Shown here piece by piece: positions 1-64,000 of a stretch of 64,000 nucleotides of DNA. Every line of letters begins with the position of its first letter. Position 1 is the first letter of the stretch. The notes beneath the pieces were generated by a model. That model made no database searches, had not been told where the DNA came from, and was given only the letters and a program-made list of their open reading frames with translations. A program made the position numbers and the translations under genes. This stretch comes from Massalongia carnosa. Taxonomy: Eukaryota. The stretch is from positions 806,001 through 870,000 of the forward strand of contig OZ287077.1 in NCBI GenBank assembly GCA_965645245.1. Reading direction: 5' to 3'.

Positions 1-59
1 TCTGAAAAACACCCTTTAAGGTAGGAATGACTGCGTGCTTGCTATCAGCGGACACTGCA

Positions 60-1752
60 CTAGGCTTCGACCAAGCTGGGACGTGCAGGGTAACATTTCC
101 ACTCCACAAATAAAGAGCCGCTGAAAAATCCCAGGATTGCGAAACCAAGGAAAGAAAACGAAGAAAACCGGAAAGCTGTCATGTAAATTTCCAGCGCTTG
201 CTGTTTCAAGGCTGGCGCGAGATTTGGAAGTTCATCGATATTGTTTTTGATTGAAGATATCACATCGACGGCGTTCTGTTCGTTGCCGAAATGGCGCCAC
301 AATTGCGTTGTCAAGACGCTGTCGAAGATGGCTGAGGCCACAGCAATACCGATTGTAGATCCAACGGAACGGAATGCGTAGTTTGTGGAAGTCACGACCG
401 CTTGCATTTCAGGTGATACGGCACCGAGAAGAGCTACCAACAGCGTTGTGACCATGCCTCCGAAGCCAAGGCCAGCAAGCAAAAGACAAAGAAGCGGGAG
501 CCAGCTTACACTATGCAGATCCAGGGTGCAGATGGCACCGGCGGAGATGGCAAAAATGAGAGGAAGGCTGATAGAAATATGCCAATAGTGGCCCGATCGA
601 TAGATTATGAAACCTGCTACCAAGGAGCCTATAGTATTTCCAACACTTTGAGGGAGCAGACGTGCACCGGCATCGGTGGTCGACAGCCCCTGCAGTCGAA
701 AATATATCGGCCTGTAGAAAAGAATGGCAAAGTTAGCCATAGAGTTGAAAGAATTTGCCAGGCAAGGCCCAGCGACGCTCCAATTCAACATTAGTCTCAC
801 CGGAATCACCGGCTCCTCAGCAACATAGATCTCGATGTATAAGAAGCCTCCAAAAAGCACCAGGGACAGAGAAATGCAGATTGTGACGGAAGGATGTGTC
901 TATGGCACGGTCGAACTTCCGTAGTTTAGACCGAAGAGAAACAGCACTAGAACCATAGCCAACAAGAAAGACCCAAGAAAATCGATGCGACGCATAGGCG
1001 GTTTACTCGATAGCTGTGTCATAGGCAGCCTGACCTATAGAAAGGATGCAATGCTAAACCACAAGGCGAGCGGTGTGATCACCAGGAACGGGCTTCGCCA
1101 ACCCAACGTATCGTTGAACAGCCCTCTCACAAGCCCCCCTAACCCATGGCCCAGACCGAAGAGAAGATTCCCGAACCCTTGCCAAATACCTCGTTCTCGC
1201 AAGGAAAACAAATCATTGCACACGAAGCTCCCAATAGAGTTCATTCCTCCTCCGCCAATTCCGGCCAAGATTCGGCCAAATATTAGCACCCACGGTTCTT
1301 CTGCCAGACCACAGCAGAGGTTACCCACGGCAAAGAATATGCCCGCTACTACCAATCCGGCGCGACGACCGTAAAGCTCGGTCATTTGTCCACTGAGAGG
1401 CTGCACCGCTGCATTGGCTATGAAATACGTCGAACCAAGCCATGAAAGCAACGATAGCGACTTGAACGATGACAAGATCGGCGCGGCAAGAGTTGAGACT
1501 AACGTGCTGTCTGTTGGCTAATACTATTAGTCTTCTCTCGTCATCCTTGATAAAGCGTTCATGAACACGTTGAGTTTTGGGTACGTTACCTAAGGCGGCC
1601 AGAAATGTTCCTCCCCACACGCAGGCCAGTATGAGTATTAGATGTTCCTGGCGTGACTCTTTTCCGGGTTTCTTGTCTTGAGGTAGTGTCGTCTCGTCCT
1701 TAGGCGAAACTGCCGAAGGAGGTCGCAGAAGAGGGGATTCTTCAGTGAACAT
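60..1752 (-). pseudogene. MFS drug:H+ antiporter (DHA2/Vba-like), probably pseudogenised
   Basis: Motifs LAAL/DSTLVSTL, WLGSTY, QPLSGQMTELYGRR, GRILAGIGGGG, RERGIWQG, FRSVGSTIG. One intron near 1512-1590. The frame is interrupted by in-frame TAG codons at 1035-1037 and 900-902 (VP*THP where W is expected). Confidence 0.8.
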
Positions 1753-2616
1753 GGTTCGTTAAAAGGATGGCAGGCTTTAGTTTTGGTGAAGAAATATCCA
1801 ATTTATTGACCATGATTTAAAATGAAACCTCAGCCATCTATTCCACACCAACCCAAAAACAAAAGGAGCCGGTTTGTATTGACCTGGTTCTCAACGATCG
1901 ATGGTCGAGGAAAAACATTTCTCATATATATGCATAGTTGTCTGCCACAGAATCACATGCAGCGAAGAGGTAAGACATGTTTAGGAGAAGAAGGCAAACT
2001 TTGATCTACCGCGTACTCTCCACATCTAGGCAGTATATCAATATCGAAATGTAGTTGAAAACCTTGTATTCACAGCACATAGAAGATCGTTGGCTACGGG
2101 GATAATTGGAGATGAAAGGTCCTGAGCAAGGCCATGCAGGAGCGATTTACCAGACCGTTTTAATCTGCATCGGAATCTTTATGTCTAGTCAGCTAGTGTC
2201 AAGTACGGAGTTATAGGTTATAAAGCAAAGGGGAAGTATTATAGGTGCCTCTATACTCGATACAGAGGTAGGTTACAAGAAGAAGGATGAGAATAACAAG
2301 ACACGAAAACGATGATTGAACATTTAAAATACCCTGTTCTCCTTAGCTCGGGTCTGCGAAATGATGGATTGGACACTCACTACAGGTTCTCTTCACCGAA
2401 CAACAGCATATTCTGTACGGAGAGGAACGCTGAAGGTCTTGAGTGACGCTAATATCATGCATCTGCATGAATTTTATGTCGTGTAGTAACTGTTCAGCCT
2501 GCAACAGCCTGAACAGAATTCGTATTGTACTAATTTGTATGCGTACGCACTTGCGTATCATTAGCGTCAATTAAGCCTTTCGGTGTTCACCTTCGTACGA
2601 AGGACCTTGAAGTAGA

Positions 2617-2917
2617 TTCTATGACCCTTATCGATGCCGTTACCTTCGCTTGCGCTAGGGGGGCTTTTAATTGGATGAATTGATTTAAATGCTTGAATTT
2701 AATTGGGCATGGGAACGACACAGGTCAGCCCGGGCAGGCCTAGGCACGTGACTCGGGGTCGGTGCTGAGGTGAGAACCTCATCTTCTAGGCCCGAGGCGT
2801 CTGCTGACGCTCAACGATCCGATAGATGATGCCCGACGGCAGTGCCCGACGGCGATGATCTAGATGGAGGTGCCCGGCGGCGCTCCGGATCGATGCCCTG
2901 GTTGACCTGTACGCCCA
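2617..2917. repeat. Repeat Y, 301 bp (inverted partner 7099-7399)
   Basis: Manual alignment: 297/301 identical to the reverse complement of 7099-7399. Confidence 0.95.
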
Positions 2918-4022
2918 ATGGAATGCCCAATTGAGTAGGGTAGGAGTTTGTAGGATTCGTCTCGGCGACGACAGCACGTGGGACTGCTAGAGGGATGCCT
3001 TTTTGAAAACTGAGGTTCAAATTGAATAGTGAGGCCTGGGACGTCTGAAAGTATAGCTGAAACGCGTTTGATGACCATCTTCCGAGTCTCTGAATACTCT
3101 CATCCAGCATCCCGTGGTCGGCGGCGTGTTGTGCTGCTCCTTTTCTGAAGCTGTGTCCCGAGTATGCCGAGTCGTTGATGCCGACGGCTATCAGTCTCTT
3201 TTTCAGGGATGCTATGACGGAGGCTCTGGTGAATGCGGTGCCGAGACGAAAAAGCGGGGATGTAGATGGCTGAGGATCATTTCTGAAAAGACGCCGTAGT
3301 GCTGTCACGGGGCAAGTGCTCTCATTGGTCGCTGCCAGCACTATCTGAACTCCTGAGTGATTTGTGTCTGTTTTGCTTCTTTTGAGACGTAATGTCGCGT
3401 ATTGATCGTTCTCGGCGAATGAGATGTCACCTCGTGTAGGTTTCAATCTCTGAAAAGATGTCTTCTTACGATCAGCGACAGTGTAGGTGATTTCCCCGAG
3501 TCTGAGGAACCCTGCCCATGCAACTTTGAATGTCGCGTCGATGTTGAGGTCTTCGGCCGAATGAGCGGGAATACTGGTGATTTTTGTCAGTAATTCTTTT
3601 GAAATGGGTAGGCGTCTTCTTTTTGTCTGAGAAAAGATCCTTTTTCCCCCTTTCAGCATCAATTGAAGTCTCGGCCCCTCGAATGGGGTGAGGCCGTATC
3701 CTCGGTCTACATGGTATGATCTGAGGCCGGCGAGGTAGCTCGCTGCCGTCTCTGGTTTTATCTTTCCCTGCTTGGGTGTGCCGCCCCCGTATAGTCGACC
3801 GGCTAGCCATTCCTCGAGGGACTCGGTTGTTGCAGGCCACGACGTGCGTCCCGTCGTCGCGCAGAATGCCTCGTATGAGTCGATCGCCGTCCCGTACCCT
3901 TTTCTCGTGTCCGCCGAGTGTCCGTGCCAGACGAGACGTTTTACCAGGGCTGACCCTGGTGTGGAGGATAGGTAGGTGGAGGGAGGTTCATCGAATTGTA
4001 TGGGTTCTGCCAATGAGGGCAA
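2811..4022 (-). CDS. Tyrosine recombinase of the YR retrotransposon
   Basis: 403 aa with catalytic motifs FLRLGE, LKRSKTD, HSFRKGAA, LGRWSSNAFQLY. Overlaps the RT ORF by 82 nt and ends inside the terminal repeat. Confidence 0.93.
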   Translation of the reverse strand: MPSLAEPIQFDEPPSTYLSSTPGSALVKRLVWHGHSADTRKGYGTAIDSYEAFCATTGRTSWPATTESLEEWLAGRLYGGGTPKQGKIKPETAASYLAGLRSYHVDRGYGLTPFEGPRLQLMLKGGKRIFSQTKRRRLPISKELLTKITSIPAHSAEDLNIDATFKVAWAGFLRLGEITYTVADRKKTSFQRLKPTRGDISFAENDQYATLRLKRSKTDTNHSGVQIVLAATNESTCPVTALRRLFRNDPQPSTSPLFRLGTAFTRASVIASLKKRLIAVGINDSAYSGHSFRKGAAQHAADHGMLDESIQRLGRWSSNAFQLYFQTSQASLFNLNLSFQKGIPLAVPRAVVAETNPTNSYPTQLGIPLGVQVNQGIDPERRRAPPSRSSPSGTAVGHHLSDR

Positions 4023-5644
4023 AAGTTAGCCAATCTTTCATCATCAAAACGTGACAGGGCATCTGCTAGTCCATTGGAAGTGCCACTGATCCATTGACAA
4101 CGTAGTACGATGTCCCACTTTGCAGCTATGGACAGTATTTCTCGTAGAGGCGCGTTGGCCGGTCCCTTGAGGGTTAGATTCGTGAATCCTGTGTATGCTG
4201 TGTTGCTGTCGGTAAAGACAAGGATCTGTCGATGTCGCCATGTCGGCGCCCATTTCTGAAGGATTAGAAGGATAGCTTCGACTTCTCGGACGTTTATGCT
4301 CGGTGATCCTTCCTGATTGAGGACTAGGACTCGGGCCCTACATGCGTTTTTTTGATTCACGAGCTCGTTGTCTTGTTGAAAATAGCCTCCGAGACCCGTG
4401 AGGCATGCATCCGTATGCACCTTGATCGTGTCTCGTGTTGACGTCTCGAAGAAGACAATACCGTTGAAGTCCACTAGAAGTTTGTTCCACCAGATGAGAT
4501 CCTGTCTGACCCATGTGGGAATTCTTCTTTTGACCCGACGATGACTGCCCGAGGGAAATGAGGCTATAAAATTCCAGAATAATCGTAAGAAGACTCGGCC
4601 CAATTTGACTGCCTGTGCGCAGAAGCTTAGGAAGCCCGCTATTGACTGCATGTCGCCGAGGCTGATTGTCGTCTCGTTTAGTGCCTTTGTAGTGATGATT
4701 CTCGCTTTTTCCAGCTTGTCCGCTGGCAGACGAATAAGACTGTTGATGGTGTCGACCTCGAGTCCGAAGACTGTCGCTGTCGTTCCCTCGGCGTCTTTTG
4801 AGTCGTTTCTCGGGATGCCAAGAATGTCGGTGAGAATGTTGTAGGCTTTTGTTTCTTGGTGCAATCGTTCTGACGATGTCTCGGATGGGAAAATTGCAAC
4901 GAAGTCGTCTAGATAGTGATGTAATCTCCATTGTAGAAAGGATTCCAAAATCCAATGAAAGCCTTCCGCAAAAAGATTGAAGATGAACGGGGCCGTCGAC
5001 AGTCCGAACGAAAGGCATGTCTCGGTGTAGAATTCGTCATTCCATCCGAAACCCAGAAGCCATTGATGATGAGGTGCGACGGGAACGTTTCGAAAGGCGT
5101 CTTTGACGTCTCTTTTCACTATGACAGCACCTTTGCCCGCTGACAGAATCAATTGAATAATGTCGTCGAGTCTGGCGTATTGTAATTTGGATGCCTCTTC
5201 TGGAATGTTGTCGTTGACTGATGTTTGATTGGGATGAGACAGATGATGAATGCGTCGCCATCCTCCGTCATGTTTCGGGACCAAGCCGAGGGGGGAGGCC
5301 ACAAATGGCTGACTCGGGGCGGCTATTCGTCTGACTCGGCCCTTCCTGAGGTCCTCTTGGAGCTTATTCTCGATCGTTTCCGGGTCCTCATTCGCTGATG
5401 TCAGATTTTTTTCGATCCGAAGGATGTCTGTGGGGCCTTCGTATCCGATTTGTACTCCGAAACGAAGGATCATGGGCAGATGGACTCGGAGGGGGCCCGG
5501 ATACTCTTGAAGTAGAGTTGCCCATGCGGACGGTACGAGGGGAGATGGGCTGTCTTTCAAACGCTGACGAGATGCGTCTACGAGTTGAAACGAAGGGATT
5601 GTATTTGGTCTGATTGGTGCAGGTAAGCAGGGATGGGACGTCAT
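3941..5644 (-). CDS. Reverse transcriptase / RNase H
   Basis: 567 aa with SPLGLVPK, RRIHHLS, KRDVKDAFR, FGLSTAPFIF, YLDD, then RNase H motifs HTDAC, FTDS, NGLADALSR. No methyltransferase domain seen. Confidence 0.95.
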   Translation of the reverse strand: MTSHPCLPAPIRPNTIPSFQLVDASRQRLKDSPSPLVPSAWATLLQEYPGPLRVHLPMILRFGVQIGYEGPTDILRIEKNLTSANEDPETIENKLQEDLRKGRVRRIAAPSQPFVASPLGLVPKHDGGWRRIHHLSHPNQTSVNDNIPEEASKLQYARLDDIIQLILSAGKGAVIVKRDVKDAFRNVPVAPHHQWLLGFGWNDEFYTETCLSFGLSTAPFIFNLFAEGFHWILESFLQWRLHHYLDDFVAIFPSETSSERLHQETKAYNILTDILGIPRNDSKDAEGTTATVFGLEVDTINSLIRLPADKLEKARIITTKALNETTISLGDMQSIAGFLSFCAQAVKLGRVFLRLFWNFIASFPSGSHRRVKRRIPTWVRQDLIWWNKLLVDFNGIVFFETSTRDTIKVHTDACLTGLGGYFQQDNELVNQKNACRARVLVLNQEGSPSINVREVEAILLILQKWAPTWRHRQILVFTDSNTAYTGFTNLTLKGPANAPLREILSIAAKWDIVLRCQWISGTSNGLADALSRFDDERLANFCPHWQNPYNSMNLPPPTYPPHQGQPW

Positions 5645-5689
5645 GAATTCAGCTATTGAAGCTATTCTACTGCCTCCTGCACCAACCCC

Positions 5690-6703
5690 CTATTTCTTCG
5701 TTGGGCATGTCTTCTGGCCATGCCCAGCCGCGCCGCACGATTTACATTTGTGCTGTCGGTAGCACGACGGCCAGGTGCAGGTGCCGCTGTTGTACTTGTC
5801 GCAGATTTCCCCCGCTGCCTTCTCGGCCCTATCGGCCCTGTCTCCTCTCGGGGTCGGTCGCCGGGACGGCGGGGATCGTGAGCGGCGACGGCGTAGGACT
5901 GTGAGGGGGGTGCAGAATCGAGCTTGGAATTCGTCGGGCATTTTCCATTGGGATGCGTCGGATGGCTGAGACGCGATGATGTGAGTGTGGGTTTCGATGG
6001 CGAGGGGGAGGACTGCTTCCTGCCACTCGTACACCTTGGCCAGCGTGAGGATTTTTCCGTGGAATGCCGACATGGTGGCGTGAAGCTGTTGACTCGATTT
6101 CCCGAAAAGACTGACCATGATCGAGGTGTAGTTGATGAAGCTCTCGGTCCAGACGTCATGAACTGTCTTTCCGAAATCTTTGTAGGTCCCGGATGCCTTT
6201 CTCAACCTCAAGGCGCCGTCTTCGATGCCGATGCGGTCCTGATCCTTGTAGGACTCGTATTGCATGCCGTGCATGTGTCGGAGGCGGGAGAGGTTGATGG
6301 CTTTGAATTTATTTGAAAAGATCTTGATGATCTCGTCCTGTGGTAGGCCCGCGAAACGGGGTGCTATACTTCTTACTTCGAGAGGGATCTCACCTAGGTG
6401 CTCGTCGTCATCGCCGACGACACGACTCGGCTTGCCAGCAGGAATGACGGCCGCTATTCGGGCGTCAGATTCTCGGCGCATGCAGTCGATTTCTAGCTGC
6501 ATTTTTTCCACCTCCTTCTCGGCGACCAATGCCTTGGACTCGGCAATTCTGGCCTCAGCCTCGGCCGCCTTCGCTTCTGCCTCGGCTTTCTTCTTTTGTA
6601 GGGCGAAGATTTGATTGGACTGGGCCTGCGTCAATCCGACAATCTCCTGGGAGTCGGGGACTATGTCGTCCATCGGGGTGCTTTGGGAACGGGTGTTCGT
6701 CAT
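5690..6703 (-). CDS. Gag-like protein with coiled coil and C-terminal Cys/His fingers
   Basis: ATG at 6703, E/A/K-rich coiled coil, RRRRSRSP, terminal CDKYNSGTCTWPSCYRQH and CKSCGAAGHGQKTC. First ORF of the element. Confidence 0.85.
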   Translation of the reverse strand: MTNTRSQSTPMDDIVPDSQEIVGLTQAQSNQIFALQKKKAEAEAKAAEAEARIAESKALVAEKEVEKMQLEIDCMRRESDARIAAVIPAGKPSRVVGDDDEHLGEIPLEVRSIAPRFAGLPQDEIIKIFSNKFKAINLSRLRHMHGMQYESYKDQDRIGIEDGALRLRKASGTYKDFGKTVHDVWTESFINYTSIMVSLFGKSSQQLHATMSAFHGKILTLAKVYEWQEAVLPLAIETHTHIIASQPSDASQWKMPDEFQARFCTPLTVLRRRRSRSPPSRRPTPRGDRADRAEKAAGEICDKYNSGTCTWPSCYRQHKCKSCGAAGHGQKTCPTKK

Positions 6704-6773
6704 TGGGAAAAAGCACCGACAGCGAGGTAGGGGCACCGAGGACAACGTGAGGTCGACGACGAGTCAGTGAGAT

Positions 6774-7044
6774 GGGAAAAGCAGCAAGCACTGACAGCGA
6801 GGTAGGGGCACCGAGACAACGTGGGGTCGACGACGAGTCAGTGAGATGGATGAGGCCGAGTGAGAAGATGAGATGGTTCTATGTCACGTGAGGCCCCTGA
6901 GTCAAAGTAAATTAAGAATCACCCTCTGAAAATTCTTTCCTCATCCACTTCTTCTCACTCGGCCTCATCCATCTCACTGACTCGTCGTCGACCCCACGTT
7001 GTCTCGGTGCCCCTACCTCGCTGTCAGTGCTTGCTGCTTTTCCC
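6774..7044. repeat. Hairpin Z-X-Z': ~95-bp inverted arms (6774-6868 / 6950-7044) around segment X
   Basis: gggaaaagcagcaag...gagtgagaag versus cttctcactc...cttgctgcttttccc. Confidence 0.93.
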
Positions 7045-7098
7045 CACCCTCGGCCACCCGAGATTCATAGCTAGTTAGAAGCCACCTTAAGTGAGCGA

Positions 7099-7399
7099 TG
7101 GGCGTACAGGTCAACCAGGGCATCGATCCGGAGCGCCGCCGGGCACCTCCATCTAGATCATCGCCGTCGGGCACTGCCGTCGGGCATCATCTATCGGATC
7201 GTTGAGCGTCAGCAGACGCCTCGGGCCTAGAAGATGAGGTTCTCACCTCAGCACCGACCCCGAGTCACGTGCCTAGGCCTGCCCGGGCTGACCTGTGTCG
7301 TTCCCATGCCCAATCAAATTCAAGCATTCAAATCAATTCATCCAATTAAAAGCCCCCCCAGCGCAAGCGAAGGTAACGGCACCGATAAGGGTCATAGAA
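7099..7399. repeat. Repeat Y' (inverted copy of 2617-2917)
   Basis: Direct reverse-complement match. Confidence 0.95.
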
Positions 7400-7483
7400 G
7401 TGGATGAGGAAAGAATTTTCAGAGGGTGATTCTTAATTTACTTTGACTCAGGGGCCTCACGTGACATAGAACCATCTCATCTT
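7396..7483. repeat. Repeat X' (inverted copy of 6865-6952), forming the element terminus
   Basis: 88-bp reverse-complement match. Confidence 0.93.
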
Positions 7484-7723
7484 ACGCAGTCAATCACGTG
7501 CTCGCTCTCAATGTGTCATAGAGGTCAAACTTACATAGTTATGTAGTTACTGTATCCTGTACGGGTAACATACCGAGTAAAGCTGGTGAAATGAGCGTTA
7601 CTAATTCGCCGAGTGGCTCCGTAGAATACTCCTCAAATTACTCCAACATTGCTTTGTTTGTCCAACCGCTCACTCTCCACCAATCGAACTCCTTCCGACC
7701 CTCCCCTCCACTATGTGCTATAC

Positions 7724-7778
7724 CCCTCTCTTGGTCCCCTCTTCTGGTCCCCTCTTCTGGTCCCCTCTTCTGGTCCCC
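7724..7778. repeat. 13-bp tandem repeat (CCCCTCTTCTGGT), about 4 copies
   Basis: Read directly. Confidence 0.8.
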
Positions 7779-8123
7779 ATCGGTTCCCGGACATGCATGA
7801 AACTTTCTCTCATGCTCCTCGACGGCAGATTAGGGACATATGGTGCTGAAGTAGAGCATGACGTCATGAAGGATCCGCAAGTGAATGTCAGGGTTCTTTT
7901 GGCTATGGTGACTAAATCATGGCCCTGAAGTTGCCCGTAATAGATCACACGCTAAGCTTCTGGATGCATTGGGTCTTAATTCGTTCCATCATTGGGTTCT
8001 ACTAAGTAAAGTGCGGTGGTCCACGTCCTGGAGATTCTCCCGTGGGATATGCATTGGTTCCTCAGCTCTTTCGTTTCCTAATTAATTCTAGAATTTTATT
8101 ATCTTTTGAATTGAGGTTCAACG

Positions 8124-8330
8124 TGTTGAATATCCAATTCCTACCAGCACAATGAACACCTATCAGTACAATGAACATAGCACCTACGGCTGCCCTAGAT
8201 GGACAGATCATCTACGGAAACCGTAGATGCCGCATTAGGCTTAGTTCCAAGATAAGATAAGATCACCTCGCTTAGAAGGGTGACCAGTCGTAGGAAAAGA
8301 TTGCTACCTAGCAACTCTTCATCCTTAATA
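8124..8330 (+). mobile_element. Solo-LTR-like repeat, copy 1
   Basis: TGTTG...TAATA (TAACA in copy 2). Near-identical to the reverse complement of 14081-14289. Contains GATAAGATAAG and the hairpin CATCTACGG-AAA-CCGTAGATG. Confidence 0.7.
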
Positions 8331-8579
8331 TCATCAAATGCGATTCGATTTTCGATATTTTTGCATCATCTGAATGCGCTGACCGAGGTCTATAATTCAG
8401 TGAATTATCCATTTCAGGTAGTCAGTAGGTAATGATGCAGGTGCAGGTGCAGGTGATGAGCTGTTTGGTTTTCGAAGATATTTTCTTATCTTATCTTTTT
8501 GTGTCGGGCTATGCCGTCGGGGATGTGATCGGATCGGGAGCCCGGGCCGGGTTCAAACCCAACCCGACGATCACTCTAG

Positions 8580-9242
8580 TTGTTATCGCTTGTCTGACGA
8601 ATCGTATGCTTTCAATTCTTTTTATGCTCAATGTCAAAGTAATTGCGTCTGCGATAACGTGTTAAATTAACAGATGACATTAGATCTAATTAAACTCTTG
8701 TTACGATAACAATTATCATCATCTTTGACTGTCAATGTCGAAAATGATATAATTGTTTTTAAAACAAGATTTAGAGATTTGCCTTCTTTAAAGCAAAGAA
8801 CATGTCACGCGTTTATTGCTTGTAGTTGATCGAGTCGATTAGTTTTTTTAAACTATAATCGTGTTTCGAGTCCGATGTCATCGCTGCGACACAAAAAACG
8901 ATTGATCGATCGAATCTGATCGATCGAGGTAGCAGCTGACTGACTGATCAATTGTCACCGTGATCGCAGGAAAAGCTGATTGACTGAGCAACAGTCCTGA
9001 TTAGAATAGTCGTGATCTAATTAATCCTGCTGTTGTCATGCATTACGCACATTCGGGTTCTCATAACCTATTGAAGGGAGAATTGATTATCTTGATGCAT
9101 GATACGAATATTTAGAAGGGATAGTTCATGTCTGTAGAGATTTTACCTGAACTCCTAAAATGCAAGCTAGCCTAATTGGGTAATCGCAGTCACCAACTGC
9201 CTGACCACATTCTAGTTAGGCTAACACAGGCTAACATCAACA
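8580..9242 (-). mobile_element. Degraded Ty1/Copia 5' end (LTR about 9069-9242, PBS, gag remnant)
   Basis: Minus strand: TGTTG...TCAATA followed directly by GGTTATGAG (Copia-type PBS), then an AT-rich remnant reading LIDSINYKQ*TRDMFFAL, similar to the Copia gag N-terminal L-x-G-x-x-NY-x-x-W motif. Confidence 0.6.
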
Positions 9243-9706
9243 GCATGTTCGTCAAGGCTAGTGTTTTCCTGCTGTCCCCCGTGCTTGGGATATTTAGCTT
9301 TCTGCACCTCGCTGGCGCTCGGTTTTGCATTCAGCTACGCCATACAAATGCTTTCTCAGCACCAGAAGTCTCCCTTGTGGGACATTCCTCGAACGGGGTT
9401 GGTGGATGGATCGAATCAAAGACTCTTTTGACAACGGCCCGTCAAGAAATTCTAGAGAAAACGAGGAGAAAGCGAGCGAAACTACTATGTAAGGGCCAGA
9501 GTGCTGTTTTCTGCTTATTTTTCATCCTACTCATCCGCTTCGAAATCCCTATTGCGGTCACAAGGGATCTTCCGGCTCACTGGCATCTACAAGTAATTGT
9601 CGATGCTTTGGAGTGGCGCTGGTTAATCTTACTCCTGCCCTAGTCGCATTACAAGTACATGAGATTTATTCTCTCCTACCTCCTCTACGGTCAGCTTTCC
9701 TACGGC

Positions 9707-11371
9707 ATGTCTAAGACGCTCTCTATCCGAGGTAGAAAATCAGCTCTTACAGGGCGATCCTTGGATCGCTACCATAATGTTACAGCCGATCTCTATCATG
9801 GCGAAACCAACCGAAAAGGTTTGCTGGAGATGGGTGTATCTGAAAATGTAGGATTTTCCTGCTAGACTCCTTTTAAGCTACCAGGCGATAGAAGTCCAGC
9901 CGTTGATAGTCACTCGGATGCAGTTCCTCATGCAGCAGTGTGTGGCCGAGCACATCAACAAGAATGTGCGAGCGTCACTCCCATAATCTGATGAAACTTT
10001 TTGACTGATGAGCTTCCAATAGTTTTACATTGATCCATATACTATTGGCTACGGCGACGGGCCGAGTGGTAGCAAGCGCCTTAAAGCTGCCATGGCCGAG
10101 TTTATGACAAAATATTTTAACCCATTCGAGCCTGTCATGGCTGAGCATCTGCTATTTACATCAGGGCTAACTTCTGCAAATGAGATGCTAGCGTTTACGC
10201 TCATGGATGAAGGCGATGCCATCTTAGCATGTCAGCCTATTTATGGGGTGTTTAGCCGTGATTTCACCATCAAAGCGCGGTGAGTCGCTTCCATAACATA
10301 TGCCTGAAAGAAGAATTGCATCATTTTGATATTCTGTTGAGGCAGTTTAAAGATGCTCTACGTTCCCATGGAAGGAGTCGACCCCTTTTCCGTTGCTGCA
10401 TCAAGAAGGTTCGAGGACGCAATGATAGCAGCAAGAGAAAACGGGACAAGAGCCAAGGCTTTGATCTTGTGCAACCCACATAATCCACTAGGTTCTAAGC
10501 CCTGAAGTAAGGACATTGCCGATAGTTCTAACAAAAAATAGGACGATGCTATCCTCCAGAGGCTTTGAAAGCCTACATGGGCTTGTGCCAAATGCACAAG
10601 ATCCATTTGATCAGCGATGAAGTCTATGCGCTGTCTATTTTCGATTCTGGAGATTCCAACGCACTGCCTTTCACATCGGTTCTGGCTATTGACAGCACGG
10701 ATCTCATTCGCCCAGACTATCTTCACGTCCTATACGGTATGAGTAAAGTAGGTGCGGTAGGCTTCTCCACGAGTTGAGAAATGGTTGATTGATCCGTAGG
10801 ACTTCGCTGCCAGCGGGCTGCGCCTTGGCTGTATCTGCACCCAAAACGTAGAGCTTAGATACTCATTGAAAGCCATTTCGTTCGTGATTTATGAAACTCA
10901 TGATGGCTAGGCGTTTCTGACTACCTCCATAGCGCATATCACTGGGCATCCGGGCCCTCGACTGCCGCTGCTGAAACGATGCTCGATGACACAAAGTGGG
11001 TAGCGTCGTTCATCCAGCGTTCTCGAAGCCTTCTGGCCGAAAGCTATTGCCATGCCACGGCACTCCTCCGAGCAGCCAGCATACCTTACTATCAAGGCGG
11101 TAACGCAGGTTTCTTCCTTTGGTGCGACTTCCGGGCGTATCTTTCAGCCTACGGAGATGGATTCGAAGGTGAAAAGGCGTTGTCCCAGCGGTTCATGGAA
11201 GCTAAGGTCTTCCTTGCGACGGGAGAATCCTTCCACAGCGAAGTCCCGGGATGGTTTCGAGTCATTTTCACGCTGCCAAAAGATCAGCTGGAGGAAGGAA
11301 TGAGAAGGATCGTTTCCGTTTTGCACGCTGAAGTTGGGTCCAGGAGAAAGGTGGAGAAAAGTAGTATGTGA
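9707..11371 (+). CDS. PLP-dependent class I/II aminotransferase, ACC-synthase-like (multi-exon)
   Basis: Motifs YGDGPSGSKRL, CNPHNPLGRCY, LISDEVYALS, YGMSKDFAASGLRLG, GFFLW, PGWFRV. Six GT-AG introns restore a continuous frame. Confidence 0.88.
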
Positions 11372-11815
11372 CAGGATTAGCATTTCATGTTCCGGTTCTG
11401 TTTGGAAGACTTGCTCCAAATGCTTCTAAAGGAATTGTAGCTCATGTGGCTGCCTGCAGCTAGACTTAGCTTATGTAGTGACCCGAGTGCCACCTAATCG
11501 CGTTGTAGATGTTCATTAACTACCTAGCAAAGAACGCGAGGCAGTAGAGTTTGACCTTGCATTCACATCATCAAATCCCGAGTCGATTCAGCATGCTCCA
11601 GAGTACAGAGTACAGAGTATCCTATTACAGGAAGACATGTCAGTTAGCTACAATCCCCTCCAGAGAACGGTCAGATGCATAGCTTTTAGCCGTCTATTTT
11701 TGCAGCTTCGTCGTTATGCATCATACATATTGTGTTGAGTACGGGTTTAATCCTTTAAAGGCAGCTTCTCTACGAGAGTTCTTAGTGTTTGTATAGTTGT
11801 CACGCATTTATCTTC

Positions 11816-13240
11816 ATGGCGCTTTCCCAAGAGCTTGACTCTGGTTTTCAGACACACAACTGCAACGAAAAGCCGCGAGACGAGAAGCGGCTGCCTGCCA
11901 CGGTGTCTTTGCACCTAACGAACTTCCTGGCTTCAAATCCCAGCATTCGGTTCATCCGTTACCAATGGGTCGATCTCTTCGGCGTCCTCCGTGTCCGTGT
12001 CCTCCCCAAGGCCCACAGCCTGTCGCTCGCCACTACAAACTCCCCCGTCACCCTTGGCCCTTTTGCCCACGCCATCCTAGTTGATGGCACCATGATGCCC
12101 GACACAAAACCTGATGGTGTAGACAGCCTGTATCCCGACTGGTCGTCGCTCGCCAAGTCGAACGGCGGCAAGGATGGTGACCATTACGCCGCAGTCATGT
12201 GCTGGGTATCGGAATACAACCGCGACTGCCCGGATTTGGGTTACCAGCGCTGCCCACGATCGGCATTGCAGCGTGCCGTCGCGTACGCTCAGGACACTTG
12301 CGGCCTAGAATTCCTGGTCGGCTTTGAGATTGAGTTCATTCTAACAAGCACAAACGCCGAGGGCCACCGGACTCCGCTGGGCGGCGACGAGGGCATCTGG
12401 ACTGCCTCCAGCACCCGCACCCCCGCCTTTGCTTACGTGGAAGAGAGCGTTGACGCTCTCACAGCAGTAGGTATCGACGTCCAGCAATTCCACTCCGAGG
12501 GCGCTGCCGGTCAGTTTGAGATCTCGACCGCGCCGCTACCGCCGCTGCAGGCCGTTGACGCTTTGATTCTCACCCACGAGACGATCAAGAATGTGCTCGC
12601 CCGGCACGGGCATCGCGCGACCATGTATCCCAAGCCTCTCGACCGCCTCCCCTCGAATGGCGCCCACATGCACGTTTCGTTCGTCGGCAGCCCGGCCCCC
12701 GTGGGGGCGGATAAGGGAGACGCATTTCTGGCCGGCCTGCTACGGCGCATCCCTGCGCTGTGCGCCTTCACCATGCCGACGCACGACTCGTACGTACGCG
12801 TAGAGCGCCTCGAGGCCGGCGAGCACGTGGGCTGGGGTTCGCAGAACCGCACGGTCCCGGTCCGCCAAGTCCGCCCATGCCACTGGGAGCTGCGGTTCGT
12901 TGACGGCACGGCAAACATGTACCTGGCGCTTGCGGTGTGCCTTACGGCCGGGGCGCTGGGCGTGCGCGACGGCGAGGCGCTGCGGTGGCGGGATTGCACG
13001 TGCGCTGAGGATGCGCGGGATCTGGAGAACGGGCCCGTGGACGCGGACGGGTCAACCCCGCTCCCGAAAAGCTTGAGAGAGGCGCTGGCGTGTCTTGCGG
13101 ACGACCCGGCCCGGTTAGGAGACGTGCTTGGGACGGCGCTGGTGGAGCGGTATTTACGGGTGAAGGCGCACGAGGAGATGCAGATGGGGAGGCTAGACCG
13201 GTTGGCGAGGAGGAGGTTGTATTTGCAAAAATTTGGGTGA
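11816..13240 (+). CDS. Glutamine synthetase-like protein (FluG C-terminal / gamma-glutamyl ligase type)
   Basis: RFIRYQWVD, GFEIEF, HSEGAAGQFEI, NGAHMHVS, WGSQNR, HWELRFVDGTANMYLA. Single exon. Confidence 0.88.
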   Translation: MALSQELDSGFQTHNCNEKPRDEKRLPATVSLHLTNFLASNPSIRFIRYQWVDLFGVLRVRVLPKAHSLSLATTNSPVTLGPFAHAILVDGTMMPDTKPDGVDSLYPDWSSLAKSNGGKDGDHYAAVMCWVSEYNRDCPDLGYQRCPRSALQRAVAYAQDTCGLEFLVGFEIEFILTSTNAEGHRTPLGGDEGIWTASSTRTPAFAYVEESVDALTAVGIDVQQFHSEGAAGQFEISTAPLPPLQAVDALILTHETIKNVLARHGHRATMYPKPLDRLPSNGAHMHVSFVGSPAPVGADKGDAFLAGLLRRIPALCAFTMPTHDSYVRVERLEAGEHVGWGSQNRTVPVRQVRPCHWELRFVDGTANMYLALAVCLTAGALGVRDGEALRWRDCTCAEDARDLENGPVDADGSTPLPKSLREALACLADDPARLGDVLGTALVERYLRVKAHEEMQMGRLDRLARRRLYLQKFG

Positions 13241-14080
13241 TTTTCTGTTTTGGTTTGTTACTGTGGTTGATGGTGTCCTAGAATTTTGCTTTTTATATCG
13301 TTCCAAGCCTTGGTTGTTTTAGAGGGTGAGAATCAACCGATTTGCTGCTGTCTTTGGTTTTCCCAGATTCGAGGTTTTAAATCCATCCATCCATCAACCG
13401 GCCCTTGCCCCGTTTCCTCCTCCACCTCTCCTCCTCTCCCTTCCTTCCCTTTCCCCTCTCCCCCCGCCCCACCCCCCTTCTGCGCCCTCGACTAACCAGC
13501 AATAGTCAAAAGCGAAGCCGGATAATCGACGTATTCGGGCAGGCGAAGGAAAAGAAAGAAGAGCGATGAAGGGCCCATTGCCACACGTATATGTACCGTA
13601 CCGTACATATATATCTCTACTACTCCATCTCTATATCTATCTATTTTCGTTTAGTCATTTAGGCTGCTTAGAGTTTAAGCAACTAGCTATCAAGTTTACT
13701 TTATGTACTCGGGGAAAATTGTACAGGGAGGTTTTTACGAATAGCTTCGTTGTGTTTCATTTCGACGGAATTTCTATCCCTCCCATTTTTTGAAATTCAT
13801 ACCACCCAAACAGTCAACCAGCCAGCCAGACATCACAAAGAACCCCCCCCCCCCCTCCTCCCCCAAAAAAAACGAGAAAACGAACCGCGACGAGTGGTAG
13901 TCACATATGTAAGCTACAAGTAAGCGAAATTGATTGATGGTTTTTGGGGGAGGGGATAGGAGGAATGGCGGACTGAAGCTGAAACAAAAGGTGGAGGTTC
14001 CTATCCGTCCAATTCATCTCATTCTGTTGAAATAGGTATATGACTATGGCTATATGGCTATGTAATATGTATGACCGTGA

Positions 14081-14289
14081 TGTTAAGGATGAAGAGTTGC
14101 TAGGCAGCAATCTTTTCCTATTACTGGTCACCCCCTTCTAAGCGAGGTGATCTTATCTTATCTTGGGACTAAGCCTAATGCGGCATCTACGGTTTCCGTA
14201 GATGATCTGTCCATCTAGGGCAGCCGTAGGTGCTATGTTCATCGTACTGATAGGTGTTCATTGTGCTGGTAGGAATTGGATATTCAACA
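14081..14289 (-). mobile_element. Solo-LTR-like repeat, copy 2 (inverted relative to 8124-8330)
   Basis: TGTTA...CAACA ends and reverse-complement match to copy 1. Confidence 0.7.
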
Positions 14290-14949
14290 CATTCTCACCC
14301 TTTTAAAGGAAATAAATGAACGAACGGAAAACGAGAGACGTAGAAAAAAGATTTCTTTTTTTTTCTTCTTCCCAACAAATTGGACGGAAATGTCGGAATT
14401 GATTTTTTTGGTTTTACTGGTGTGAGTAGATAGGTTGATTGATTGGTAAGTATATATGATAAATATTGAGATTCAACTAGTTATCAAGGTAAAAACACTG
14501 TAGGTAGTTTTGAACTAATTAGGTATACATAGTTACGAGTACTCTGTACCACCACTAGGTGTTTATATAATCTCAAATCTATCGCAACCGACTCCCCCTC
14601 CAAAAAAAGAAACGAAAAGAGTTGCATACCTATTATCTGGGTTACACTAGTTATGGAAATCGGATGACTAGGTAAGAGAACGTAGCCAGCAGAGGAGGTT
14701 TGATCGGGGGAGCTTGATTGAATGATTGAGTTCATAATTCGAGAGGTAAGAGGGGAAATTTAGGTAGAGATAATGCTGGCTGGCTAGATAAGATTGAAAC
14801 AGAAGGGGGAACGAGCGAGAAAAAGCCGTTATTGAAGGAAGGGGGGGGAGAAAGGAAAAAAAAAAACTGTTAAGGGGTATATATCCGCTCCAAGCCCCCC
14901 ATCCAAACCGACAAACACCAAAACCACCGACCGTTCTCCCTCCTCCCCT

Positions 14950-17523
14950 TCACTCAAAGACCGGAGCACCCCCCCCCTTCAACACCGCCCTCCTCTCATC
15001 CTCATCCACCATCCCGCCCCTCACCCCCTCCAACACCTCCCACCAGCGCACTTCCCCCGCCACCCGCACCCGCGCCGCCTCCAGCGCCTTCCGCACCTCC
15101 GCTTCCCGCACCCCCTGCACGCGCTCGAAACGGTCCATCTCGTCGCGCATCAGCTCATCGAATTCCCGCAGCGCCGCCTCCCCACGCACGATCCACTTGC
15201 GCAGGTCGCGCTCATGCTGCGCCTGCAGTTCGTGACGCTCGGCGGATTGCGCGTCCATGAGGAGGTCCAGCACGCTGGCCGTGAGGTGGCCGCGCTGCGA
15301 CTCCTGCGAGGCCCCGCCGGGGAGGGGTTGCAGGAAGACGCGGTCTTGGTCCTCGCGGTGGCGGTGCAAGGTCGCCGTGAGCGCGGTGCGATGCGTGCGG
15401 TGCAATTCCGCGAGTTTCTTCTCATTGACAGCCACGATGCCCTTGCGCTCGAGGATGATCTGACGGCTACGTTCGCGCGAAAGGTTGGTGGCGCGGAGCC
15501 CTGATTCCTTCTGCTCCAGCAGCTTCAGCTCCGCGCCGTGGCGGGCGGCCAAGAGCTCCTTCTGTTGCTGCAGCACGCGCGCGAGGGTGGCGCGAAGTTG
15601 GCCAAAGCGCGCATTGATCGCCTCCACACGCGCGTATTCTCGGCGCGTAAACTCCTCCAGCTCCTCCGCCTGGCGCATTGCTTCGAGTTCGCGCTCCTCC
15701 GCCTCGCGCTCCGCGGCCACTTGGCGTTCCGCGCGCTCCACCGCGGCGATGGCTTCACGCACCTCGGCTTCTTCGGCGTGGAGCTCGGCGTTGAAGGCCG
15801 CGAGCCGTTCGGCGATCTCGGCTTCGCGGTCGGCTTGGTCGGCCTCGGTGCACTCGCAGGTTCGCCATCGAGCGCCGCAGGTATAGCTGGAGATCGTTAG
15901 CGGGAGCCTTTCTCGCCCCGGAAAATCCCCATACCAGAATTCAGCTTTGCATTTGCACGTGATATGCCGACACCCTGTGCTCAACTCCACCATCGTCCTG
16001 CAACTATAACACCGTCGCCAGCCGGCACGCTCCGCCTGCGCCAACGTAGCGCTCAGGCTAAAATCCTGCGGGCAGTCTTGCTTGGCCGCGTGCTGCGCCC
16101 CTCGGCACGAGGAGCACATCCAAAACTTGCAGCGCGGGCATTCCAACGCCCCATTCAATCGGCGAGCTTTGCGCGTGTCGATCCATTTCGCGCATTCCGG
16201 CGATCCGCAATAGTACCGGCTTCCGACGGCGACGGCATACTCGAGGGCTTTTTCGTCATACTCGCTCATCACGGAGGCGGATAAGTGGGTTTCAAGGGTC
16301 CGCCGGGGAATTTCCTGGATGCAACACTTGGGCGGAAAAATATCCTCGCCGTGCATTGCGGTGCTGACGAGCTGCGAGAAACAGGGCCTACAGTATTGAT
16401 GAGAACATGGCAGGTTGACGGCCTTTTTGTCAGGTACGTCGTCGAAGCAACTCGTGCATTCGCGTGGCACAGCAGGCAGTTCCTCGGCACACTTGGCCCC
16501 TTTGGGTTTTCGACCGAGAAGTCTAAATAATCCCTGATTCGGTCGGACGTTGTGCTTCTGTGCATGGATCCATGAGCTCCTCGACGTTGACTCCAGGCTT
16601 TCCTGAGAGCTTGTCACCGCGCAAAGCTCGGCGGAAGTTCGGAGATTGTTCAGCGCATCGTCGCCGTTGCTGGATCCCACGCTTGCTGTCGAGTCCAGCG
16701 ATTGGCTGACCGGGCTGGAGCGGTCGCTCGACATGGAAAGAACGGGGAATTGATGAAGGTCGAGGGACCGTTGACGGTCTGGAGACCGTATCGATGCCGT
16801 TGCCGAGGTTTGCACGCTGGGACAAACCGTCCCCACCTCACTTCCCGAACTCGACATCGTCACCGTCGTCCTCACGACAATAGCCTGTGTATGGAGCTTT
16901 GACGCTCGTAAAGCCCGATGTTCGTCGTAGGATTCTTGTACAATGTTCCGTATCTCTTCGGGCTCCTGACTGTCGATGTATCCCAATTCCTCCGGTATCT
17001 CGGTTTCTTGCCATGATTCATTTTCAAAGTCTTCGGTACTTTGAGATTCGGCTCGAACAAGCGTCGGTAGCGGTCCATCGATGGTTGCGCTGCCCACCTG
17101 AATGACCAGGTCTGGAAGATTCATGTGAACGCGACGGGCAGGCAGCTTGCCTGGAGTTGCCAGCGGGCGAGGCATCTCGTGTCCGCTGCCCAGCGGGATC
17201 ATTCCCCCATTTCTCTGGTACCCACAGCGCCGAGCGGCGTCGACGTCGAAAGGGCCAAAAATTGAAGGCTGCGCATCCAGGTCGACCTGCGAGGTCTTGA
17301 ATCTGAGAGGGCTAGCATCCAACAGAATCGGCACGGGATTGGCAGCAATTTTCATCATCGCTGTTGCACATAGACCAGGATGAGAAGCGAAACACGACGA
17401 CAATGTTGCAATCACCGAGCAGAGGAAATCGAACGATAGAAGACAAAAAGCAACGACGGTACGCGGCAAGTTGCAGGAAACAGATCCGCTCAGGGAGGGT
17501 GCCTGTGTGTTCCCGCTCGACAT
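14950..17523 (-). CDS. RBR (RING-IBR-RING) E3 ubiquitin ligase-like protein
   Basis: CTSC..CSHQYCRPC..PPKCC, YCGSPEC..CPRC..CSSC..H..C, RRCYSC..GCRHITCKC, C-terminal coiled coil. A 48-nt in-frame intron at about 15887-15934 restores EFCYTC. True start uncertain (possible upstream exon near 17800). Confidence 0.85.
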   Translation of the reverse strand: MSSGNTQAPSLSGSVSCNLPRTVVAFCLLSFDFLCSVIATLSSCFASHPGLCATAMMKIAANPVPILLDASPLRFKTSQVDLDAQPSIFGPFDVDAARRCGYQRNGGMIPLGSGHEMPRPLATPGKLPARRVHMNLPDLVIQVGSATIDGPLPTLVRAESQSTEDFENESWQETEIPEELGYIDSQEPEEIRNIVQESYDEHRALRASKLHTQAIVVRTTVTMSSSGSEVGTVCPSVQTSATASIRSPDRQRSLDLHQFPVLSMSSDRSSPVSQSLDSTASVGSSNGDDALNNLRTSAELCAVTSSQESLESTSRSSWIHAQKHNVRPNQGLFRLLGRKPKGAKCAEELPAVPRECTSCFDDVPDKKAVNLPCSHQYCRPCFSQLVSTAMHGEDIFPPKCCIQEIPRRTLETHLSASVMSEYDEKALEYAVAVGSRYYCGSPECAKWIDTRKARRLNGALECPRCKFWMCSSCRGAQHAAKQDCPQDFSLSATLAQAERAGWRRCYSCRTMVELSTGCRHITCKCKAEFWYGDFPGRERLPLTISSYTCGARWRTCECTEADQADREAEIAERLAAFNAELHAEEAEVREAIAAVERAERQVAAEREAEERELEAMRQAEELEEFTRREYARVEAINARFGQLRATLARVLQQQKELLAARHGAELKLLEQKESGLRATNLSRERSRQIILERKGIVAVNEKKLAELHRTHRTALTATLHRHREDQDRVFLQPLPGGASQESQRGHLTASVLDLLMDAQSAERHELQAQHERDLRKWIVRGEAALREFDELMRDEMDRFERVQGVREAEVRKALEAARVRVAGEVRWWEVLEGVRGGMVDEDERRAVLKGGGAPVFE

Positions 17524-18492
17524 GCATCAGGGAGCAGTCTCATGCCAAGGGCTGGGAACTACGCTTAGCCCGGCGCCACAATCGTAGCCAGCTCAGCGAG
17601 CAAACTTCAGGCCTGAGAAAGCCTTGTTAGTGCTTCGCCATGACGGCAAACTCGTGAAGTAAGGAGCCCTGTCTGGTTGCCCGTTGGGCGAATAGGCGAA
17701 GCAACAACTATCTTGTCCTGGCTGCGTCAACATCCATTGAGGGAAGCGGGTAAGAAAGGCACGGACAATCAGGTACCTTGTCCCCCGCGGCCATTCGCAT
17801 GATCATAGTCAACACGTTTCTAGAATCGGACTAGAACCCGTCACGAAGCTCGCCGTTCCTTTCCTTTTTTTTCCTTTTTTTTCCCCTTGGAACTTGTCGC
17901 TCGTCGCCAATAGGACTGGGTCCGAGCTTTCGCAGGTCCCCGACTTGCGCAGTCCACCCGTCTCCGAGCCGTCTTCGAATCCCTTTTTTTTATTTTTATT
18001 TTTTTTAAAAAAAAATCACTCATGACCGCGACGGAAATAGACGACGGATTGATTTGGGGTCAGCAGCGGGTTGGTGTGGCGTTTCCGTGAAGCCTTAAAC
18101 CTTGCGTTGAGGCTAGAATGGTCGTATGACTTCAAGGTTCCAGGCATGATGAACGTGACGAAGATCATAAACGCATGAAAGTGAAAGTGAAAGCAAGTTA
18201 GGGCAGATTGCCGATCGGTTCTAACTAAGTTAGTGAGCGTACGAAGTACTCCATACGGCTGATCGTGTGCCGCAAGACCGCAAATGGTTTAAGTCACTCT
18301 CTCTGTTCATGCGGCGTACAGAGGTACAGAGTAACACAGTACACAGTGCAGAGTACTCTGTACGGTGGGCAGAATACGCCATTCAGTAGGACAGGGTGCC
18401 CCGTACTTCGTACACAAGGCTGCAAGGATAGTCTCTCCCGCACTGAAGAGCAAGGCTCGCTTGAGTTAGTCAAGTCACTGATCATTTCCCCC

Positions 18493-18927
18493 CTAATCGT
18501 GTCAAAACACTAACTAAACCCCAACCGAGTCAGGGTCTAGTTTCCGACGGTCTAGTGTCCGACAGTCTATTGACGCATCAAATTTCACTACAAATTATAT
18601 TAAAACAAAAGTACAAATCAACGACAACTTGAAATAAATTCGTTATAATCTTTCGATTCAATACTAAAAAATATTATCATTTGAAAAAAATCAAAAATTA
18701 AAAAACCCATCGGTTTTTACGTATTTTAGAAAATTTTAATATGTTCAATTATAAATCAATTCGTATTAATTGCAAATCTTGATATTTTCATGAATTCTAG
18801 ATTTTAATCAAGAAATAATTAATAAATACGCAAAATAGTAATTTGTATGTGAAATTTGATGCGGCAGAAGACTGTATGCGTCAGTAAACCCTGACTCGGT
18901 TGGGGTTTAGTGTTTTGACACGATTAG
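18493..18927. mobile_element. MITE / foldback non-autonomous element
   Basis: TIRs CTAATCGTGTCAAAACAC(TAAC)TAAACCCCAACCGAGTCAGGGT at both ends, further imperfect arms (GCATCAAATTTCAC), AT-rich core, CCC on both flanks. Confidence 0.8.
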
Positions 18928-20496
18928 CCCTTGACTCGACGGAGTGGTTAACCAACCATCGGATTTAATGTTTAGAATGAAATAGATCCTCTTGATCATC
19001 AATCTTATGCTGGTTTGGTGCTAGTTAGTTTGGTCTCATCAAGAGTTCGATACGCTTGCGGGTTAGGAAGATCCAAAAGAACAACCCATCCCATCGAATC
19101 GGCCTGCTACAACCAAGGGAGTTATTCTTAATCAGTCTCCAACCAAACTCAAATCTTGCAGGCAACAACCCCCATCTATCCAATCCGCAGTCTACAAAGG
19201 CATCCTTCACGACTAGACCACGTCTCTCCACGTAGGTATCAACTCTGCTTCAGCCGTGCAAGAAAGGCTCCGCGGTCCTCCATGTTCTATATCCGTACAA
19301 CGTACAGCCGAACGAAACCTTCTTTCCTGAACGACGCCTGAGACAGTGTCCCCAAATTAAAACATTTAAGGGAGGGTAGAGGGCTACAGAAGCAACTCTG
19401 TGAGACATGGAGTTTGCGAGCCCCAATGACTCCCCGAACCGAGAACCGGGGTTAGTTACATAACTAGTTAGTTAGGAGCCTTAGAACGAGAACCGTTCAA
19501 ATGAAAGTCAACAACGAGCGATCAGCCCAGCGCAGCCCAGCGCAACATGTTCACACAGTTGACAGACAGCCTGGTATCGGCAAGCTCTCTCCATTCTCCA
19601 GGCAATAGGGAAAGGAAGTGTATATTCAGCCTTCAGGCTATGGTTTTTCAGCAAAGGAGGAAAGTAGTGAACCAACAATAACTGCAATTGGATTTGATGA
19701 TGAAGAAAAAGGGACAAAGAAAATGCGCCTGAAACCTCTTCTACCTATTTCGCCTTTAATACCTTCCGCCTCTATAGGGTAGACTCTGCCCCTATCGTGA
19801 TATGTTGCCCAAGAAAGACTTTGGATCAAGCTGTAAAGAATCAATCAATATGCGGAATGTGTTTCGATCCAGGATGCCTGTTCATGAGAAAAATGGCCTA
19901 TCTTGTTGAAGGTCGCATCCCTTGCGCGCTATTGATAAACATTAATTGTCCTTCTTCAACGTCAAAATCGTATCAGTTACCGAAGTGAAGCGTCAGGCCG
20001 TCAGCAAGAGTTGATGCGACTGGTTCGGTCAAGATTAAAGAGGTCCTGGCATTTTCGACTCCATATTAGTTAAACGTAAACAAGGAAGTGGCGGTGGGCC
20101 AGACTATGTAACCCTTTCGCTGGCATCGCCTCATTCAACTCGATGAAGCACTTCAAAGTTAATGCTAGCATGTTCTCTTTACTACGTTGTTCTAGTTCTC
20201 CATTTATCCTGTCCAAATAAATTCGATACGTCGTAAGCCTATTCAGGCAAGGCGTCCTAGGACTACGGCAAGTTTCATAACAAACATTGAAGTTATTCAT
20301 ACATCGATATTTCGTCGTAAACTGCATGTCGCATAGCCAAATCGTCAATCCTATTTATCCATCATGTCAAAAGACGATCATCGAGAAATACATGATTTCG
20401 TTACGATATCTCGGCAACCTTTAAGTCAACTAGATGCATTCAATGTTAGCTATGAGTCCGATTGCGCCTGTTTATCTCGTCAATAAACGCTGACAA

Positions 20497-21926
20497 TTGA
20501 TTTACGTCAAGTCCGTTTGCTTCAAGCAACCTAGTTACCATCGAAACGCTCCCTCAAGATTATCTTTCATCAAACCCTCGTCAGAAAAGCCATCCCACTT
20601 AAACAGGTCGTCAAGAACAAGAGATCCTCCTTCAAGTCGTCTTTCGACAGTAGCCTCTCGACTCAAATCATCCTCTCAAGGCATTACTTCACCGGATCTT
20701 CCACCGCCCGATCAAGATCACACTCAGCTTTGGAAACACGTCAGAAGTTATCTAGCGATGAATCAACTCAAATTCATGCCATCACGTGGTGATAAAGACA
20801 ATGATGGACTTGTCAAGGCTCTCGAGTGCCGAAACATCAAGATGAACCCGAATTTACCCTGTCTGGACGTAGTAAACAGTGAACGTAATGAAGGTCAACC
20901 CCTCTTTATGGTCAAGCTGCGCAAATTGCAGAAGCCCTCTGCAACAACTTTCGGTTGAACGACCCCTCTCTGATGGAGACTCGATATCATATCATGCGCG
21001 AGTTTTTTCCGGAGTCCAAGACTATGTTAACACCCAACACCTCTATGAACGGACTAGTTGTGCAGTTCAAGTTCGACATGCAAAATCACGCCATTCAACG
21101 TAGAGCTTCGGATGTAGCCTCTATGCTTGCCACATCATGCAAGAATACTAACGCTAGCCAACACAGTCGAAACCCTTCGAGGAAGGACTTATCAGTTGAC
21201 TCGCACAGCCAAAAAACCTTTATGGATTCACTACACGTTTTGGATGAATCCAATGCACTCAGAAAATCTGTTACACTCACGTTCGGTCTAGACGCGAAAA
21301 ACAGCTTTACGTCCACTGCTTACAAAAGCGTTTTGGCGAGCGAATTCTTGCCATGTTTTCACAAGCCAAACTTCTGCGCTGACTTCTTACGCATCGATTT
21401 TCGGACAAACGCCAAGAATCAATATCAACTTGCTCAAACGCATTGGGCTATTCACGCACAGTCATCTATTCTTGAGCGGCTTCGCGTTTGCCCTGACCAG
21501 ACGGAAAATTAAAAAATTTTTCTCGGGCAGCTTGGATATTTCGGTTATATATTTTATGGCTTAAGCGTTCATATTTAGAGGATGACTTGTAAACCCGTGA
21601 AAAGCGAATCCAAGCCAGTCTCTTGTTCTGTTACTTCATCGCCATCTATAGCTTACACAGCGCGCCGACTAGCTATTCTCGATCTTACTGAAGCCGACGA
21701 CGTTGTTCATTTTAGCCAGCGGCACACTGCGATCATGCAATGGGCTCACACCACTTACTGTGCAAAATACGTCAAGGACGTAACAATGCTTCATGAGAAG
21801 CAGGATTCGCCAATATTTGTTCCAGTGATCCTTGCAGCAGACCAGGCGGAGAGGGTTTGGGCCACGCTACAACCTGAGAAGAAGAATAATGCTGAACGCA
21901 GCGTGCCTGAGGTCGACGCGAGGTAG
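20497..21926 (+). pseudogene. Possible fragmented gene of unknown function
   Basis: Three successive same-strand ORFs (153, 185, 114 aa) with protein-like composition, separated by a frameshift or stop. No recognisable motif. Confidence 0.3.
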
Positions 21927-23718
21927 TTAAAACTCGGGATTATCTGAGAAATTTTCGATGTTGACAAAGCTAAAAGCAACCCGATGCTAATATCCCTACG
22001 CACAGAACCGCATGACTCGGAGAAGCAGACAGAATGAAGAAGAAATGCCAATAGCGGTCTTCGAACCATTTTGGACGAGAGTCTTAAAGCTCGAAATACC
22101 TGGCTTGAAGCGTTTTGTATGCACCGGCGAAATATGTTTCGGCTAATAGCATACCCGTAACAGTAAAAGCATGAAAATCATACCATTCTTGACATTCTGT
22201 AAGTACCTTTCTAGTGTGCGAATAATCACAAGCCCTGCATCTCCGTCTCTATCTTCAGCATCTCCATTCCTCCTTCAAACTTATGAATCCCTTTCATCTC
22301 AAGCCCCTCCCCCCCAAGAAAATGCAACACTCACTTCCTCTCTTCTCACATCCCCATCACAAGCCGCCCTCAAAGCATTCCCCGACCTCCAACCCCCACC
22401 TGATGTATGACAATCTCAAACTCTACCGTCATCCAATTTTTATCTATTATTGATCAACTCCATGTTTTTCATCTTCAATCCTCTCCACATCCTCCCGATC
22501 GGCGTATTCTTCCACTCACATATCTTAAGCCCCCTGCCATCCCTATTTCGGGGCCACAGCCCTTTGCCCAACCGATTCGCAGACAAAAGTCAACAAAACT
22601 CCCAACCAAGCTCAAGGATCCATCACCATCATACTCACCATATTCATCATATTCGTCACCCTCACGAAGGCACCTTACGAGGCGCGCGCGAAATTAACCC
22701 TTCCGTCCCTTTCGGCATTTCCTACCCGCCGCCGTCGTGCCACCGCCTCTCCTCGCTTCAGGGGGTGCAGTTGCCCCGATTCCTTAGCCTTCTCTCCCCT
22801 CCTTTTCCCCTCCTTAGGTAAGGTTAAAGCCTAACCGACGAACCTTCACGGCTTGCCGGATGACAAATGGACCTCGATGGCGACACTAACAACCCTGGAC
22901 TGGAGCGGGTAGATTGAAGATTTGCTTAGTTAGCTTGTTTTTTTCTGATTGTTGCAGCGAGTTTACTCTAGCTGCTGATTTTCCTATTTTTATGTTTGCG
23001 AAGACTGGTTTCACGAACGACTGTAGTAACCATAACCCTAGGAGCTTAGGATCAAAAACGGGACTTGATAACTGCCGAGAAAGACCCGCACTAGTCGTTA
23101 GCTCTACTCGAAAGAATCGCACATGCACCCCGCGCGGTCACGTCATTCGATACGTACTTGGTACGAGTACCTACTCAACCTCAGAAACTCCGCCTTACGT
23201 ACTCACACTCCCCCAAACGCCGTGAGACTCCTTCCACTGACGATATTTTTACGTTACGCGGAGGCACACGATCCCTAACGTACTTACTTGAGCTTTCTTT
23301 CTGGCCGCCGGATCGCGCCAGATCATGACCCCGCGTTCCATCGGGTCAGGTCGGTTCGATAAAAACAATAAAAAGCCAATAGGGGAAGAGGTCGATTACT
23401 AGTTAGCTAATTGGCGTCGTGAAGGCGTCATCATGGTCCAGGTCCCCCTTTCCCCGCAAATCCACTTGCCTGTTTGAGATCAAGAGCAGAATGAGGTGAT
23501 CCAGGGAGAGAGAGAGAGAGAGAAAGAGAGAGATTTTGGAACTAGTTTAAAAAAAGGGATTCCCCAATCGCCCTCAGGACATTCGTACAATCATCTGTTG
23601 GGAACGAGAAGAAAAAGAAAAAAGAAAAGAATAACCCTCCGTTCGTGACCAAAATTCTCTCACGCGCGCAGTTTAACTAGTTCCTCGGTTTGCAAATCCC
23701 GCAGAAGCCGAACGCAAA

Positions 23719-24324
23719 ATGGCCACGTCGGTGCAAGCAAACCTCCTTCGCAAGAACGCAGAGTATGCGTCCACTTTCCCACATGGTGATCTTGCCCTAC
23801 CGCCCGCCAAAAAGTATACAGTAGGCCCCCTAACCCCCAGAATCTAACTATGGCCGTTCCTGCCCGTGGTCCCAAACGAAAACGCGAAAGAAGCTGACCG
23901 GTCATACAATACATAGGTAGTAACCTGCATGGATGCTCGGATCGACCCGGCTGCGGCCTTCGGGATTGAGCTGGGCGACGCCCACGTCATCTGCAATGCC
24001 GGCGGGTCCGTCCGCGATGCTCTGCGCTCCATCGTCATCTCGGAGCAGCTCCTGGGCATGACGGAGCTGTTGGTAATCAAGCACACCGGCTGTGGCATGT
24101 TGACCTTTCGGAACGAAGACGCGTACAAGGTCGTCGAGGCGAACCTGGGGGCCGAGGGCAAGGACGCGCTAGGCGGCTTGGATTTCCTGCCGTTCCCGGA
24201 CCTGGACGACGCGGTCAGGGATGATGTGGCGTATGTGCAGCGGAGCAGGGCCGTTCCGGACAGTGTTACGGTTAGTGGGTGGGTGTATGAGGTGGAGACG
24301 GGGAAGGTGAGGGGGGTCAAGTGA
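23719..24324 (+). CDS. Beta-class carbonic anhydrase (clade D-like)
   Basis: Exon 1 MATS...LALPPAKKYT, intron 23821-23916, exon 2 VVTCMDARID..NAGG..IKHTGCGM..GWVYEVETG (Cys, Asp-x-Arg, His-x-x-Cys zinc site). Confidence 0.9.
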
Positions 24325-24677
24325 ATGTTGGGTGGGCGTTTGGGGAGGGGCAACGTGGTAACCACAGGCATCTTGGGATGAGATTGGGATTGGTGTAATG
24401 GAAAGTTAAGAGAACCGGGGGATCCGCTGTGCCGTGAAATGGAATGTCTGTCCCTGCACCCTGCATCGTTCGCGTATGAAGCGCGAGTTGTTCTCGAAAT
24501 TCTCTCCCGGTACTGTACTCTAAATGACCGAATAGAGCGAACCTTTGATCCTCGTTTCGCCCGATCATCTGGGTCATAGAGAAAACAAGGAACATCAAAC
24601 CCTCGAAACCAACGGAAAAAAAAAAACAAATCCCCAGAATACCTATGCGTCATGATCGAACCCTCAGAGCATGACCC

Positions 24678-26366
24678 TCACGCCGGACCAGACCGCGACC
24701 CCCCCCCCACCCGCCTTTCCGGCCCCCTAAACCCCACCTCGTCCCGATCCTCCCCTTTCCGAGGCCACAGGATCTGCCGCAAAACAATCGCCCGCACCAT
24801 CATGCCGAAAACCAGGCACCAGGCCAGCACCAGCACGGGCGTCAGGACGCAGCCGACCATCTCGATGGGGCGGGACCGGAACGCCTTGCCCACGGCGAAC
24901 GTGGCCGTCACTAGCGCCGTTTGCGGGAACACGAACGAGTAGAAGCTCATGGCGAATGCGGGGCGGTCGTCGCCCACGCAGGACCAGTGCGCTCCTACCG
25001 AGACGAAGAAGAACCACCACGCTAGCCTGTCCCGGGGCCGAGGGGGGGGGTAAAGTTAGCCACGAGTGGACTAAGCGGCTCTCGAGCACAGAAAGGGAAG
25101 TTTGGGGGGGGGGTGACTGCTTTAAAAAAATACACACACCCCCAAATCCAAAGACTCATCCAGTTGGCGACGACCTTTAGGATCGTGGAGACTAGCTCGC
25201 TGTTGCCCATGAGGTCTTGGGGCAACGCGCGATGGAGGTTGGCTGCCATGCCGATGAGGCCGGCGGCCGTAAAGCCACTGGGACCCACCGATACGAACAT
25301 CCCTGGCCGGATGCTCTCCCGGGGAAGCTTCTGGGTCATCAGCCGGTAGATGAAAGAGGCATATATCATCATCGCGACCAGAAACCCAATGCCCTGTATC
25401 GTGAACCCGCCGACGATGACATCAAAGGCTTGGTGGGGGGGCAGTCGAGCGCTTAGGATCGCGGCATGTGGGCCAACGATCAGGAGCGGGTATGCGGGGA
25501 AGATCCAGATGGGCGTCATCTGGTTGATGGTGAAGGCTTTCGTGGACCACCTTTTTAAGATGTTTTTAGCAGCTGCCTTTTGGAATCAGGGGAGTTTCCG
25601 CACATTAATAGATATATCCCGCTAGACGCTATGCATGCTAAGGCAGCGTCGATCCAAAACATCACCAGGACGGCCGAATCTAGCCAGGAGCCAGTCTTGG
25701 AAATCCCGTACTGCGAGATGTTGATCAGAATGGTGCCGAACGAGACTACGGCGCTGGGCACATAAAGTCGCTCCGTGGGATGCAGGAAAGACGCCCTGAA
25801 TGTCTCAGGGTGATAGTGGAAACGTAGAGAAATCAAGATTATATTGATGAGGAAGAGGATCACATTAAACAGGAAGAATAGAACACCAATAGTCTCAAGT
25901 CCTCGAAAACGATATGGGACTGATATTGAGCTATTAGAATTCGGCAATACAACCCTCATATGGCATGTAACTAATCACCTGAATATAAAACGTTGGCGAT
26001 TCCGCCCGTAGCCATTGTCATAGTGAAGTACGTCCATGTAAAATGTCGTAGACGTTCCTTCCACCCAAGCCTGTCCGGTATTCCCTGACTAAGACTTGCG
26101 GTACTAAGGTTTGGGGTATGTCCACTGAATACACCCGATATTGGGAGTCGAAGACGAGAGCCATTGTTGGATGGGCCTCCACGCCGGTATTGCTCTCTCG
26201 TTTGAGCAGCGTGTTGGTGGTAATCCTCGATGGTTGGGGTACGATAACCATCTTGCCCCAGAGGTAACATATGCCCTGGCAACGGTATGCCATCGCGCGC
26301 AACGATCTCTTCAAGCGTGTTCTGGGATTTCTCCGAAATAGCCGACTGAGAAGGTGGCTGCGTCAT
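24678..26366 (-). CDS. C4-dicarboxylate/malate transporter (SLAC1/TDT family, Mae1-like)
   Basis: [60 protein letters not shown]. Multi-exon. Confidence 0.88.
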
Positions 26367-26762
26367 GAATGCAGAATGTCGATCGCAGCGGTTTTGGATG
26401 AGAACATCGTAGGGTAGCGGTACAGAGATGGAATGCCCACATGGCGCTGGCAAAGTTTTGGGGTCAGTATGATCAATGATCAATGGTCGATGATCATCTG
26501 ATGATATTCCTCATGATATCCCCATGAGCTCGGCACGGACAGCTCCATACGGATACGAATACGAACATGTACAGCAATATACCTCTATCTTAAACAGCTG
26601 TCACCAATGCGATAGGCTGTTCAGCGAGGCAAACCGCAAAGATAACACTTGTGTCACTCCATGGATAGACTTCTTTAGTCTTGAGAAAGCTAGCTTCGTA
26701 CAGCGGGATTCCGGAGCTCGAGCGATATATGGGCAAAAATAACCATGACCTATCAGTAGTAT

Positions 26763-27660
26763 TTATATTGAGCCTTCAGTCTCTCCAGGATCATGGTCTA
26801 GATCCACATAACGGTAAACCCAATATGAGCAAAATGTAAACATCCCACCCGCAAGGGCCGCAACAACCAGGTACAACACAGCAATCTCCTCAAACGTTAA
26901 CGAAATCACTCAAAATGTTACAATAGGACCATGGAAAGAACGAGGAACAACTTACGTTGGAACCACTATTCCAAGCCTCCCCGCGAATAAGAGGTGTACA
27001 TACGTAAATCGTGAGTCCTGATAAAAAAGAGCATAAAGAATACGACATGAACATCATCGGGCATTGCCATATAAACACCATCTTCCACCGTGGTTTCCGC
27101 TGCCTCACAGGGGCATTCCCATCCATCTGAAGCTCCGTCTCGGAGCTTTGCTGCCGTATTTCCGTTAACATCAACGGGAGATAGCGGTCGACATGAGGTT
27201 TTATAGAGCGGGCGTCGACATGGGAGCGCCTTGCTTCAAGTAGTTGGACCACTGCAATCTGTTGCGCCGCCAGCATCATGCCGAGAATCGAGAGCACCAA
27301 GCTACAGTACCAGAGCGCCGGGGCGAGCCAGTAGGCGCCAAATGCGCTACTCCAGGAGAAGGCGCCTATTACTGCCGCAGCAAGGACGGCGCACTGGAAT
27401 CGCAAAGTGGTCAAATTAAGAGAGTGTACGAGCACGAATGGAGCAACGGAGTGAACATACGGCGATGGAGATGAACTGCAACTCGGCGAGCTTTTGGGTT
27501 CGCCAGCGTACGATAAGAATCGGTATCTCATGGGATTGAGGGGATAGTGAGCACAATAGTGCAATGCGAAGGATGGGCTGCATGGTGTTGAAGTGGAAGA
27601 AGCGATAATACGGCAAGGTGCCACAGTAGATGACAAGCCGAAGGATATGGTTAGGAAGTC
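26763..27660 (-). CDS. Hypothetical fungal membrane protein
   Basis: Exons WRTQKLAELQFISIA / CAVLAAAVIGAFSW..WQCPMMFMSYS / IAVLYLVVA..., joined by GT-AG introns, with several hydrophobic helices. Start uncertain. Confidence 0.6.
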
Positions 27661-29550
27661 GCTGTAAGTGAGATCGTGATTGTTAATGGATATCATTTTG
27701 TAGACGATGACTTGTTGTTAAAATGGAGAAAAATCGAAAAGGGTTCAGAGAGAGACAAAAGAACGCCACGAATGCTCGACAAAGTACAACGACATTCTGA
27801 AATGGAAAAGTACAGATACCTTCAACGAACTCCATATCTCTTGAGTCAATGCACTTAGCATTTTGGTTCTATGAATGGCTAAATGGCTAAATGGCTGTCC
27901 AGCCTGGAGCACTTATACTTAGCAGGTGGCTAGCTGTGGGAAAAAATAGAGTACTTAAAGCGCTTCTTTGCAAACAATAGTCTCGTGCCCCTCCATGCGC
28001 CCCCTTTTGCTTGAGGTGTTTAACAATCTTCGCTCCTATCATTTTTTTAAAAACAACAACAACAACAATGAGACATTTATAGCCTCAATTGACATTCATT
28101 TAGATCAACTACAGGCCCAGACCAGACAACGCCTGTGTCGAAATGGTCAAAAGAGTTTCATCACAAATGCATGCAACAAAGTAGCCAATAAACTTCGAGG
28201 TCGGGCAGGACGCAAGAGGGCCCCAGTCATCACTCCAGGAACGCTGAAATACGCCTGGGCCAAGAGAATCACATCGGAGGCACATAACCCTCCAACACCG
28301 ACACCAAATCCACCATGGGCCGAATCCCCCCCGAATCTCGTCCGAGAAATAGGGGAGGCACGCGCCGCTCATAACAAAATAACTGCTCAAATAAAAAAAC
28401 TACACACATTTGCATGGCAGGCCTCGTGGAGATCATATCAGGAACGCATACCCGTTCCCACCCCGGCACAATCAGGTTCACTCTCCAAAAAACGCATCAA
28501 ATTGCACGAAACTCTAGCCAAAGCGGAGAGCGCGCTAGCCATTCAGATACGCTCAGAAAAGATAGGCCTAGCCGCCTTCCTACATAGACACCGAGTCCCA
28601 GACGTCTCGTCCCCGAACTGCTCATGTGGCTGGCACAAACAGACTGCAAAACATGATCACATGTTTTGCAAACTCAACGACAACAGAAAAACTCTGCTAA
28701 ATACGATAGGCATAAACAACTATCGATTAATCACTGAATCATCTAAAGCAATGAAATTAGTCACAAAGTGGCTAATAAAGACAGGTTTGTTCTCACAATT
28801 TTCGCTGACAGCACAGCATCTATACTGCTAACAGTAGGCATGCTTTGTTTCATTTTTCATACTTGTCTTAGGTCAAAGGTTTTTTCATGGAGCACACGGC
28901 TAGGACCCGGAGGGTCCTCGGCCGGACACAGGATTGCATGGTTTTTCTTGCCTCAGTACTTCGTACCTCAGACCTGCCTTGCCCTCGCCACAGCTAAGCA
29001 TTTTCGGATTAGTATATAATTAGTCAGAAGCTAAGTCAATTTAGTTAAATGTTGCCTCAGTACCTCAGACGTGCGTGGCTCAATGAGCCGGCTAAGCCCC
29101 TCCGGGTTAGCCTATTTTCGCTAAGCCCCTTCGGGTTAGCGTCGCTGCTGACTAACATCAGTGCGATAGCACGTCTGAGCGCAAAACTCAAAATTACGGC
29201 CAGATCCGCGTAATAAAAATTTTAGCAGTGCAACCATTCCTTTTATGGATTTAATACAATGATTAGGGTCGTATTAGTTTACCAGAGACTGTATTTTATA
29301 CCAAAAACGCACCTCTCAAGATGGATGACTCGATAATCATGTGTTATAACTACTGTCAGGCTAAGAAAAGCGATGTGAAAGTCGATTAAGTGATAAATTG
29401 TTCGCTTTCGCTCAATTTTGAGGTTGATGAACTGATTATTTTCATGTGGCGCGATTACATTGAGTTACAAAGATCATGATGATATGAATAACGACGGCCA
29501 ATCAATGGTATTGTATGATTTATCTAGATTGAAGCTATCTGACGAAAGCC

Positions 29551-32229
29551 ATGGCTCTTGTCGGGGGCCCCTCCTCGCCACTTACCGACCTACGGACAAG
29601 TCCCTTGACTCCCGCCGGTGCGCTCAAGCGGCCCCACCCATCGCCGTCAGGCAGTAATGATAGCTCACCCTCTTCCTCCTCCCCTCCTGCCTTACCTGAA
29701 AAAAATGGAGGCGCGAAACGCCACCGCCGGCGCATATCAGATTACGACAAGCTGGTTGAGGTGCTTAAATTTCTGAGCTCTCTAAATTGGTCGGTAAAAG
29801 ATTTTTTATCAACACTTTGTAAGAATCGAGCCCGTCATAGTATGCGAAAGGCGCAAGGCCAGCTCTTCGATTTTGTCTATGTCGATATTGTGCGGCAAGA
29901 AGACTTTTCAAGCCTCATTGGGCCTGGTAGAATATCCACTATCCTTCGCGAGAGAGGATGGGTTTGGGCCGCGGATGTGCTTCGTGAAGAAATCAAAGCT
30001 TTGGCAGAGCACGCAGCCTTTGGCCCTTTCCAGCCGCCCTCTGCGACAGTCGAGTTTGGGACCTTGGAGGCTATTAAACTTGCTGCATCTGCCGCCAAGC
30101 AGTTGGCGCCACGATGGCTTGAGCTAATTGATAGTGTTTGTCGCGAGGCTCGCCCGCAGGAACCTCTCGATGTGACGTTGGATTCTCCCAGCGGCCGGCA
30201 CACCGTTATATTGGCAATGCTTTGTCACAAATTGCGACCAAATAAGGCGACCAATATTCAGTCCGTCTTAGGCCTTTATATTTATCAAGGTGGGGCGAGG
30301 CGGCGAGTTCTAGATACACTCTGTCATTTTGACCTGACGATGTCATATACTACCCTGCAGCGGCGCATGTTGTCCTTGATTAAGGAGGCCGAACGAAAGG
30401 TTCAGATGCTAGGACAAGGCTCAAACATGATCTTGACATACGATAACTTTGACTTCGCAGAAGGTAAACGAGGAGAGCGCACGGGGGATAATAGAGACGT
30501 CAGATCAATCACTACCGCTCTAATTTTCCAGGGGCAAGGATTCGATGCCGGCGCTTTGAGGCAGGATATGTGGCGCCCCGCCACGCATCTTTTATCAGCT
30601 GAAAGAATTGCGCGAAAGCTGGAGACTGGTGATCTCGAGATGCAGGTGAGTTCAATACAGGACGAGGTGTATATACCGCGCTCAATCGCTAATGCACCGC
30701 GTACCTAGATTCGTCTTCATCATCTAGAGTCAGCGATTCGAGCGCTTTATGGCCCAGAGATCGGCGACGTTCAACTTCCTTGGTCGACTGCAATGCCCGT
30801 GCTGAATAAGATGAAAAAATACAAGACCAATTACATTCCTATCAAACCAGTCATGAAGGATGAGAGCACAACATCTAATAATATTCAAATATTGGAGGAT
30901 ATATTTGTGCGACAGTTCAAGTTCAAGGAGGATGACTCGACGTTTGCGAGCGTCATTCGGCTTATCTATGGTGACCTCAAGACATGGTCGAGAATGCAAT
31001 CTGTCAAGGAATTACGTCGTGGGATATCGGAGCAATCTTTCGATCGGTTCGACTGGATTTTACCGGGATTAGGGTTATGGCATCTTCGCTTTAACATGCT
31101 GCAGCTTATTCATAAAATACATTGGGGAGAGGCCCAGCCGGTTGATCCTTCGACTCTTCAATATGCCGCCGATCGGTGGGGCCGCGCTCGTGTCGTGCAG
31201 CCGAACGATTTCCAGGCCTTAGAGGATCTGATCATTCAGAGCTATCAAGCTAGAATCGTTGGGACGTGGATTAGGTTTTTACGAAAGGATGGATATGCTC
31301 CGCAGCGAATCGAAGCAACTATTTCGTGGCTCACAGCGCAGACTTGCGGGCAGGATGGCACCTGGATGAATATGTTGGGCAGGATATCTCGCAAACTTCA
31401 CGCGGAATTACCCTCAACGTCAATAGATATGCTTCCTCCAACGCTTGATCAACAATTTCAGAATCATCAGAACTTCTGTGATCACGTTGAATCGTATCTA
31501 ACACTTCGATACGCAATCAAATATGCGGATATTGGACTACTTCGTCACGCATTGCGCCACGCAACGGTGATCTTTCAGGCAAGCGTAGCTGGCACCCCGA
31601 AATATGCGCAAGCTCTTCTATACACCCTTCATGCGATTGATTCTTCCGCAGCGACCATAAGGCTACAGGAAAGTATTTTAATGAATAGTCTTGTCAATTT
31701 ACGCGGTGACGAAGAGTCGAGTTTTGAGACTGATCGGCTTTTAGAGATACTAAACAATAACCTCAAGACGTTCCAGCACGAGCGATCTTATTTTTCAAAG
31801 TATAGTGACACCTTGCTCGAGAACTGGGCACTCAACGGTCCATATCTTATGAAGCTCAAAGAAATCGTTGAGTTTTACTTTGGAAGAGTCAACTCTTCAA
31901 GGCATCCAGCAAAATCGGCCGCAGAGGATGTGTGGGGCATGGCTACGGCACTAGCGCATAAATCACTCTATAAAAGAAGCTATGATCGATTTTCAACTAA
32001 TCCAACAGCTAATCTTTATGTTGAGGGATTGAAGAAACTTGGAGAAAATGTATTAAAATACAATCAGCAGTATCTTTCCGAAGAAATTTCAAAAGAAATT
32101 TCAACAGACGACCTTGAGGGTAAGTATGAAGCCGAGCCCGATTTTGTCAATGAAACAAAGCAGGTCCCCGACAGCCCTGTCATTTCAATGGCCCGTCTCG
32201 AGATATCCGGCGGTATGTTTTTTGATTAA
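29551..32229 (+). CDS. Putative Academ-type transposase (DUF6589-like), about 871 aa
   Basis: Intron 30646-30708 (GTGAG..GCTAAT..TAG) joins the 385- and 478-aa ORFs in frame. Motifs LTYDNFD, YGDLKT, GLGLWH, TDRLLEILNNNLK as candidate catalytic acidic residues. Confidence 0.78.
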
Positions 32230-32288
32230 ATCATCGATACCACGAGATAGCCTAGTCATGTAAATCCGCGCCGCGCGGCTTTACAGAG

Positions 32289-34464
32289 TCAGAGGTAGCG
32301 GACGGGGCACTTTCTTTCTTGTCTAGATCGTGTCGGAGGAAGGGCCATGGGTACATTCAGCGACAACGCTTCCATAGGATCTCGAGGCGCTTTTTTGGTC
32401 TTTGATGCCTTCATCGATGATTTAAGAGCATCAACATTGTCAACAACGAGCGCCGCATCGGAGATATTGTGATTAGGCGCAGGATTCTCGCCCGATGGCT
32501 CCGTGCTCTCGCTTTCCTTCGAGACTTTCTTCTTGACCGCATTTCGCTTTTTAAAAACCTTTCTCGACATATATCCTTGTTTGATCATCCAGTTTTTCCT
32601 CCGTTCCTCAAATTCAATACTGGCGGAGTTGCATGTTAGGCTGGGTAATCGTTTTCTCTTTATGTCGTTGTGTCGTTTCCATTCCTCGAACATGTCTCCC
32701 TCGTCTAATCTCATTGCTTGACCCCGCTTTAAAATTTCTAAAAGCTCGGCGCCGTAGGGCCTAATACCAGTCCATGTGTTACCAATCCATCGCCGCATGG
32801 TGGGCTCGTCCACAATCTGATCCGCCCAAGTGGTCAAAGAATTCAGTACCTCATCGGGCATTATCAATGATGGGAAGTATCGCATATGTGAATTTGGGAA
32901 CTTTTCCTGCGCCTTGGCCTCCCTCCATTCTCGAAGTTTAAGGGTGAACCAAGGCCGCCTAGACGAGTCACGCTCGGCCGTTCTATTTAACATCTCATTG
33001 GCGGCTGTTGATGTCTGAAAACTTGGATCGCAAATTGAACAGCAAGGTTGCGGCTTAACATAGGCCGACGTTGGATACACTTTATCATTGAAGAAATTCA
33101 AGCCAATACCTCGAACGCAACCATCTGAAGGCACATTGATTATCTCCCAAAGACCCGGTGGCATATCTCGTCGCCGATCAGCATCCTTTTGATTGATGCG
33201 GCGTTTACTGGCCTTGGATTCAATCTCGATTCCCGCGTCATATCCGTCCTGTTCGTCCATTTTTGATCCGCTTCTTGGACCCATGCACCAAGAAGGATGC
33301 AAAAGAGTAAAATGCGCCTGTCCTCGACCGCAACGCAAAGCACGACCTAAACGTTGGTATAGCTTCGCCATTGACGAGGGTAGCAGCCATTGCGTAACTC
33401 TCATAACGTCTGGATTATCAATACCAAGCCCGTATGCATCCGTTGCGATCAGGATTCGAGGAAATTTACATTGATTCGAGGGCATTTCGAAGCGAGCCGC
33501 AATCCTTTCTTTGTCTTGGGTGGCCATGTCGGAAAAGAAAGGCGCGACCCAACTAGCAGCCTCAATTGGATAGGACAATTGATTCATCCATACTTTCATT
33601 AGCGCACACGCCTTTTTGATAGATGAAATTGAATCCATGAAGATAATCGTTTTCGGAATATCAAAAGGACTCTCAGCCCGTGTTGGTAAAAGATGTTGAA
33701 GATCGATCATGCTGTTCATAGGCCGCTGTAGACTGCTTGTCTGTATGTATATCTCTGGACGATCAAGCGCTGTTTGAATAACAGTACTTTCGTTATCAAA
33801 GCCACAGCGATCTTTAACGCTCTCTAGGGTTCTTGGATCCAGCGTTGCAGACGCACCCAGAAAAGGAATACCATCTGGTAATCGTGTACGAAGCACACCG
33901 AGATTGAAGTATTCGGGCCGGAAATCTCGCCATTCGGATACAAGATGCATCTCATCAAGAGCTAAAAGACATAAATTCAAGAAGAAACTTGGATGCCTCA
34001 GAACCTCCTGATTAAACAGCTTTGACGTCGCTATCTCTGGGCTAGTAAAAACTATTCATATTAACGAGTAAGTTTTTATATTTATCTCAATCATAATTTG
34101 AATACACACCATGCGTATAATTGTTTTCACGAATTAACTTTAAATTAGAAGAATTATTACTATCACCGTCCAACACGAAAGGCTTGCATCCCTCGATAAC
34201 GCTCAATTTCTTGCACTGTTGAGCTTCTAAGGTCTTGAGAGGCATGATAATTAAAGCGATCTTAAGACAAGAGAACATTAATGGCATAGCTTGAAAGATA
34301 ATACTCTTTCCAAATCCAGTCTTGGCGATAAATATCAGATCCTTTTGATCTTGTGCTAAAGTCATGATAGCGTCAACTTGCTCATTCTTTGGATAAAAGC
34401 CGAATTTACTTAAAATCACGGTCGTCACCTGCTCGCGAGTTATCGACGCTATAGGATCGTCCAT
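32289..34464 (-). CDS. RecQ-like superfamily 2 helicase
   Basis: AKTGFGKS (motif I), IIMPLKTL, TSPE, DEMH, FRPEY, SAT, ATDAYGLGID, QRLGRALR, Cys cluster (CVR..CCSIC), HRDC-like tail. Intron 34052-34109. Confidence 0.92.
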
Positions 34465-35585
34465 TTCGATGTGTTCGCGAGCGATATTCGACGATTCGCG
34501 AGTTGGATTCTTAGCCCGCAAAACGCACATCAAGCAAGTTCATCACATTCAACGATTTTAGGCTTTCGAAAACAACGCTCGGAGGATCAGATTAATGATC
34601 AGAAGCGCCGACAATGAAAAACTGGAGCTAGTGACCCGTTGAGTCTGCTGTGGTGGTGTCGAAATTTCGAGTCAAAGTCGAGTCCTCGTCGCGAGATCGA
34701 TATTGCGACTCAATTTTGCATCGATATGTAATTAAAATATTGATTAATCGATAGAATGTATATCAAAGCATCATTTCTATTATTACATAATTTATGAAAT
34801 GTCGTTGCGCGTTGTTGATTCCGCCGTCAACTTGATTCTTGATGATTTTTGAGGTTAAGCCAAAAATTTGTATGAGCGCGCACCAAAATAAGCCGGATCT
34901 GACAAAAATACAGAGTTTTGCGCTCAGACGTGCCGCCCGTAGCATGCGTAGTCAGCTAAAGGGCCGCTAACCCGAAGGGGCTTAGCGAAAATAGGCTAAC
35001 CTGGAGGGGCTTAGCCGGCTCATAGAGCCACGCACGTCTGAGGTACTGAGGCAAGTTAAATGTTTAACTGTTTTAGGATAAGATTCTATTTAGCTTACTA
35101 CGCATGCTTCGGTGTAAGCACAGCGAACCTAGTACGCACGGTCTAACTTTAAAGGGTTAGGCACATAGGCTAAATAAGTTAGCGCCGAGCTAACCGAAAG
35201 AGGTTAGTGCAGATGAAGGCTGTGCCACAACACGTCTGAGGTACTGAGGCAAGGTTTTTCTTCCTCAAAAGGTTTTCCATGTACTATAAAACTAGATAGA
35301 CTCGCCCGCATGGGCCGGCCTTCGGCCGGTACCACATCGGAATAAGAATCATCATCATCATCATCAACAACAACAACAACAACAACAGGCAATTAACATA
35401 AGAAGATTAAATATGAAAACGACGACAGGATAAGTTTTCGACATCAAAAATCAAAGGGGTTTAAAAGTAGAAATATATAATGAGAGTTGGAAGCTTTGTA
35501 GAATATGGGAGGAAATTACTGATATCTTAAGTCTGTAACGAACCGCCTAGCAAAGAGTATATTCACACAACTCATCATCTATGTA

Positions 35586-37454
35586 TACTATCCGTGCCGC
35601 GTAGCTGGCACTCAGTCCTGCGGAGTGGTGCCGAACACCCATATAACCGAAAATTTAAATATTTTGACCAACCACCTTGATAAATTATCATCAACATCAT
35701 CATGTCTTCCACTTATCAGGAAATTGAGGCTCGAATTCTACTAGCTATTGATCATCTACGAAAAAATCCTACAGCTAAAAGAGCTAAAATTGCGCGTCAA
35801 TTCGACGTGCCTTCGCAGCTACTTCGTTTTCGACTTCAAGGTCATCCCCCCGCATCTGAGGTACGAGGACTGCATGGACGTCGATTATCATCTGATCAAG
35901 ACTTGGCCTTAGTCTTATATATTCAACGAATGATCGCATTAGGCCTTCATCCTCGTCTTCGAATGATAGAAGCAGCTGCCAATAAGTTGCTAATGCAGGG
36001 CTGGACTGATTCGACCCCACCACAACCATTGAGTCATGCATGGGCCACGCGATGGATGAGTCGTCATTCTGAATTTCAGAAGATTAAACGCAAGCCTCTT
36101 GCAGCCGTACGAAAGAATGCGGAGGACCCGGTCGTTTTACGAGCTCATTTTAATCAGTACAGTCAGATAGTGCATGAGCATGGCATATGTGATGAGGACA
36201 AATGGAATTTTGATGAGACGGGCTTTTGATTGGGCATCGCACGATTAGATTGGGTCATTACTTTAGCAGATGACAAGCAGAAAAAGGTGTTTTCTAAAGA
36301 TCCAGACAATCGTGAAAGTTTGACAGCCATCGAATGTATAAATGGCGCTGGGGGCAGCATTCCTTCATTTCTCATACTCAGTGGATTGATGATTCAAGGT
36401 TCATGGGCCGAAAATGATTTGAATGATGGAGTCATGCTTTCGACAGCCGAGACTGGTTATTCAAATGACTGGTTATCTATAGAATGGCTGAAGCATTTCG
36501 ATAAGCACTCCTCAAAGAGTCAAAAAGGGGCGTATCGACTGCTAATGATGGATGGTTATGGGTGGCATCATACTATTGAATTTATTGAGTACTGCAATGA
36601 GGCCAAAATTATCCCCTTCGGCCTGCCACCTCATACGACTCATCTGTTGCAACCATTGGACGTCGTAGTTTTTCAGCCCCTGAAACATTGGCATGCTGAG
36701 GCGGTTAAGGATGCAATGGCCCATGGGGACGAGACGTTTAATAAGGTGGAATTTTTGAATGCTTTCAACTCGTTTCGAAATAAAGCATTCAAAATTTCGA
36801 CTATAAAATCAGCATGGAAGGCCGTGGGCATCATTCCTTTCGATCCGTCCGTTGTCTTCGATAAATTGGGATCAGGGGCCTCGTACATTGAGGCCGATCC
36901 TTTGGCTGATATTTATGATCAAACACCTGATCATTCGGATAATGATCTTTCGGACCCGCAAACTCCGAAGAATTTGAGTGCTTTGCTTCAAGCTTCGTAT
37001 GAAATTGAGGCTTAATATCCGAAATTCGTTAAAGGCGCTTTAGCATGTGCTCGAGAAAGCGAGCTGTTATCGGATCAATTAGCACTGACTAAAGCAGCCG
37101 AAAACGCTCGAAAGGTGAGGGTCAATCAGAGCAAGCATTACGTTCAAAAAGGAGGAGTTATTCAGGTGGATCAATGCAGAAGAATGACTTTCGAGCGAAA
37201 GGAGGAAGAGGAGCAATTGGAGTCGGATCGTCAGAATAAGGCTGATCGTCAACAACGAAAGCGATAGGGGCCGATATTTAGGGAGTTGAAACGGAAGATA
37301 CCATATTATATAGTGAATGGCTCGTATGGTTTATCAAAACGTTGATAACCTGATGTTTTTGGGCCTGTAGGTGAAATAGTGATATTTTCGGTTATATGGG
37401 TGTTTCGGCACTCAGTCCACAGGACTGAGTGCCAGCTACGCGGCACGGATACTG
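35586..37454 (+). mobile_element. Fot1/pogo-type (Tc1/mariner) DNA transposon
   Basis: About 70-bp imperfect TIRs (TATCCGTGCCGCGTAGCTGGCACTCAGTCCTG...), TA on both flanks, 1.87 kb long. Confidence 0.92.
35702..37267 (+). pseudogene. Fot1-like DDE transposase with premature stops
   Basis: HTH region, WNFDETGF, LMMDGYGWH, HLLQPLDV, KFVKG, QKGGV. In-frame TGA at 36227-36229 and TAA at 37013-37015. Confidence 0.9.
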
Positions 37455-37580
37455 TACGTAAAGATACTTCTACATGTACGAATACACCCAAGTGGCTTTC
37501 CCGAAGTCAAAATCCAACATCGGTTTTCCTCAGTTTCCATCACACGACTTATACACCAGTAATGGGCTTCGAAGAGTACT

Positions 37581-39483
37581 TTAATTGCCGTTTGCCGCCC
37601 GGTACCGCCAATTCTTTCTACAAATCCTCATCTCCTCGTCTAATCGAATGTCTTCCATGATTTGATGATCCCGAATCAGGTGGGTGCGGAATTGTTCGCG
37701 ATCGAAGTTCTCCTCAATTTCGCAACCTGTAAATCGACATCTGAACCTGGCGCCTGTGGCATATCGTTCCCATCTTGCAGCGTTGGACGTACGAGTTCTG
37801 CGGCATCGAACAAGCGAGGCGGCACAATCCTTCAAGCGATTGATATTTGGGATCTCCATGGCCCATGCCGCAAAAGCGTTCTGGATCGTCTCGATTGTTG
37901 TGGATCCGGCAACGTTGTATGAGAACTTGCTCTTGGGCTTCCACTCGTCCAGTTTAATATCCAACCCTCCGGGATCATTCAGTCGGAAGTATGAAATCCC
38001 GTTGCGCACAGACTTTTCTTTCATGTCTCTTTGGACTATTTCTGGGTCTGATGCCGTTTGTGCAAGGGCTTTCAATTTGGAGATGATTGGCAGCAGCCTT
38101 CGCTCTTTGGGACGTTCGTCTTGTCTTGCTGTTCCAATGCTTACCACAACCCCAAGTGAGCTGACACCAAACGCTTCTTCAATCTCTCGCGCTCCTTCTA
38201 CGGTGGGATTGGTGGAATAATTGAAGCTTGTGTCAGTGAAGATGCTATAGCCTTTCGAATGAAGGTTTTTAATTCTAAAAGGCTTGAAGTAGAAAGGTGC
38301 TGCTGTGGTGGCTCGAGCAACCTCCCAGAGCTCAAATTCCTGAGCGTTCTCATAGTTGATCCTTCTGCTTTGCTTCCATTTTCCTCGGTCTCCTATGCTG
38401 GATTTTTCCGATCTTCCAGGGTTGGAGCTTGTGGTCCGCACTAACATTTTTCGCATACGTTCGCCTGATTGATCAGGCAAGACCCGCTGATGATGATCAT
38501 ATGAGCGTATCAGATAAAGTGGCGCCACAGCCTTTTGGTCCAAGTCGGCCTTTAAAGTGGTGACGAATCTAGAAATGGTAAGTCTTTGACATCAAATACA
38601 AAGGCTATCGGAAATATAGTAACTCGCCATAATGAACAACAAGCTAGACATCTAGTCTTTCGGATTCTCTTATTGTGAACGATATGAATGCAGAGAACTG
38701 GAAATGATACTAACGTTCTACATAAACCTCTTTGCGACGGAAATATTGTTCTAATTCGCGTCTCACAAATTTTTTCATTTCGCCTGTCCGTAAGATCCTG
38801 GAATGCTTTCTTCGCTCTCATAGCGTCATATTTTGTTCTATTTCCCAGTCCAAAGCGGAGGGTAAAAAAGAAGCGCGGTTTTTCAAATATTGTTTCTCCA
38901 AGACTCTCGTACTCTTTTATACAATCTAGAACAGTCATTCGTAATCTACCTAACATTATCGCAATCAAACTGAGAACAAGTCAACAGTTGAACACAAAGA
39001 ATGAACTCCAAGCTTACCCTCCGGTGCTGGAGCCACATATATAATCGAAATAATGACATGGAAGATATCTTTGAGCACTCGAAACCTCACGGCATCTGGC
39101 TTCAAGGCCGCTGGCATCGTCTATTTTTTTCTTCTCCTCTCTCGTCGGAGGAACTTGTGAGACATTCTCGGGCCATTTTTCGGGCGAAAAACTGTGGTAG
39201 ATCCCATCGTCGTCTTGCTCCTCATGCTCGGCAATGAACTCGATAAGTTTCCGGAGAGCTAAAAGGGTCCAATAACTGCGGATACCACCACCGTCTGCCA
39301 GTTTATGGATTTAGCGCCCCAAGAAGAATCGGGATGAAAGTTTACACTACCTAAGCTAAGAAGATTGAGGGTTTTCCATGCTACATCAGCCCTGTCTATG
39401 GGACTATCAAGCTGTGTATGGAGAGGTGAGTTACTATCCTTCGTTTGCTGTGCTTGCGAAGCTTCATATTCTCGGGAGCTCAT
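37581..39483 (-). CDS. Patatin-like phospholipase
   Basis: LLSL/DGGGIR, FDYICGSSTGG/LIAIMLGRL, WEVARATTAAPFYF, SIGT, YFRLN. Three introns give a continuous frame. Confidence 0.88.
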
Positions 39484-42400
39484 TAAGTTATAAGACGAAA
39501 TATAGACTAAATTCAGACACTCGACGGGTGGAAAACAAAATACAATGCTCTAGAGATATATATCATTTACTGCAAATCACTATTACCGCGGAACAGGCAG
39601 GACAGACTCGGTGGAGTAGTAGATTTCCCGCTCAATGCAACGAATGCCAATCAAAAATAAGATAGATGCCTGGGTACGAGTTGTCTGCGACAGCTCCAGA
39701 GAGTACCTCGTTACTTCCAAACAAACTCGAAACCACAGCCAGCAGAAAGATTAAAGAAATTCCAAGGGTTAATATCTAGGCGCCGAGGCTGAAAATGGGT
39801 CCCTTTCAAGCTAGGCTCAACACTATTTCTGGCTTAGGATTGAATAGAACCTTTCACATTTGAACAGATAGGACTAGACGGTAAACCCAGACCAAACACT
39901 GCTTGGCACCATTGCCTAATCTCGACACGGGCTGCTACGCCTCGATCGCGCAGGCACCCGGAATGCGAACAAAAACCTTACTAGAATTGCGCACAGAAAA
40001 CATCCGAAGGGATAAATGCTTAGGGAGACAGATTGTTGCCGAAGAAGGGAGAGAAAAAATGAGCATTGGATGCATCTGTATATTTGGTGTAGTGGGCTGG
40101 GAGAAACCAACTGCGAGGATATGTTGGCTTCGTGCGATCTTTACCTAATGATAAGTTACCTGAAAACGCATGGTTATGCAATACTCTGTACGACCCAGCA
40201 AGAAGACTGGCAACAATGCAAACTTGTTTTCGGTTTACAGATTATTCAAAGTGTCGCAATTTATTGGGTTTAGGCGATAAATACCGCTATAGGTATGCAA
40301 GTTATGTTGTTGTCTGTACGGAGTATGCCTGCGTCTTATTACCGAGATTCATTTGAGAACCTCAAAGCTCTTCTCTAACAGCCCCATTTCTTCTAACAGT
40401 TCAAAATTCTCGTCTTGAAACTCATCCCCAGACTCGTTGTCTCCCACAGTATAACGCCCTGGAATAAAGCCTATACTCATTTCCACTTAACCTCCTCTCC
40501 CCTCTCCCTTCTATCGCTCCCTCCCTTCAACGCTTCTGTAAGCTTCCAGCTTTAGCTAGATCGTTGGGTAGGCTTTTCAACTTCTTCTCACCAACCCCTC
40601 CCCTCCTAATTCCTGTTTCTCCCCATGGCTTACCAAGTCCCCCTTCTCTTCATGCTTTACTTTGAAACCATCGTCTTCCCTGTCTTTCGCAGTTGGTGAA
40701 CCTTCCTGCTCACAAGACACGCCCGGCGTTTCTGGGATCACCAATTCTGATTTCGTCAGGACAGCGGGAGACCAACCTACACCCTGGCTGGGCGTTCTCG
40801 GAATCCCGAATATGGATCTCCCTGGCACTGAGCACTGTCCGCTTGCACCTGTATCCAACTTTGCTTTGCTCCCTTCTTCGTCGTCCACTCCATCCTTATG
40901 CAAGACCTTACTACTCCTTTCACGCGCCAAGCCTGGCGTTTCCGGGATTTCCGGAAGGGCGTGGACATTTCTTTAGTTTTCTTAATTTGAATTGAGAGTT
41001 GGGGTTTACTGTTGGTTGAGTTTCCTGGTACTTTTTATATTTGACTGGACTTTTCTTGTTATGAAATGGATAACTTTATTGGAAGGATGGATGGTGTTGC
41101 GCAATCAAGCAACATCAATAACGAACAACGTCTTCCGCACTCTGACCTGTTTTTCTCTTTCCATATTTTTTGGTTTAGAGAACGTAGCCAGGCACATTTT
41201 GGATATCGTTTGCCTTTTCAGAGCTGGGGTTCTCATTTCTGACGTATTATCATGCAGGAGGCAGTCCTCCAAGGGAATTTTGTTGCTTTTTTACTCATTC
41301 ATCCTGGAAGTACCGACACAACAACAACCTCTCCATCACACACATACGTTTCTTTGCATAGTCGCTTTCTCTTTGCAAACTCAAATAGGGTGAGTTTGCT
41401 CGTATGAGTTCTTTCTGGTTTCTTAAATCTTGTGCTAGCGTCTTCATTGGCAGCAATCCATAAAGGGGTGGAAAGGATTGTTCTCCTACCTCACCTCCAC
41501 AACCCCCCCCTCCCTCCTCATTTCCTGTCTTGACCTTGTTTCTCGGCCTGTTGGCCTGGGTTTCTACTTGGGCTAGCTAGCTAGCTGCGTAGCCATCTCT
41601 TCTACATTACCTGCGCAATCCGATCTAAGTCACTGTGTACCTTCCTAGACTCTCTGTTTTCTTTCCCATCTATCTCTTCCTTTCGTTTTTTTTTGGGAGG
41701 GGGGGTTTTTCCCTTCCGAGGGAGAGGAAGAGGTCTGTCTGTCTGTCTGGTTTTCAATGATAATAGGTATTTTTGAAAGCTTTTCCGCACTTAGCTAGCT
41801 GCAAGGTTTTCTATTCGATGGAAGGGAGGGGAATGGGATTTGAAGGAAAGAAGATAATACGATGAAGGGAAGGGAGGGGAGAAAAGTCTTAAGTAGTCAG
41901 AGAAAAAGGATAAGTACCTGAACATAAGAAACTCAGTACCATCAAACCTTCCCTTCCCGCCAAGCTTTTCCCCTAAAAAACGATATACCACATACGTAGT
42001 TAGTGAATGTGGCCTGCCCCCCCCCTTCCCCCTCCCAACCCAACCTTATCGAAAGTATATCGACAAAATGCTACCCATCACCTAGATGGAATCCTCGATA
42101 GGAACGGGGAAAATACCGCTTGGCCTTTCATTTCCAGCCACAGGAACATACAGAGCTCCTTAGCCCCGCTCTGGAGGGTTCTAGCTCTCTGCCACGCCGG
42201 TCTATCTGTTGTTTGTGATTTTAATGGCTGGATTTTGTTTTGGGTATTTTTGGTTTTTATATTTAGGTATAAATAGTTTATTTAAGTTTATTTATCTTAA
42301 AAAAAGGGGGTGGAAAGGGAAATGTCCATTTATGGAGGTTTCTCTCTCCACCTTTCTTTTTTCGTTTAAGCTATCTTTTTTGTTGCCTCTTTTACCTTCT

Positions 42401-43620
42401 TCTCGTTCACCCGCATTTTTTATTTGAATGCGGTAGGGTCGAGTGTGTGTGTGTGTGTGTGAGACAGACAGAGAAAGACAGACTTCGCAAACGTATTTGG
42501 ATTCTGAGTGAAGACTTGAACGAAGGCTTAAACAATACGCATTTTATTACACTCAAACTTTATCTACCTGGAGTCACAAACCATTCCGAATACTTCTCTA
42601 CCCATATCACGCTGGCAAACTCTCATTTGGAGTTTAAAGGCTAGCACTATCTAAATTGTATTGAAAACAAGGATTCAAGACCGGGATTTTCGTCATTCAG
42701 TCTCCGCCTTGCTGTTCAGAAGAAATCTTTCGGACCAAGGTAGGATTTTCAGTTCCTAAAGTAAGATTTCGACAGAAAGGTTATCAGAAACCTCTATTTC
42801 GGATTTAATAGGTGTTGTGTTGAGATTGTGTAAAAGTTGAGGAAGATTTTAGAATCTCTTATTAACATCTAGTTCTATATTGTAAGTTATAAAGGTTGTA
42901 TAGTTTTCGTGTGACGTCAAGGATACTACTATTTATTTATTCAGAGACTTATTGATGTTTCCTCTAAGATGGTATGGTTTGATGTATTGAGATACGTATG
43001 TGATAGAGATACCTTTTTTCACTTTTAATCTTCCTCAATGAAATATGCTTTAGACTTGAATGCGGTGTCTGGAGGAAAGATTGCTAAGAGCGAGGGAGAG
43101 GCGCTCTTTAACGAAGTGAGTGAGGTTCATTCCTTGGGATGTGTTCGGATTAGCTTACGTTGCTAAACCTCGGACGCTGTTGACAAGAGTTTCCTCACTC
43201 ATTGACTCGTTTGAAGAGGAATTGCCCAGGCATCTGATGGAGTTTCTAGGGATGATAGAACGACAAGGCTGAGCGAAGCGAACTGGTTATTGGCATACCC
43301 ACAGCTTGATACGAGTTCGTGATGGAGAGGTAAGGCTGTTAGAACGATATTTTCTCTCTCTAACCCCCTTCAACGAGGGTAAATAAAATCTGCAAGTATG
43401 GGAGAATTGAACATGCCGAGATCGATAGCGAAACCTATGATATGCTAATACTCGTCTTTTATTTTCAATTGTGCCTCCATCAGCATCGAAGAGACAGCGC
43501 TCCCTTCATAGTCGCGTTCTCTTGTCAGATGGACAAGGCATACGCACGCAATCATCATGATATGCTTGTTCCTTAAAGCTCGCCCAAATTCCTTCTCTTT
43601 CATCTGCCGATAAGTGCACC

Positions 43621-45477
43621 CTAGTGTGCAATTTTATTCCTCAATATCTTTTCATCCTCTAGAAAAGCTGCCTGCTCCAGCCTGCTCTTCTTTAAGTCGA
43701 CAAATAATAACAAAATAATAAAACTGGTAAAACTCAATCCAAAGAGAAAGTAAAAGGGCGTTGAATTGTTGTCGTGCGGCGAGGCATCGATGATGGCGCT
43801 AGACACGAGAGGCCCAATGAAAGAAGAAGTTTTGCCAATAATGGAGAAGAGCGAAAAGAAGAGAAATTCCTTGCCACGCGGGGTGACCTCGGAAATCATA
43901 ATCTGGCTGTAAGAGTACCAGGGACAAACAAAGAGACCGTAGAAGGTTTGGTAGAGCCAGAACTCCCACACATGGTGGAAGCCGAAGCGGGAAGTCCAGA
44001 TGCCAACCATGCCCCAGCCATCTCTGCCAGATTTTTTTAAAACTTAGTGGGATGTAGTGGCATTGGGTATGGAATTGCTTACAGTAATATTATACCTATC
44101 ATCACTGCGTTAAACATAGTCTTGGTGCTCAAACTATATCGCTGCTGAATCCACCAGAAAGTGTATATACCGACTGCTTGCGCCGCAATGCCAACGAGTA
44201 GGAGATATGTTAAGGCCAGAGTGTCGTACTCGATCACGGAGTTTTGGAGCGTAGCAATGACTGTTACCGTGGTGTTGAGAGAGTCTCCGAGGAGAAAGTA
44301 TCCTGCACATCCTCTTGATTAGTCTATAACAGGAGACTTTCTCTGCCGCCTAACCAATGAGATAGAGTAAACTCTGCTTTAGATGCCAAATCTGGGTGAG
44401 AGCGTGGTGCAGTTGCCAAAACCCCACCATGACGCTGTAGGAAATTAGCACATGTATAAGCTATTACTATGCAGTTCATACATGTTCATATTTAGCGGAA
44501 TCGCCTGACCAGGCCTGCGCTTTTCGATGACGAACCAAGGTATTGCTAGCAATAGCCAAACACCAGTAGCAAAAGCTATAAGAACGCTCAAACCCCAATT
44601 GTTATTCGCGTCGCTGGCTCTAACGTTGACTGCATAGAGTATTCCTACAATAATTGCCAAGATCAAGATCTCGCCACATGACTGAACATAGAACGCCGTA
44701 TTAGACAATCGACTACGTTGCATCATATCGGCAAAGTCATAGTCGTCTCGAGTGATGCTGCCAGCACAATATTCTTCGGCTTTCGCCCTTAGCTGAGGCG
44801 TGTTTCGCGCAAGCCCCGGGAAAGCCGCGGTCCAGAAAGTAAGTGTGGTTTGATATGCGATGACTGCAGAGACGTTAGTGGCCAGAATAATTCCTTGATC
44901 TTTAAAACGCAGCGTACGCCCAATAATATACATGCCCACTGCAATCTCCCATTTATTCGAGGTGTGAATACCAAGCCAGCCAAAGCCGACGGCATAGGCA
45001 ATGATTGAGAGCACAATCAGGATATTGGGACGAGATCTTCCGAAGTCTACTTTGGTCAACCCCTTCGCTCAACCATATTATCAATGATCTAGATGGTGAA
45101 CCTGCATAGCTTCCAATAATTAAAAATAGTACGATCTGAACGGTGAAGCTGATTCCATTTGATAAGAGCACAATACTGTTGATTGTTCGGTTTTTTCCAG
45201 CAAACCTCAGTATTTGATCATCTCCTGCTGCTTGATATAGCAAGTTTTGAAAAGCCGTTGGTGCAAAGTTGAACAGCGTTAGGCCGTTATTGCCGACATA
45301 ATAGGAGTAATAAGCCCAGATTTCCCGTCGAGTTGTCTCGTACTTGGGATCGAACTGATCTGGGGCAACTAGACGCTCATCTGCGAGAATCTCATATGGT
45401 GCTATTTTACCTTGGTATCGATCATCTGTAGTGGGCATTGCCGCAGAACTAGGATCGTTGACAGCCATGATTGCCAA
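43621..45477 (-). CDS. ATG22: Atg22-family MFS vacuolar amino-acid effluxer
   Basis: EIWAYYSYYVGNNG, DFGRSRP, FWTAAFPGLARN, GYFLLGDSLNT, EVTPRGKEFLFFSLF. Multi-exon. Confidence 0.8.
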
Positions 45478-45975
45478 TGGCTATTAGACGAAAGAAACAG
45501 AGTCTATTTGCTTGAACCCAGACAGAGATGTCACGACGTTGATTTCAGGATAATAACCCTAGCCCTAATTGCCGCAACACCGAATCTTTTGGGATCGGGC
45601 TTACGTTTATTCGCGCATGACAAAGACTGATATAAGCAGCTTTATGATGAGGACAGTGAGACATTGGAAAAGTCGTGTGTGTAGATTTCATAGTCGATTA
45701 AATAGCTCAAGACGTCCACATGCAAGCAGTTATGTTTCCATCTGTATAGAAATATCCTCCCAGTAATTCACAGGCAGTCAATAGGGGCTGAGCGCTGAGA
45801 GGAGTTCGGATGGAAACCGGGTATCGTGAGACAGTGCGTGGGAATTTTAGAGTACGCGGAGGGGATCTATCTAATTCCGTATCCTTGCGAAAATTGTCCG
45901 TTTCTACGTTTGTTACGCAACTTCTGCACATTGCAAGGTTCCAAAGGCTTAAGCTGGTCCTCTCTCATTCTCAAG

Positions 45976-46972
45976 ATGGTACAAAAAGTCTACGTAACCT
46001 ACAATCAGGTATGGATACTTCAAGTTGCTCTACGGCTCTTCATCTTGTTCATACATCTTGCCCTTTCACAACCCCGCGCCTTCTTCTATGACACTGTCTG
46101 CGAAAGCAGCGATAGTTAGGGATGTGGATTAAATAATGCAAGCAAACTGCAGGTCCACAAACTGTGCCAACAATTCGCCGATCGCATCCTCAATGACTTT
46201 CAGCCCAACCTCATGATCGCTATAGGCGGCGGTGGGTACGTTCCTGCACGCATACTCCGGTAAGCCCAAGTCCACTTTCATCCCCCCATTGTTCCTTTGG
46301 TCCCACTAAATCCCACCACTACCGCAATGAAGCTCGTTCCTTAAACGTCCTTCCGCCCTAAATATCCCTATTCAAGCGATCGGCCTCTCCCTTTACGAAT
46401 CCCTACCCACGCATCCGTCCGAGCCCATTGAAACCCCCGGTACAAAGGTAACTCGTACACAATGGCTCGACCTCTCCTCGCTCGAGATGTCGAACCTGGT
46501 GGGAAAGAACATATTGATTGTCGATGAGGTGGACGATACGAGAACGACGTTGGAATATGCGGTTAGAGAACTGCAAAAGGATGTTGAAGCTGCGAGGAGA
46601 AGTATGGGAGGTGGGGCGGAAACAAGGTTCAGCGTATTTGTGCTGCATGTGGGTTGGAGCTGATCCCTTTTCTTTTCGTTTCTTTTTCCAGCCTTTGGGG
46701 GCTAGCTGGGAGGGCACTCTGAGGGCCATGTTTTTTCGTGCTGACAATGCGAGCGTAGAACAAGGATAAGCCGAAAAAAGGACATCTGCCGAAGGATATG
46801 GTTGATGAAGGGAGATATTTGGCGGCGAAGACAGTATCCGACATTTGGATATGTTACCCTTGGGAAGCTACGTGTGTATATGGATCGATTTCTAACCGCG
46901 ATGAAGGCTGAAGGATCATTTAGCGATATCGATGAGCACGATCAGCTTGCGGCTTCCCAGCCAGACTATTAA
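45976..46972 (+). CDS. XPT1: Xanthine/hypoxanthine phosphoribosyltransferase
   Basis: MVQKVYVTYNQ/VHKLC..IAIGGGGYVPARILR..LIVDEVDDTRTTL..WICYPWE. Five exons. Confidence 0.9.
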
Positions 46973-49329
46973 AAAGGTATTCATATGCTATTTCAACAAT
47001 CAGACCTTTATGTATGGACGTTAACCTAAGTAGACGAGGCATTGATCCAAAATCGGAATGCAAGGGCGATAGTACCCGAGTTTACAGCAAGCCAAAAAAG
47101 AATGCATTAGCATTCCGCAACGCCTTGATGCAGCCATTCGTACCTAGGGGATTGCACTGACCATCGCTTTGCATCAGAAGCTTGGCACGGAATTATGCCA
47201 CGAGTCTCTAGTTGAGGGAGTTATGTACTTCTCTATTGCCATTTCTTGCCCCCCACACGCCGAATGAACGTAGACATTCAAGATAGAAAGCCTTTAAGTT
47301 CTGTCAACAACAGATTACGCAGGCATGCGGTAAGTTGAATGAGGACTAAAGCAACATATTTTTGATAGCCATTATTCGGTGTTCAAATTCAATCCACTGA
47401 CCATAGAATGTTAGTCCGTATAGGTGCAGATATGACGGAGGACATAGTCAGCTTCAATTTATAACTTGACAGAGATCAGCCGTTGCCTGATGCCGATTCT
47501 GAAGAGTACATTAGAGCCGGTAGCTGATTCAGGAAGCTGTCATTGGGAAAAAAGTTGGAGGACCTAAGACTGTTATGCCAGGGGCTTTAGCAATCAACTC
47601 AACCTTAGAAGACTTCTAGGAGCTCCTGAATGATGGACAGGTCATTAGCCTCTTTACAACCTCGACTGGTTGATGAAGTAATTAAGGTAGGTAGTCGCCA
47701 GCTAGAATGAGCCAAAGCGGCCGCCCAACTGGTCGATATCATAAGAGTGCAAAGGTAATATCTCACTTACCATCAAAGGATTACGCGCCGATGGGGTATA
47801 CTGTCCAGAGTTTCAGATATTCTTTTCATTACGGCTAAGAAAGGTAGGTATTACTAAAGCGTACGTTGTACTTCCCGGTCCCTTCGGCCCGTTTTACTAT
47901 CTTCCGTGATTGCCTTTCCAATTCCCATTCTTCTGGCTATGGGGAGGGGGAAGGGGGGATTGCGGCAACAAATCTCGATCTTGGGATTTCGAAAGAGGAA
48001 CTCAAGAATATCCTAGGGTGGAAATCCTTCTTCGTTCGAACTACCGGCAACACCCTTGCCTCCCTGCCTTGGCATTGTTGGCTTCTAACTAGGTATACCC
48101 AATCCTAACTCCCAAGGGAGGACAGGTAAAAGAAGCGATGGTGTGATTTACCGCTATCATGATGGGCGTAAATCCTTCCTACGTCTTCCCGTTGAGGTTT
48201 GGATTGGGGGCGCAAAGCCAGCAGCTTGAACACTAGGAGAAGCGAGAGGAAGGCTTCGTATCGGATTCGTTGAGGCTTGCAAGCCGGATCACGGGTGAGG
48301 GACGTGCGTGTGCCTATTTTTACTGTGACGTTAATGCTTGTAGTTCATTGCAGGCTCCCCCCTTCTCCGAACGAGTCATGCGCTGATGCACCTCATCTTG
48401 CACGCAACGAGAGTAATGGAAAGTGGGTGATCGGCCTTAGTTCCTATCACCCACATGGGAGGACTTGGGTTCACATGTTTGTTCACATCCAGGTACCCGG
48501 AACAGAGAAATCTGGAAGGTTAGAAAATGGAGAACTCTGCTCATGGATTGACGCTGCATTCCACTCGCGACGACCCTTTGGGGAGTTGGCAGCTATACGG
48601 ATCCAGAGTATTGTACGGAGCGCTCTGTAGTTCCTCGGGGGGGCGCAAGGTGGCCCTGTTCTGGACGGCCTCTAGCTTCTGCCAACTTAGCGGAACGCCG
48701 GTCCCTTTTCTCAGGTGGGAATTAAGGATGCTCCATGTTGCCCCTTGTTCTGGAAACCGACGATCATCCTGAGTTCTGTTTATCTGATACACGGCCCGAT
48801 GCGGGAGTTTTGAGTGATTTACGGAGTACTTTCGAACACGCCACGACACGGCGATGATTCTGAACTTGACGAAGTTGAGATACCTTGACGCATTTGTCTC
48901 TGCTTCACGTTTGCCCGACTGTTTCACACACGAAACTCGTGCATATCAATGATGCAAGTGAACCAACATTGCTCTGTATTGACTAGCATTAGTCGATACG
49001 GACTACTTTGAATACCCACTACGGCGTACCACTCTTAGCCTGGGATCTGCGGCATTTCGAAAGCTGGGACGTCCTTGTTTAGATTAGCGTCTGATTAACA
49101 TATTGAGCCAATCTCCCGACTCGATCTTTTCCTTTTCCGGGACATATTGCCTTCTCGTGCGTAATAAATACATACTGTATACCGAGTACATGCTGGGAAT
49201 GGAGCACCGTACGGATGGGACAAAGAGAGCGTTTCTTCTGCCTGTACTTTGCACGCAGACGGTGCTCTGGGTTTTGTGCTACGGATAGGTACTCGGCCTT
49301 CCAGCGAATGCATGATGGTTACGGATACA

Positions 49330-49397
49330 CTGAACGGAGTACTGAACGGAGTACTGTACAGAGTACTGTACAGAGTACTGTACAGAGTACTCTGTAA
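49330..49397. repeat. 12-bp tandem repeat CTG(AACG/TACA)GAGTA, 5 copies
   Basis: Read directly. Confidence 0.85.
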
Positions 49398-50677
49398 CCG
49401 TACAGAACTCTGCACTGCTGTACTCTGTAATGTCGGATACATTGCAGCGTGCTTGGCCTTAGTTAACACTTGCCAACGTGCCTTTTCCTGGCCCCAGCGT
49501 CTTTGCTTGATAGATGGTCTAACCGAGAATGGTCGTTCGGTCTGTAGAGTGTATCGCTAAATTCATTGAACGGCATTTGATTGGTATTTGTACCCATGTC
49601 CCAATGCCCTTTGCTCGTCCAAAGACCTTGAGACCCGAGAAACTCAAAAACCCAGAGATTCGCGAATTGGACCAGAGTCCCCAATCACAATCGCGAAGCC
49701 TCCCCTCCCAAATATACACTGTACTTCCGTATCTAGAAGGAAGTTGAGAAAATCCCCAGAACACAGAACCCGAAACAGAACATCGCCAAACATACTCGGT
49801 ATATATGTACACAACGAAACACCTCAACGTATACACATACTGTTAAGGTGCACGTGAGACTCAAACTTCCCCTCCCCCCCAAAATACCTCTTCGTCTCCA
49901 TCTTAAACCTTCGCCGGCATCCCACTGATACTCGATCTCTCTTCGCTCGAATGGAATCCCTGGTCGCATTAGACCTGTCAGCATTGGCCCCCCTGAGATT
50001 CGTTCGGCTTTGAACTCGCATGCATTGCGAACTCTTCAGCATTCGCGCAGCAACCGGACGGAGAATCTAGAAAGATTATACTCTGTATTTGTTCGCAGTC
50101 CTGATCGGTGAAGAGGGTGCATGGTGAGAAAACCGAAATCCTTCGGTCCTAGCCCTTTCCCGAAACTCTTGCGTGAGATACGGCAAACAACATACATTGG
50201 ACAAAGCGAGCTGCAACACATCGGTCAGTCGGTACGCATGCGCAATGCCATGTGAAAGAAAGTCTCGAAATCTTGCCGACGAATCGTGGAAGCAAACCAT
50301 TTAGCGCAGGCATCGCGCATGGATCCTGATCACGCAGAAAACATCGTATTCTTTGTTGGTCGTCGTTCTTAATATCATATCCACTCTTATATACGCACAC
50401 TAATATTATTATTCATTCTGCGGTGCATTTTCAGTCTGGCCCAAACCGTGTAAACCGCCGTGAAGCGAAGCAAGTTTGACCCAATATCGGACGCTCATGG
50501 AAAAATTGGCTGGGGTGCTTGCATGATCTACAAAACCCGCTGGTTAACAGAACCATCAAGACAACACGATTAGCATCAATCATTAGTGGAAACACAAACG
50601 ACAAGTCCTGTCGGTCACGTTCCGTCTGCGTCTGCGTCTGCGATCCCTTCATACGAATACGTCGCGGGGCGAAAGCG

Positions 50678-52725
50678 ATGCCACGAAGTCCCTTTTCCGG
50701 GGAGTCTCAACAAAACGGACACCGAAATATACCTATTTTGCCCTCTTCAAACAAATCGGTAGAACTCAGTCATGGAGAGCCGATGGATATCACGCCCCCT
50801 GCATCGGTCGCGATGGGTCCACCGGTTCACAGCAGCCCGGAGATGGATCACGTTGGAGGTATGAGCAACGGGACGTACGCAGAGACGCTTCACGCCCACA
50901 ACGGACCGGTGGCAAATGGGTTGAGCGCTGCCGCGGCAGCTTCATCACAGCAGCCGAAAGTGGTCCAGACAGCTTTCATACACAAGCTCTACAAGTAAAT
51001 CTTCGGTGACTGTCAGCAGCAGGGATTCCCCATCAGCTGACAGGTTTCTAGCATGCTGGAGGATCACAGTATACAGAACCTGATATCTTGGTCGAGCAAC
51101 AACGAAAGTTTCGTGATGTCCCCTTCGACCGACTTCTCCAAAGTTCTCGCGTAAGACGTTTCCGAGCTTAGGAGGAACAGTGTGCTGAGGATTCATAGAC
51201 AGTACTTTAAACATACAAATATCTCCTCATTTGTTCGGCAGCTGAACATGTATGGATTTCACAAAGGTACGCACTGCAAAGGAACCTTGACGTCAAAGGA
51301 ACAAACTCATTCCGTTCTGCAGTGAGCGATGTTTTCCACACCGGATCGCCCGAATCAACGCTGTGGGAATTCAAGCATGGGAATGGCAATTTCAAACGAG
51401 GGGATCTGGCAGGCTTGCGAGAAATCAAACGAAGAGCATCTAGACATGCGCTGATCCATCGAGATTCCTTTTCCTCGCCACATAAGCCCAGCGTATCCCA
51501 GCCTGGTACACCGGCAGAACCAATTCCGGACGTGGGAGACGTTCGGCTGGCAAACCTCGAGCATAGCCTTTACGAGTTACATGCCAGGTTAATGCGGACG
51601 GAGGAAAGTAACACAGCCTTGAGCGCTAAATGTCAGGTGTTGAATGAGAGTCTTGTCAAATGCCATCAAGTAAGCTGATGCTCAAACGAAAAGGGACGCT
51701 CGATTGACGAGACATAGTGGAGCCTTGACATGACCCATTTTCTCATTTCGATTGTTCCGGAGCAGGAGAGCCACATTCGCCGTGATCGTAAGTACCCAAA
51801 TTCCTGTTCAACGCAGAAAACCCAGGTTTTAATTCCCACGCCAGTTGCCACGATGCAAAAAGACGTCCACCGCCACCTTGATATGGTCCGAAGCTTTGAG
51901 GAACCTCATGAATCCCTCCTTTCCGGGCGTCAACCCTACTTCTCCAACATGGCTATCGACGCTGCCCCACTTTCTCCACGACAACCCGCTCAAGACGAGC
52001 GTCGCCCCTCTCTGCACGCCCTCCCTCCTCGTCCCATGTTCAAACCGCCGCAATCCACCCATTTCAGCGTCTCCCCCCGCCGCTACGGCTCCATCGGAAC
52101 CGGTCCCACCCCCGCTACTGCCACCCCAAATTTCTCCACTACCTTCCACCGTCCCCTTCAACACCCTCCTCCCCCCATTCAACCACCGCCGACCCTTGCC
52201 CAACATCCTCTTGCCTCGGTCAGTTCCTCCGATGGCCCCAATCTCGCTCGCCGCCATACCGCCGCCGATATCCGCGTTCCGGGCTGGACGGCCCAAAGCG
52301 GTTCTCCTTTCACCTCGGGCCAATCCTCCAGCCATTGGCCCTCATCACCGCACCAAACCCCTAGCGTCTCGGACCAACACGTGCGCGACGTGCTCGCCTC
52401 GTATGAGCTGGGCGCACCACGCCAGCAGCAGCCGTCGCACCCGCAGCAGCACGCTCATCCGCCATACCACTTCTCCGTATCTAACCAGACCACACCGCCG
52501 CTGACGACTAATAACGATACGAACCCCTCGACGCTGACCGTTGAGAGCGGGTGGTCATTTGGGGTACCCAAATTTCAAACTCGGCATTTGGGCGACTCGG
52601 CACCCCAGACGAGACGGAGCAGTATGGCCAGCAATGTGCATTCGTTACTCAATCCTGCAGAAACGGTGGAGAGGGACGAAGACGATGGAGGCGGGGAGGA
52701 GAGGAAGAGGAAAAGGCTTGGATAA
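50678..52725 (+). CDS. SFL1: HSF-type transcription factor, Sfl1-like
   Basis: AFIHKLY/MLED..LISW..FVM, YFKHTNISSFVRQLNMYGFHKV, WEFKHGNGNFKRGD, coiled coil, RRSSMASNVHSLLNP. Five introns. Confidence 0.88.
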
Positions 52726-54367
52726 ATTTAGAACGTGGACGTGAAGGTGGGTTACGTTTTGCATAAAAGTCAATATTAAGGGAGGCTTTGGAGGCAGTTG
52801 TATATTACGGGCAAAGTCCCGGTTTTTGAATATTCTTCAGATAAGAAAAGGGGGGTGGAGGTGGAGGTGGAGGTGGGGGATTCCTTGTATAGACGATCTT
52901 GTAAACGCTCTCTCTCTGTGTCTCTCTTTCCCTATATGTATTTTTGCAAGGATCTCCTTTTTTATTCATATATTTCTTTTTCTCTTCTCTCTTGCTGGTG
53001 TACAGGTATTGAAATTTTTTCTTTTGGAGAGAAGGAATTTAGATGAGTAGGAGAGAAGGAATGAGGAACAATGAAATCTTAAAATTTTAAGTTTCGTTTT
53101 TTTTGGTGCGCCAGAGGCAGTTTCCCCGTCACGTTTTGCGATTGTGTACACACACATGACACGATAGGTGGACCTAGAGTCTAGGCTTGATCTGGCTCGT
53201 GTTATATAGGTATCTTACTCGCCTACCCTATCTTTTCAGTCCCTGTCCCATTCGTTCAGGAGGTCTGTAGAGTCTTGTTTCTCGTTTCGTTTTATGTTTG
53301 TTTTGCTGTTTTGCTTCTGATACTACTATTTCCCTGCTAGGTTATTTTTTTACTCTGTCTATCTACCTCCCGGTGCTTGGATTTTTGGGGGAGAGGGGAG
53401 AGGGATGGTTTTTTTTTGGAGGGTTATTTTGGTGTTTTGCCATTTATTTTTCATTTCCTGGCGAGTCTAGAATTTAGGTGTTCGATGTTAGGGTTGGGGC
53501 AGGGACAGGGGTGAGTAGGCTGGGCAGAGCTTCGAGTTCGAGGTAGGTTTATGGTGGGGGTGTTGAGGGGTGGTAGTGGTGATATAGCGGGAAGGGAATA
53601 TGGAGGGGGGGCTTTGCGAGGCTGTGTTGGATATGTACCTATGTAGAAAGTAGTGAGACTAGGTTTTTTCGACCCGGGGAAGTGGGCAAAAGGGGGGGGG
53701 TTAAAATTTTGGGTTTTGTTTCCAGAATTTAAAAAAAGGGAAAAGGGTATATCGTCTTGGCTTTTCCTTATGGGTCTGGAATTTGAGGCATTTCTTTTTT
53801 AGGGGGGTTTTAGGTTTCTTCTTACAAGATATTTATGTTATTTCGGTTCGAAAGGTCTGGGGGGGGGTGGCTTAGGTTTTTCTTGATGGCTTGGGTTTGG
53901 GTTTGCATTGCCTAGTCTTTGGTTTTTACTCTTTGTGGCTCACTCTTCCTCAACTAGTCCTTTGCCTCACTCTCGATCTTTGAATCTTCTACGCTCACGT
54001 CCATAACCAGCTACCGACATAATTGACTCTAGCTTCACCTTGAGCTCTGGCTTGATGAGGACGACTTGAGAAGCAGGGTAGCGGAATGGGATGGGATGAA
54101 ATAGCGGGTGATATATTGTAAGTAAGGCTTGGAACAATACGAAGTGAGTGGTTTGCTAAGGTCTGTGGAAAGGCATAGAGCTGGGTTTGGCAGTCCGAAC
54201 CTTGCTTCCTTTGCTACAATAAGATTTATTCTGGAGCTTGGTTCCTGACACATAGCCCGGACTGCTATAAAGCTCCAAGAACCTCTCCCCGGAACCTCAA
54301 CAGGCAGACAGCTGGGGTTCTTCGAGTCAGTGGCTGTAACATAGAGCAGAGTTTCGTGAGATTCAGG

Positions 54368-55032
54368 ATGGCTAAGCAGCCGAAATCTTCTGAGCTCAGG
54401 TAAAAGGAAACTCGTGCAGAGTTTTTATAAAGGCTAATTGGATACGTAGTACTGATTTCACAACGACTTTCGGAATTATCGTCCGAAAAGACCAGGAGAT
54501 AATCTATAATTTTTACGTGCACCTGCTTGTTCCAATTTCTCAGTATGTGATCCGTCTCCTGGCAGCGGGAACACCAAGGCCGATGCTTGACACAAGCTCC
54601 CTCACCACCGTGTCTAACCCCCAGACATACCAATACTTCATTCGTTGGCTTTACCACAACGATTTCACCAAGCCAGGAGACGAGGCTTGTATCGATTACC
54701 CTGAGCTCTTGGAATTGTACTTTCTTGCTCGATATTTGGAGATAGGGCACCTCAAGAACGTTGTTGTAGATTCTCTCATTAGCAAGTCGGTTCTTAACAA
54801 GCAACCGATACCTGGCGGATGGAGTCAAAGGATCTACCGTGCGATCTCTCTGGACGATCAGCTTCGACGGCTCTGGGTAGATTTCTATGTCTGGTTGGTG
54901 GACAAGGACGACTTGAAGGAGCTTGTGGATGACCTTCACCCTCTTTTCCTCAAAGAGCTCGCAGTGGCTTTGATGACGCGATCTCTGGGTAGCAATGAAT
55001 TCACGAAAATGAGGCCACCCTATGAAACCTAG
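54368..55032 (+). CDS. BTB/POZ-like fungal protein
   Basis: Short exon 1 plus intron, then FIRWLY..LLELYFLARYLEIGHLKNVVVD..LRRLWVD, typical of fungal BTB proteins. Confidence 0.65.
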
Positions 55033-55323
55033 CCTCATACTTACCATCAGCGAGAGCCGAGCAGTCACCGATGCTGCTGTAGGGTGGACTTCGAAGGATT
55101 GGGGCATGAACACCGACTTAACTACTACCGTGCAAATCCGGACCAAAAGTGCCAACTCGCAACAGTATTAGCTGCAAATAGGGGGTTAGATGACGCATCT
55201 ACAGATATGGAAGGGACAAGAAAAGAAGATTCGTCAATTACAAGGAACCATAACTTGGGCTGCCAATAAGATATGAATCTTTGCGACTATGACATATCTT
55301 TATGATTTATTTAGACCCGTGCC

Positions 55324-56040
55324 TTAAGATGAACGGTCGCTCTTGTCCCGCCTTCTTTTCTTGCTCTTCACGCTCTTGGCCTGCGACTTTCTTGCAAGAA
55401 CTTCATCCAGATAACTACCCTGTTTCGGCAGCCCCTGAGATGTAGCTGGAGCGCTGGAATCCACATCTATAATTGCAGCTTCAAAATTCTCTCGCTGTAA
55501 TCCCTTGTCGACCTTCCGCCGCTTTGGTTTCCCAAGCGATGACCTCCCTTCCTCATCTTCGCTGTCATCCATCGTCTGCTTCGCAGAAACAGGTCTCGCT
55601 CTCATTCCCCCATGCCCAACCTGCACCCCTACTTTGCCACTATTACCAGCTCTATTGGCCTGTAGCTTCTTGTAATCTTTCCCTAATAGCTGCCTCCGCA
55701 ATTTCTCTTCCGTATCAAGCTTGTGTCGCTTAGCCTCTCCCTCCTTCGGTAAAGTCGCTCCAAGTCCCAATCTGTAACCCCAGTCCTTGTTTTAGCCATT
55801 CGGTCGTCTCCCCATCCGATATATATCGTAACTTAAAAACTCTTGCACTTGTGACAAAACTCACAGCTCAGGCACCGGCGTAAACATTTCTTGCTCTTCC
55901 CTTTCCATCTCGGCGTCCGATTTCGCATTCGTGAGCTCTGAGGGCGGGGGGAGCCATGATGCGATTAGGCGCTGAGACTTTGCGAGAGCTACGGAGGCGC
56001 GATTGAAGATGATGTCAGCTTCGGAGGGGATGGTTGGCAT
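55324..56040 (-). CDS. Conserved fungal hypothetical protein (DUF3245-like)
   Basis: NRASVALAKSQRLIASWL..PE/LGLGA..LRRQLLGK..EEGRSSL..SYLDEVLA, basic tail. One intron. Confidence 0.7.
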
Positions 56041-56187
56041 TGTGGAGGTTGTTGAGTAGATAGCTTACGGATTGAAACTAGAGGTCCCGGCTAGTTAAAT
56101 CCCCGGCCTCGGCAAAACTGGGGTAACGGGAAACCTCGTCGTTTCACCCTCGTCCTTCAGATTGTCGCTCTGTTAAGGATTGCTAAA

Positions 56188-58045
56188 ATGTTCAAATTTG
56201 CGTGCAGTCGGCCATTTGCCGCTGCGTTGAGAGCAGTAAAGGTGCGCTAAATCTCAGCGATGTTGAGTCGGATCTTCATGGCTGATCTGTGATAGCATGA
56301 TGTGCCCTCCAGAAGCTCTGGATTACAGCAAAAACGGTTCCTTTCGATCCACGAATACCTCTCCGCAAGTCTATTGAAGAAGGTGGATTGGATTGGACTC
56401 CTTTCATGAAGCGGATCAATTGGCTTATGCTTGATAGTATGGCATTGGTGTACCGAACGGCGAGGTCGCCCGGTCTGCCGCCGAGGCAGAAGCTATTGCG
56501 AAGAAGATAGGTGGGTTCTCTGAACGAAATGAGTAGATCAGACTGTGGAGGCTAAGAACTCTAGGCGGCGATGATATGGTTATTAAAGCCCAGGTTTTGG
56601 CCGGTGGCCGAGGGAAAGGAACCTTTGATAACGGCTGGAAGGGAGGTGTGAGGGTCATATACTCGTATGAGACGCTTCTACAACTCTCTACATATATTTG
56701 GATCTTCTGACTACCCGAAAGCCCAACCGAAGCCAAGATGGTTGCGGGCCAGATGATAGGCCATAAGCTAATCACCAAACAAACCGGCGCGGCTGGCCGT
56801 CTCTGCAACGCCGTTTACATCTGCGAGCGCAAATTTGCCAGGCGAGAATTCTATCTGGCAATTCTCATGGACCGGCAGTCACAAGGTCCTGTTATCATAT
56901 CTTCCTCGCAAGGGGGGATGGACATTGAGACTGTCGCCAAGGAATCACCGGATGCAATTATTTCAACCCATATTGATATCCACAAAGGTGTGACTGATGA
57001 TATCGCTCGAAACATTGCAACTGAGCTGGGCTTTTCCGATCGATGCATTGAAGATGCAAAGGATACGATTCAGAAGCTATACAAGGTTTTCATGGAGAAG
57101 GACGCCACGCAGATCGAGATTAACCCCCTTTCGGAAACTTCGGATCATCAGGTGATGGCGATGGATGCGAAACTAACGTTTGACGATAATGCCGAATTCC
57201 GACAAGAGGAAGTTTTCTCTTGGAGAGATAAATCGCAGGAAGATGCAGATGAAGTCAAGGCAGCTGAGTAGGTTTTCATTGTTATGATACTGGGTATAAC
57301 AGCTGATAGCCCTAGGCATGGTCTTAACTTCATCAAACTTGATGGCGACATCGGCTGCCTAGGTAAGACCCTTTTCGATTACCAAGTTTTATTACCAGCC
57401 AGAATTAATCCCTTCACAGTCAATGGCGCCGGTCTCGCAATGGCAACTATGGACATTATCAAACTCAACGGCGGCTCCCCCGCCAATTTCCTCGATGTCG
57501 GCGGCGGCGCCACCCCGCAGGCCATTAAGCAAGCCTTCGACCTCATCACGAGCGACCCCAAGGTCACCGCCATTTTTGTCAACATCTTCGGCGGCATCGT
57601 ACGGTGCGATGCCATCGCCCAAGGACTCATCTCAGTGGTTCAGAGTATGAACCTTCGCACGCCTATTGTCGCAAGGTTGCAGGGCACGAATATGGAGATG
57701 GCACATAAATTGGTGCGTATACATTTTCTTAGGTATTGGAGCTTAGAGTTTTGTGGATTGCTTCGTGAATAATTGGTTTGCTAACCTCGCGGTTTCCATG
57801 GTGTGTACTGTGTAGATCAACGAGTCAGGACTGAAGATCTTCTCCATTGAGGACCTACAGAGTGCGGCGGAAAAATCGGTGCAGTTCTCCAAGGTGGTCA
57901 AGATGGGTAAGTCTAACCCCTTTCCCTCAACCACTCTCCCCCGGCGCTCTTAGATCACTTCGTAGCTAACGAACTCTTCCCCCATTTCCTCCACTTTCTA
58001 GCTCGAGACATCGACGTTGGAGTTGAGTTCAACCTTGGCTTATAG
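56188..58045 (+). CDS. LSC2: Succinyl-CoA ligase beta subunit, mitochondrial
   Basis: [70 protein letters not shown]. Many introns. Confidence 0.96.
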
Positions 58046-58908
58046 GGCAATATCCTCAATGGGTTTTATTGCTCATCAGTTCCTCTTTGTGTGCGTGTAT
58101 GAGTCTAGTTTCTTTCCCACCACTACGTTTCTCACAAAGTCATGTCTATAGCCTTCCCCTCTGATAATGCAAACAAAAACAAACCTCCACCTGCCGGCTT
58201 CCTCGGTCCAGGGCCTATTCTTTGGATGACTACATGATAATAGAAACATGCGGTTATCGACTATGGGATTGATTGCATTGATCAACCATTTGGATTCTGC
58301 AAATCAACCCGTAACCCACAGCTCTGTGGATTGTGTTTTGTGGAGCGATAAATGGATGAATGGATGACTAACTACTTGCCTGTACCTTTCCCTCCCTTTT
58401 TTACATACAGAAGCATAATGCATTCACATATCCTCCAGCCTCGTCCCGCCCCGTCCCGCCACATCACCTCCCATTTACCCACCTACAAAGAGAAAATCTG
58501 CCCTCCAAGAACGTGTAAATCTTCCACTCACAATTACGTTTATATTAATATTCATTCTCTTCCCAGGCCCTATTCCCAGCTCTAGGTTCATGGGTTTTGT
58601 TCCTTTGTTTATTCATACCTTCATACCCTCATCAATTATCAGTCATCAATCATCAGTCATCAAGCAAATCTCTCCTCCCTTGCCGCCCCTCCCCTCTCCT
58701 TTCATCTAGCATCAGGCGTCTATCCTTTATTCGCTCTCACCTTCCTCACATTCTTTTCTCTTTTTAAGTCTTCCTCATCTTCTATTTATTCTAGCCCTCT
58801 TTTCTACATTCTCATATCTCATCTCATCCTATCTTTCCATTCCTCAGCTCGTTATCATTAACCATCATCCCAATTATTCCTCCAACCAACCAAAAAGCAA
58901 TAAAAACA

Positions 58909-60753
58909 ATGTCCATCCCTACCATCACCTCCCCTCGCTCCCTAACCTACTCCCAAACTCACATCTACCTCACGCTAAAGACCCACTTCCCCTCCACATC
59001 TTTCTCTAACCTCCCCTCCTCTTCCCTCTCTCCCTCTCCAACATGCACCTCCATCGCCCTCCCCCCCCTCTCCACCATCCCAGCTCTACTCGCCCACCTA
59101 ACCACAAACCACCTCTCCCTCTCCTCCACCCAGTCCCTCGACCCCGCCCGCATGCTCCTCTGCTGGGAGCCCGCCCTCGCCCGGCCCGACACCCGCCTTA
59201 CGAGCAGGAACCTCGCGGTCGAGATGGGCCTTGCAGGGCGGAGGGGGGGGAGGGACGCGCTGTGCGTGTGGGTTCTTGACCACGAAGGTGAGAGCGGGGG
59301 TGAGGGACATCGAGATGGTAGATGGAAGGGTGGGGATTTGGCGGATTTGGTGGATCTAGGAGCCGGTGGGAGCAGTGATCGCGGGTCGGGAGCTGGATCA
59401 GCGACGGCGGCGATGGGTGGAGGAGGGCGCTCGAATCAATCCGTTCAGGGGCCTGGTAGGACCGGGAACGGAAGTGTCATGGACAGATTATATGATTTGC
59501 ACTCCTCATCCTCCGCCGCCGCCGCCACTACTGCTGGCGCTGCTCGCGAGGGACTAGACCGTAGTGAGCCTTCAGTCACGTCTTCCGGTGGTGCAAATAC
59601 GCTGCAGAGGGGTGACGGCGAGAGTGTGAGTAGGACTGGTGCTAGGAGGACGAATCTTGCTACGGCGCGGGGTTTTGGTGTGGGGGTAACGGCTCGTGGC
59701 AATTACGACAACGACAAAAACGAGATCGGCGACGACGACGACGAAGACAGAAGTCCCAAGGATACCAGCGGTCAGCCGCCGTCCTCGAACGCGAACGTTG
59801 CATGGCGCCGGGGGTTCGCTGCTACTGGTGGTAGTACGGTGTGGAAGGATGAGAAAGCAAGTAGGGAGGGGGTGGAATCGGTTTTGGGGAAAGGAGAGAA
59901 AGCAAGCAGGAAGGAGGAAGAGTCGGAGGAAGAGGATGAAAGCACGTGGTGGAGTCTGGGGAAGGAGAAAGATAGTGTTCCTCCTCGTTATCCTCCTCAT
60001 CACAACGATATTGCCAGTACTGACGCCAACAAGAGCAAACGGTATGATGGATCCGGCGGAAGAATGGCGGGGGAGAGGGAGAGGGAACCAGGAACGGAAA
60101 GAGAAAGAGAAAGGCAACCCAGGACCCAGCCTCGCCCCTACCCCGACTCCCACCTCAACCCCAACCCCAATTTCAACCCCAACTTCAAATTCAACCCCAA
60201 CCCCAGCTTCAACCCCAACTTCAAATACACGCCCCCACCACAACCCCCACCGCCATATCATCAACAGCCGGAACCCCAACGCCAGCCCCAGCGCCAGCAC
60301 GAGTGGCGCGACGACAGCCTAGGCGACCGCCCGAAGGACCTGGTAGGCGGGCCACCGATCAGGCAGCTCGCGAGCATATTTCCGCGCACGAGGGGGGAGA
60401 AGGGGCTGGGGGAGTCGAGGTGGGCGGTTGGAGGCGGTGGCGGTGGCGGTGGCGGGAGTGCTATGGAGGGGGGGGATGTGGGTCATGCGGGATTCGGGCA
60501 GGGACTAGGACAAGGACGTGGTTCTGGGTCTGGGTCTGGGTCTGGGTCTGGGTCTGGGTCTGGCCAGTATAGGTCTAGGTCGGCTTGGGGGTTGGGGGCT
60601 GATGAAGGGCAGCAGCAGCAGCATCAGGGAAGTGGTGGGGGTGGTAATAATTGGTGGGGCGGGGATCGCGGACGTGCGAGGGGGGAAGATGGGGCTATGG
60701 ACTGGGAAGAGGGGCAGAAGGGGGATGGGAGAGGTGGACATGGGACATGGTGA
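58909..60753 (+). CDS. Hypothetical low-complexity (Gly/Ser/Pro-rich) protein
   Basis: 614-codon open frame with a good ATG context (AAACAATG), NPNF repeats and a (GS)n tract. No known domain. Confidence 0.55.
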   Translation: MSIPTITSPRSLTYSQTHIYLTLKTHFPSTSFSNLPSSSLSPSPTCTSIALPPLSTIPALLAHLTTNHLSLSSTQSLDPARMLLCWEPALARPDTRLTSRNLAVEMGLAGRRGGRDALCVWVLDHEGESGGEGHRDGRWKGGDLADLVDLGAGGSSDRGSGAGSATAAMGGGGRSNQSVQGPGRTGNGSVMDRLYDLHSSSSAAAATTAGAAREGLDRSEPSVTSSGGANTLQRGDGESVSRTGARRTNLATARGFGVGVTARGNYDNDKNEIGDDDDEDRSPKDTSGQPPSSNANVAWRRGFAATGGSTVWKDEKASREGVESVLGKGEKASRKEEESEEEDESTWWSLGKEKDSVPPRYPPHHNDIASTDANKSKRYDGSGGRMAGEREREPGTERERERQPRTQPRPYPDSHLNPNPNFNPNFKFNPNPSFNPNFKYTPPPQPPPPYHQQPEPQRQPQRQHEWRDDSLGDRPKDLVGGPPIRQLASIFPRTRGEKGLGESRWAVGGGGGGGGGSAMEGGDVGHAGFGQGLGQGRGSGSGSGSGSGSGSGQYRSRSAWGLGADEGQQQQHQGSGGGGNNWWGGDRGRARGEDGAMDWEEGQKGDGRGGHGTW

Positions 60754-62760
60754 TTTGTGGTTTTGTGTGGGTGGGTGAGTGGGTTTTTTGTTTACTGATT
60801 ATGACATGCTAAGGGTGGTTGAGGGTTGGGTTGGATTTGTTTGCTTTTGCTTGGTTGCTTGGTTAGATAGCAGGGAGACTTTTACTTTGTCTAGACCAAG
60901 ATGGAATTATGGAGGAGAAAGAGATCCCAAGTATACATATACTGTGAATATATCCCGTGATTTTAAACGTCCCCATTCCGAACGCTGTTTGTAGTTTTTT
61001 ATTTGCTTCAATTTTCTAGACTCATTCCATGCTCCCCACCCTGGCTTGTGACTTCATCTCATGACCAAGCTTATTTCCGCTACTCCTGTTCAGTCGCCGA
61101 CTAGAAGGCTCGGCTGATCAGGAACCGGAGGGGACAACCTCGGGGGGCAAGCTCACAGGAAAGTACTGGAGAAGAAATAGGAGTGTGACGATGAAAACCG
61201 TAACCCTGTAGAAAACCCGCGGACATCCTACCATACTGTCCATGCCATAGCAACAGTATTTAGACTCCGAACGTGTGAAGTGAGGTATGTAGAGCAGGTT
61301 GATCAAGATCTTGAACTGTATGTCCTACTGATACTCACTCCTGCTGTATCAGGTATTTGCAAGATAGGATATCAGCTATGCTAAGGCGACGATCAAGCAA
61401 GAAGCTGACGAAAAGTCTTCTCACCCAAAGATACTAAGTGATACGCAGTTTAGTGTACACGCGCATTAGGATCGTCAGGGTTGAAACGATCATATATAAG
61501 ACGGGTTTTTTTTTGTGATAATGTACCAGCAAAAAGTTTCTGGGTTAACGAAGTTGGAAGATACGCCTAGCGGAGGCACTATCGTCAGGCTACCTGATAG
61601 GTTCCGAACCGCCTCTTGAGTGGATAGGGCGATCGGTAGCGATGTATCCCGATTAACGATATTATTAAGGGGGGGAGTGAATGCAAAGTTCACATTAAGA
61701 CAAAGTCAAGATATGAAGTATGAGGAATGAAGCTTGCGGTCCTAGCCTGTCGATCCTGCCAAAGTACAAAGCATATGAAGACGCTATGGCAAGGTCTCAC
61801 TTTTGGATCAGATTCTGAATAAGACTCCGACACCGATAATCAAGCTAGATTATGGGGTGGTGTAATTCTCAATGCTGTATTGCTTGACCTGAAAAAATGA
61901 TTGAGAGTGTTCAAAATGAACGGGAATGAAGCGAGGTACTCCGCAGATGCAATGCCAATGAAAGCTTTGGCGACAACAGGCTGCGTGATATGAGATGCAT
62001 TAGTTCCGGTTGACTAAACTCCTGTAGAACCGAAAAGGCTTTGGTCCATTTAGTTAGTAGGCGGCTTGTCAGCCTCTCACCAATTGGAGGTCGCCCCCAT
62101 CAGAACTAGTGTTCTGGTGTGCTAGGGACCAGGGGGGAAACAGTCTGCGTTATGATTCTCAGATTTGTGTATATCTCGATACCTCATTATCAATAATCGA
62201 CGGTGATACTTTTCGTGTCCTTGTCGTTGACTGAAGTCAGCAAAGTAGATGAACGTGTAATTACTTAGATATCTCGGCTAGGGAAATATTTTTTCGAGCT
62301 GGTATAAAGAACGCCGTTGCAACGTAATATGCTTAACGTTGTCCTGCTCTACTTCCCTACAGCTGGGTTAGCTTCTTCAGTTCTCTAACTAAACCTTTTC
62401 AACAAACGTCAGATCATACCTTTCCACAGATGTCCTCTCTAAGTTGGCTTTCCTATGTCTTTCCCAAAGCTCTAGCTAGATCACTTGTGATCCCTTCTAC
62501 AGGTTTTCTTCCTGGAAATCCTGCGGTGCCATCAAGCCTCGGTTCGAGCTAGAATGGCTGTGATACCCACCCATAAGATGACGGGAAGGTAGCGATCAAC
62601 CTTTGGAGCGGCGATGTATGAAAACTCTTAACTGTCTAAATCGAGCTGAATGGTCCCAAGCTCTTGTCTCGTAAGTGATGATCGCATACACTGATGTAGT
62701 GGAGGTTCTTGGTGCTTCTCAACAAAGATTGCAAAGTCCACAACTCATCGTTCCTCCAAA

Positions 62761-64000
62761 TCATACGTGAATAATTAATCTGTCCTGACTTGGAGATATT
62801 AACTCCCTTCCGCTGACAGCTCCATGTTTAATCAGTAAATGCTCGACTTCACGGTACCTAAATTCCCTCGCGAAATCTAATGGCGTCCACCTCCTGTCCC
62901 AGCTGCTAGAATTGATCTGTGCATTCCTAGCCAACAATAGGCCAACAACAGTAATCTTGCCGTTGTGTGCGGCTATAGCTAATGGACTCATGCCCGACCA
63001 ACCCACACTCTCTATGTCTGCACCAGCGTTCAACAATAGCAGCACCACCGATTCATGGCCCTCACGAGATGCCTCATGGAGAGGGGATTCTCCATCAGGA
63101 GAGATGCAGGTTTTCGGGTCTGCACCATGTTCCAACAGAAGCTGTACGATTGTGTCGTTTCCCTGCTTGGCTGCTGTTATGAGGGCCGTCCATTCAACAG
63201 TGTTGCCTACCCTTCCTTCAACGAGCGCCCCCTGTTCCAACAGTATCGCAGCAACCAACTTACGGTTTCCCTTAATGGCCATGACCAACGGAATTTCATC
63301 TTCAGGGACGCAGGGATTTAGCGGCGCGACTATATGTCGTTTTCTTGGCTTCTTGATTCCCAATATGTTCCTAGCATCAACTTCCACATCAAACCCTTGT
63401 GCGAGGTATAAGACGACTAAAGCATTATTATGCCGAATGGCCCATGGAAGTGGCCCTGAACGTTTCCAGTCTGTATGAGTCATGGAGTAACCTCGGAGAA
63501 TAAGCGCTTCCACCACAAGCTGCTTATCCGCTTCAGTAAGCCTACACTTAAGTTCTTGTAGCTGCGACTTAACCATCTCAACTTTATTCGTTGGGGTTCG
63601 AGCAACAGAGACGCTCCTATCGCGAACAACGGAATCGGCATTGTTGAATCTGCTGTTTGTACCTTCAGATTAGCACTTTATCCTTGTTGCTGCCAAATGA
63701 GAGCTTTACATGTCATCCTTAAGCATGCATCCGACTCTTCGTAATTTCAGTGAACTAAGAACCTTAGAGGGTATCATATCTATATAGGCACCGGCTTCTA
63801 TCGAATCCCCTTTGCCCTCACATATTCTCGATAGCAATTCGAGTGACTCGTAATAGGAGATATGCTCCTTTCCGAGCGTACGCCGACGTCCAATCATAGC
63901 TTTTTGACAGTATCTCTCTGCAGCGTCACAATCTCCTTTTTCTAGTTGAAACTCGGCGAGAAAATGAGAAGCCGAGAGGATGCGCTCTGCATCTTCAGTT
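62761..64000 (-). CDS. TPR-like plus ankyrin-repeat protein, 3' part (5' end outside the window)
   Basis: Ankyrin repeats TALITAA, SPLHEAS, SPLAIAA, TPLDFA. Upstream exon AERYCQKAMIGRRRTLGKEH is TPR-like. Intron near 63664-63709. Confidence 0.8.

Follow-up and report, generated by a model that had tools for sequence, protein, structure and literature searches.

Background

Ngaro elements belong to the DIRS order of retrotransposons (Goodwin and Poulter 2004, as cited in passages of PMC6681497, PMC8547959 and PMC13465315). Their canonical layout is one of split direct repeats, A1-ORFs-B1-A2-B2, and isolated A-spacer-B units of Ngaros, termed solo AB repeats, are in print, a section of PMC8547959 describing them from Cafeteria burkhardae. 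These are the type of unit expected from recombination between 5′ and 3′ repeats. DIRS1, as far as sections of PMC3266345 and PMC7192593 describe it, combines ~300-nt inverted terminal repeats with a left extension that is the complement of an internal region, and it has a 3-nt junction triplet with no target-site duplication; DIRS-1 also prefers to insert into DIRS-1 (a passage of PMC7192593). The internal trait of DIRS1 is a pair of adjacent complements of both termini, which overlap at the 3-nt circular junction and lie near the 3′ end. A methyltransferase domain downstream of RNase H is present in DIRS-like and PAT-like elements, according to passages of PMC7192593 and PMC13465315.

Here we analyse a tyrosine recombinase (YR) retrotransposon at positions 2617-7483 of the window, by which we mean the whole 64,000-nt stretch of Massalongia carnosa DNA under study. 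An earlier note, made from the sequence alone, had read its three pairs of inverted repeats as a different scheme of end regeneration or as a recombinase-flipped isomer of a Ngaro. We find instead a rearranged copy of an ordinary Ngaro-type element, not a new kind of element or a new architecture. The features of the locus are as follows.

2618..2917, minus strand: host B repeat (3′ terminal repeat); overlaps the end of the YR ORF; outermost TCT at 2618-2620
2811..4025, minus strand: ORF of the tyrosine recombinase, 404 codons counted from stop to stop
3941..5689, minus strand: pol ORF, reverse transcriptase and RNase H; RVT_1 E=2.2e-12, RT_RNaseH E=1.6e-4 (Pfam)
5690..6763, minus strand: gag-like ORF; first ATG at 6703; C-terminal CCHC knuckle
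6711..6849, minus strand: tandem duplication of 75 nt in the 5′ leader, overlapping the A repeat in part; repeat families D3 and D4
6774..6868, minus strand: host A1 repeat, inner part (arm Z); adjoins gag; target triplet AGA at 6866-6868
6869..7398, plus strand: inverted ORF-less mini-copy, A-spacer-B (solo AB), inside the host A1 repeat
6869-7044, plus strand: mini-copy A repeat; X core 6869-6949 plus Z′ 6950-7044
7045-7098, plus strand: mini-copy spacer, between the mini-copy A and B repeats
7099-7398, plus strand: mini-copy B repeat; last triplet AGA
7399..7482, minus strand: outer part of the host A1 repeat (arm X′), forming the 5′ end of the host element; outermost TCT at 7480-7482

Coding content of the element

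The gag-like ORF, reverse transcriptase/RNase H and YR follow one another in this order on one strand, in agreement with the earlier note's description of the minus-strand ORFs and with its assignment of the element to the YR retrotransposons. The gag-like ORF stops at a TAG and pol continues in the same frame, encoding 582 aa with RVT_1 and RT_RNaseH as its only Pfam matches. The YR ORF lies in the -1 frame relative to pol, with which it shares 85 nt, and lacks an ATG close to its start. Its match to Pfam Phage_integrase is weak (E=0.0059) and below the cut-off, and the same family matches 8 of the 12 members of the YR set. In an alignment of the window YR with 11 relatives, which leaves out L073 and L079 (7-8 in-frame stops in YR) and L055, the catalytic R..HxxR..Y is present, and R175, H291, R294, W317 and Y325 are invariant across all 12 sequences. 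The YR profile matches Cre recombinase (E=1.3e-5), and the YR N terminus aligns with the N-terminal domain of Cre, leaving no domain-size stretch unassigned. Judged from its sequence, the tyrosine recombinase is intact. A Pfam search detected no methyltransferase domain in pol or YR, and the predicted coding content is Ngaro-type: gag, reverse transcriptase/RNase H and YR, with no methyltransferase. Pol has 317 homologues at E<=1e-10; a homologue at 44% comes from Aspergillus fischeri, from which a passage of PMC3783388 reports Ngaro, a tie that holds at the level of the species only.

A 530-nt unit nested in the 5′ repeat

A repeat search of the window located the three inverted pairs that the earlier note had described:

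Y pair: 2617-2917 and 7099-7399, inverted, 301 nt, 99% (98.7%) identity
Z pair: 6774-6868 and 6950-7044, inverted, 95 nt, 100% identity
X pair: 6865-6952 and 7396-7483, inverted, 88 nt, 100% identity

Inverted pairs this long (88-301 nt) far exceed anything expected by chance. The element has no second copy in the window, where the search returned 0 direct families of at least 60 nt and five inverted pairs in total. Pairwise comparison revealed four mismatches between Y and Y′ (2634, 2657, 2687 and 2701), each with A in Y and G in the partner, and none in the 183 nt of the X and Z pairs. Origin of the insert from another copy, or later mutation of the host arm, could account for this distribution.

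The three pairs overlap by 3-4 nt because the same triplet stands at every module boundary, as AGA at 6866-6868 and 7396-7398 and as TCT at 2618-2620, 6950-6952 and 7480-7482. All four junctions carry this AGA/TCT triplet within A-AGA-A, and both target sites are A-AGA-A when read in the orientation of the inserted unit. Deleting the 530-nt block 6869-7398 rejoins its flanks as an uninterrupted A repeat: the sequence made by joining 6868 to 7399, X/Z boundary included, is identical to the insert's A repeat in reverse complement, and one AGA is all that is otherwise lost or gained. The ends of the block (X start and B end) are the same nucleotides as the element ends at the single-copy flanks. 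The block is a clean insertion into the host A repeat, each inverted pair consists of a host repeat and an insert repeat, and the earlier note was right to regard the extra block as an inverted, ORF-less mini-copy of the element. The window copy holds all the modules of a Ngaro (two A, two B, one spacer and one ORF block), with all three pairs inverted rather than as the split direct repeats A1-ORFs-B1-A2-B2. The rearrangement is recent, as the open ORFs and the 98.7-100% identity of the repeats indicate.

Both outer ends pass into single-copy sequence. The host B repeat adjoins its flank at 2617/2618, and record 1 of run X2 (2762 nt, at flank-level depth) extends from 2300 into the B repeat, up to 2656. 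Arm X′ likewise adjoins single-copy flank and is crossed by record 8 of run X2 (7456-7761) and, with 0 differences, by record 23 of run X5 (7454-7761).

Direct order in sister copies and relatives

The family's normal layout is A1-gag-pol-YR-B1-A2-spacer-B2, with an A repeat of ~180 nt (X plus Z) and a B repeat of ~300 nt (Y). In record 28 of run X6, 7369-7395 is joined directly to 6866-7128, giving B end-AGA-A2-spacer-B2 in direct order, so that the order of the mini-copy, A2-spacer-B2, there follows B1. This junction is the one predicted from the window termini. The earlier note had forecast a circle junction joining these termini, and the join is as forecast, but the forecast sequence was 3 nt too long, with TCTTCT in place of a single TCT. 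Record 14 of run X4 has X opposite to its orientation in the window and directly upstream of Z-gag, the canonical A1-gag arrangement. That contig crosses a 95-nt repeat and, taken alone, could be a graph path. Direct order among these near-identical sister copies is seen in one contig of depth 2.4 and one of depth 4.1, each from a different run. The earlier note had also considered that all other copies might carry ordinary A-B-A-B repeats; among the sister copies, the two informative pieces agree with that order. Seven of the listed contigs end loosely behind 7399/7400, and in all seven an A follows AGA; two X2 contigs diverge behind 7479, ahead of TCT, at odds with a fixed TCT end.

A metagenome protein search returned relatives at 33-53% identity and no copy of the window's own family. 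YR is present in 60 of the 79 related loci, and gag relatives, detected by tblastn in 35 of the 79, always lie upstream of pol; the eight loci displayed have gag before pol and YR after it. The canonical A1-ORFs-B1-A2-B2 order with both repeat pairs occurs in six of the 79 (L025, L046, L064, L065, L075 and L079), and the window's repeat pattern in none. L064 was a candidate for a window-like pattern by self-BLAST and was rejected, as two A termini there face each other head to head across 277 nt of unrelated sequence. Three loci (L059, L063 and L064) hold two copies on one short contig, the second inverted, which shows that relatives land beside or within each other. L046, the sole locus with both flanks, gave no clear shared junction triplet; BLAST-defined boundaries in the relatives are imprecise and the families divergent. 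Exact searches with a 22-nt word from the X core gave 0 matches among genome contigs and 0 among viral contigs.

Comparison with described elements

The element shares with Ngaros the order gag, reverse transcriptase/RNase H and YR, the lack of a methyltransferase, A and B repeats present twice each and a B1|A2 junction made of the joined termini, with direct-order pieces in sister copies and the full direct order in relatives. It differs in that the A2-spacer-B2 of the window copy lies inverted inside A1, not after B1, which makes every pair inverted. The 530-nt block resembles the solo AB repeats of Cafeteria burkhardae (described in a section of PMC8547959) in being an isolated A-spacer-B without ORFs, but unlike those it sits inverted inside the A1 repeat of a coding copy, with junctions of recombinase type.

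Likeness to DIRS1, as set out in parts of PMC3266345 and PMC7192593, extends to the ~300-nt inverted terminal repeats, the left extension complementary to an internal region, the 3-nt junction triplet without target-site duplication and, for DIRS-1, insertion into its own copies. In contrast to DIRS1, the window copy has its internal region 5′ of gag instead of at the 3′ end, the left terminus alone is complemented by it, and the adjacent complements of both termini are not found. Unlike DIRS1 and PAT, the window element has no methyltransferase, and its gene order and its relatives are Ngaro-type, in line with the earlier note's preference for an affinity to Ngaro over DIRS1. The DIRS1 resemblance is a by-product of nesting.

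Origin of the rearranged copy

We consider it likely that the window copy is an A-ORFs-B derivative of a Ngaro into which an inverted solo AB, or an AB mini-circle, was inserted by the family's own recombinase. A2-spacer-B2 is missing from the 3′ end, and a 530-nt module of identical type lies inverted inside the 5′ A1. On the simplest path, which has two steps, the loss could have occurred as a circle through recombination between B1 and B2, or through YR recombining the right end with the internal B1|A2 junction, and its products would be A-ORFs-B and a mini-circle with an intact junction site. Alternatively, the source may have been another copy, contributing either a circle or a full copy later cut down to a solo AB. 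The recombinase would then have integrated the circle, via the junction triplet AGA, into an A-AGA-A site in A1, the same kind of site as the whole element's genomic site. We observe a clean insertion with identical termini and a common triplet, direct-order pieces in sister copies and the canonical order in relatives; the order of events and the part played by the recombinase we infer.

Rearrangement before integration is unlikely to have given rise to this copy. In a canonical Ngaro circle, YR would recombine the circle junction with the TCT that marks the X/Z boundary in the second A repeat, which would invert Z-spacer-B; the X loop between the 95-nt Z arms would flip by recombination of the arms, or reverse transcriptase would switch templates, and the rearranged circle would integrate normally via the remaining junction. 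Such a course agrees with the equal module content of the window copy and a canonical copy, with normal outer termini and target triplet and with breakpoints that all fall at AGA/TCT, and circle inversion plus loop flip amounts to the same number of events as insertion. However, one inversion leaves X wrongly oriented beside gag, which demands the extra flip, whereas insertion yields the observed order directly and explains the exact restoration of A on removal of the block; moreover, no circular form was observed. The earlier note's simple flipped isomer fails on the same ground. We tried every pairing of the junction and X/Z boundary sites in the canonical circle, and no single inversion turned the canonical order into that of the window, which takes either excision and inverted reinsertion of A2-spacer-B2 or inversion plus loop flip. 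An assembly artefact, in which the true locus is a canonical Ngaro whose A2-spacer-B2 was misplaced by the assembler or by a fold-back chimeric read, seems very unlikely. It draws on the high repetition of the family, for which run X2 has 4154 matching contigs, 596 of them fitting two places (run depth, a sum over contigs and not a copy number, hints at many copies), and on the fact that a canonical copy would match in length and termini. None of the 32 pieces listed, beyond which there are 4408 others, bridges 6868/6869 or 7398-7400, the arrangement there being that of the assembly alone. Against an artefact, both specific junctions are sequences absent from a canonical copy, so real reads would be needed; the breakpoints coincide with AGA and with the termini of the element, unlike those of a random chimera; and the outer flank junctions are confirmed in two runs from different studies, one of which may be the source sample.

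We find it barely credible that this layout is functional and heritable and regenerates its ends in a way of its own, with each X forming the loop of a long stem in the circle. Three intact ORFs, near-identical repeats and a layout resembling DIRS1 (inverted terminal repeats, left extension X′ and internal complement X, in the terms used in a section of PMC3266345) would suit it, but the sister copies show B1-A2-spacer-B2 and A1-gag in direct order, the layout occurs in 0 of the 79 related loci and the block behaves as a clean insertion. Furthermore, a complement of the right terminus is absent, which leaves the circle junction without an internal template: the window copy contains no internal copy of it in either orientation. 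The internal X, positioned 5′ of gag, complements the left terminus only and is followed by Z rather than by a complement of the right terminus. DIRS1-type bridging was rejected as a means of end regeneration, since the internal X templates the left end only and extension would copy Z, not the right terminus. The different end-regeneration scheme proposed in the earlier note is therefore unsupported; the Ngaro and DIRS1 models both require an internal copy of the circle junction.

On the reading that we prefer, the locus belongs to a Ngaro-type family that is multi-copy and was recently active in its host, a Pezizomycotina fungus that is probably from a lichen-forming lineage. Lacking an internal template of the circle junction, the window copy is probably immobile and can probably no longer regenerate its ends.

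Implications

A candidate fourth architecture of tyrosine-recombinase retrotransposons is thus removed in favour of a nested rearrangement of a normal Ngaro. A single self-insertion can imitate the inverted terminal repeats and internal complement that make up a DIRS1 layout, which calls for caution in automatic classification from repeat structure. The locus also resolves the junctions of Ngaro integration, a hardly studied reaction, to the base, with an AGA core, an A-AGA-A target and no duplication. A passage of PMC3783388 reports Ngaro as almost absent from Ascomycota; in contrast, the window family is multi-copy in a Pezizomycotina genome (lichen-type), an intact and evidently young family in a group thought nearly devoid of such elements.

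We entertain, tentatively and with some doubt, the idea that the A-spacer-B module moves alone as a double-stranded DNA mini-circle, excised by YR (B1|A2 junction to right end) and reinserted at A-AGA-A sites, including those in sister copies. If so, a retrotransposon recombinase would have DNA-level cut-and-paste activity, and the window copy would be a natural footprint defining a 3-nt crossover core and a 5-nt target. The products would be hairpin-bearing copies like that of the window, which could feed RNA silencing of the family. Inverted-duplicate transposon loci such as maize Mu killer give rise to hairpin RNA that silences their own family. Like Mu killer, the window locus is a transposon copy in which a long inverted duplicate of the copy's own terminal sequence precedes the genes, and hairpin silencing is by analogy a possible consequence.

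The tandem duplication in the 5′ leader varies in length among copies: record 22 of run X5 carries deletions of 17 nt and 1 nt, and an X2 contig joins 6688 to 6779.

Repeat organization of the element

The tyrosine-recombinase (YR) retrotransposon at about 2617–7483, with its genes on the minus strand, belongs to a new ascomycete Ngaro family, of which it is a rearranged copy nested within itself; it is not a new architecture. The repeat layout described in the earlier note is confirmed, and the interpretation given there is supported in part. A repeat search of 1500–9000 recovered all three inverted pairs, X, Y and Z, together with a tandem duplication.

2617–2917 and 7099–7399: Y pair (Y, Y′), inverted, 301 nt, 99% identity
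6774–6868 and 6950–7044: Z pair (Z, Z′), inverted, 95 nt, 100% identity
6865–6952 and 7396–7483: X pair, inverted, 88 nt, 100% identity
6711–6849: 75-nt tandem duplication

In the element (minus-strand) sense, with x, z and y as the units, s as the 54-nt spacer and reverse complements barred, the window copy is x y s z x̄ z̄ gag pol YR ȳ. A repeat scan of the whole 64-kb window found no second copy of the element. One triplet marks every module boundary, as AGA at 6866–6868 and 7396–7398 and as TCT at 2618–2620, 6950–6952 and 7480–7482; because this triplet is common to all modules, the pairs delimited in the earlier note overlap by 3–4 nt. With 6869–7398 (530 nt) deleted, 6868 meets 7399 in a sequence that matches exactly the reverse-complemented X/Z′ boundary of the block itself and restores an unbroken A repeat (x then z̄, about 180 nt), so the block is a clean insertion in the element's 5′ repeat. 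On the plus strand this block reads x z̄ s̄ ȳ: an A repeat, then the spacer, then a B repeat (the Y unit, about 300 nt). At its ends (x start, ȳ end) stand the very nucleotides with which the whole element meets its single-copy flanks. The genomic and internal targets are both A-AGA-A when read in the direction of the unit that each received. Apart from the common triplet neither shows a target duplication, which is what conservative site-specific recombination should leave. A published parallel to the triplet is the 3-nt circular junction described for DIRS1-like elements in an excerpt of PMC3266345.

On direct comparison, the X and Z pairs have no mismatches and the Y pair has four (2634, 2657, 2687 and 2701), each an A in Y, the host B repeat, and a G in Y′, the B repeat of the insert. 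All four fall within the outer 85 nt; at 2687 and 2701 the public sequencing run X4 carries G. The pattern resembles G-to-A change at four sites of a single arm, and the TpG context of two of them would fit RIP-like or deamination damage. Just beyond the element, at 7723–7774, a 13-nt unit (CCCCTCTTCTGGT) occurs four times in tandem.

Coding capacity and relatives of pol

Measured from stop to stop, the element has three ORFs.

6763–5690, minus strand: ORF 1, gag-like, no Pfam family; C-terminal CCHC knuckle seen in the translation
5689–3941, minus strand: ORF 2, pol; RVT_1 (2.2e-12) and RT_RNaseH (1.6e-4)
4025–2811, minus strand: ORF 3, YR; weak Phage_integrase match (E=0.0059)

Pfam found no domain in pol other than RT and RNase H; a methyltransferase is described, in the portions of PMC7192593 and PMC13465315 available, as a mark of DIRS-like and PAT-like elements that is missing in Ngaro-like ones. 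When YR was aligned with 11 relatives, R175, H291, R294, W317 and Y325 were invariant, 8 of the 12 members matched Pfam Phage_integrase, and the alignment profile matched Cre recombinase (E=1.3e-5) across the N-terminal domain as well as the catalytic end. To judge from these residues and this profile, ORF 3 does encode a tyrosine recombinase.

A protein search in which 8000 candidates were scored returned 317 pol homologues at E≤1e-10. The best non-identical matches among those listed reach 57–61% identity, the upper values over partial lengths, and the named matches, from Talaromyces stipitatus, Penicillium subrubescens and Aspergillus fischeri, reach about 44%. An identical pol protein stands at the head of a 59-member cluster at 90% identity; the 15 members listed come from nine or more separate megabase-size contigs.

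The gag ORF closes with a single TAG (context AAA TAG GGG, 5687–5695, minus strand) and pol carries on in frame. Among 11 relatives this border has one in-frame stop in seven cases, two stops in one, none in one and a different frame in two; the observation draws on the window and loci L001, L002, L005, L011, L013, L034, L037 and L055, and suggests stop-codon readthrough for gag-pol expression in this Ngaro clade. Over 85 nt (3941–4025, minus strand) the end of pol and the YR ORF share sequence, with YR in the -1 frame, and this stretch has no classic slippery heptamer. YR has no ATG ahead of codon 123, yet its conservation with relatives begins at codons 1–12, which suggests expression by frameshift or as a fusion.

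Sister copies and related loci

Part of 2300–7800 is present in 14 of 23 listed sequencing runs, a lichen metagenome among them, and seven runs under six organism codes and five study codes hold at least half of the sampled words from this interval. We aligned contigs of four runs (X2, X4, X5 and X6) to 2300–7800, with 32 of 4440 pieces listed. Summed contig depth was 831–1718 in the flanks versus 86,619–355,531 inside the element for X2, and 0.9–6.7 versus 83–468 for X5, these being sums over contigs and not copy numbers; together with the spread of the pol cluster over contigs, they indicate many copies of the element. The same insertion is present in X2 (records, or listed contigs, 1 at 2300–2656 and 8 at 7456–7761) and in X5 (record 23, 7454–7761). 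X4 and X6 carry the element without the window's flanks, at 0–1 differences per kilobase-scale contig.

Evidence for direct order in sister copies comes from two low-depth contigs. X6 record 28 (290 nt, depth 2.4) joins 7369–7395 straight to 6866–7128, giving B end, one AGA, A, spacer and B start, all direct. This junction is that of the window termini joined over the common triplet, followed by A2-spacer-B2 as in a canonical Ngaro (A1-ORFs-B1-A2-B2, split direct repeats); the circle junction predicted in the earlier note was 3 nt longer. In X4 record 14 (1625 nt, depth 4.1), X is opposite to the window orientation and lies immediately upstream of Z and gag, which is the canonical A1-gag arrangement. 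Loose ends occur behind 7399/7400 in at least seven contigs (five X2, one X5, one X6), whose reported consensus sequences differ, and before 6865 in at least two contigs of X5. They mark further insertion sites that have these termini, and in every listed case the flank base beside the triplet is A. Two X2 contigs diverge behind 7479, a misfit to a fixed TCT end.

Near-identical copies of the element occur under at least six organism codes and five study codes, with shares of 0.47–0.82 of sampled words. Two organism codes (A and C) have the exact window insertion and another common breakpoint at 6900.

A 30-sequence pol alignment, used for a pattern scan of metagenome contigs, gave 372 matching stretches, 340 of which encode a relative, and 79 related loci at 33–53% identity were kept; YR recurs in 60 of the 79 and gag in 35, in the order gag, pol, YR. 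Self-BLAST of all 79 found no internal repeat in 42, mostly owing to short contigs. Six loci (L025, L046, L064, L065, L075 and L079) show both repeat pairs in A1-ORFs-B1-A2-B2 order, L046 on a contig that includes both flanks, and the tandem or circle-like assemblies L012 and L029 likewise have both pairs. In three loci, one short contig bears two copies in opposite orientation: those of L064 face head to head across 277 nt, in L063 the head-to-head partner is 5′-truncated, and those of L059 stand tail to tail. In this clade, insertion next to or within a sister copy is therefore not rare, recalling the self-insertion reported for DIRS-1 in an excerpt of PMC7192593.

L073 and L079, from one metagenome, are related Ngaro copies with 7–8 in-frame stops in YR, and long imperfect palindromes lie upstream of gag in L055 (144–571) and L073 (1152–1561). 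By these features, L073, L079 and the palindrome-bearing L055 are degenerate copies.

Origin and consequences of the arrangement

The window copy is probably an A-ORFs-B element with an inverted A-spacer-B unit nested inside A1. The family layout is A1-gag-pol-YR-B1-A2-spacer-B2, where A is x z̄ and B is ȳ. Recombination of B1 with B2, or of the internal B1|A2 junction with the right end, would release a circle (x z̄ s̄ ȳ) that keeps an intact junction site, leaving A-ORFs-B behind. Such a circle, the element's own or from another copy, could integrate inverted via AGA into A-AGA-A at the x/z̄ boundary, and this step would reproduce all four observed junctions. Alternatively, a nested full copy may later have been cut down to a solo AB (an ORF-less A-spacer-B unit), with the same outcome; solo AB repeats are known for Ngaros, as an excerpt of PMC8547959 reports.

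A rearrangement before integration would need as many events as the nested insertion, namely an inversion in the circular intermediate and then a flip of the X loop, which lies between the Z arms; we consider this route unlikely. Single inversions of the canonical order were rejected, as none yields the observed one. The two arrangement-specific junctions went unseen in independent data, among the 32 listed of 4440 pieces; the window order itself could be an assembly artefact, which we judge very improbable. Least credible of all is a heritable architecture: by self-BLAST, inverted terminal repeats around gag-pol-YR with a hairpin upstream of gag occur in 0 of the 79 loci.

According to the excerpts available, an internal copy of the joined termini is needed in both the Ngaro model (direct; PMC6681497) and the DIRS1 model (complementary; PMC3266345). 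The window copy has neither a direct nor a complementary one, its internal X matching the left end only, then Z. All proteins are still encoded, but the copy is probably unable to regenerate its ends. A transcript across it would include the 301-nt and 95-nt inverted repeats and could yield double-stranded RNA.

Neighbouring features

An inverted repeat of about 215 nt (93–98%; arms 8120–8333 and 14078–14293) encloses 5.7 kb holding an aminotransferase fragment (10904–11371) and a glutamine-synthetase/FluG-like ORF (11786–13240). The best named matches of this ORF are from the lichen-forming ascomycetes Lignoscripta atroalba and Peltula sp. (52%), versus about 42% for Aspergillus. Taken with the pol matches, this places the host in the Pezizomycotina, probably in a lichen-type lineage, in keeping with the lichen metagenome among the sequencing runs. 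At 29047–35257, 95-nt terminal inverted repeats (96%) with 40-nt and 27-nt subterminal pairs surround about 5.8 kb containing a DUF6589 ORF (E=2.3e-62), a 391-aa ORF without a family and, on the opposite strand, a split DEAD/Helicase_C ORF; from this content, the segment looks like a large DNA transposon of uncharacterised type.

Follow-up and report, generated by a model that had tools for sequence, protein, structure and literature searches.

A Probable AcademH-Type Transposon With 8-bp Target-Site Duplications and Its Own RecQ-Like Helicase in Massalongia carnosa

The genome of Massalongia carnosa harbors, at 29052–35054 of the 64,000-nucleotide stretch analyzed here (the window), a 6003-bp DNA transposon with inverted ends and an exact target duplication. 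We put at roughly 0.8 the probability that it is an autonomous, recently mobile cut-and-paste Academ transposon of the helicase-bearing AcademH-type branch, residing in a lichen-type ascomycete. Elements of this kind are known; an 8-bp duplication in place of 9–10 bp sets the lineage apart, AcademH (Kojima, 2020) being compared through the descriptions in citing papers (PMC10045372; PMC10799480), and those papers, like the other sources below, through parts of their text.

Anatomy of Two Nested Elements

The inverted arms of the element (29052–29146 on the forward strand, where the arm begins with TTGCCTCAGTACCTCAGACGTG and holds two copies of the mini-palindrome GCTAAGCCCCTYCGGGTTAGC, and 34960–35054 on the reverse strand) are 95 nt long and 96% complementary, with four mismatches at positions 31, 53, 91, and 93. 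The octamer GTTAAATG abuts 29052 on the left (29044–29051) and 35054 on the right (35055–35062), forming the exact inner target-site duplication (TSD). The element is itself inserted within a non-autonomous, MITE-like relative (28948–35252) that measures 294 bp once the insert and one TSD copy are subtracted; its left part lies at 28948–29043, its right part at 35063–35252, ending in CACGTCTGAGGTACTGAGGCAA, and identical copies of the 8-bp GGTTTTTC border it on each side (28940–28947 and 35253–35260). In blastn comparison, similarity between the outer and inner elements is confined to tips of about 22–31 nt. When up to three mismatches are allowed, the terminal 19-mer occurs at four sites in the window against 0.01 expected from shuffles, a count of four being reached in 0/100; these are both ends of the inner and both ends of the outer element, the motif at 28948 matching with three mismatches.

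Two convergent genes fill the interior. ORF1, on the forward strand, has two exons, 29551–30645 (365 codons) and 30709–32229 (506 codons plus stop), separated by a 63-nt intron (30646–30708; GTGAGT...CTAAT...TAG); spliced, it encodes 871 residues with a single, terminal stop, and homologues P0005, P0007, and P0011 have no sequence aligned to the stretch that the intron would encode. The helicase gene, on the reverse strand, is likewise intact and encodes 727 residues in exons at 34110–34530 and 32289–34051, and removal of its 58-nt, phase 1 intron (34052–34109; GTGTGT...AATAG) restores ...YTH-V-FTSPE.... Predicted splicing of both genes is backed by relatives: loci L004 and L007 have GT..AG introns at both positions, with the phase of the helicase intron retained, while L010 lacks the helicase intron.

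An earlier note, made from the letters of this DNA, had described a complete two-gene transposon with near-perfect 90-bp inverted repeats, an intact spliced ORF1 of about 871 residues, and a convergent, intact RecQ-like second gene. The architecture and both reading frames hold, ORF1 with a homologue-supported intron and the second gene with the RecQ-family matches given below; the repeats are near-perfect as stated, and their length is corrected to 95 nt.

A Transposase With Academ-Type Motifs

ORF1 matches the Pfam family DUF6589 (E 2.3e-62), as the profile search proposed in the earlier note was expected to return, and at E ≤ 10 Pfam yields nothing else, including no XPG, hAT, or KDZ domain. 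Its relatives number 2912 representatives at E ≤ 1e-3; in all 31 long relatives DUF6589 is the only Pfam domain, with XPG found in none. A profile search of solved structures with the transposase gave no match at E ≤ 10. Exon 1 carries the first catalytic-type motif, Y297-D298-N299-F300-D301, and exon 2, which bears the DUF6589 match, carries (in spliced numbering) G-D454, W481..P484..G487-L-W-H490, and D707-x3-E711..K718. Acidic and polar residues of the protein are conserved across a 59-sequence alignment: D298 in 42/43 and N299 in 43/43, positions D475 and H511 (D454 and H490 of the spliced protein) each in 48/49, D728 in 46/47, and E732 (spliced E711) and N735 both in 47/47.

The anchor to Academ is an HMM, ‘RNase_H_Academ’, given as text in the PMC5751038 supplement, of which positions 1–40, 143–245, and 424–465 were compared by eye and without scoring (185/465 profile positions). 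Within those positions the DNxD, GDQ, W..P..G.FH, and Dx3E..K blocks of the HMM recur in ORF1 in the same order and with similar spacing: f-D-N-w-D corresponds to Y-D-N-F-D, y-v-p to Y-I-P, t-g-d-q to G-D-L (the family majority has Q there), W-l-v-P-f-l-G-f-F-H to W-I-L-P-G-L-G-L-W-H with identical 3/3/3 spacing, and D-e-a-l-E...K to D-R-L-L-E...K. The D, D, and E residues are spaced D-188-D-263-E in the HMM and D-156-D-257-E in ORF1. The transposase thus appears to carry Academ-type D/D/E blocks and an Academ-type RNase-H-like core, as the earlier note had surmised, to the extent that an unscored comparison by eye can tell. A second line of argument proceeds by elimination: the top scorers against the DUF6589 model among the relatives come from Mortierellomycotina, where, according to the part of PMC5751038 used, Academ and Kolobok were the only superfamilies then without a Pfam model.

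Could the DUF6589 protein and its helicase instead define a separate, unnamed superfamily whose resemblance to Academ is limited to a few short motifs? The searchable literature, supplements included, never ties DUF6589 or PF20231 to Academ; the match covers 185 of 465 HMM positions, judged by eye; nothing in ORF1 corresponds to the P9 conserved in the HMM (the HMM itself has about 41% deletions there); and an 8-bp TSD falls outside both the AcademX and the AcademH range (PMC10045372, in part). Such a superfamily is nonetheless improbable, given that four blocks, among them the unusual DNxD and the identically spaced W..P..G.FH, occur in order with similar overall D-D-E distances, and that AcademH as cited is matched by the pairing of two genes, by the 9-bp TSDs in a sister clade, and by a host range that takes in Ascomycota, Basidiomycota, Mucoromycota, and arthropod clusters.

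An Eight-Base-Pair Target-Site Duplication

Published descriptions give AcademH TSDs of 9–10 bp and AcademX TSDs of 3–4 bp (PMC10045372, in part). Once the ends are defined as TTGCC...GGCAA, each of the two nested insertions shows a TSD of exactly 8 bp (2/2, both at one locus), a length outside the AcademH range. The related clade has 9-bp TSDs in 5/5 copies, exact in L028, L031, and L026 and with one C/T change in L018 and L024. The earlier note had claimed an 8-bp duplication with the outer element as independent support, and the exact copies of GTTAAATG and GGTTTTTC at fixed ends bear this out.

The ends might have been set one base too far out on an ordinary AcademH element with a TSD of 9–10 bp, the true ends being TGCC...GGCA with AGTTAAATGT, or the duplication being the 9-bp GTTAAATGT. 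At both insertions a T follows the 8-bp repeat, and the element likewise begins with T; at the inner insertion the repeat is preceded by A, which is also the element's last base. Viewed alone, the site also admits a 9- or 10-bp reading, the joints at the empty sites carry 9–11 ambiguous letters, and the sister family makes 9 bp. This shift of the ends is, however, very unlikely. A 10-bp duplication breaks at the outer element (TGGTTTTTCT versus AGGTTTTTCT). Other copies fix the tips: on the left, three contigs (two from public run X2 and one from X4) diverge exactly before 29052, and on the right of the outer element eight (four from X1 and four from X2) diverge exactly after 35252, that is, after GGCAA, so TT...AA belongs to the element. 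The inner right end is fixed by an empty-site contig, and the homologous tips of relatives agree: these read TTACC...GGTAA against TTGCC...GGCAA in the window, the 9-bp TSDs of L028 and L031 are unshiftable, and the same tips give 8 bp in the window.

A RecQ-Like Helicase Linked to the Transposase

The second protein contains a DEAD domain (Pfam, E 4.2e-7) and Helicase_C; the recQ_fam model matches it with E 1.6e-27, and exon 1 separately with E 1.3e-7. Among its sequence matches in the PDB, 37/40 belong to the RecQ family (best 8.9e-17), with RecQ, WRN, RECQL5, RECQ1, BLM, and RECQ4 at the top. The SF2 core motifs are present, with AKTGFGKS at 69 (residues 69–76, exon 1) and, in exon 2, LDEMH at 172, SEWRDFRPEY at 179, SAT, and QRLGRALR at 373; we take AKTGFGKS to be Walker A, LDEMH the DExH box, SEWRDFRPEY the aromatic-rich loop, and QRLGRALR motif VI. 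The score against TIGR00614, 96.4 bits over profile positions 125–322 of 470, is below the curated cut-off of 219.8 (NCBIfam), and Pfam at E ≤ 10 finds no RecQ_Zn_bind, RQC, or HRDC domain. The C-terminal region is conserved and family-specific, and a conserved C...CC..C cluster (C311, C336, C337, and C340 of exon 2) points to a possible zinc site. Twenty-five family-specific relatives match at E ≤ 8e-73, after which significance falls to 4e-17 with bacterial RecQ.

The pairing of the transposase with a RecQ-like helicase gene persists among deeply diverged relatives. The convergent helicase follows the transposase in 8/8 of the closer metagenomic loci that extend at least 1 kb beyond the transposase, and in 8/25 loci of a decayed family of about 11 kb. 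The identities of the two proteins drop in parallel, transposases at 33–35% accompanying helicases at 29–31%, and 23–27% accompanying 22–26%; in relatives at 23–35% protein identity, the pairing, both intron positions, and the tips of about 22 bp are kept.

On this evidence it is quite unlikely that the element captured its helicase from the host as a RecQ-like gene and carries it as a passenger without a role in transposition. In favor of a passenger, any helicase activity and any interaction with the transposase are putative, the outer element moved without a helicase gene of its own (supply in trans being possible), and helicase domains are often fused to, or captured near, fungal transposable elements (PMC10799480, in part). 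Against capture stand the same convergent pairing in three clades whose transposases are 23–35% identical, divergence of the two proteins in step with retention of the helicase intron position, and intact helicase frames in active-looking copies, as well as the distance of these helicases from cellular RecQ and the conservation of their own C-terminal region and cysteine cluster.

Recent Mobility and Lineage

Four public runs (X1, X2, X4, and X5) contain copies at least 99.9% identical to the element, with 1–3 differences over 3.5–5.5 kb among the matches listed. Empty sites exist for both insertions: the outer one joins 28939/28940 to 35253/35254 with a single TSD copy (contigs of X1 and X4), and the inner one joins 29042 to 35054, skipping 6011 bp, the 6003-bp element plus 8 (contigs of X1 and X2). 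Copies with other flanks are found at 29052 and at 35252, and X1 also holds an internally deleted derivative. The 90%-identity cluster of the helicase comprises 43 member sequences on Mb-scale contigs, with one exact sequence on 10 contigs. Near-identical copies, empty sites, and other flanks together indicate that the element moved recently, in agreement with the earlier suggestion of a probably recently active, distinct sublineage; in the tree the lineage forms its own clade.

The earlier note had placed AcademH in basidiomycetes and animals, which is too narrow: PMC10799480 (in part) credits Kojima (2020) with finding it in Basidiomycota, Ascomycota, and Mucoromycota, so an ascomycete host is not new in itself. 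Academ elements are low-copy in most fungal taxa (PMC5751038, in part).

Comparison With Known Systems

As described in parts of PMC10045372 and PMC10799480, AcademH shares with the Massalongia element TIRs, a DDE-type Academ transposase, a separate SF2/RecQ-like helicase, and low copy number in fungi including Ascomycota, and the 9-bp TSDs of the sister clade fit its cited range; the M. carnosa element differs in its 8-bp TSDs (2/2). It has the SF2 RecQ-related helicase, the inverted repeats (95 nt, 96%), and the absence of XPG that go with AcademH. AcademX, in which an XPG nuclease is fused to the transposase, shares the transposase core motifs, as judged from the Academ RNase-H profile (PMC5751038, in part), whereas the present element has no XPG in any ORF and an 8-bp rather than a 3–4-bp TSD (PMC10045372, in part).

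KolobokH elements are also fungal DNA transposons with a RecQ-type helicase; they are known only from fungi, and one rhodophyte Kolobok has its helicase on the complementary strand (PMC9587614, in part). The same text lists a TTAA TSD, 5′-RR..YY-3′ termini, and C/DxxH in the interval from the second D to E as Kolobok features. In our element the TSDs are GTTAAATG and GGTTTTTC, never TTAA, the termini are 5′-TT...AA-3′, and G-L-W-H stands in place of C/DxxH, the residue three before the conserved His being G in 30/48 relatives, and A or Q in 10 and 5, respectively. With all three of the Kolobok features tested missing, KolobokH was rejected; that the element belongs there is extremely unlikely.

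Zisupton/KDZ and hAT elements resemble the AcademH-type element in their 8-bp TSD (PMC12730594, in part). ORF1 differs in having no hAT or KDZ match in Pfam (E ≤ 10) and no C/DxxH. We know of no RecQ-like helicase partner described for either group. Helitrons and Helentrons, also eukaryotic transposons, join an HUH/Rep nuclease and a Pif1-type SF1 helicase in a fusion and have neither TIRs nor TSDs. They share with the present element a self-encoded helicase and hairpin-forming subterminal DNA, and are set apart by its TIRs, TSDs, DDE-type motifs, and SF2 RecQ-like helicase.

A Possible Mechanism and the Subterminal DNA

Tips of about 22 bp, TTRCCTCAG...CTCAGAC, are kept across three clades, metagenomic relatives included. 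We propose that the transposase, with spliced D298, D454, and E711, would recognize the tip motifs TTGCCTCAG and CTCAGAC, excise the element, and insert it where the two target strands are cut 8 bp apart (9 bp in the sister clade); it may also move short derivatives in which the tips alone are retained. The helicase would serve as a fixed co-factor rather than a passenger: our leading guess is that it acts by opening or extruding the palindromic DNA immediately internal to each tip, or by unwinding an end intermediate, which could let the transposase assemble on the ends. The outer miniature element, though mobilized, lacks the subterminal palindrome, which argues against a strict requirement for it.

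A covarying subterminal palindrome is present at both ends of the inner element. On the left (29064–29179, forward strand), the arm 29064–29074 (CTCAGACGTGC) pairs with 29169–29179 and encloses three small hairpins; the predicted DNA fold has −35.8 kcal/mol (z = −5.1), as good in 0/200 shuffles, and the 11-bp stem is equaled in 0/100. On the right (34923–35042, reverse strand), 35042–35032 pairs with 34933–34923 in a predicted fold of −34.0 kcal/mol (z = −3.9; 0/200 shuffles as good), again with an 11-bp stem (0/100).

Structure and setting of the element

The inner element (29052-35054, 6003 bp) is, as judged from its sequence, a complete and recently mobile Academ-type transposon that carries a RecQ-like helicase. 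Its inverted repeats, at 29052-29146 and 34960-35054, span 95 nt each with four mismatches (96% complementary), its TSDs are exact, and its two spliced ORFs encode 871 and 727 aa, all of which bears out the complete two-gene element described in the earlier note. At up to three mismatches, the terminal 19-mer has four sites in the 64-kb window, against 0.01 expected and with no shuffle in 100 reaching four: these are both ends of the inner element and both ends of the outer element (28948-35252), an enclosing MITE-like relative that measures 294 bp once the insert and one TSD copy are removed. Similarity between the two elements is confined to tips of about 22-31 nt. AcademH, the helicase-bearing Academ branch, is already reported from Ascomycota in PMC10799480 (citing Kojima 2020); the window element is therefore a variant, not a new kind, and an ascomycete host, beyond the basidiomycetes and animals named in the earlier note, is no novelty by itself. 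The element belongs to a separate clade, with 8-bp TSDs.

Elsewhere the window resembles ordinary fungal chromosome interspersed with repeats, and includes an LTR-retrotransposon reverse transcriptase/RNase H ORF (3941-5644) and genes for glutamine synthetase (11816-13240), an IBR-domain (RBR-type) protein (14950-17523) and an ankyrin-repeat protein (62761-63576). Just left of the outer element lies a 278-aa ORF (27995-28831) that matches no Pfam family; contig depth over this region is very high in two public sequencing runs, X1 and X2, so the ORF is probably part of another repeat, and it may be a retroelement tail. A further repeat, the compound microsatellite (CAT)n then (CAA)n at 35335-35394, begins about 80 bp beyond the outer element's right end and, as a repeat, was left out of the read and contig comparison. 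Rfam and tandem-repeat scans of 28000-36500 returned no match.

The transposase and its probable Academ affinity

The transposase gene, ORF1, lies on the + strand in two exons (29551-30645 and 30709-32229) separated by a 63-nt intron (GTGAGT...CTAAT...TAG). The intron-coded stretch is a gap in the protein homologues P0005, P0007 and P0011, and the intron positions of both ORF1 and the helicase gene are kept in the metagenomic relatives L004 and L007; both introns thus count as supported. Exon 2 matches Pfam DUF6589 (E 2.3e-62), as had been expected, and no Pfam family matched exon 1. On the read-through protein the DUF6589 model spans residues 395-785, from before the second Asp to past the Glu; it does not reach the first catalytic-type motif, YDNFD, which exon 1 encodes. 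For many relatives, the gene models in databases cover only one exon's worth of protein. In a 59-sequence alignment, and in the labels used for these counts, the near-invariant residues are D298 (42/43), N299 (43/43), D475 (48/49), H511 (48/49), D728 (46/47) and E732 (47/47).

The anchor for the Academ assignment is the text of the RNase_H_Academ HMM in the PMC5751038 supplement (465 positions, 44 sequences), compared with ORF1 by eye and unscored over 185 of those 465 positions. Within that part, f-D-N-w-D of the HMM corresponds to Y-D-N-F-D of ORF1, y-v-p to Y-I-P, g-d-q to G-D-L (with Q at the third place in most relatives), W-l-v-P-f-l-G-f-F-H to W-I-L-P-G-L-G-L-W-H with identical spacing, and D-e-a-l-E...K to D-R-L-L-E...K. 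The blocks follow the same order in ORF1 and its family, and the D-D-E spacings come to 188 and 263 for the HMM and to 156 and 257 for ORF1. This agrees with the Academ affinity proposed earlier; the conserved P9 of the HMM, in contrast, has no counterpart in ORF1.

Independent support comes by elimination. Among the relatives, the top scorers against the DUF6589 model are Mortierellomycotina, where, according to PMC5751038, Academ and Kolobok are the only superfamilies that lack a Pfam model. Kolobok is excluded: the TTAA TSD, RR..YY termini and C/DxxH motif ascribed to it in PMC9587614 are all absent from the element. As a practical gain, DUF6589 obtains a likely name: it probably makes up two-thirds of the Academ transposase core, on the C-terminal side. 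Literature searches, including for "Academ-H" and for Academ in lichens, found no link between DUF6589/PF20231 and Academ, and the PMC10799480 supplements mention none of the three. A solved-structure profile search with the transposase gave no match at E<=10. Longer fused forms of the transposase, e.g., with XPG, numbered zero at E<=0.001 among 7999 candidates, which is weak evidence.

A RecQ-like helicase

The convergent helicase gene, on the - strand, is split by a 58-nt phase-1 intron into exons 34530-34110 and 34051-32289; its counterpart in L010 is intronless. The protein contains DEAD and Helicase_C domains, and a Cys cluster is kept across its family. Its RecQ affinity, claimed previously, is upheld by solved structures, 37 of the 40 distinct sequences matched being RecQ-family (best E 8.9e-17), but against NCBIfam recQ_fam the protein scores 1.6e-27 and 96 bits, under the cut-off of 219.8, over the motor core only, and neither an RQC nor an HRDC domain was found in it; it is thus RecQ-like rather than a canonical RecQ. 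Family-specific relatives number 25 at E<=8e-73, and the next matches are bacterial RecQ at 4e-17.

Target-site duplications

A metagenomic family of elements of about 11 kb has 9-bp TSDs in all five copies with both flanks: exact in L028 (GCGTGTTAA), L031 (TATATACAC) and L026 (CTACTTGCC), and with one C/T change each in L018 and L024. Because the bases next to them do not match, the repeats at L028 and L031 can be neither extended nor moved. This length agrees with the 9-10 bp given for AcademH in PMC10045372. In the window, by contrast, the TSD is exactly 8 bp at both insertions, given TTGCC...GGCAA ends: GTTAAATG abuts the inner element at both ends and, as independent support for the 8-bp length first proposed from the inner site, GGTTTTTC abuts the outer element on both sides. 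These ends are supported by the points at which contigs diverge, since contigs of other copies part exactly before 29052 at the left end (two in X2, one in X4) and exactly after 35252 at the outer right end (four each in X1 and X2), and by the homology of the window tips to those of the relatives. At the outer element, the 10-bp reading that the inner site alone had allowed breaks down. Resting on two insertions, the 8-bp rule is provisional for the window's family; the tally covers the window and the ~11-kb family, the JAABU/soil clade of closer metagenomic relatives having yielded no copy with both flanks. That clades with shared tips differ in TSD length, at 8 or 9 bp, bears on how the stagger of target cutting evolves. 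The target of the inner element (within 29040-35070) is a small palindrome, AGTTAAA-TG-TTTAACT, and the TSD takes in its spacer and one of its arms; the match may be coincidental.

Relatives and gene pairing

A word-index search returned 11 transposase relatives at 29-63% identity, and the three that are named come from lichen-forming fungi (Teloschistes, Icmadophila and Xanthocarpia). At E<=1e-3 the full profile search reached 2912 representatives, of which 329 passed E<=1e-30, and the long relatives carry DUF6589 alone in 31/31 cases. In a FastTree of 123 transposase rows, the window transposase falls with the lichen matches in a 39-row clade (local support 99), apart from the soil/JAABU clade, the ~11-kb-family clade and Mortierellomycotina; the distinct sublineage predicted earlier is thereby recovered. 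ESM Atlas neighbours include DUF6589 clusters in Arthropoda, Basidiomycota and Mucoromycota, along with N-terminal clusters, and serve as leads only. Protein-based scans of genome contigs and viral contigs found no relative. One match to the terminal 19-mer, on an Acidobacteria MAG contig, was dismissed as chance, the contig having no other similarity to the element.

A metagenome scan yielded 39 loci. Of the closer group, whose transposases are 30-35% identical, eight loci reach at least 1 kb past the transposase, and all eight have a convergent helicase after it; six others are too short to judge. The second group consists of ~11-kb elements whose transposases are 23-27% identical. In 8/25 of its loci a helicase-like match occurs on the other strand, 6.5-8 kb downstream, the remainder being truncated or too decayed. 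Contig sizes (5685 and 10167) shared between two transposase and two helicase matches from the searches are a hint of linkage in those cases as well. The ends of the L003 contig do not overlap, so it is not circular.

The ~11-kb family (L015-L039, e.g., L018:8868-20105) has no ORF of at least 200 aa within its elements and a GC content of 0.35-0.40. With 2058 transitions against 104 transversions, a CpA-to-TpA bias and TpA/ApT of 1.4-1.5, it is heavily RIP-mutated, and its host is therefore probably an ascomycete too. The inner element bears no RIP signature (TpA/ApT 0.64).

Recent mobility

Near-identical copies, empty sites and alternative flanks across runs argue for recent activity, as proposed before. 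At least part of the stretch is present in 13 of the 21 listed runs, from 11 studies and none recorded as RNA, and at least half of its words occur in seven. Contigs were compared from four runs with four organism codes (X1, X2, X4 and X5), and the listed contig pieces differ from the element at 1-3 positions over 3.5-5.5 kb per run. A presence/absence comparison located the empty site of the outer element in X1 and X4, and the outer element without the inner one in X1 and X2; different flanks occur at both kinds of end. In X1, one contig passes from the left to the right TIR through 32 unrelated letters (window 29138-34967), giving a MITE-like, internally deleted derivative of about 200 bp, and other contigs are about 92% identical to parts of the helicase gene, which indicates a second, diverged subfamily. 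The 90% cluster of the helicase holds 43 member sequences on Mb-scale contigs, many of them truncated, and one exact helicase sequence recurs on 10 contigs. Against X1, X2 and X4, the 248-nt left flank has four shared difference sites and the 6-kb element two, a weak hint, since the flank is itself repetitive, that the element may have spread after the hosts diverged.

Element ends and a possible role for the helicase

The tip TTRCCTCAG-(3-4 nt)-CTCAGAC is common to all three clades and could serve to find whole elements. Inward of it, each end forms a long, imperfect palindrome, which opens at the second CTCAG and closes after another 50-115 nt. The window ends give fold z-scores of -5.1 and -3.9, and relatives give -8.2, -4.3, -8.6, -2.9 and -1.8. 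Of the 15 ends tested, some of which are two ends of one element or come from one family and so are not independent, 10 have a stem of 10 bp or more anchored at nt 12-20, equalled in 0-2 of 100 shuffles. The arms covary, as their sequences differ between families. All five ends without the stem come from miniature or degraded copies, one of these being the outer element of the window, a natural miniature partner of the inner one.

The free tip of about 12 nt, the covarying palindrome and a RecQ-like helicase kept across three deep clades suggest that AcademH-type elements might move by helicase-gated DDE transposition rather than plain cut-and-paste; separately, copies at least 99.9% identical in runs with four different organism codes might stem from recent horizontal spread among lichen fungi. 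We consider this combined reading unlikely, at roughly 15%. The element's own helicase would extrude or unwind the ends into hairpin or cruciform DNA before the transposase acts, and intermediates of this process might have left the end-to-end junctions, with 7-8 bp between the ends, that relatives contain. Our literature search found no bench-tested member of AcademH or KolobokH; with two intact genes, supported introns, exact ends and evidence of recent movement, this copy is an unusually clean starting point for the helicase question.

In relatives, element ends abut one another. At L003:4590-4612, 7 bp separate a right end from the left end of another element, and at L017:18013-18045, 8 bp separate a right end from an inverted one. 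In L026 (8225-8260 and 19383-19400) and L027 (8463-8500), a left end runs straight into an inverted end whose last 8 nt are missing; L026 also holds a 17-nt partial duplication of its right end. The nesting of the inner element in its relative fits a tendency to insert into or beside kin.

Three JAABU-family copies (L004:1073-1103, L006:9126-9161 and L007:5045-5082) carry a conserved 23-nt block, TCACGTGRCAGTANTTTTTTNTG, that lies 5-8 variable bases outside the TTACC tip and is inverted between the two sides; a fourth copy (L011/L013) is without it. A preference for a palindromic repeat as target might account for the block, or it may be an outer shell of the element.
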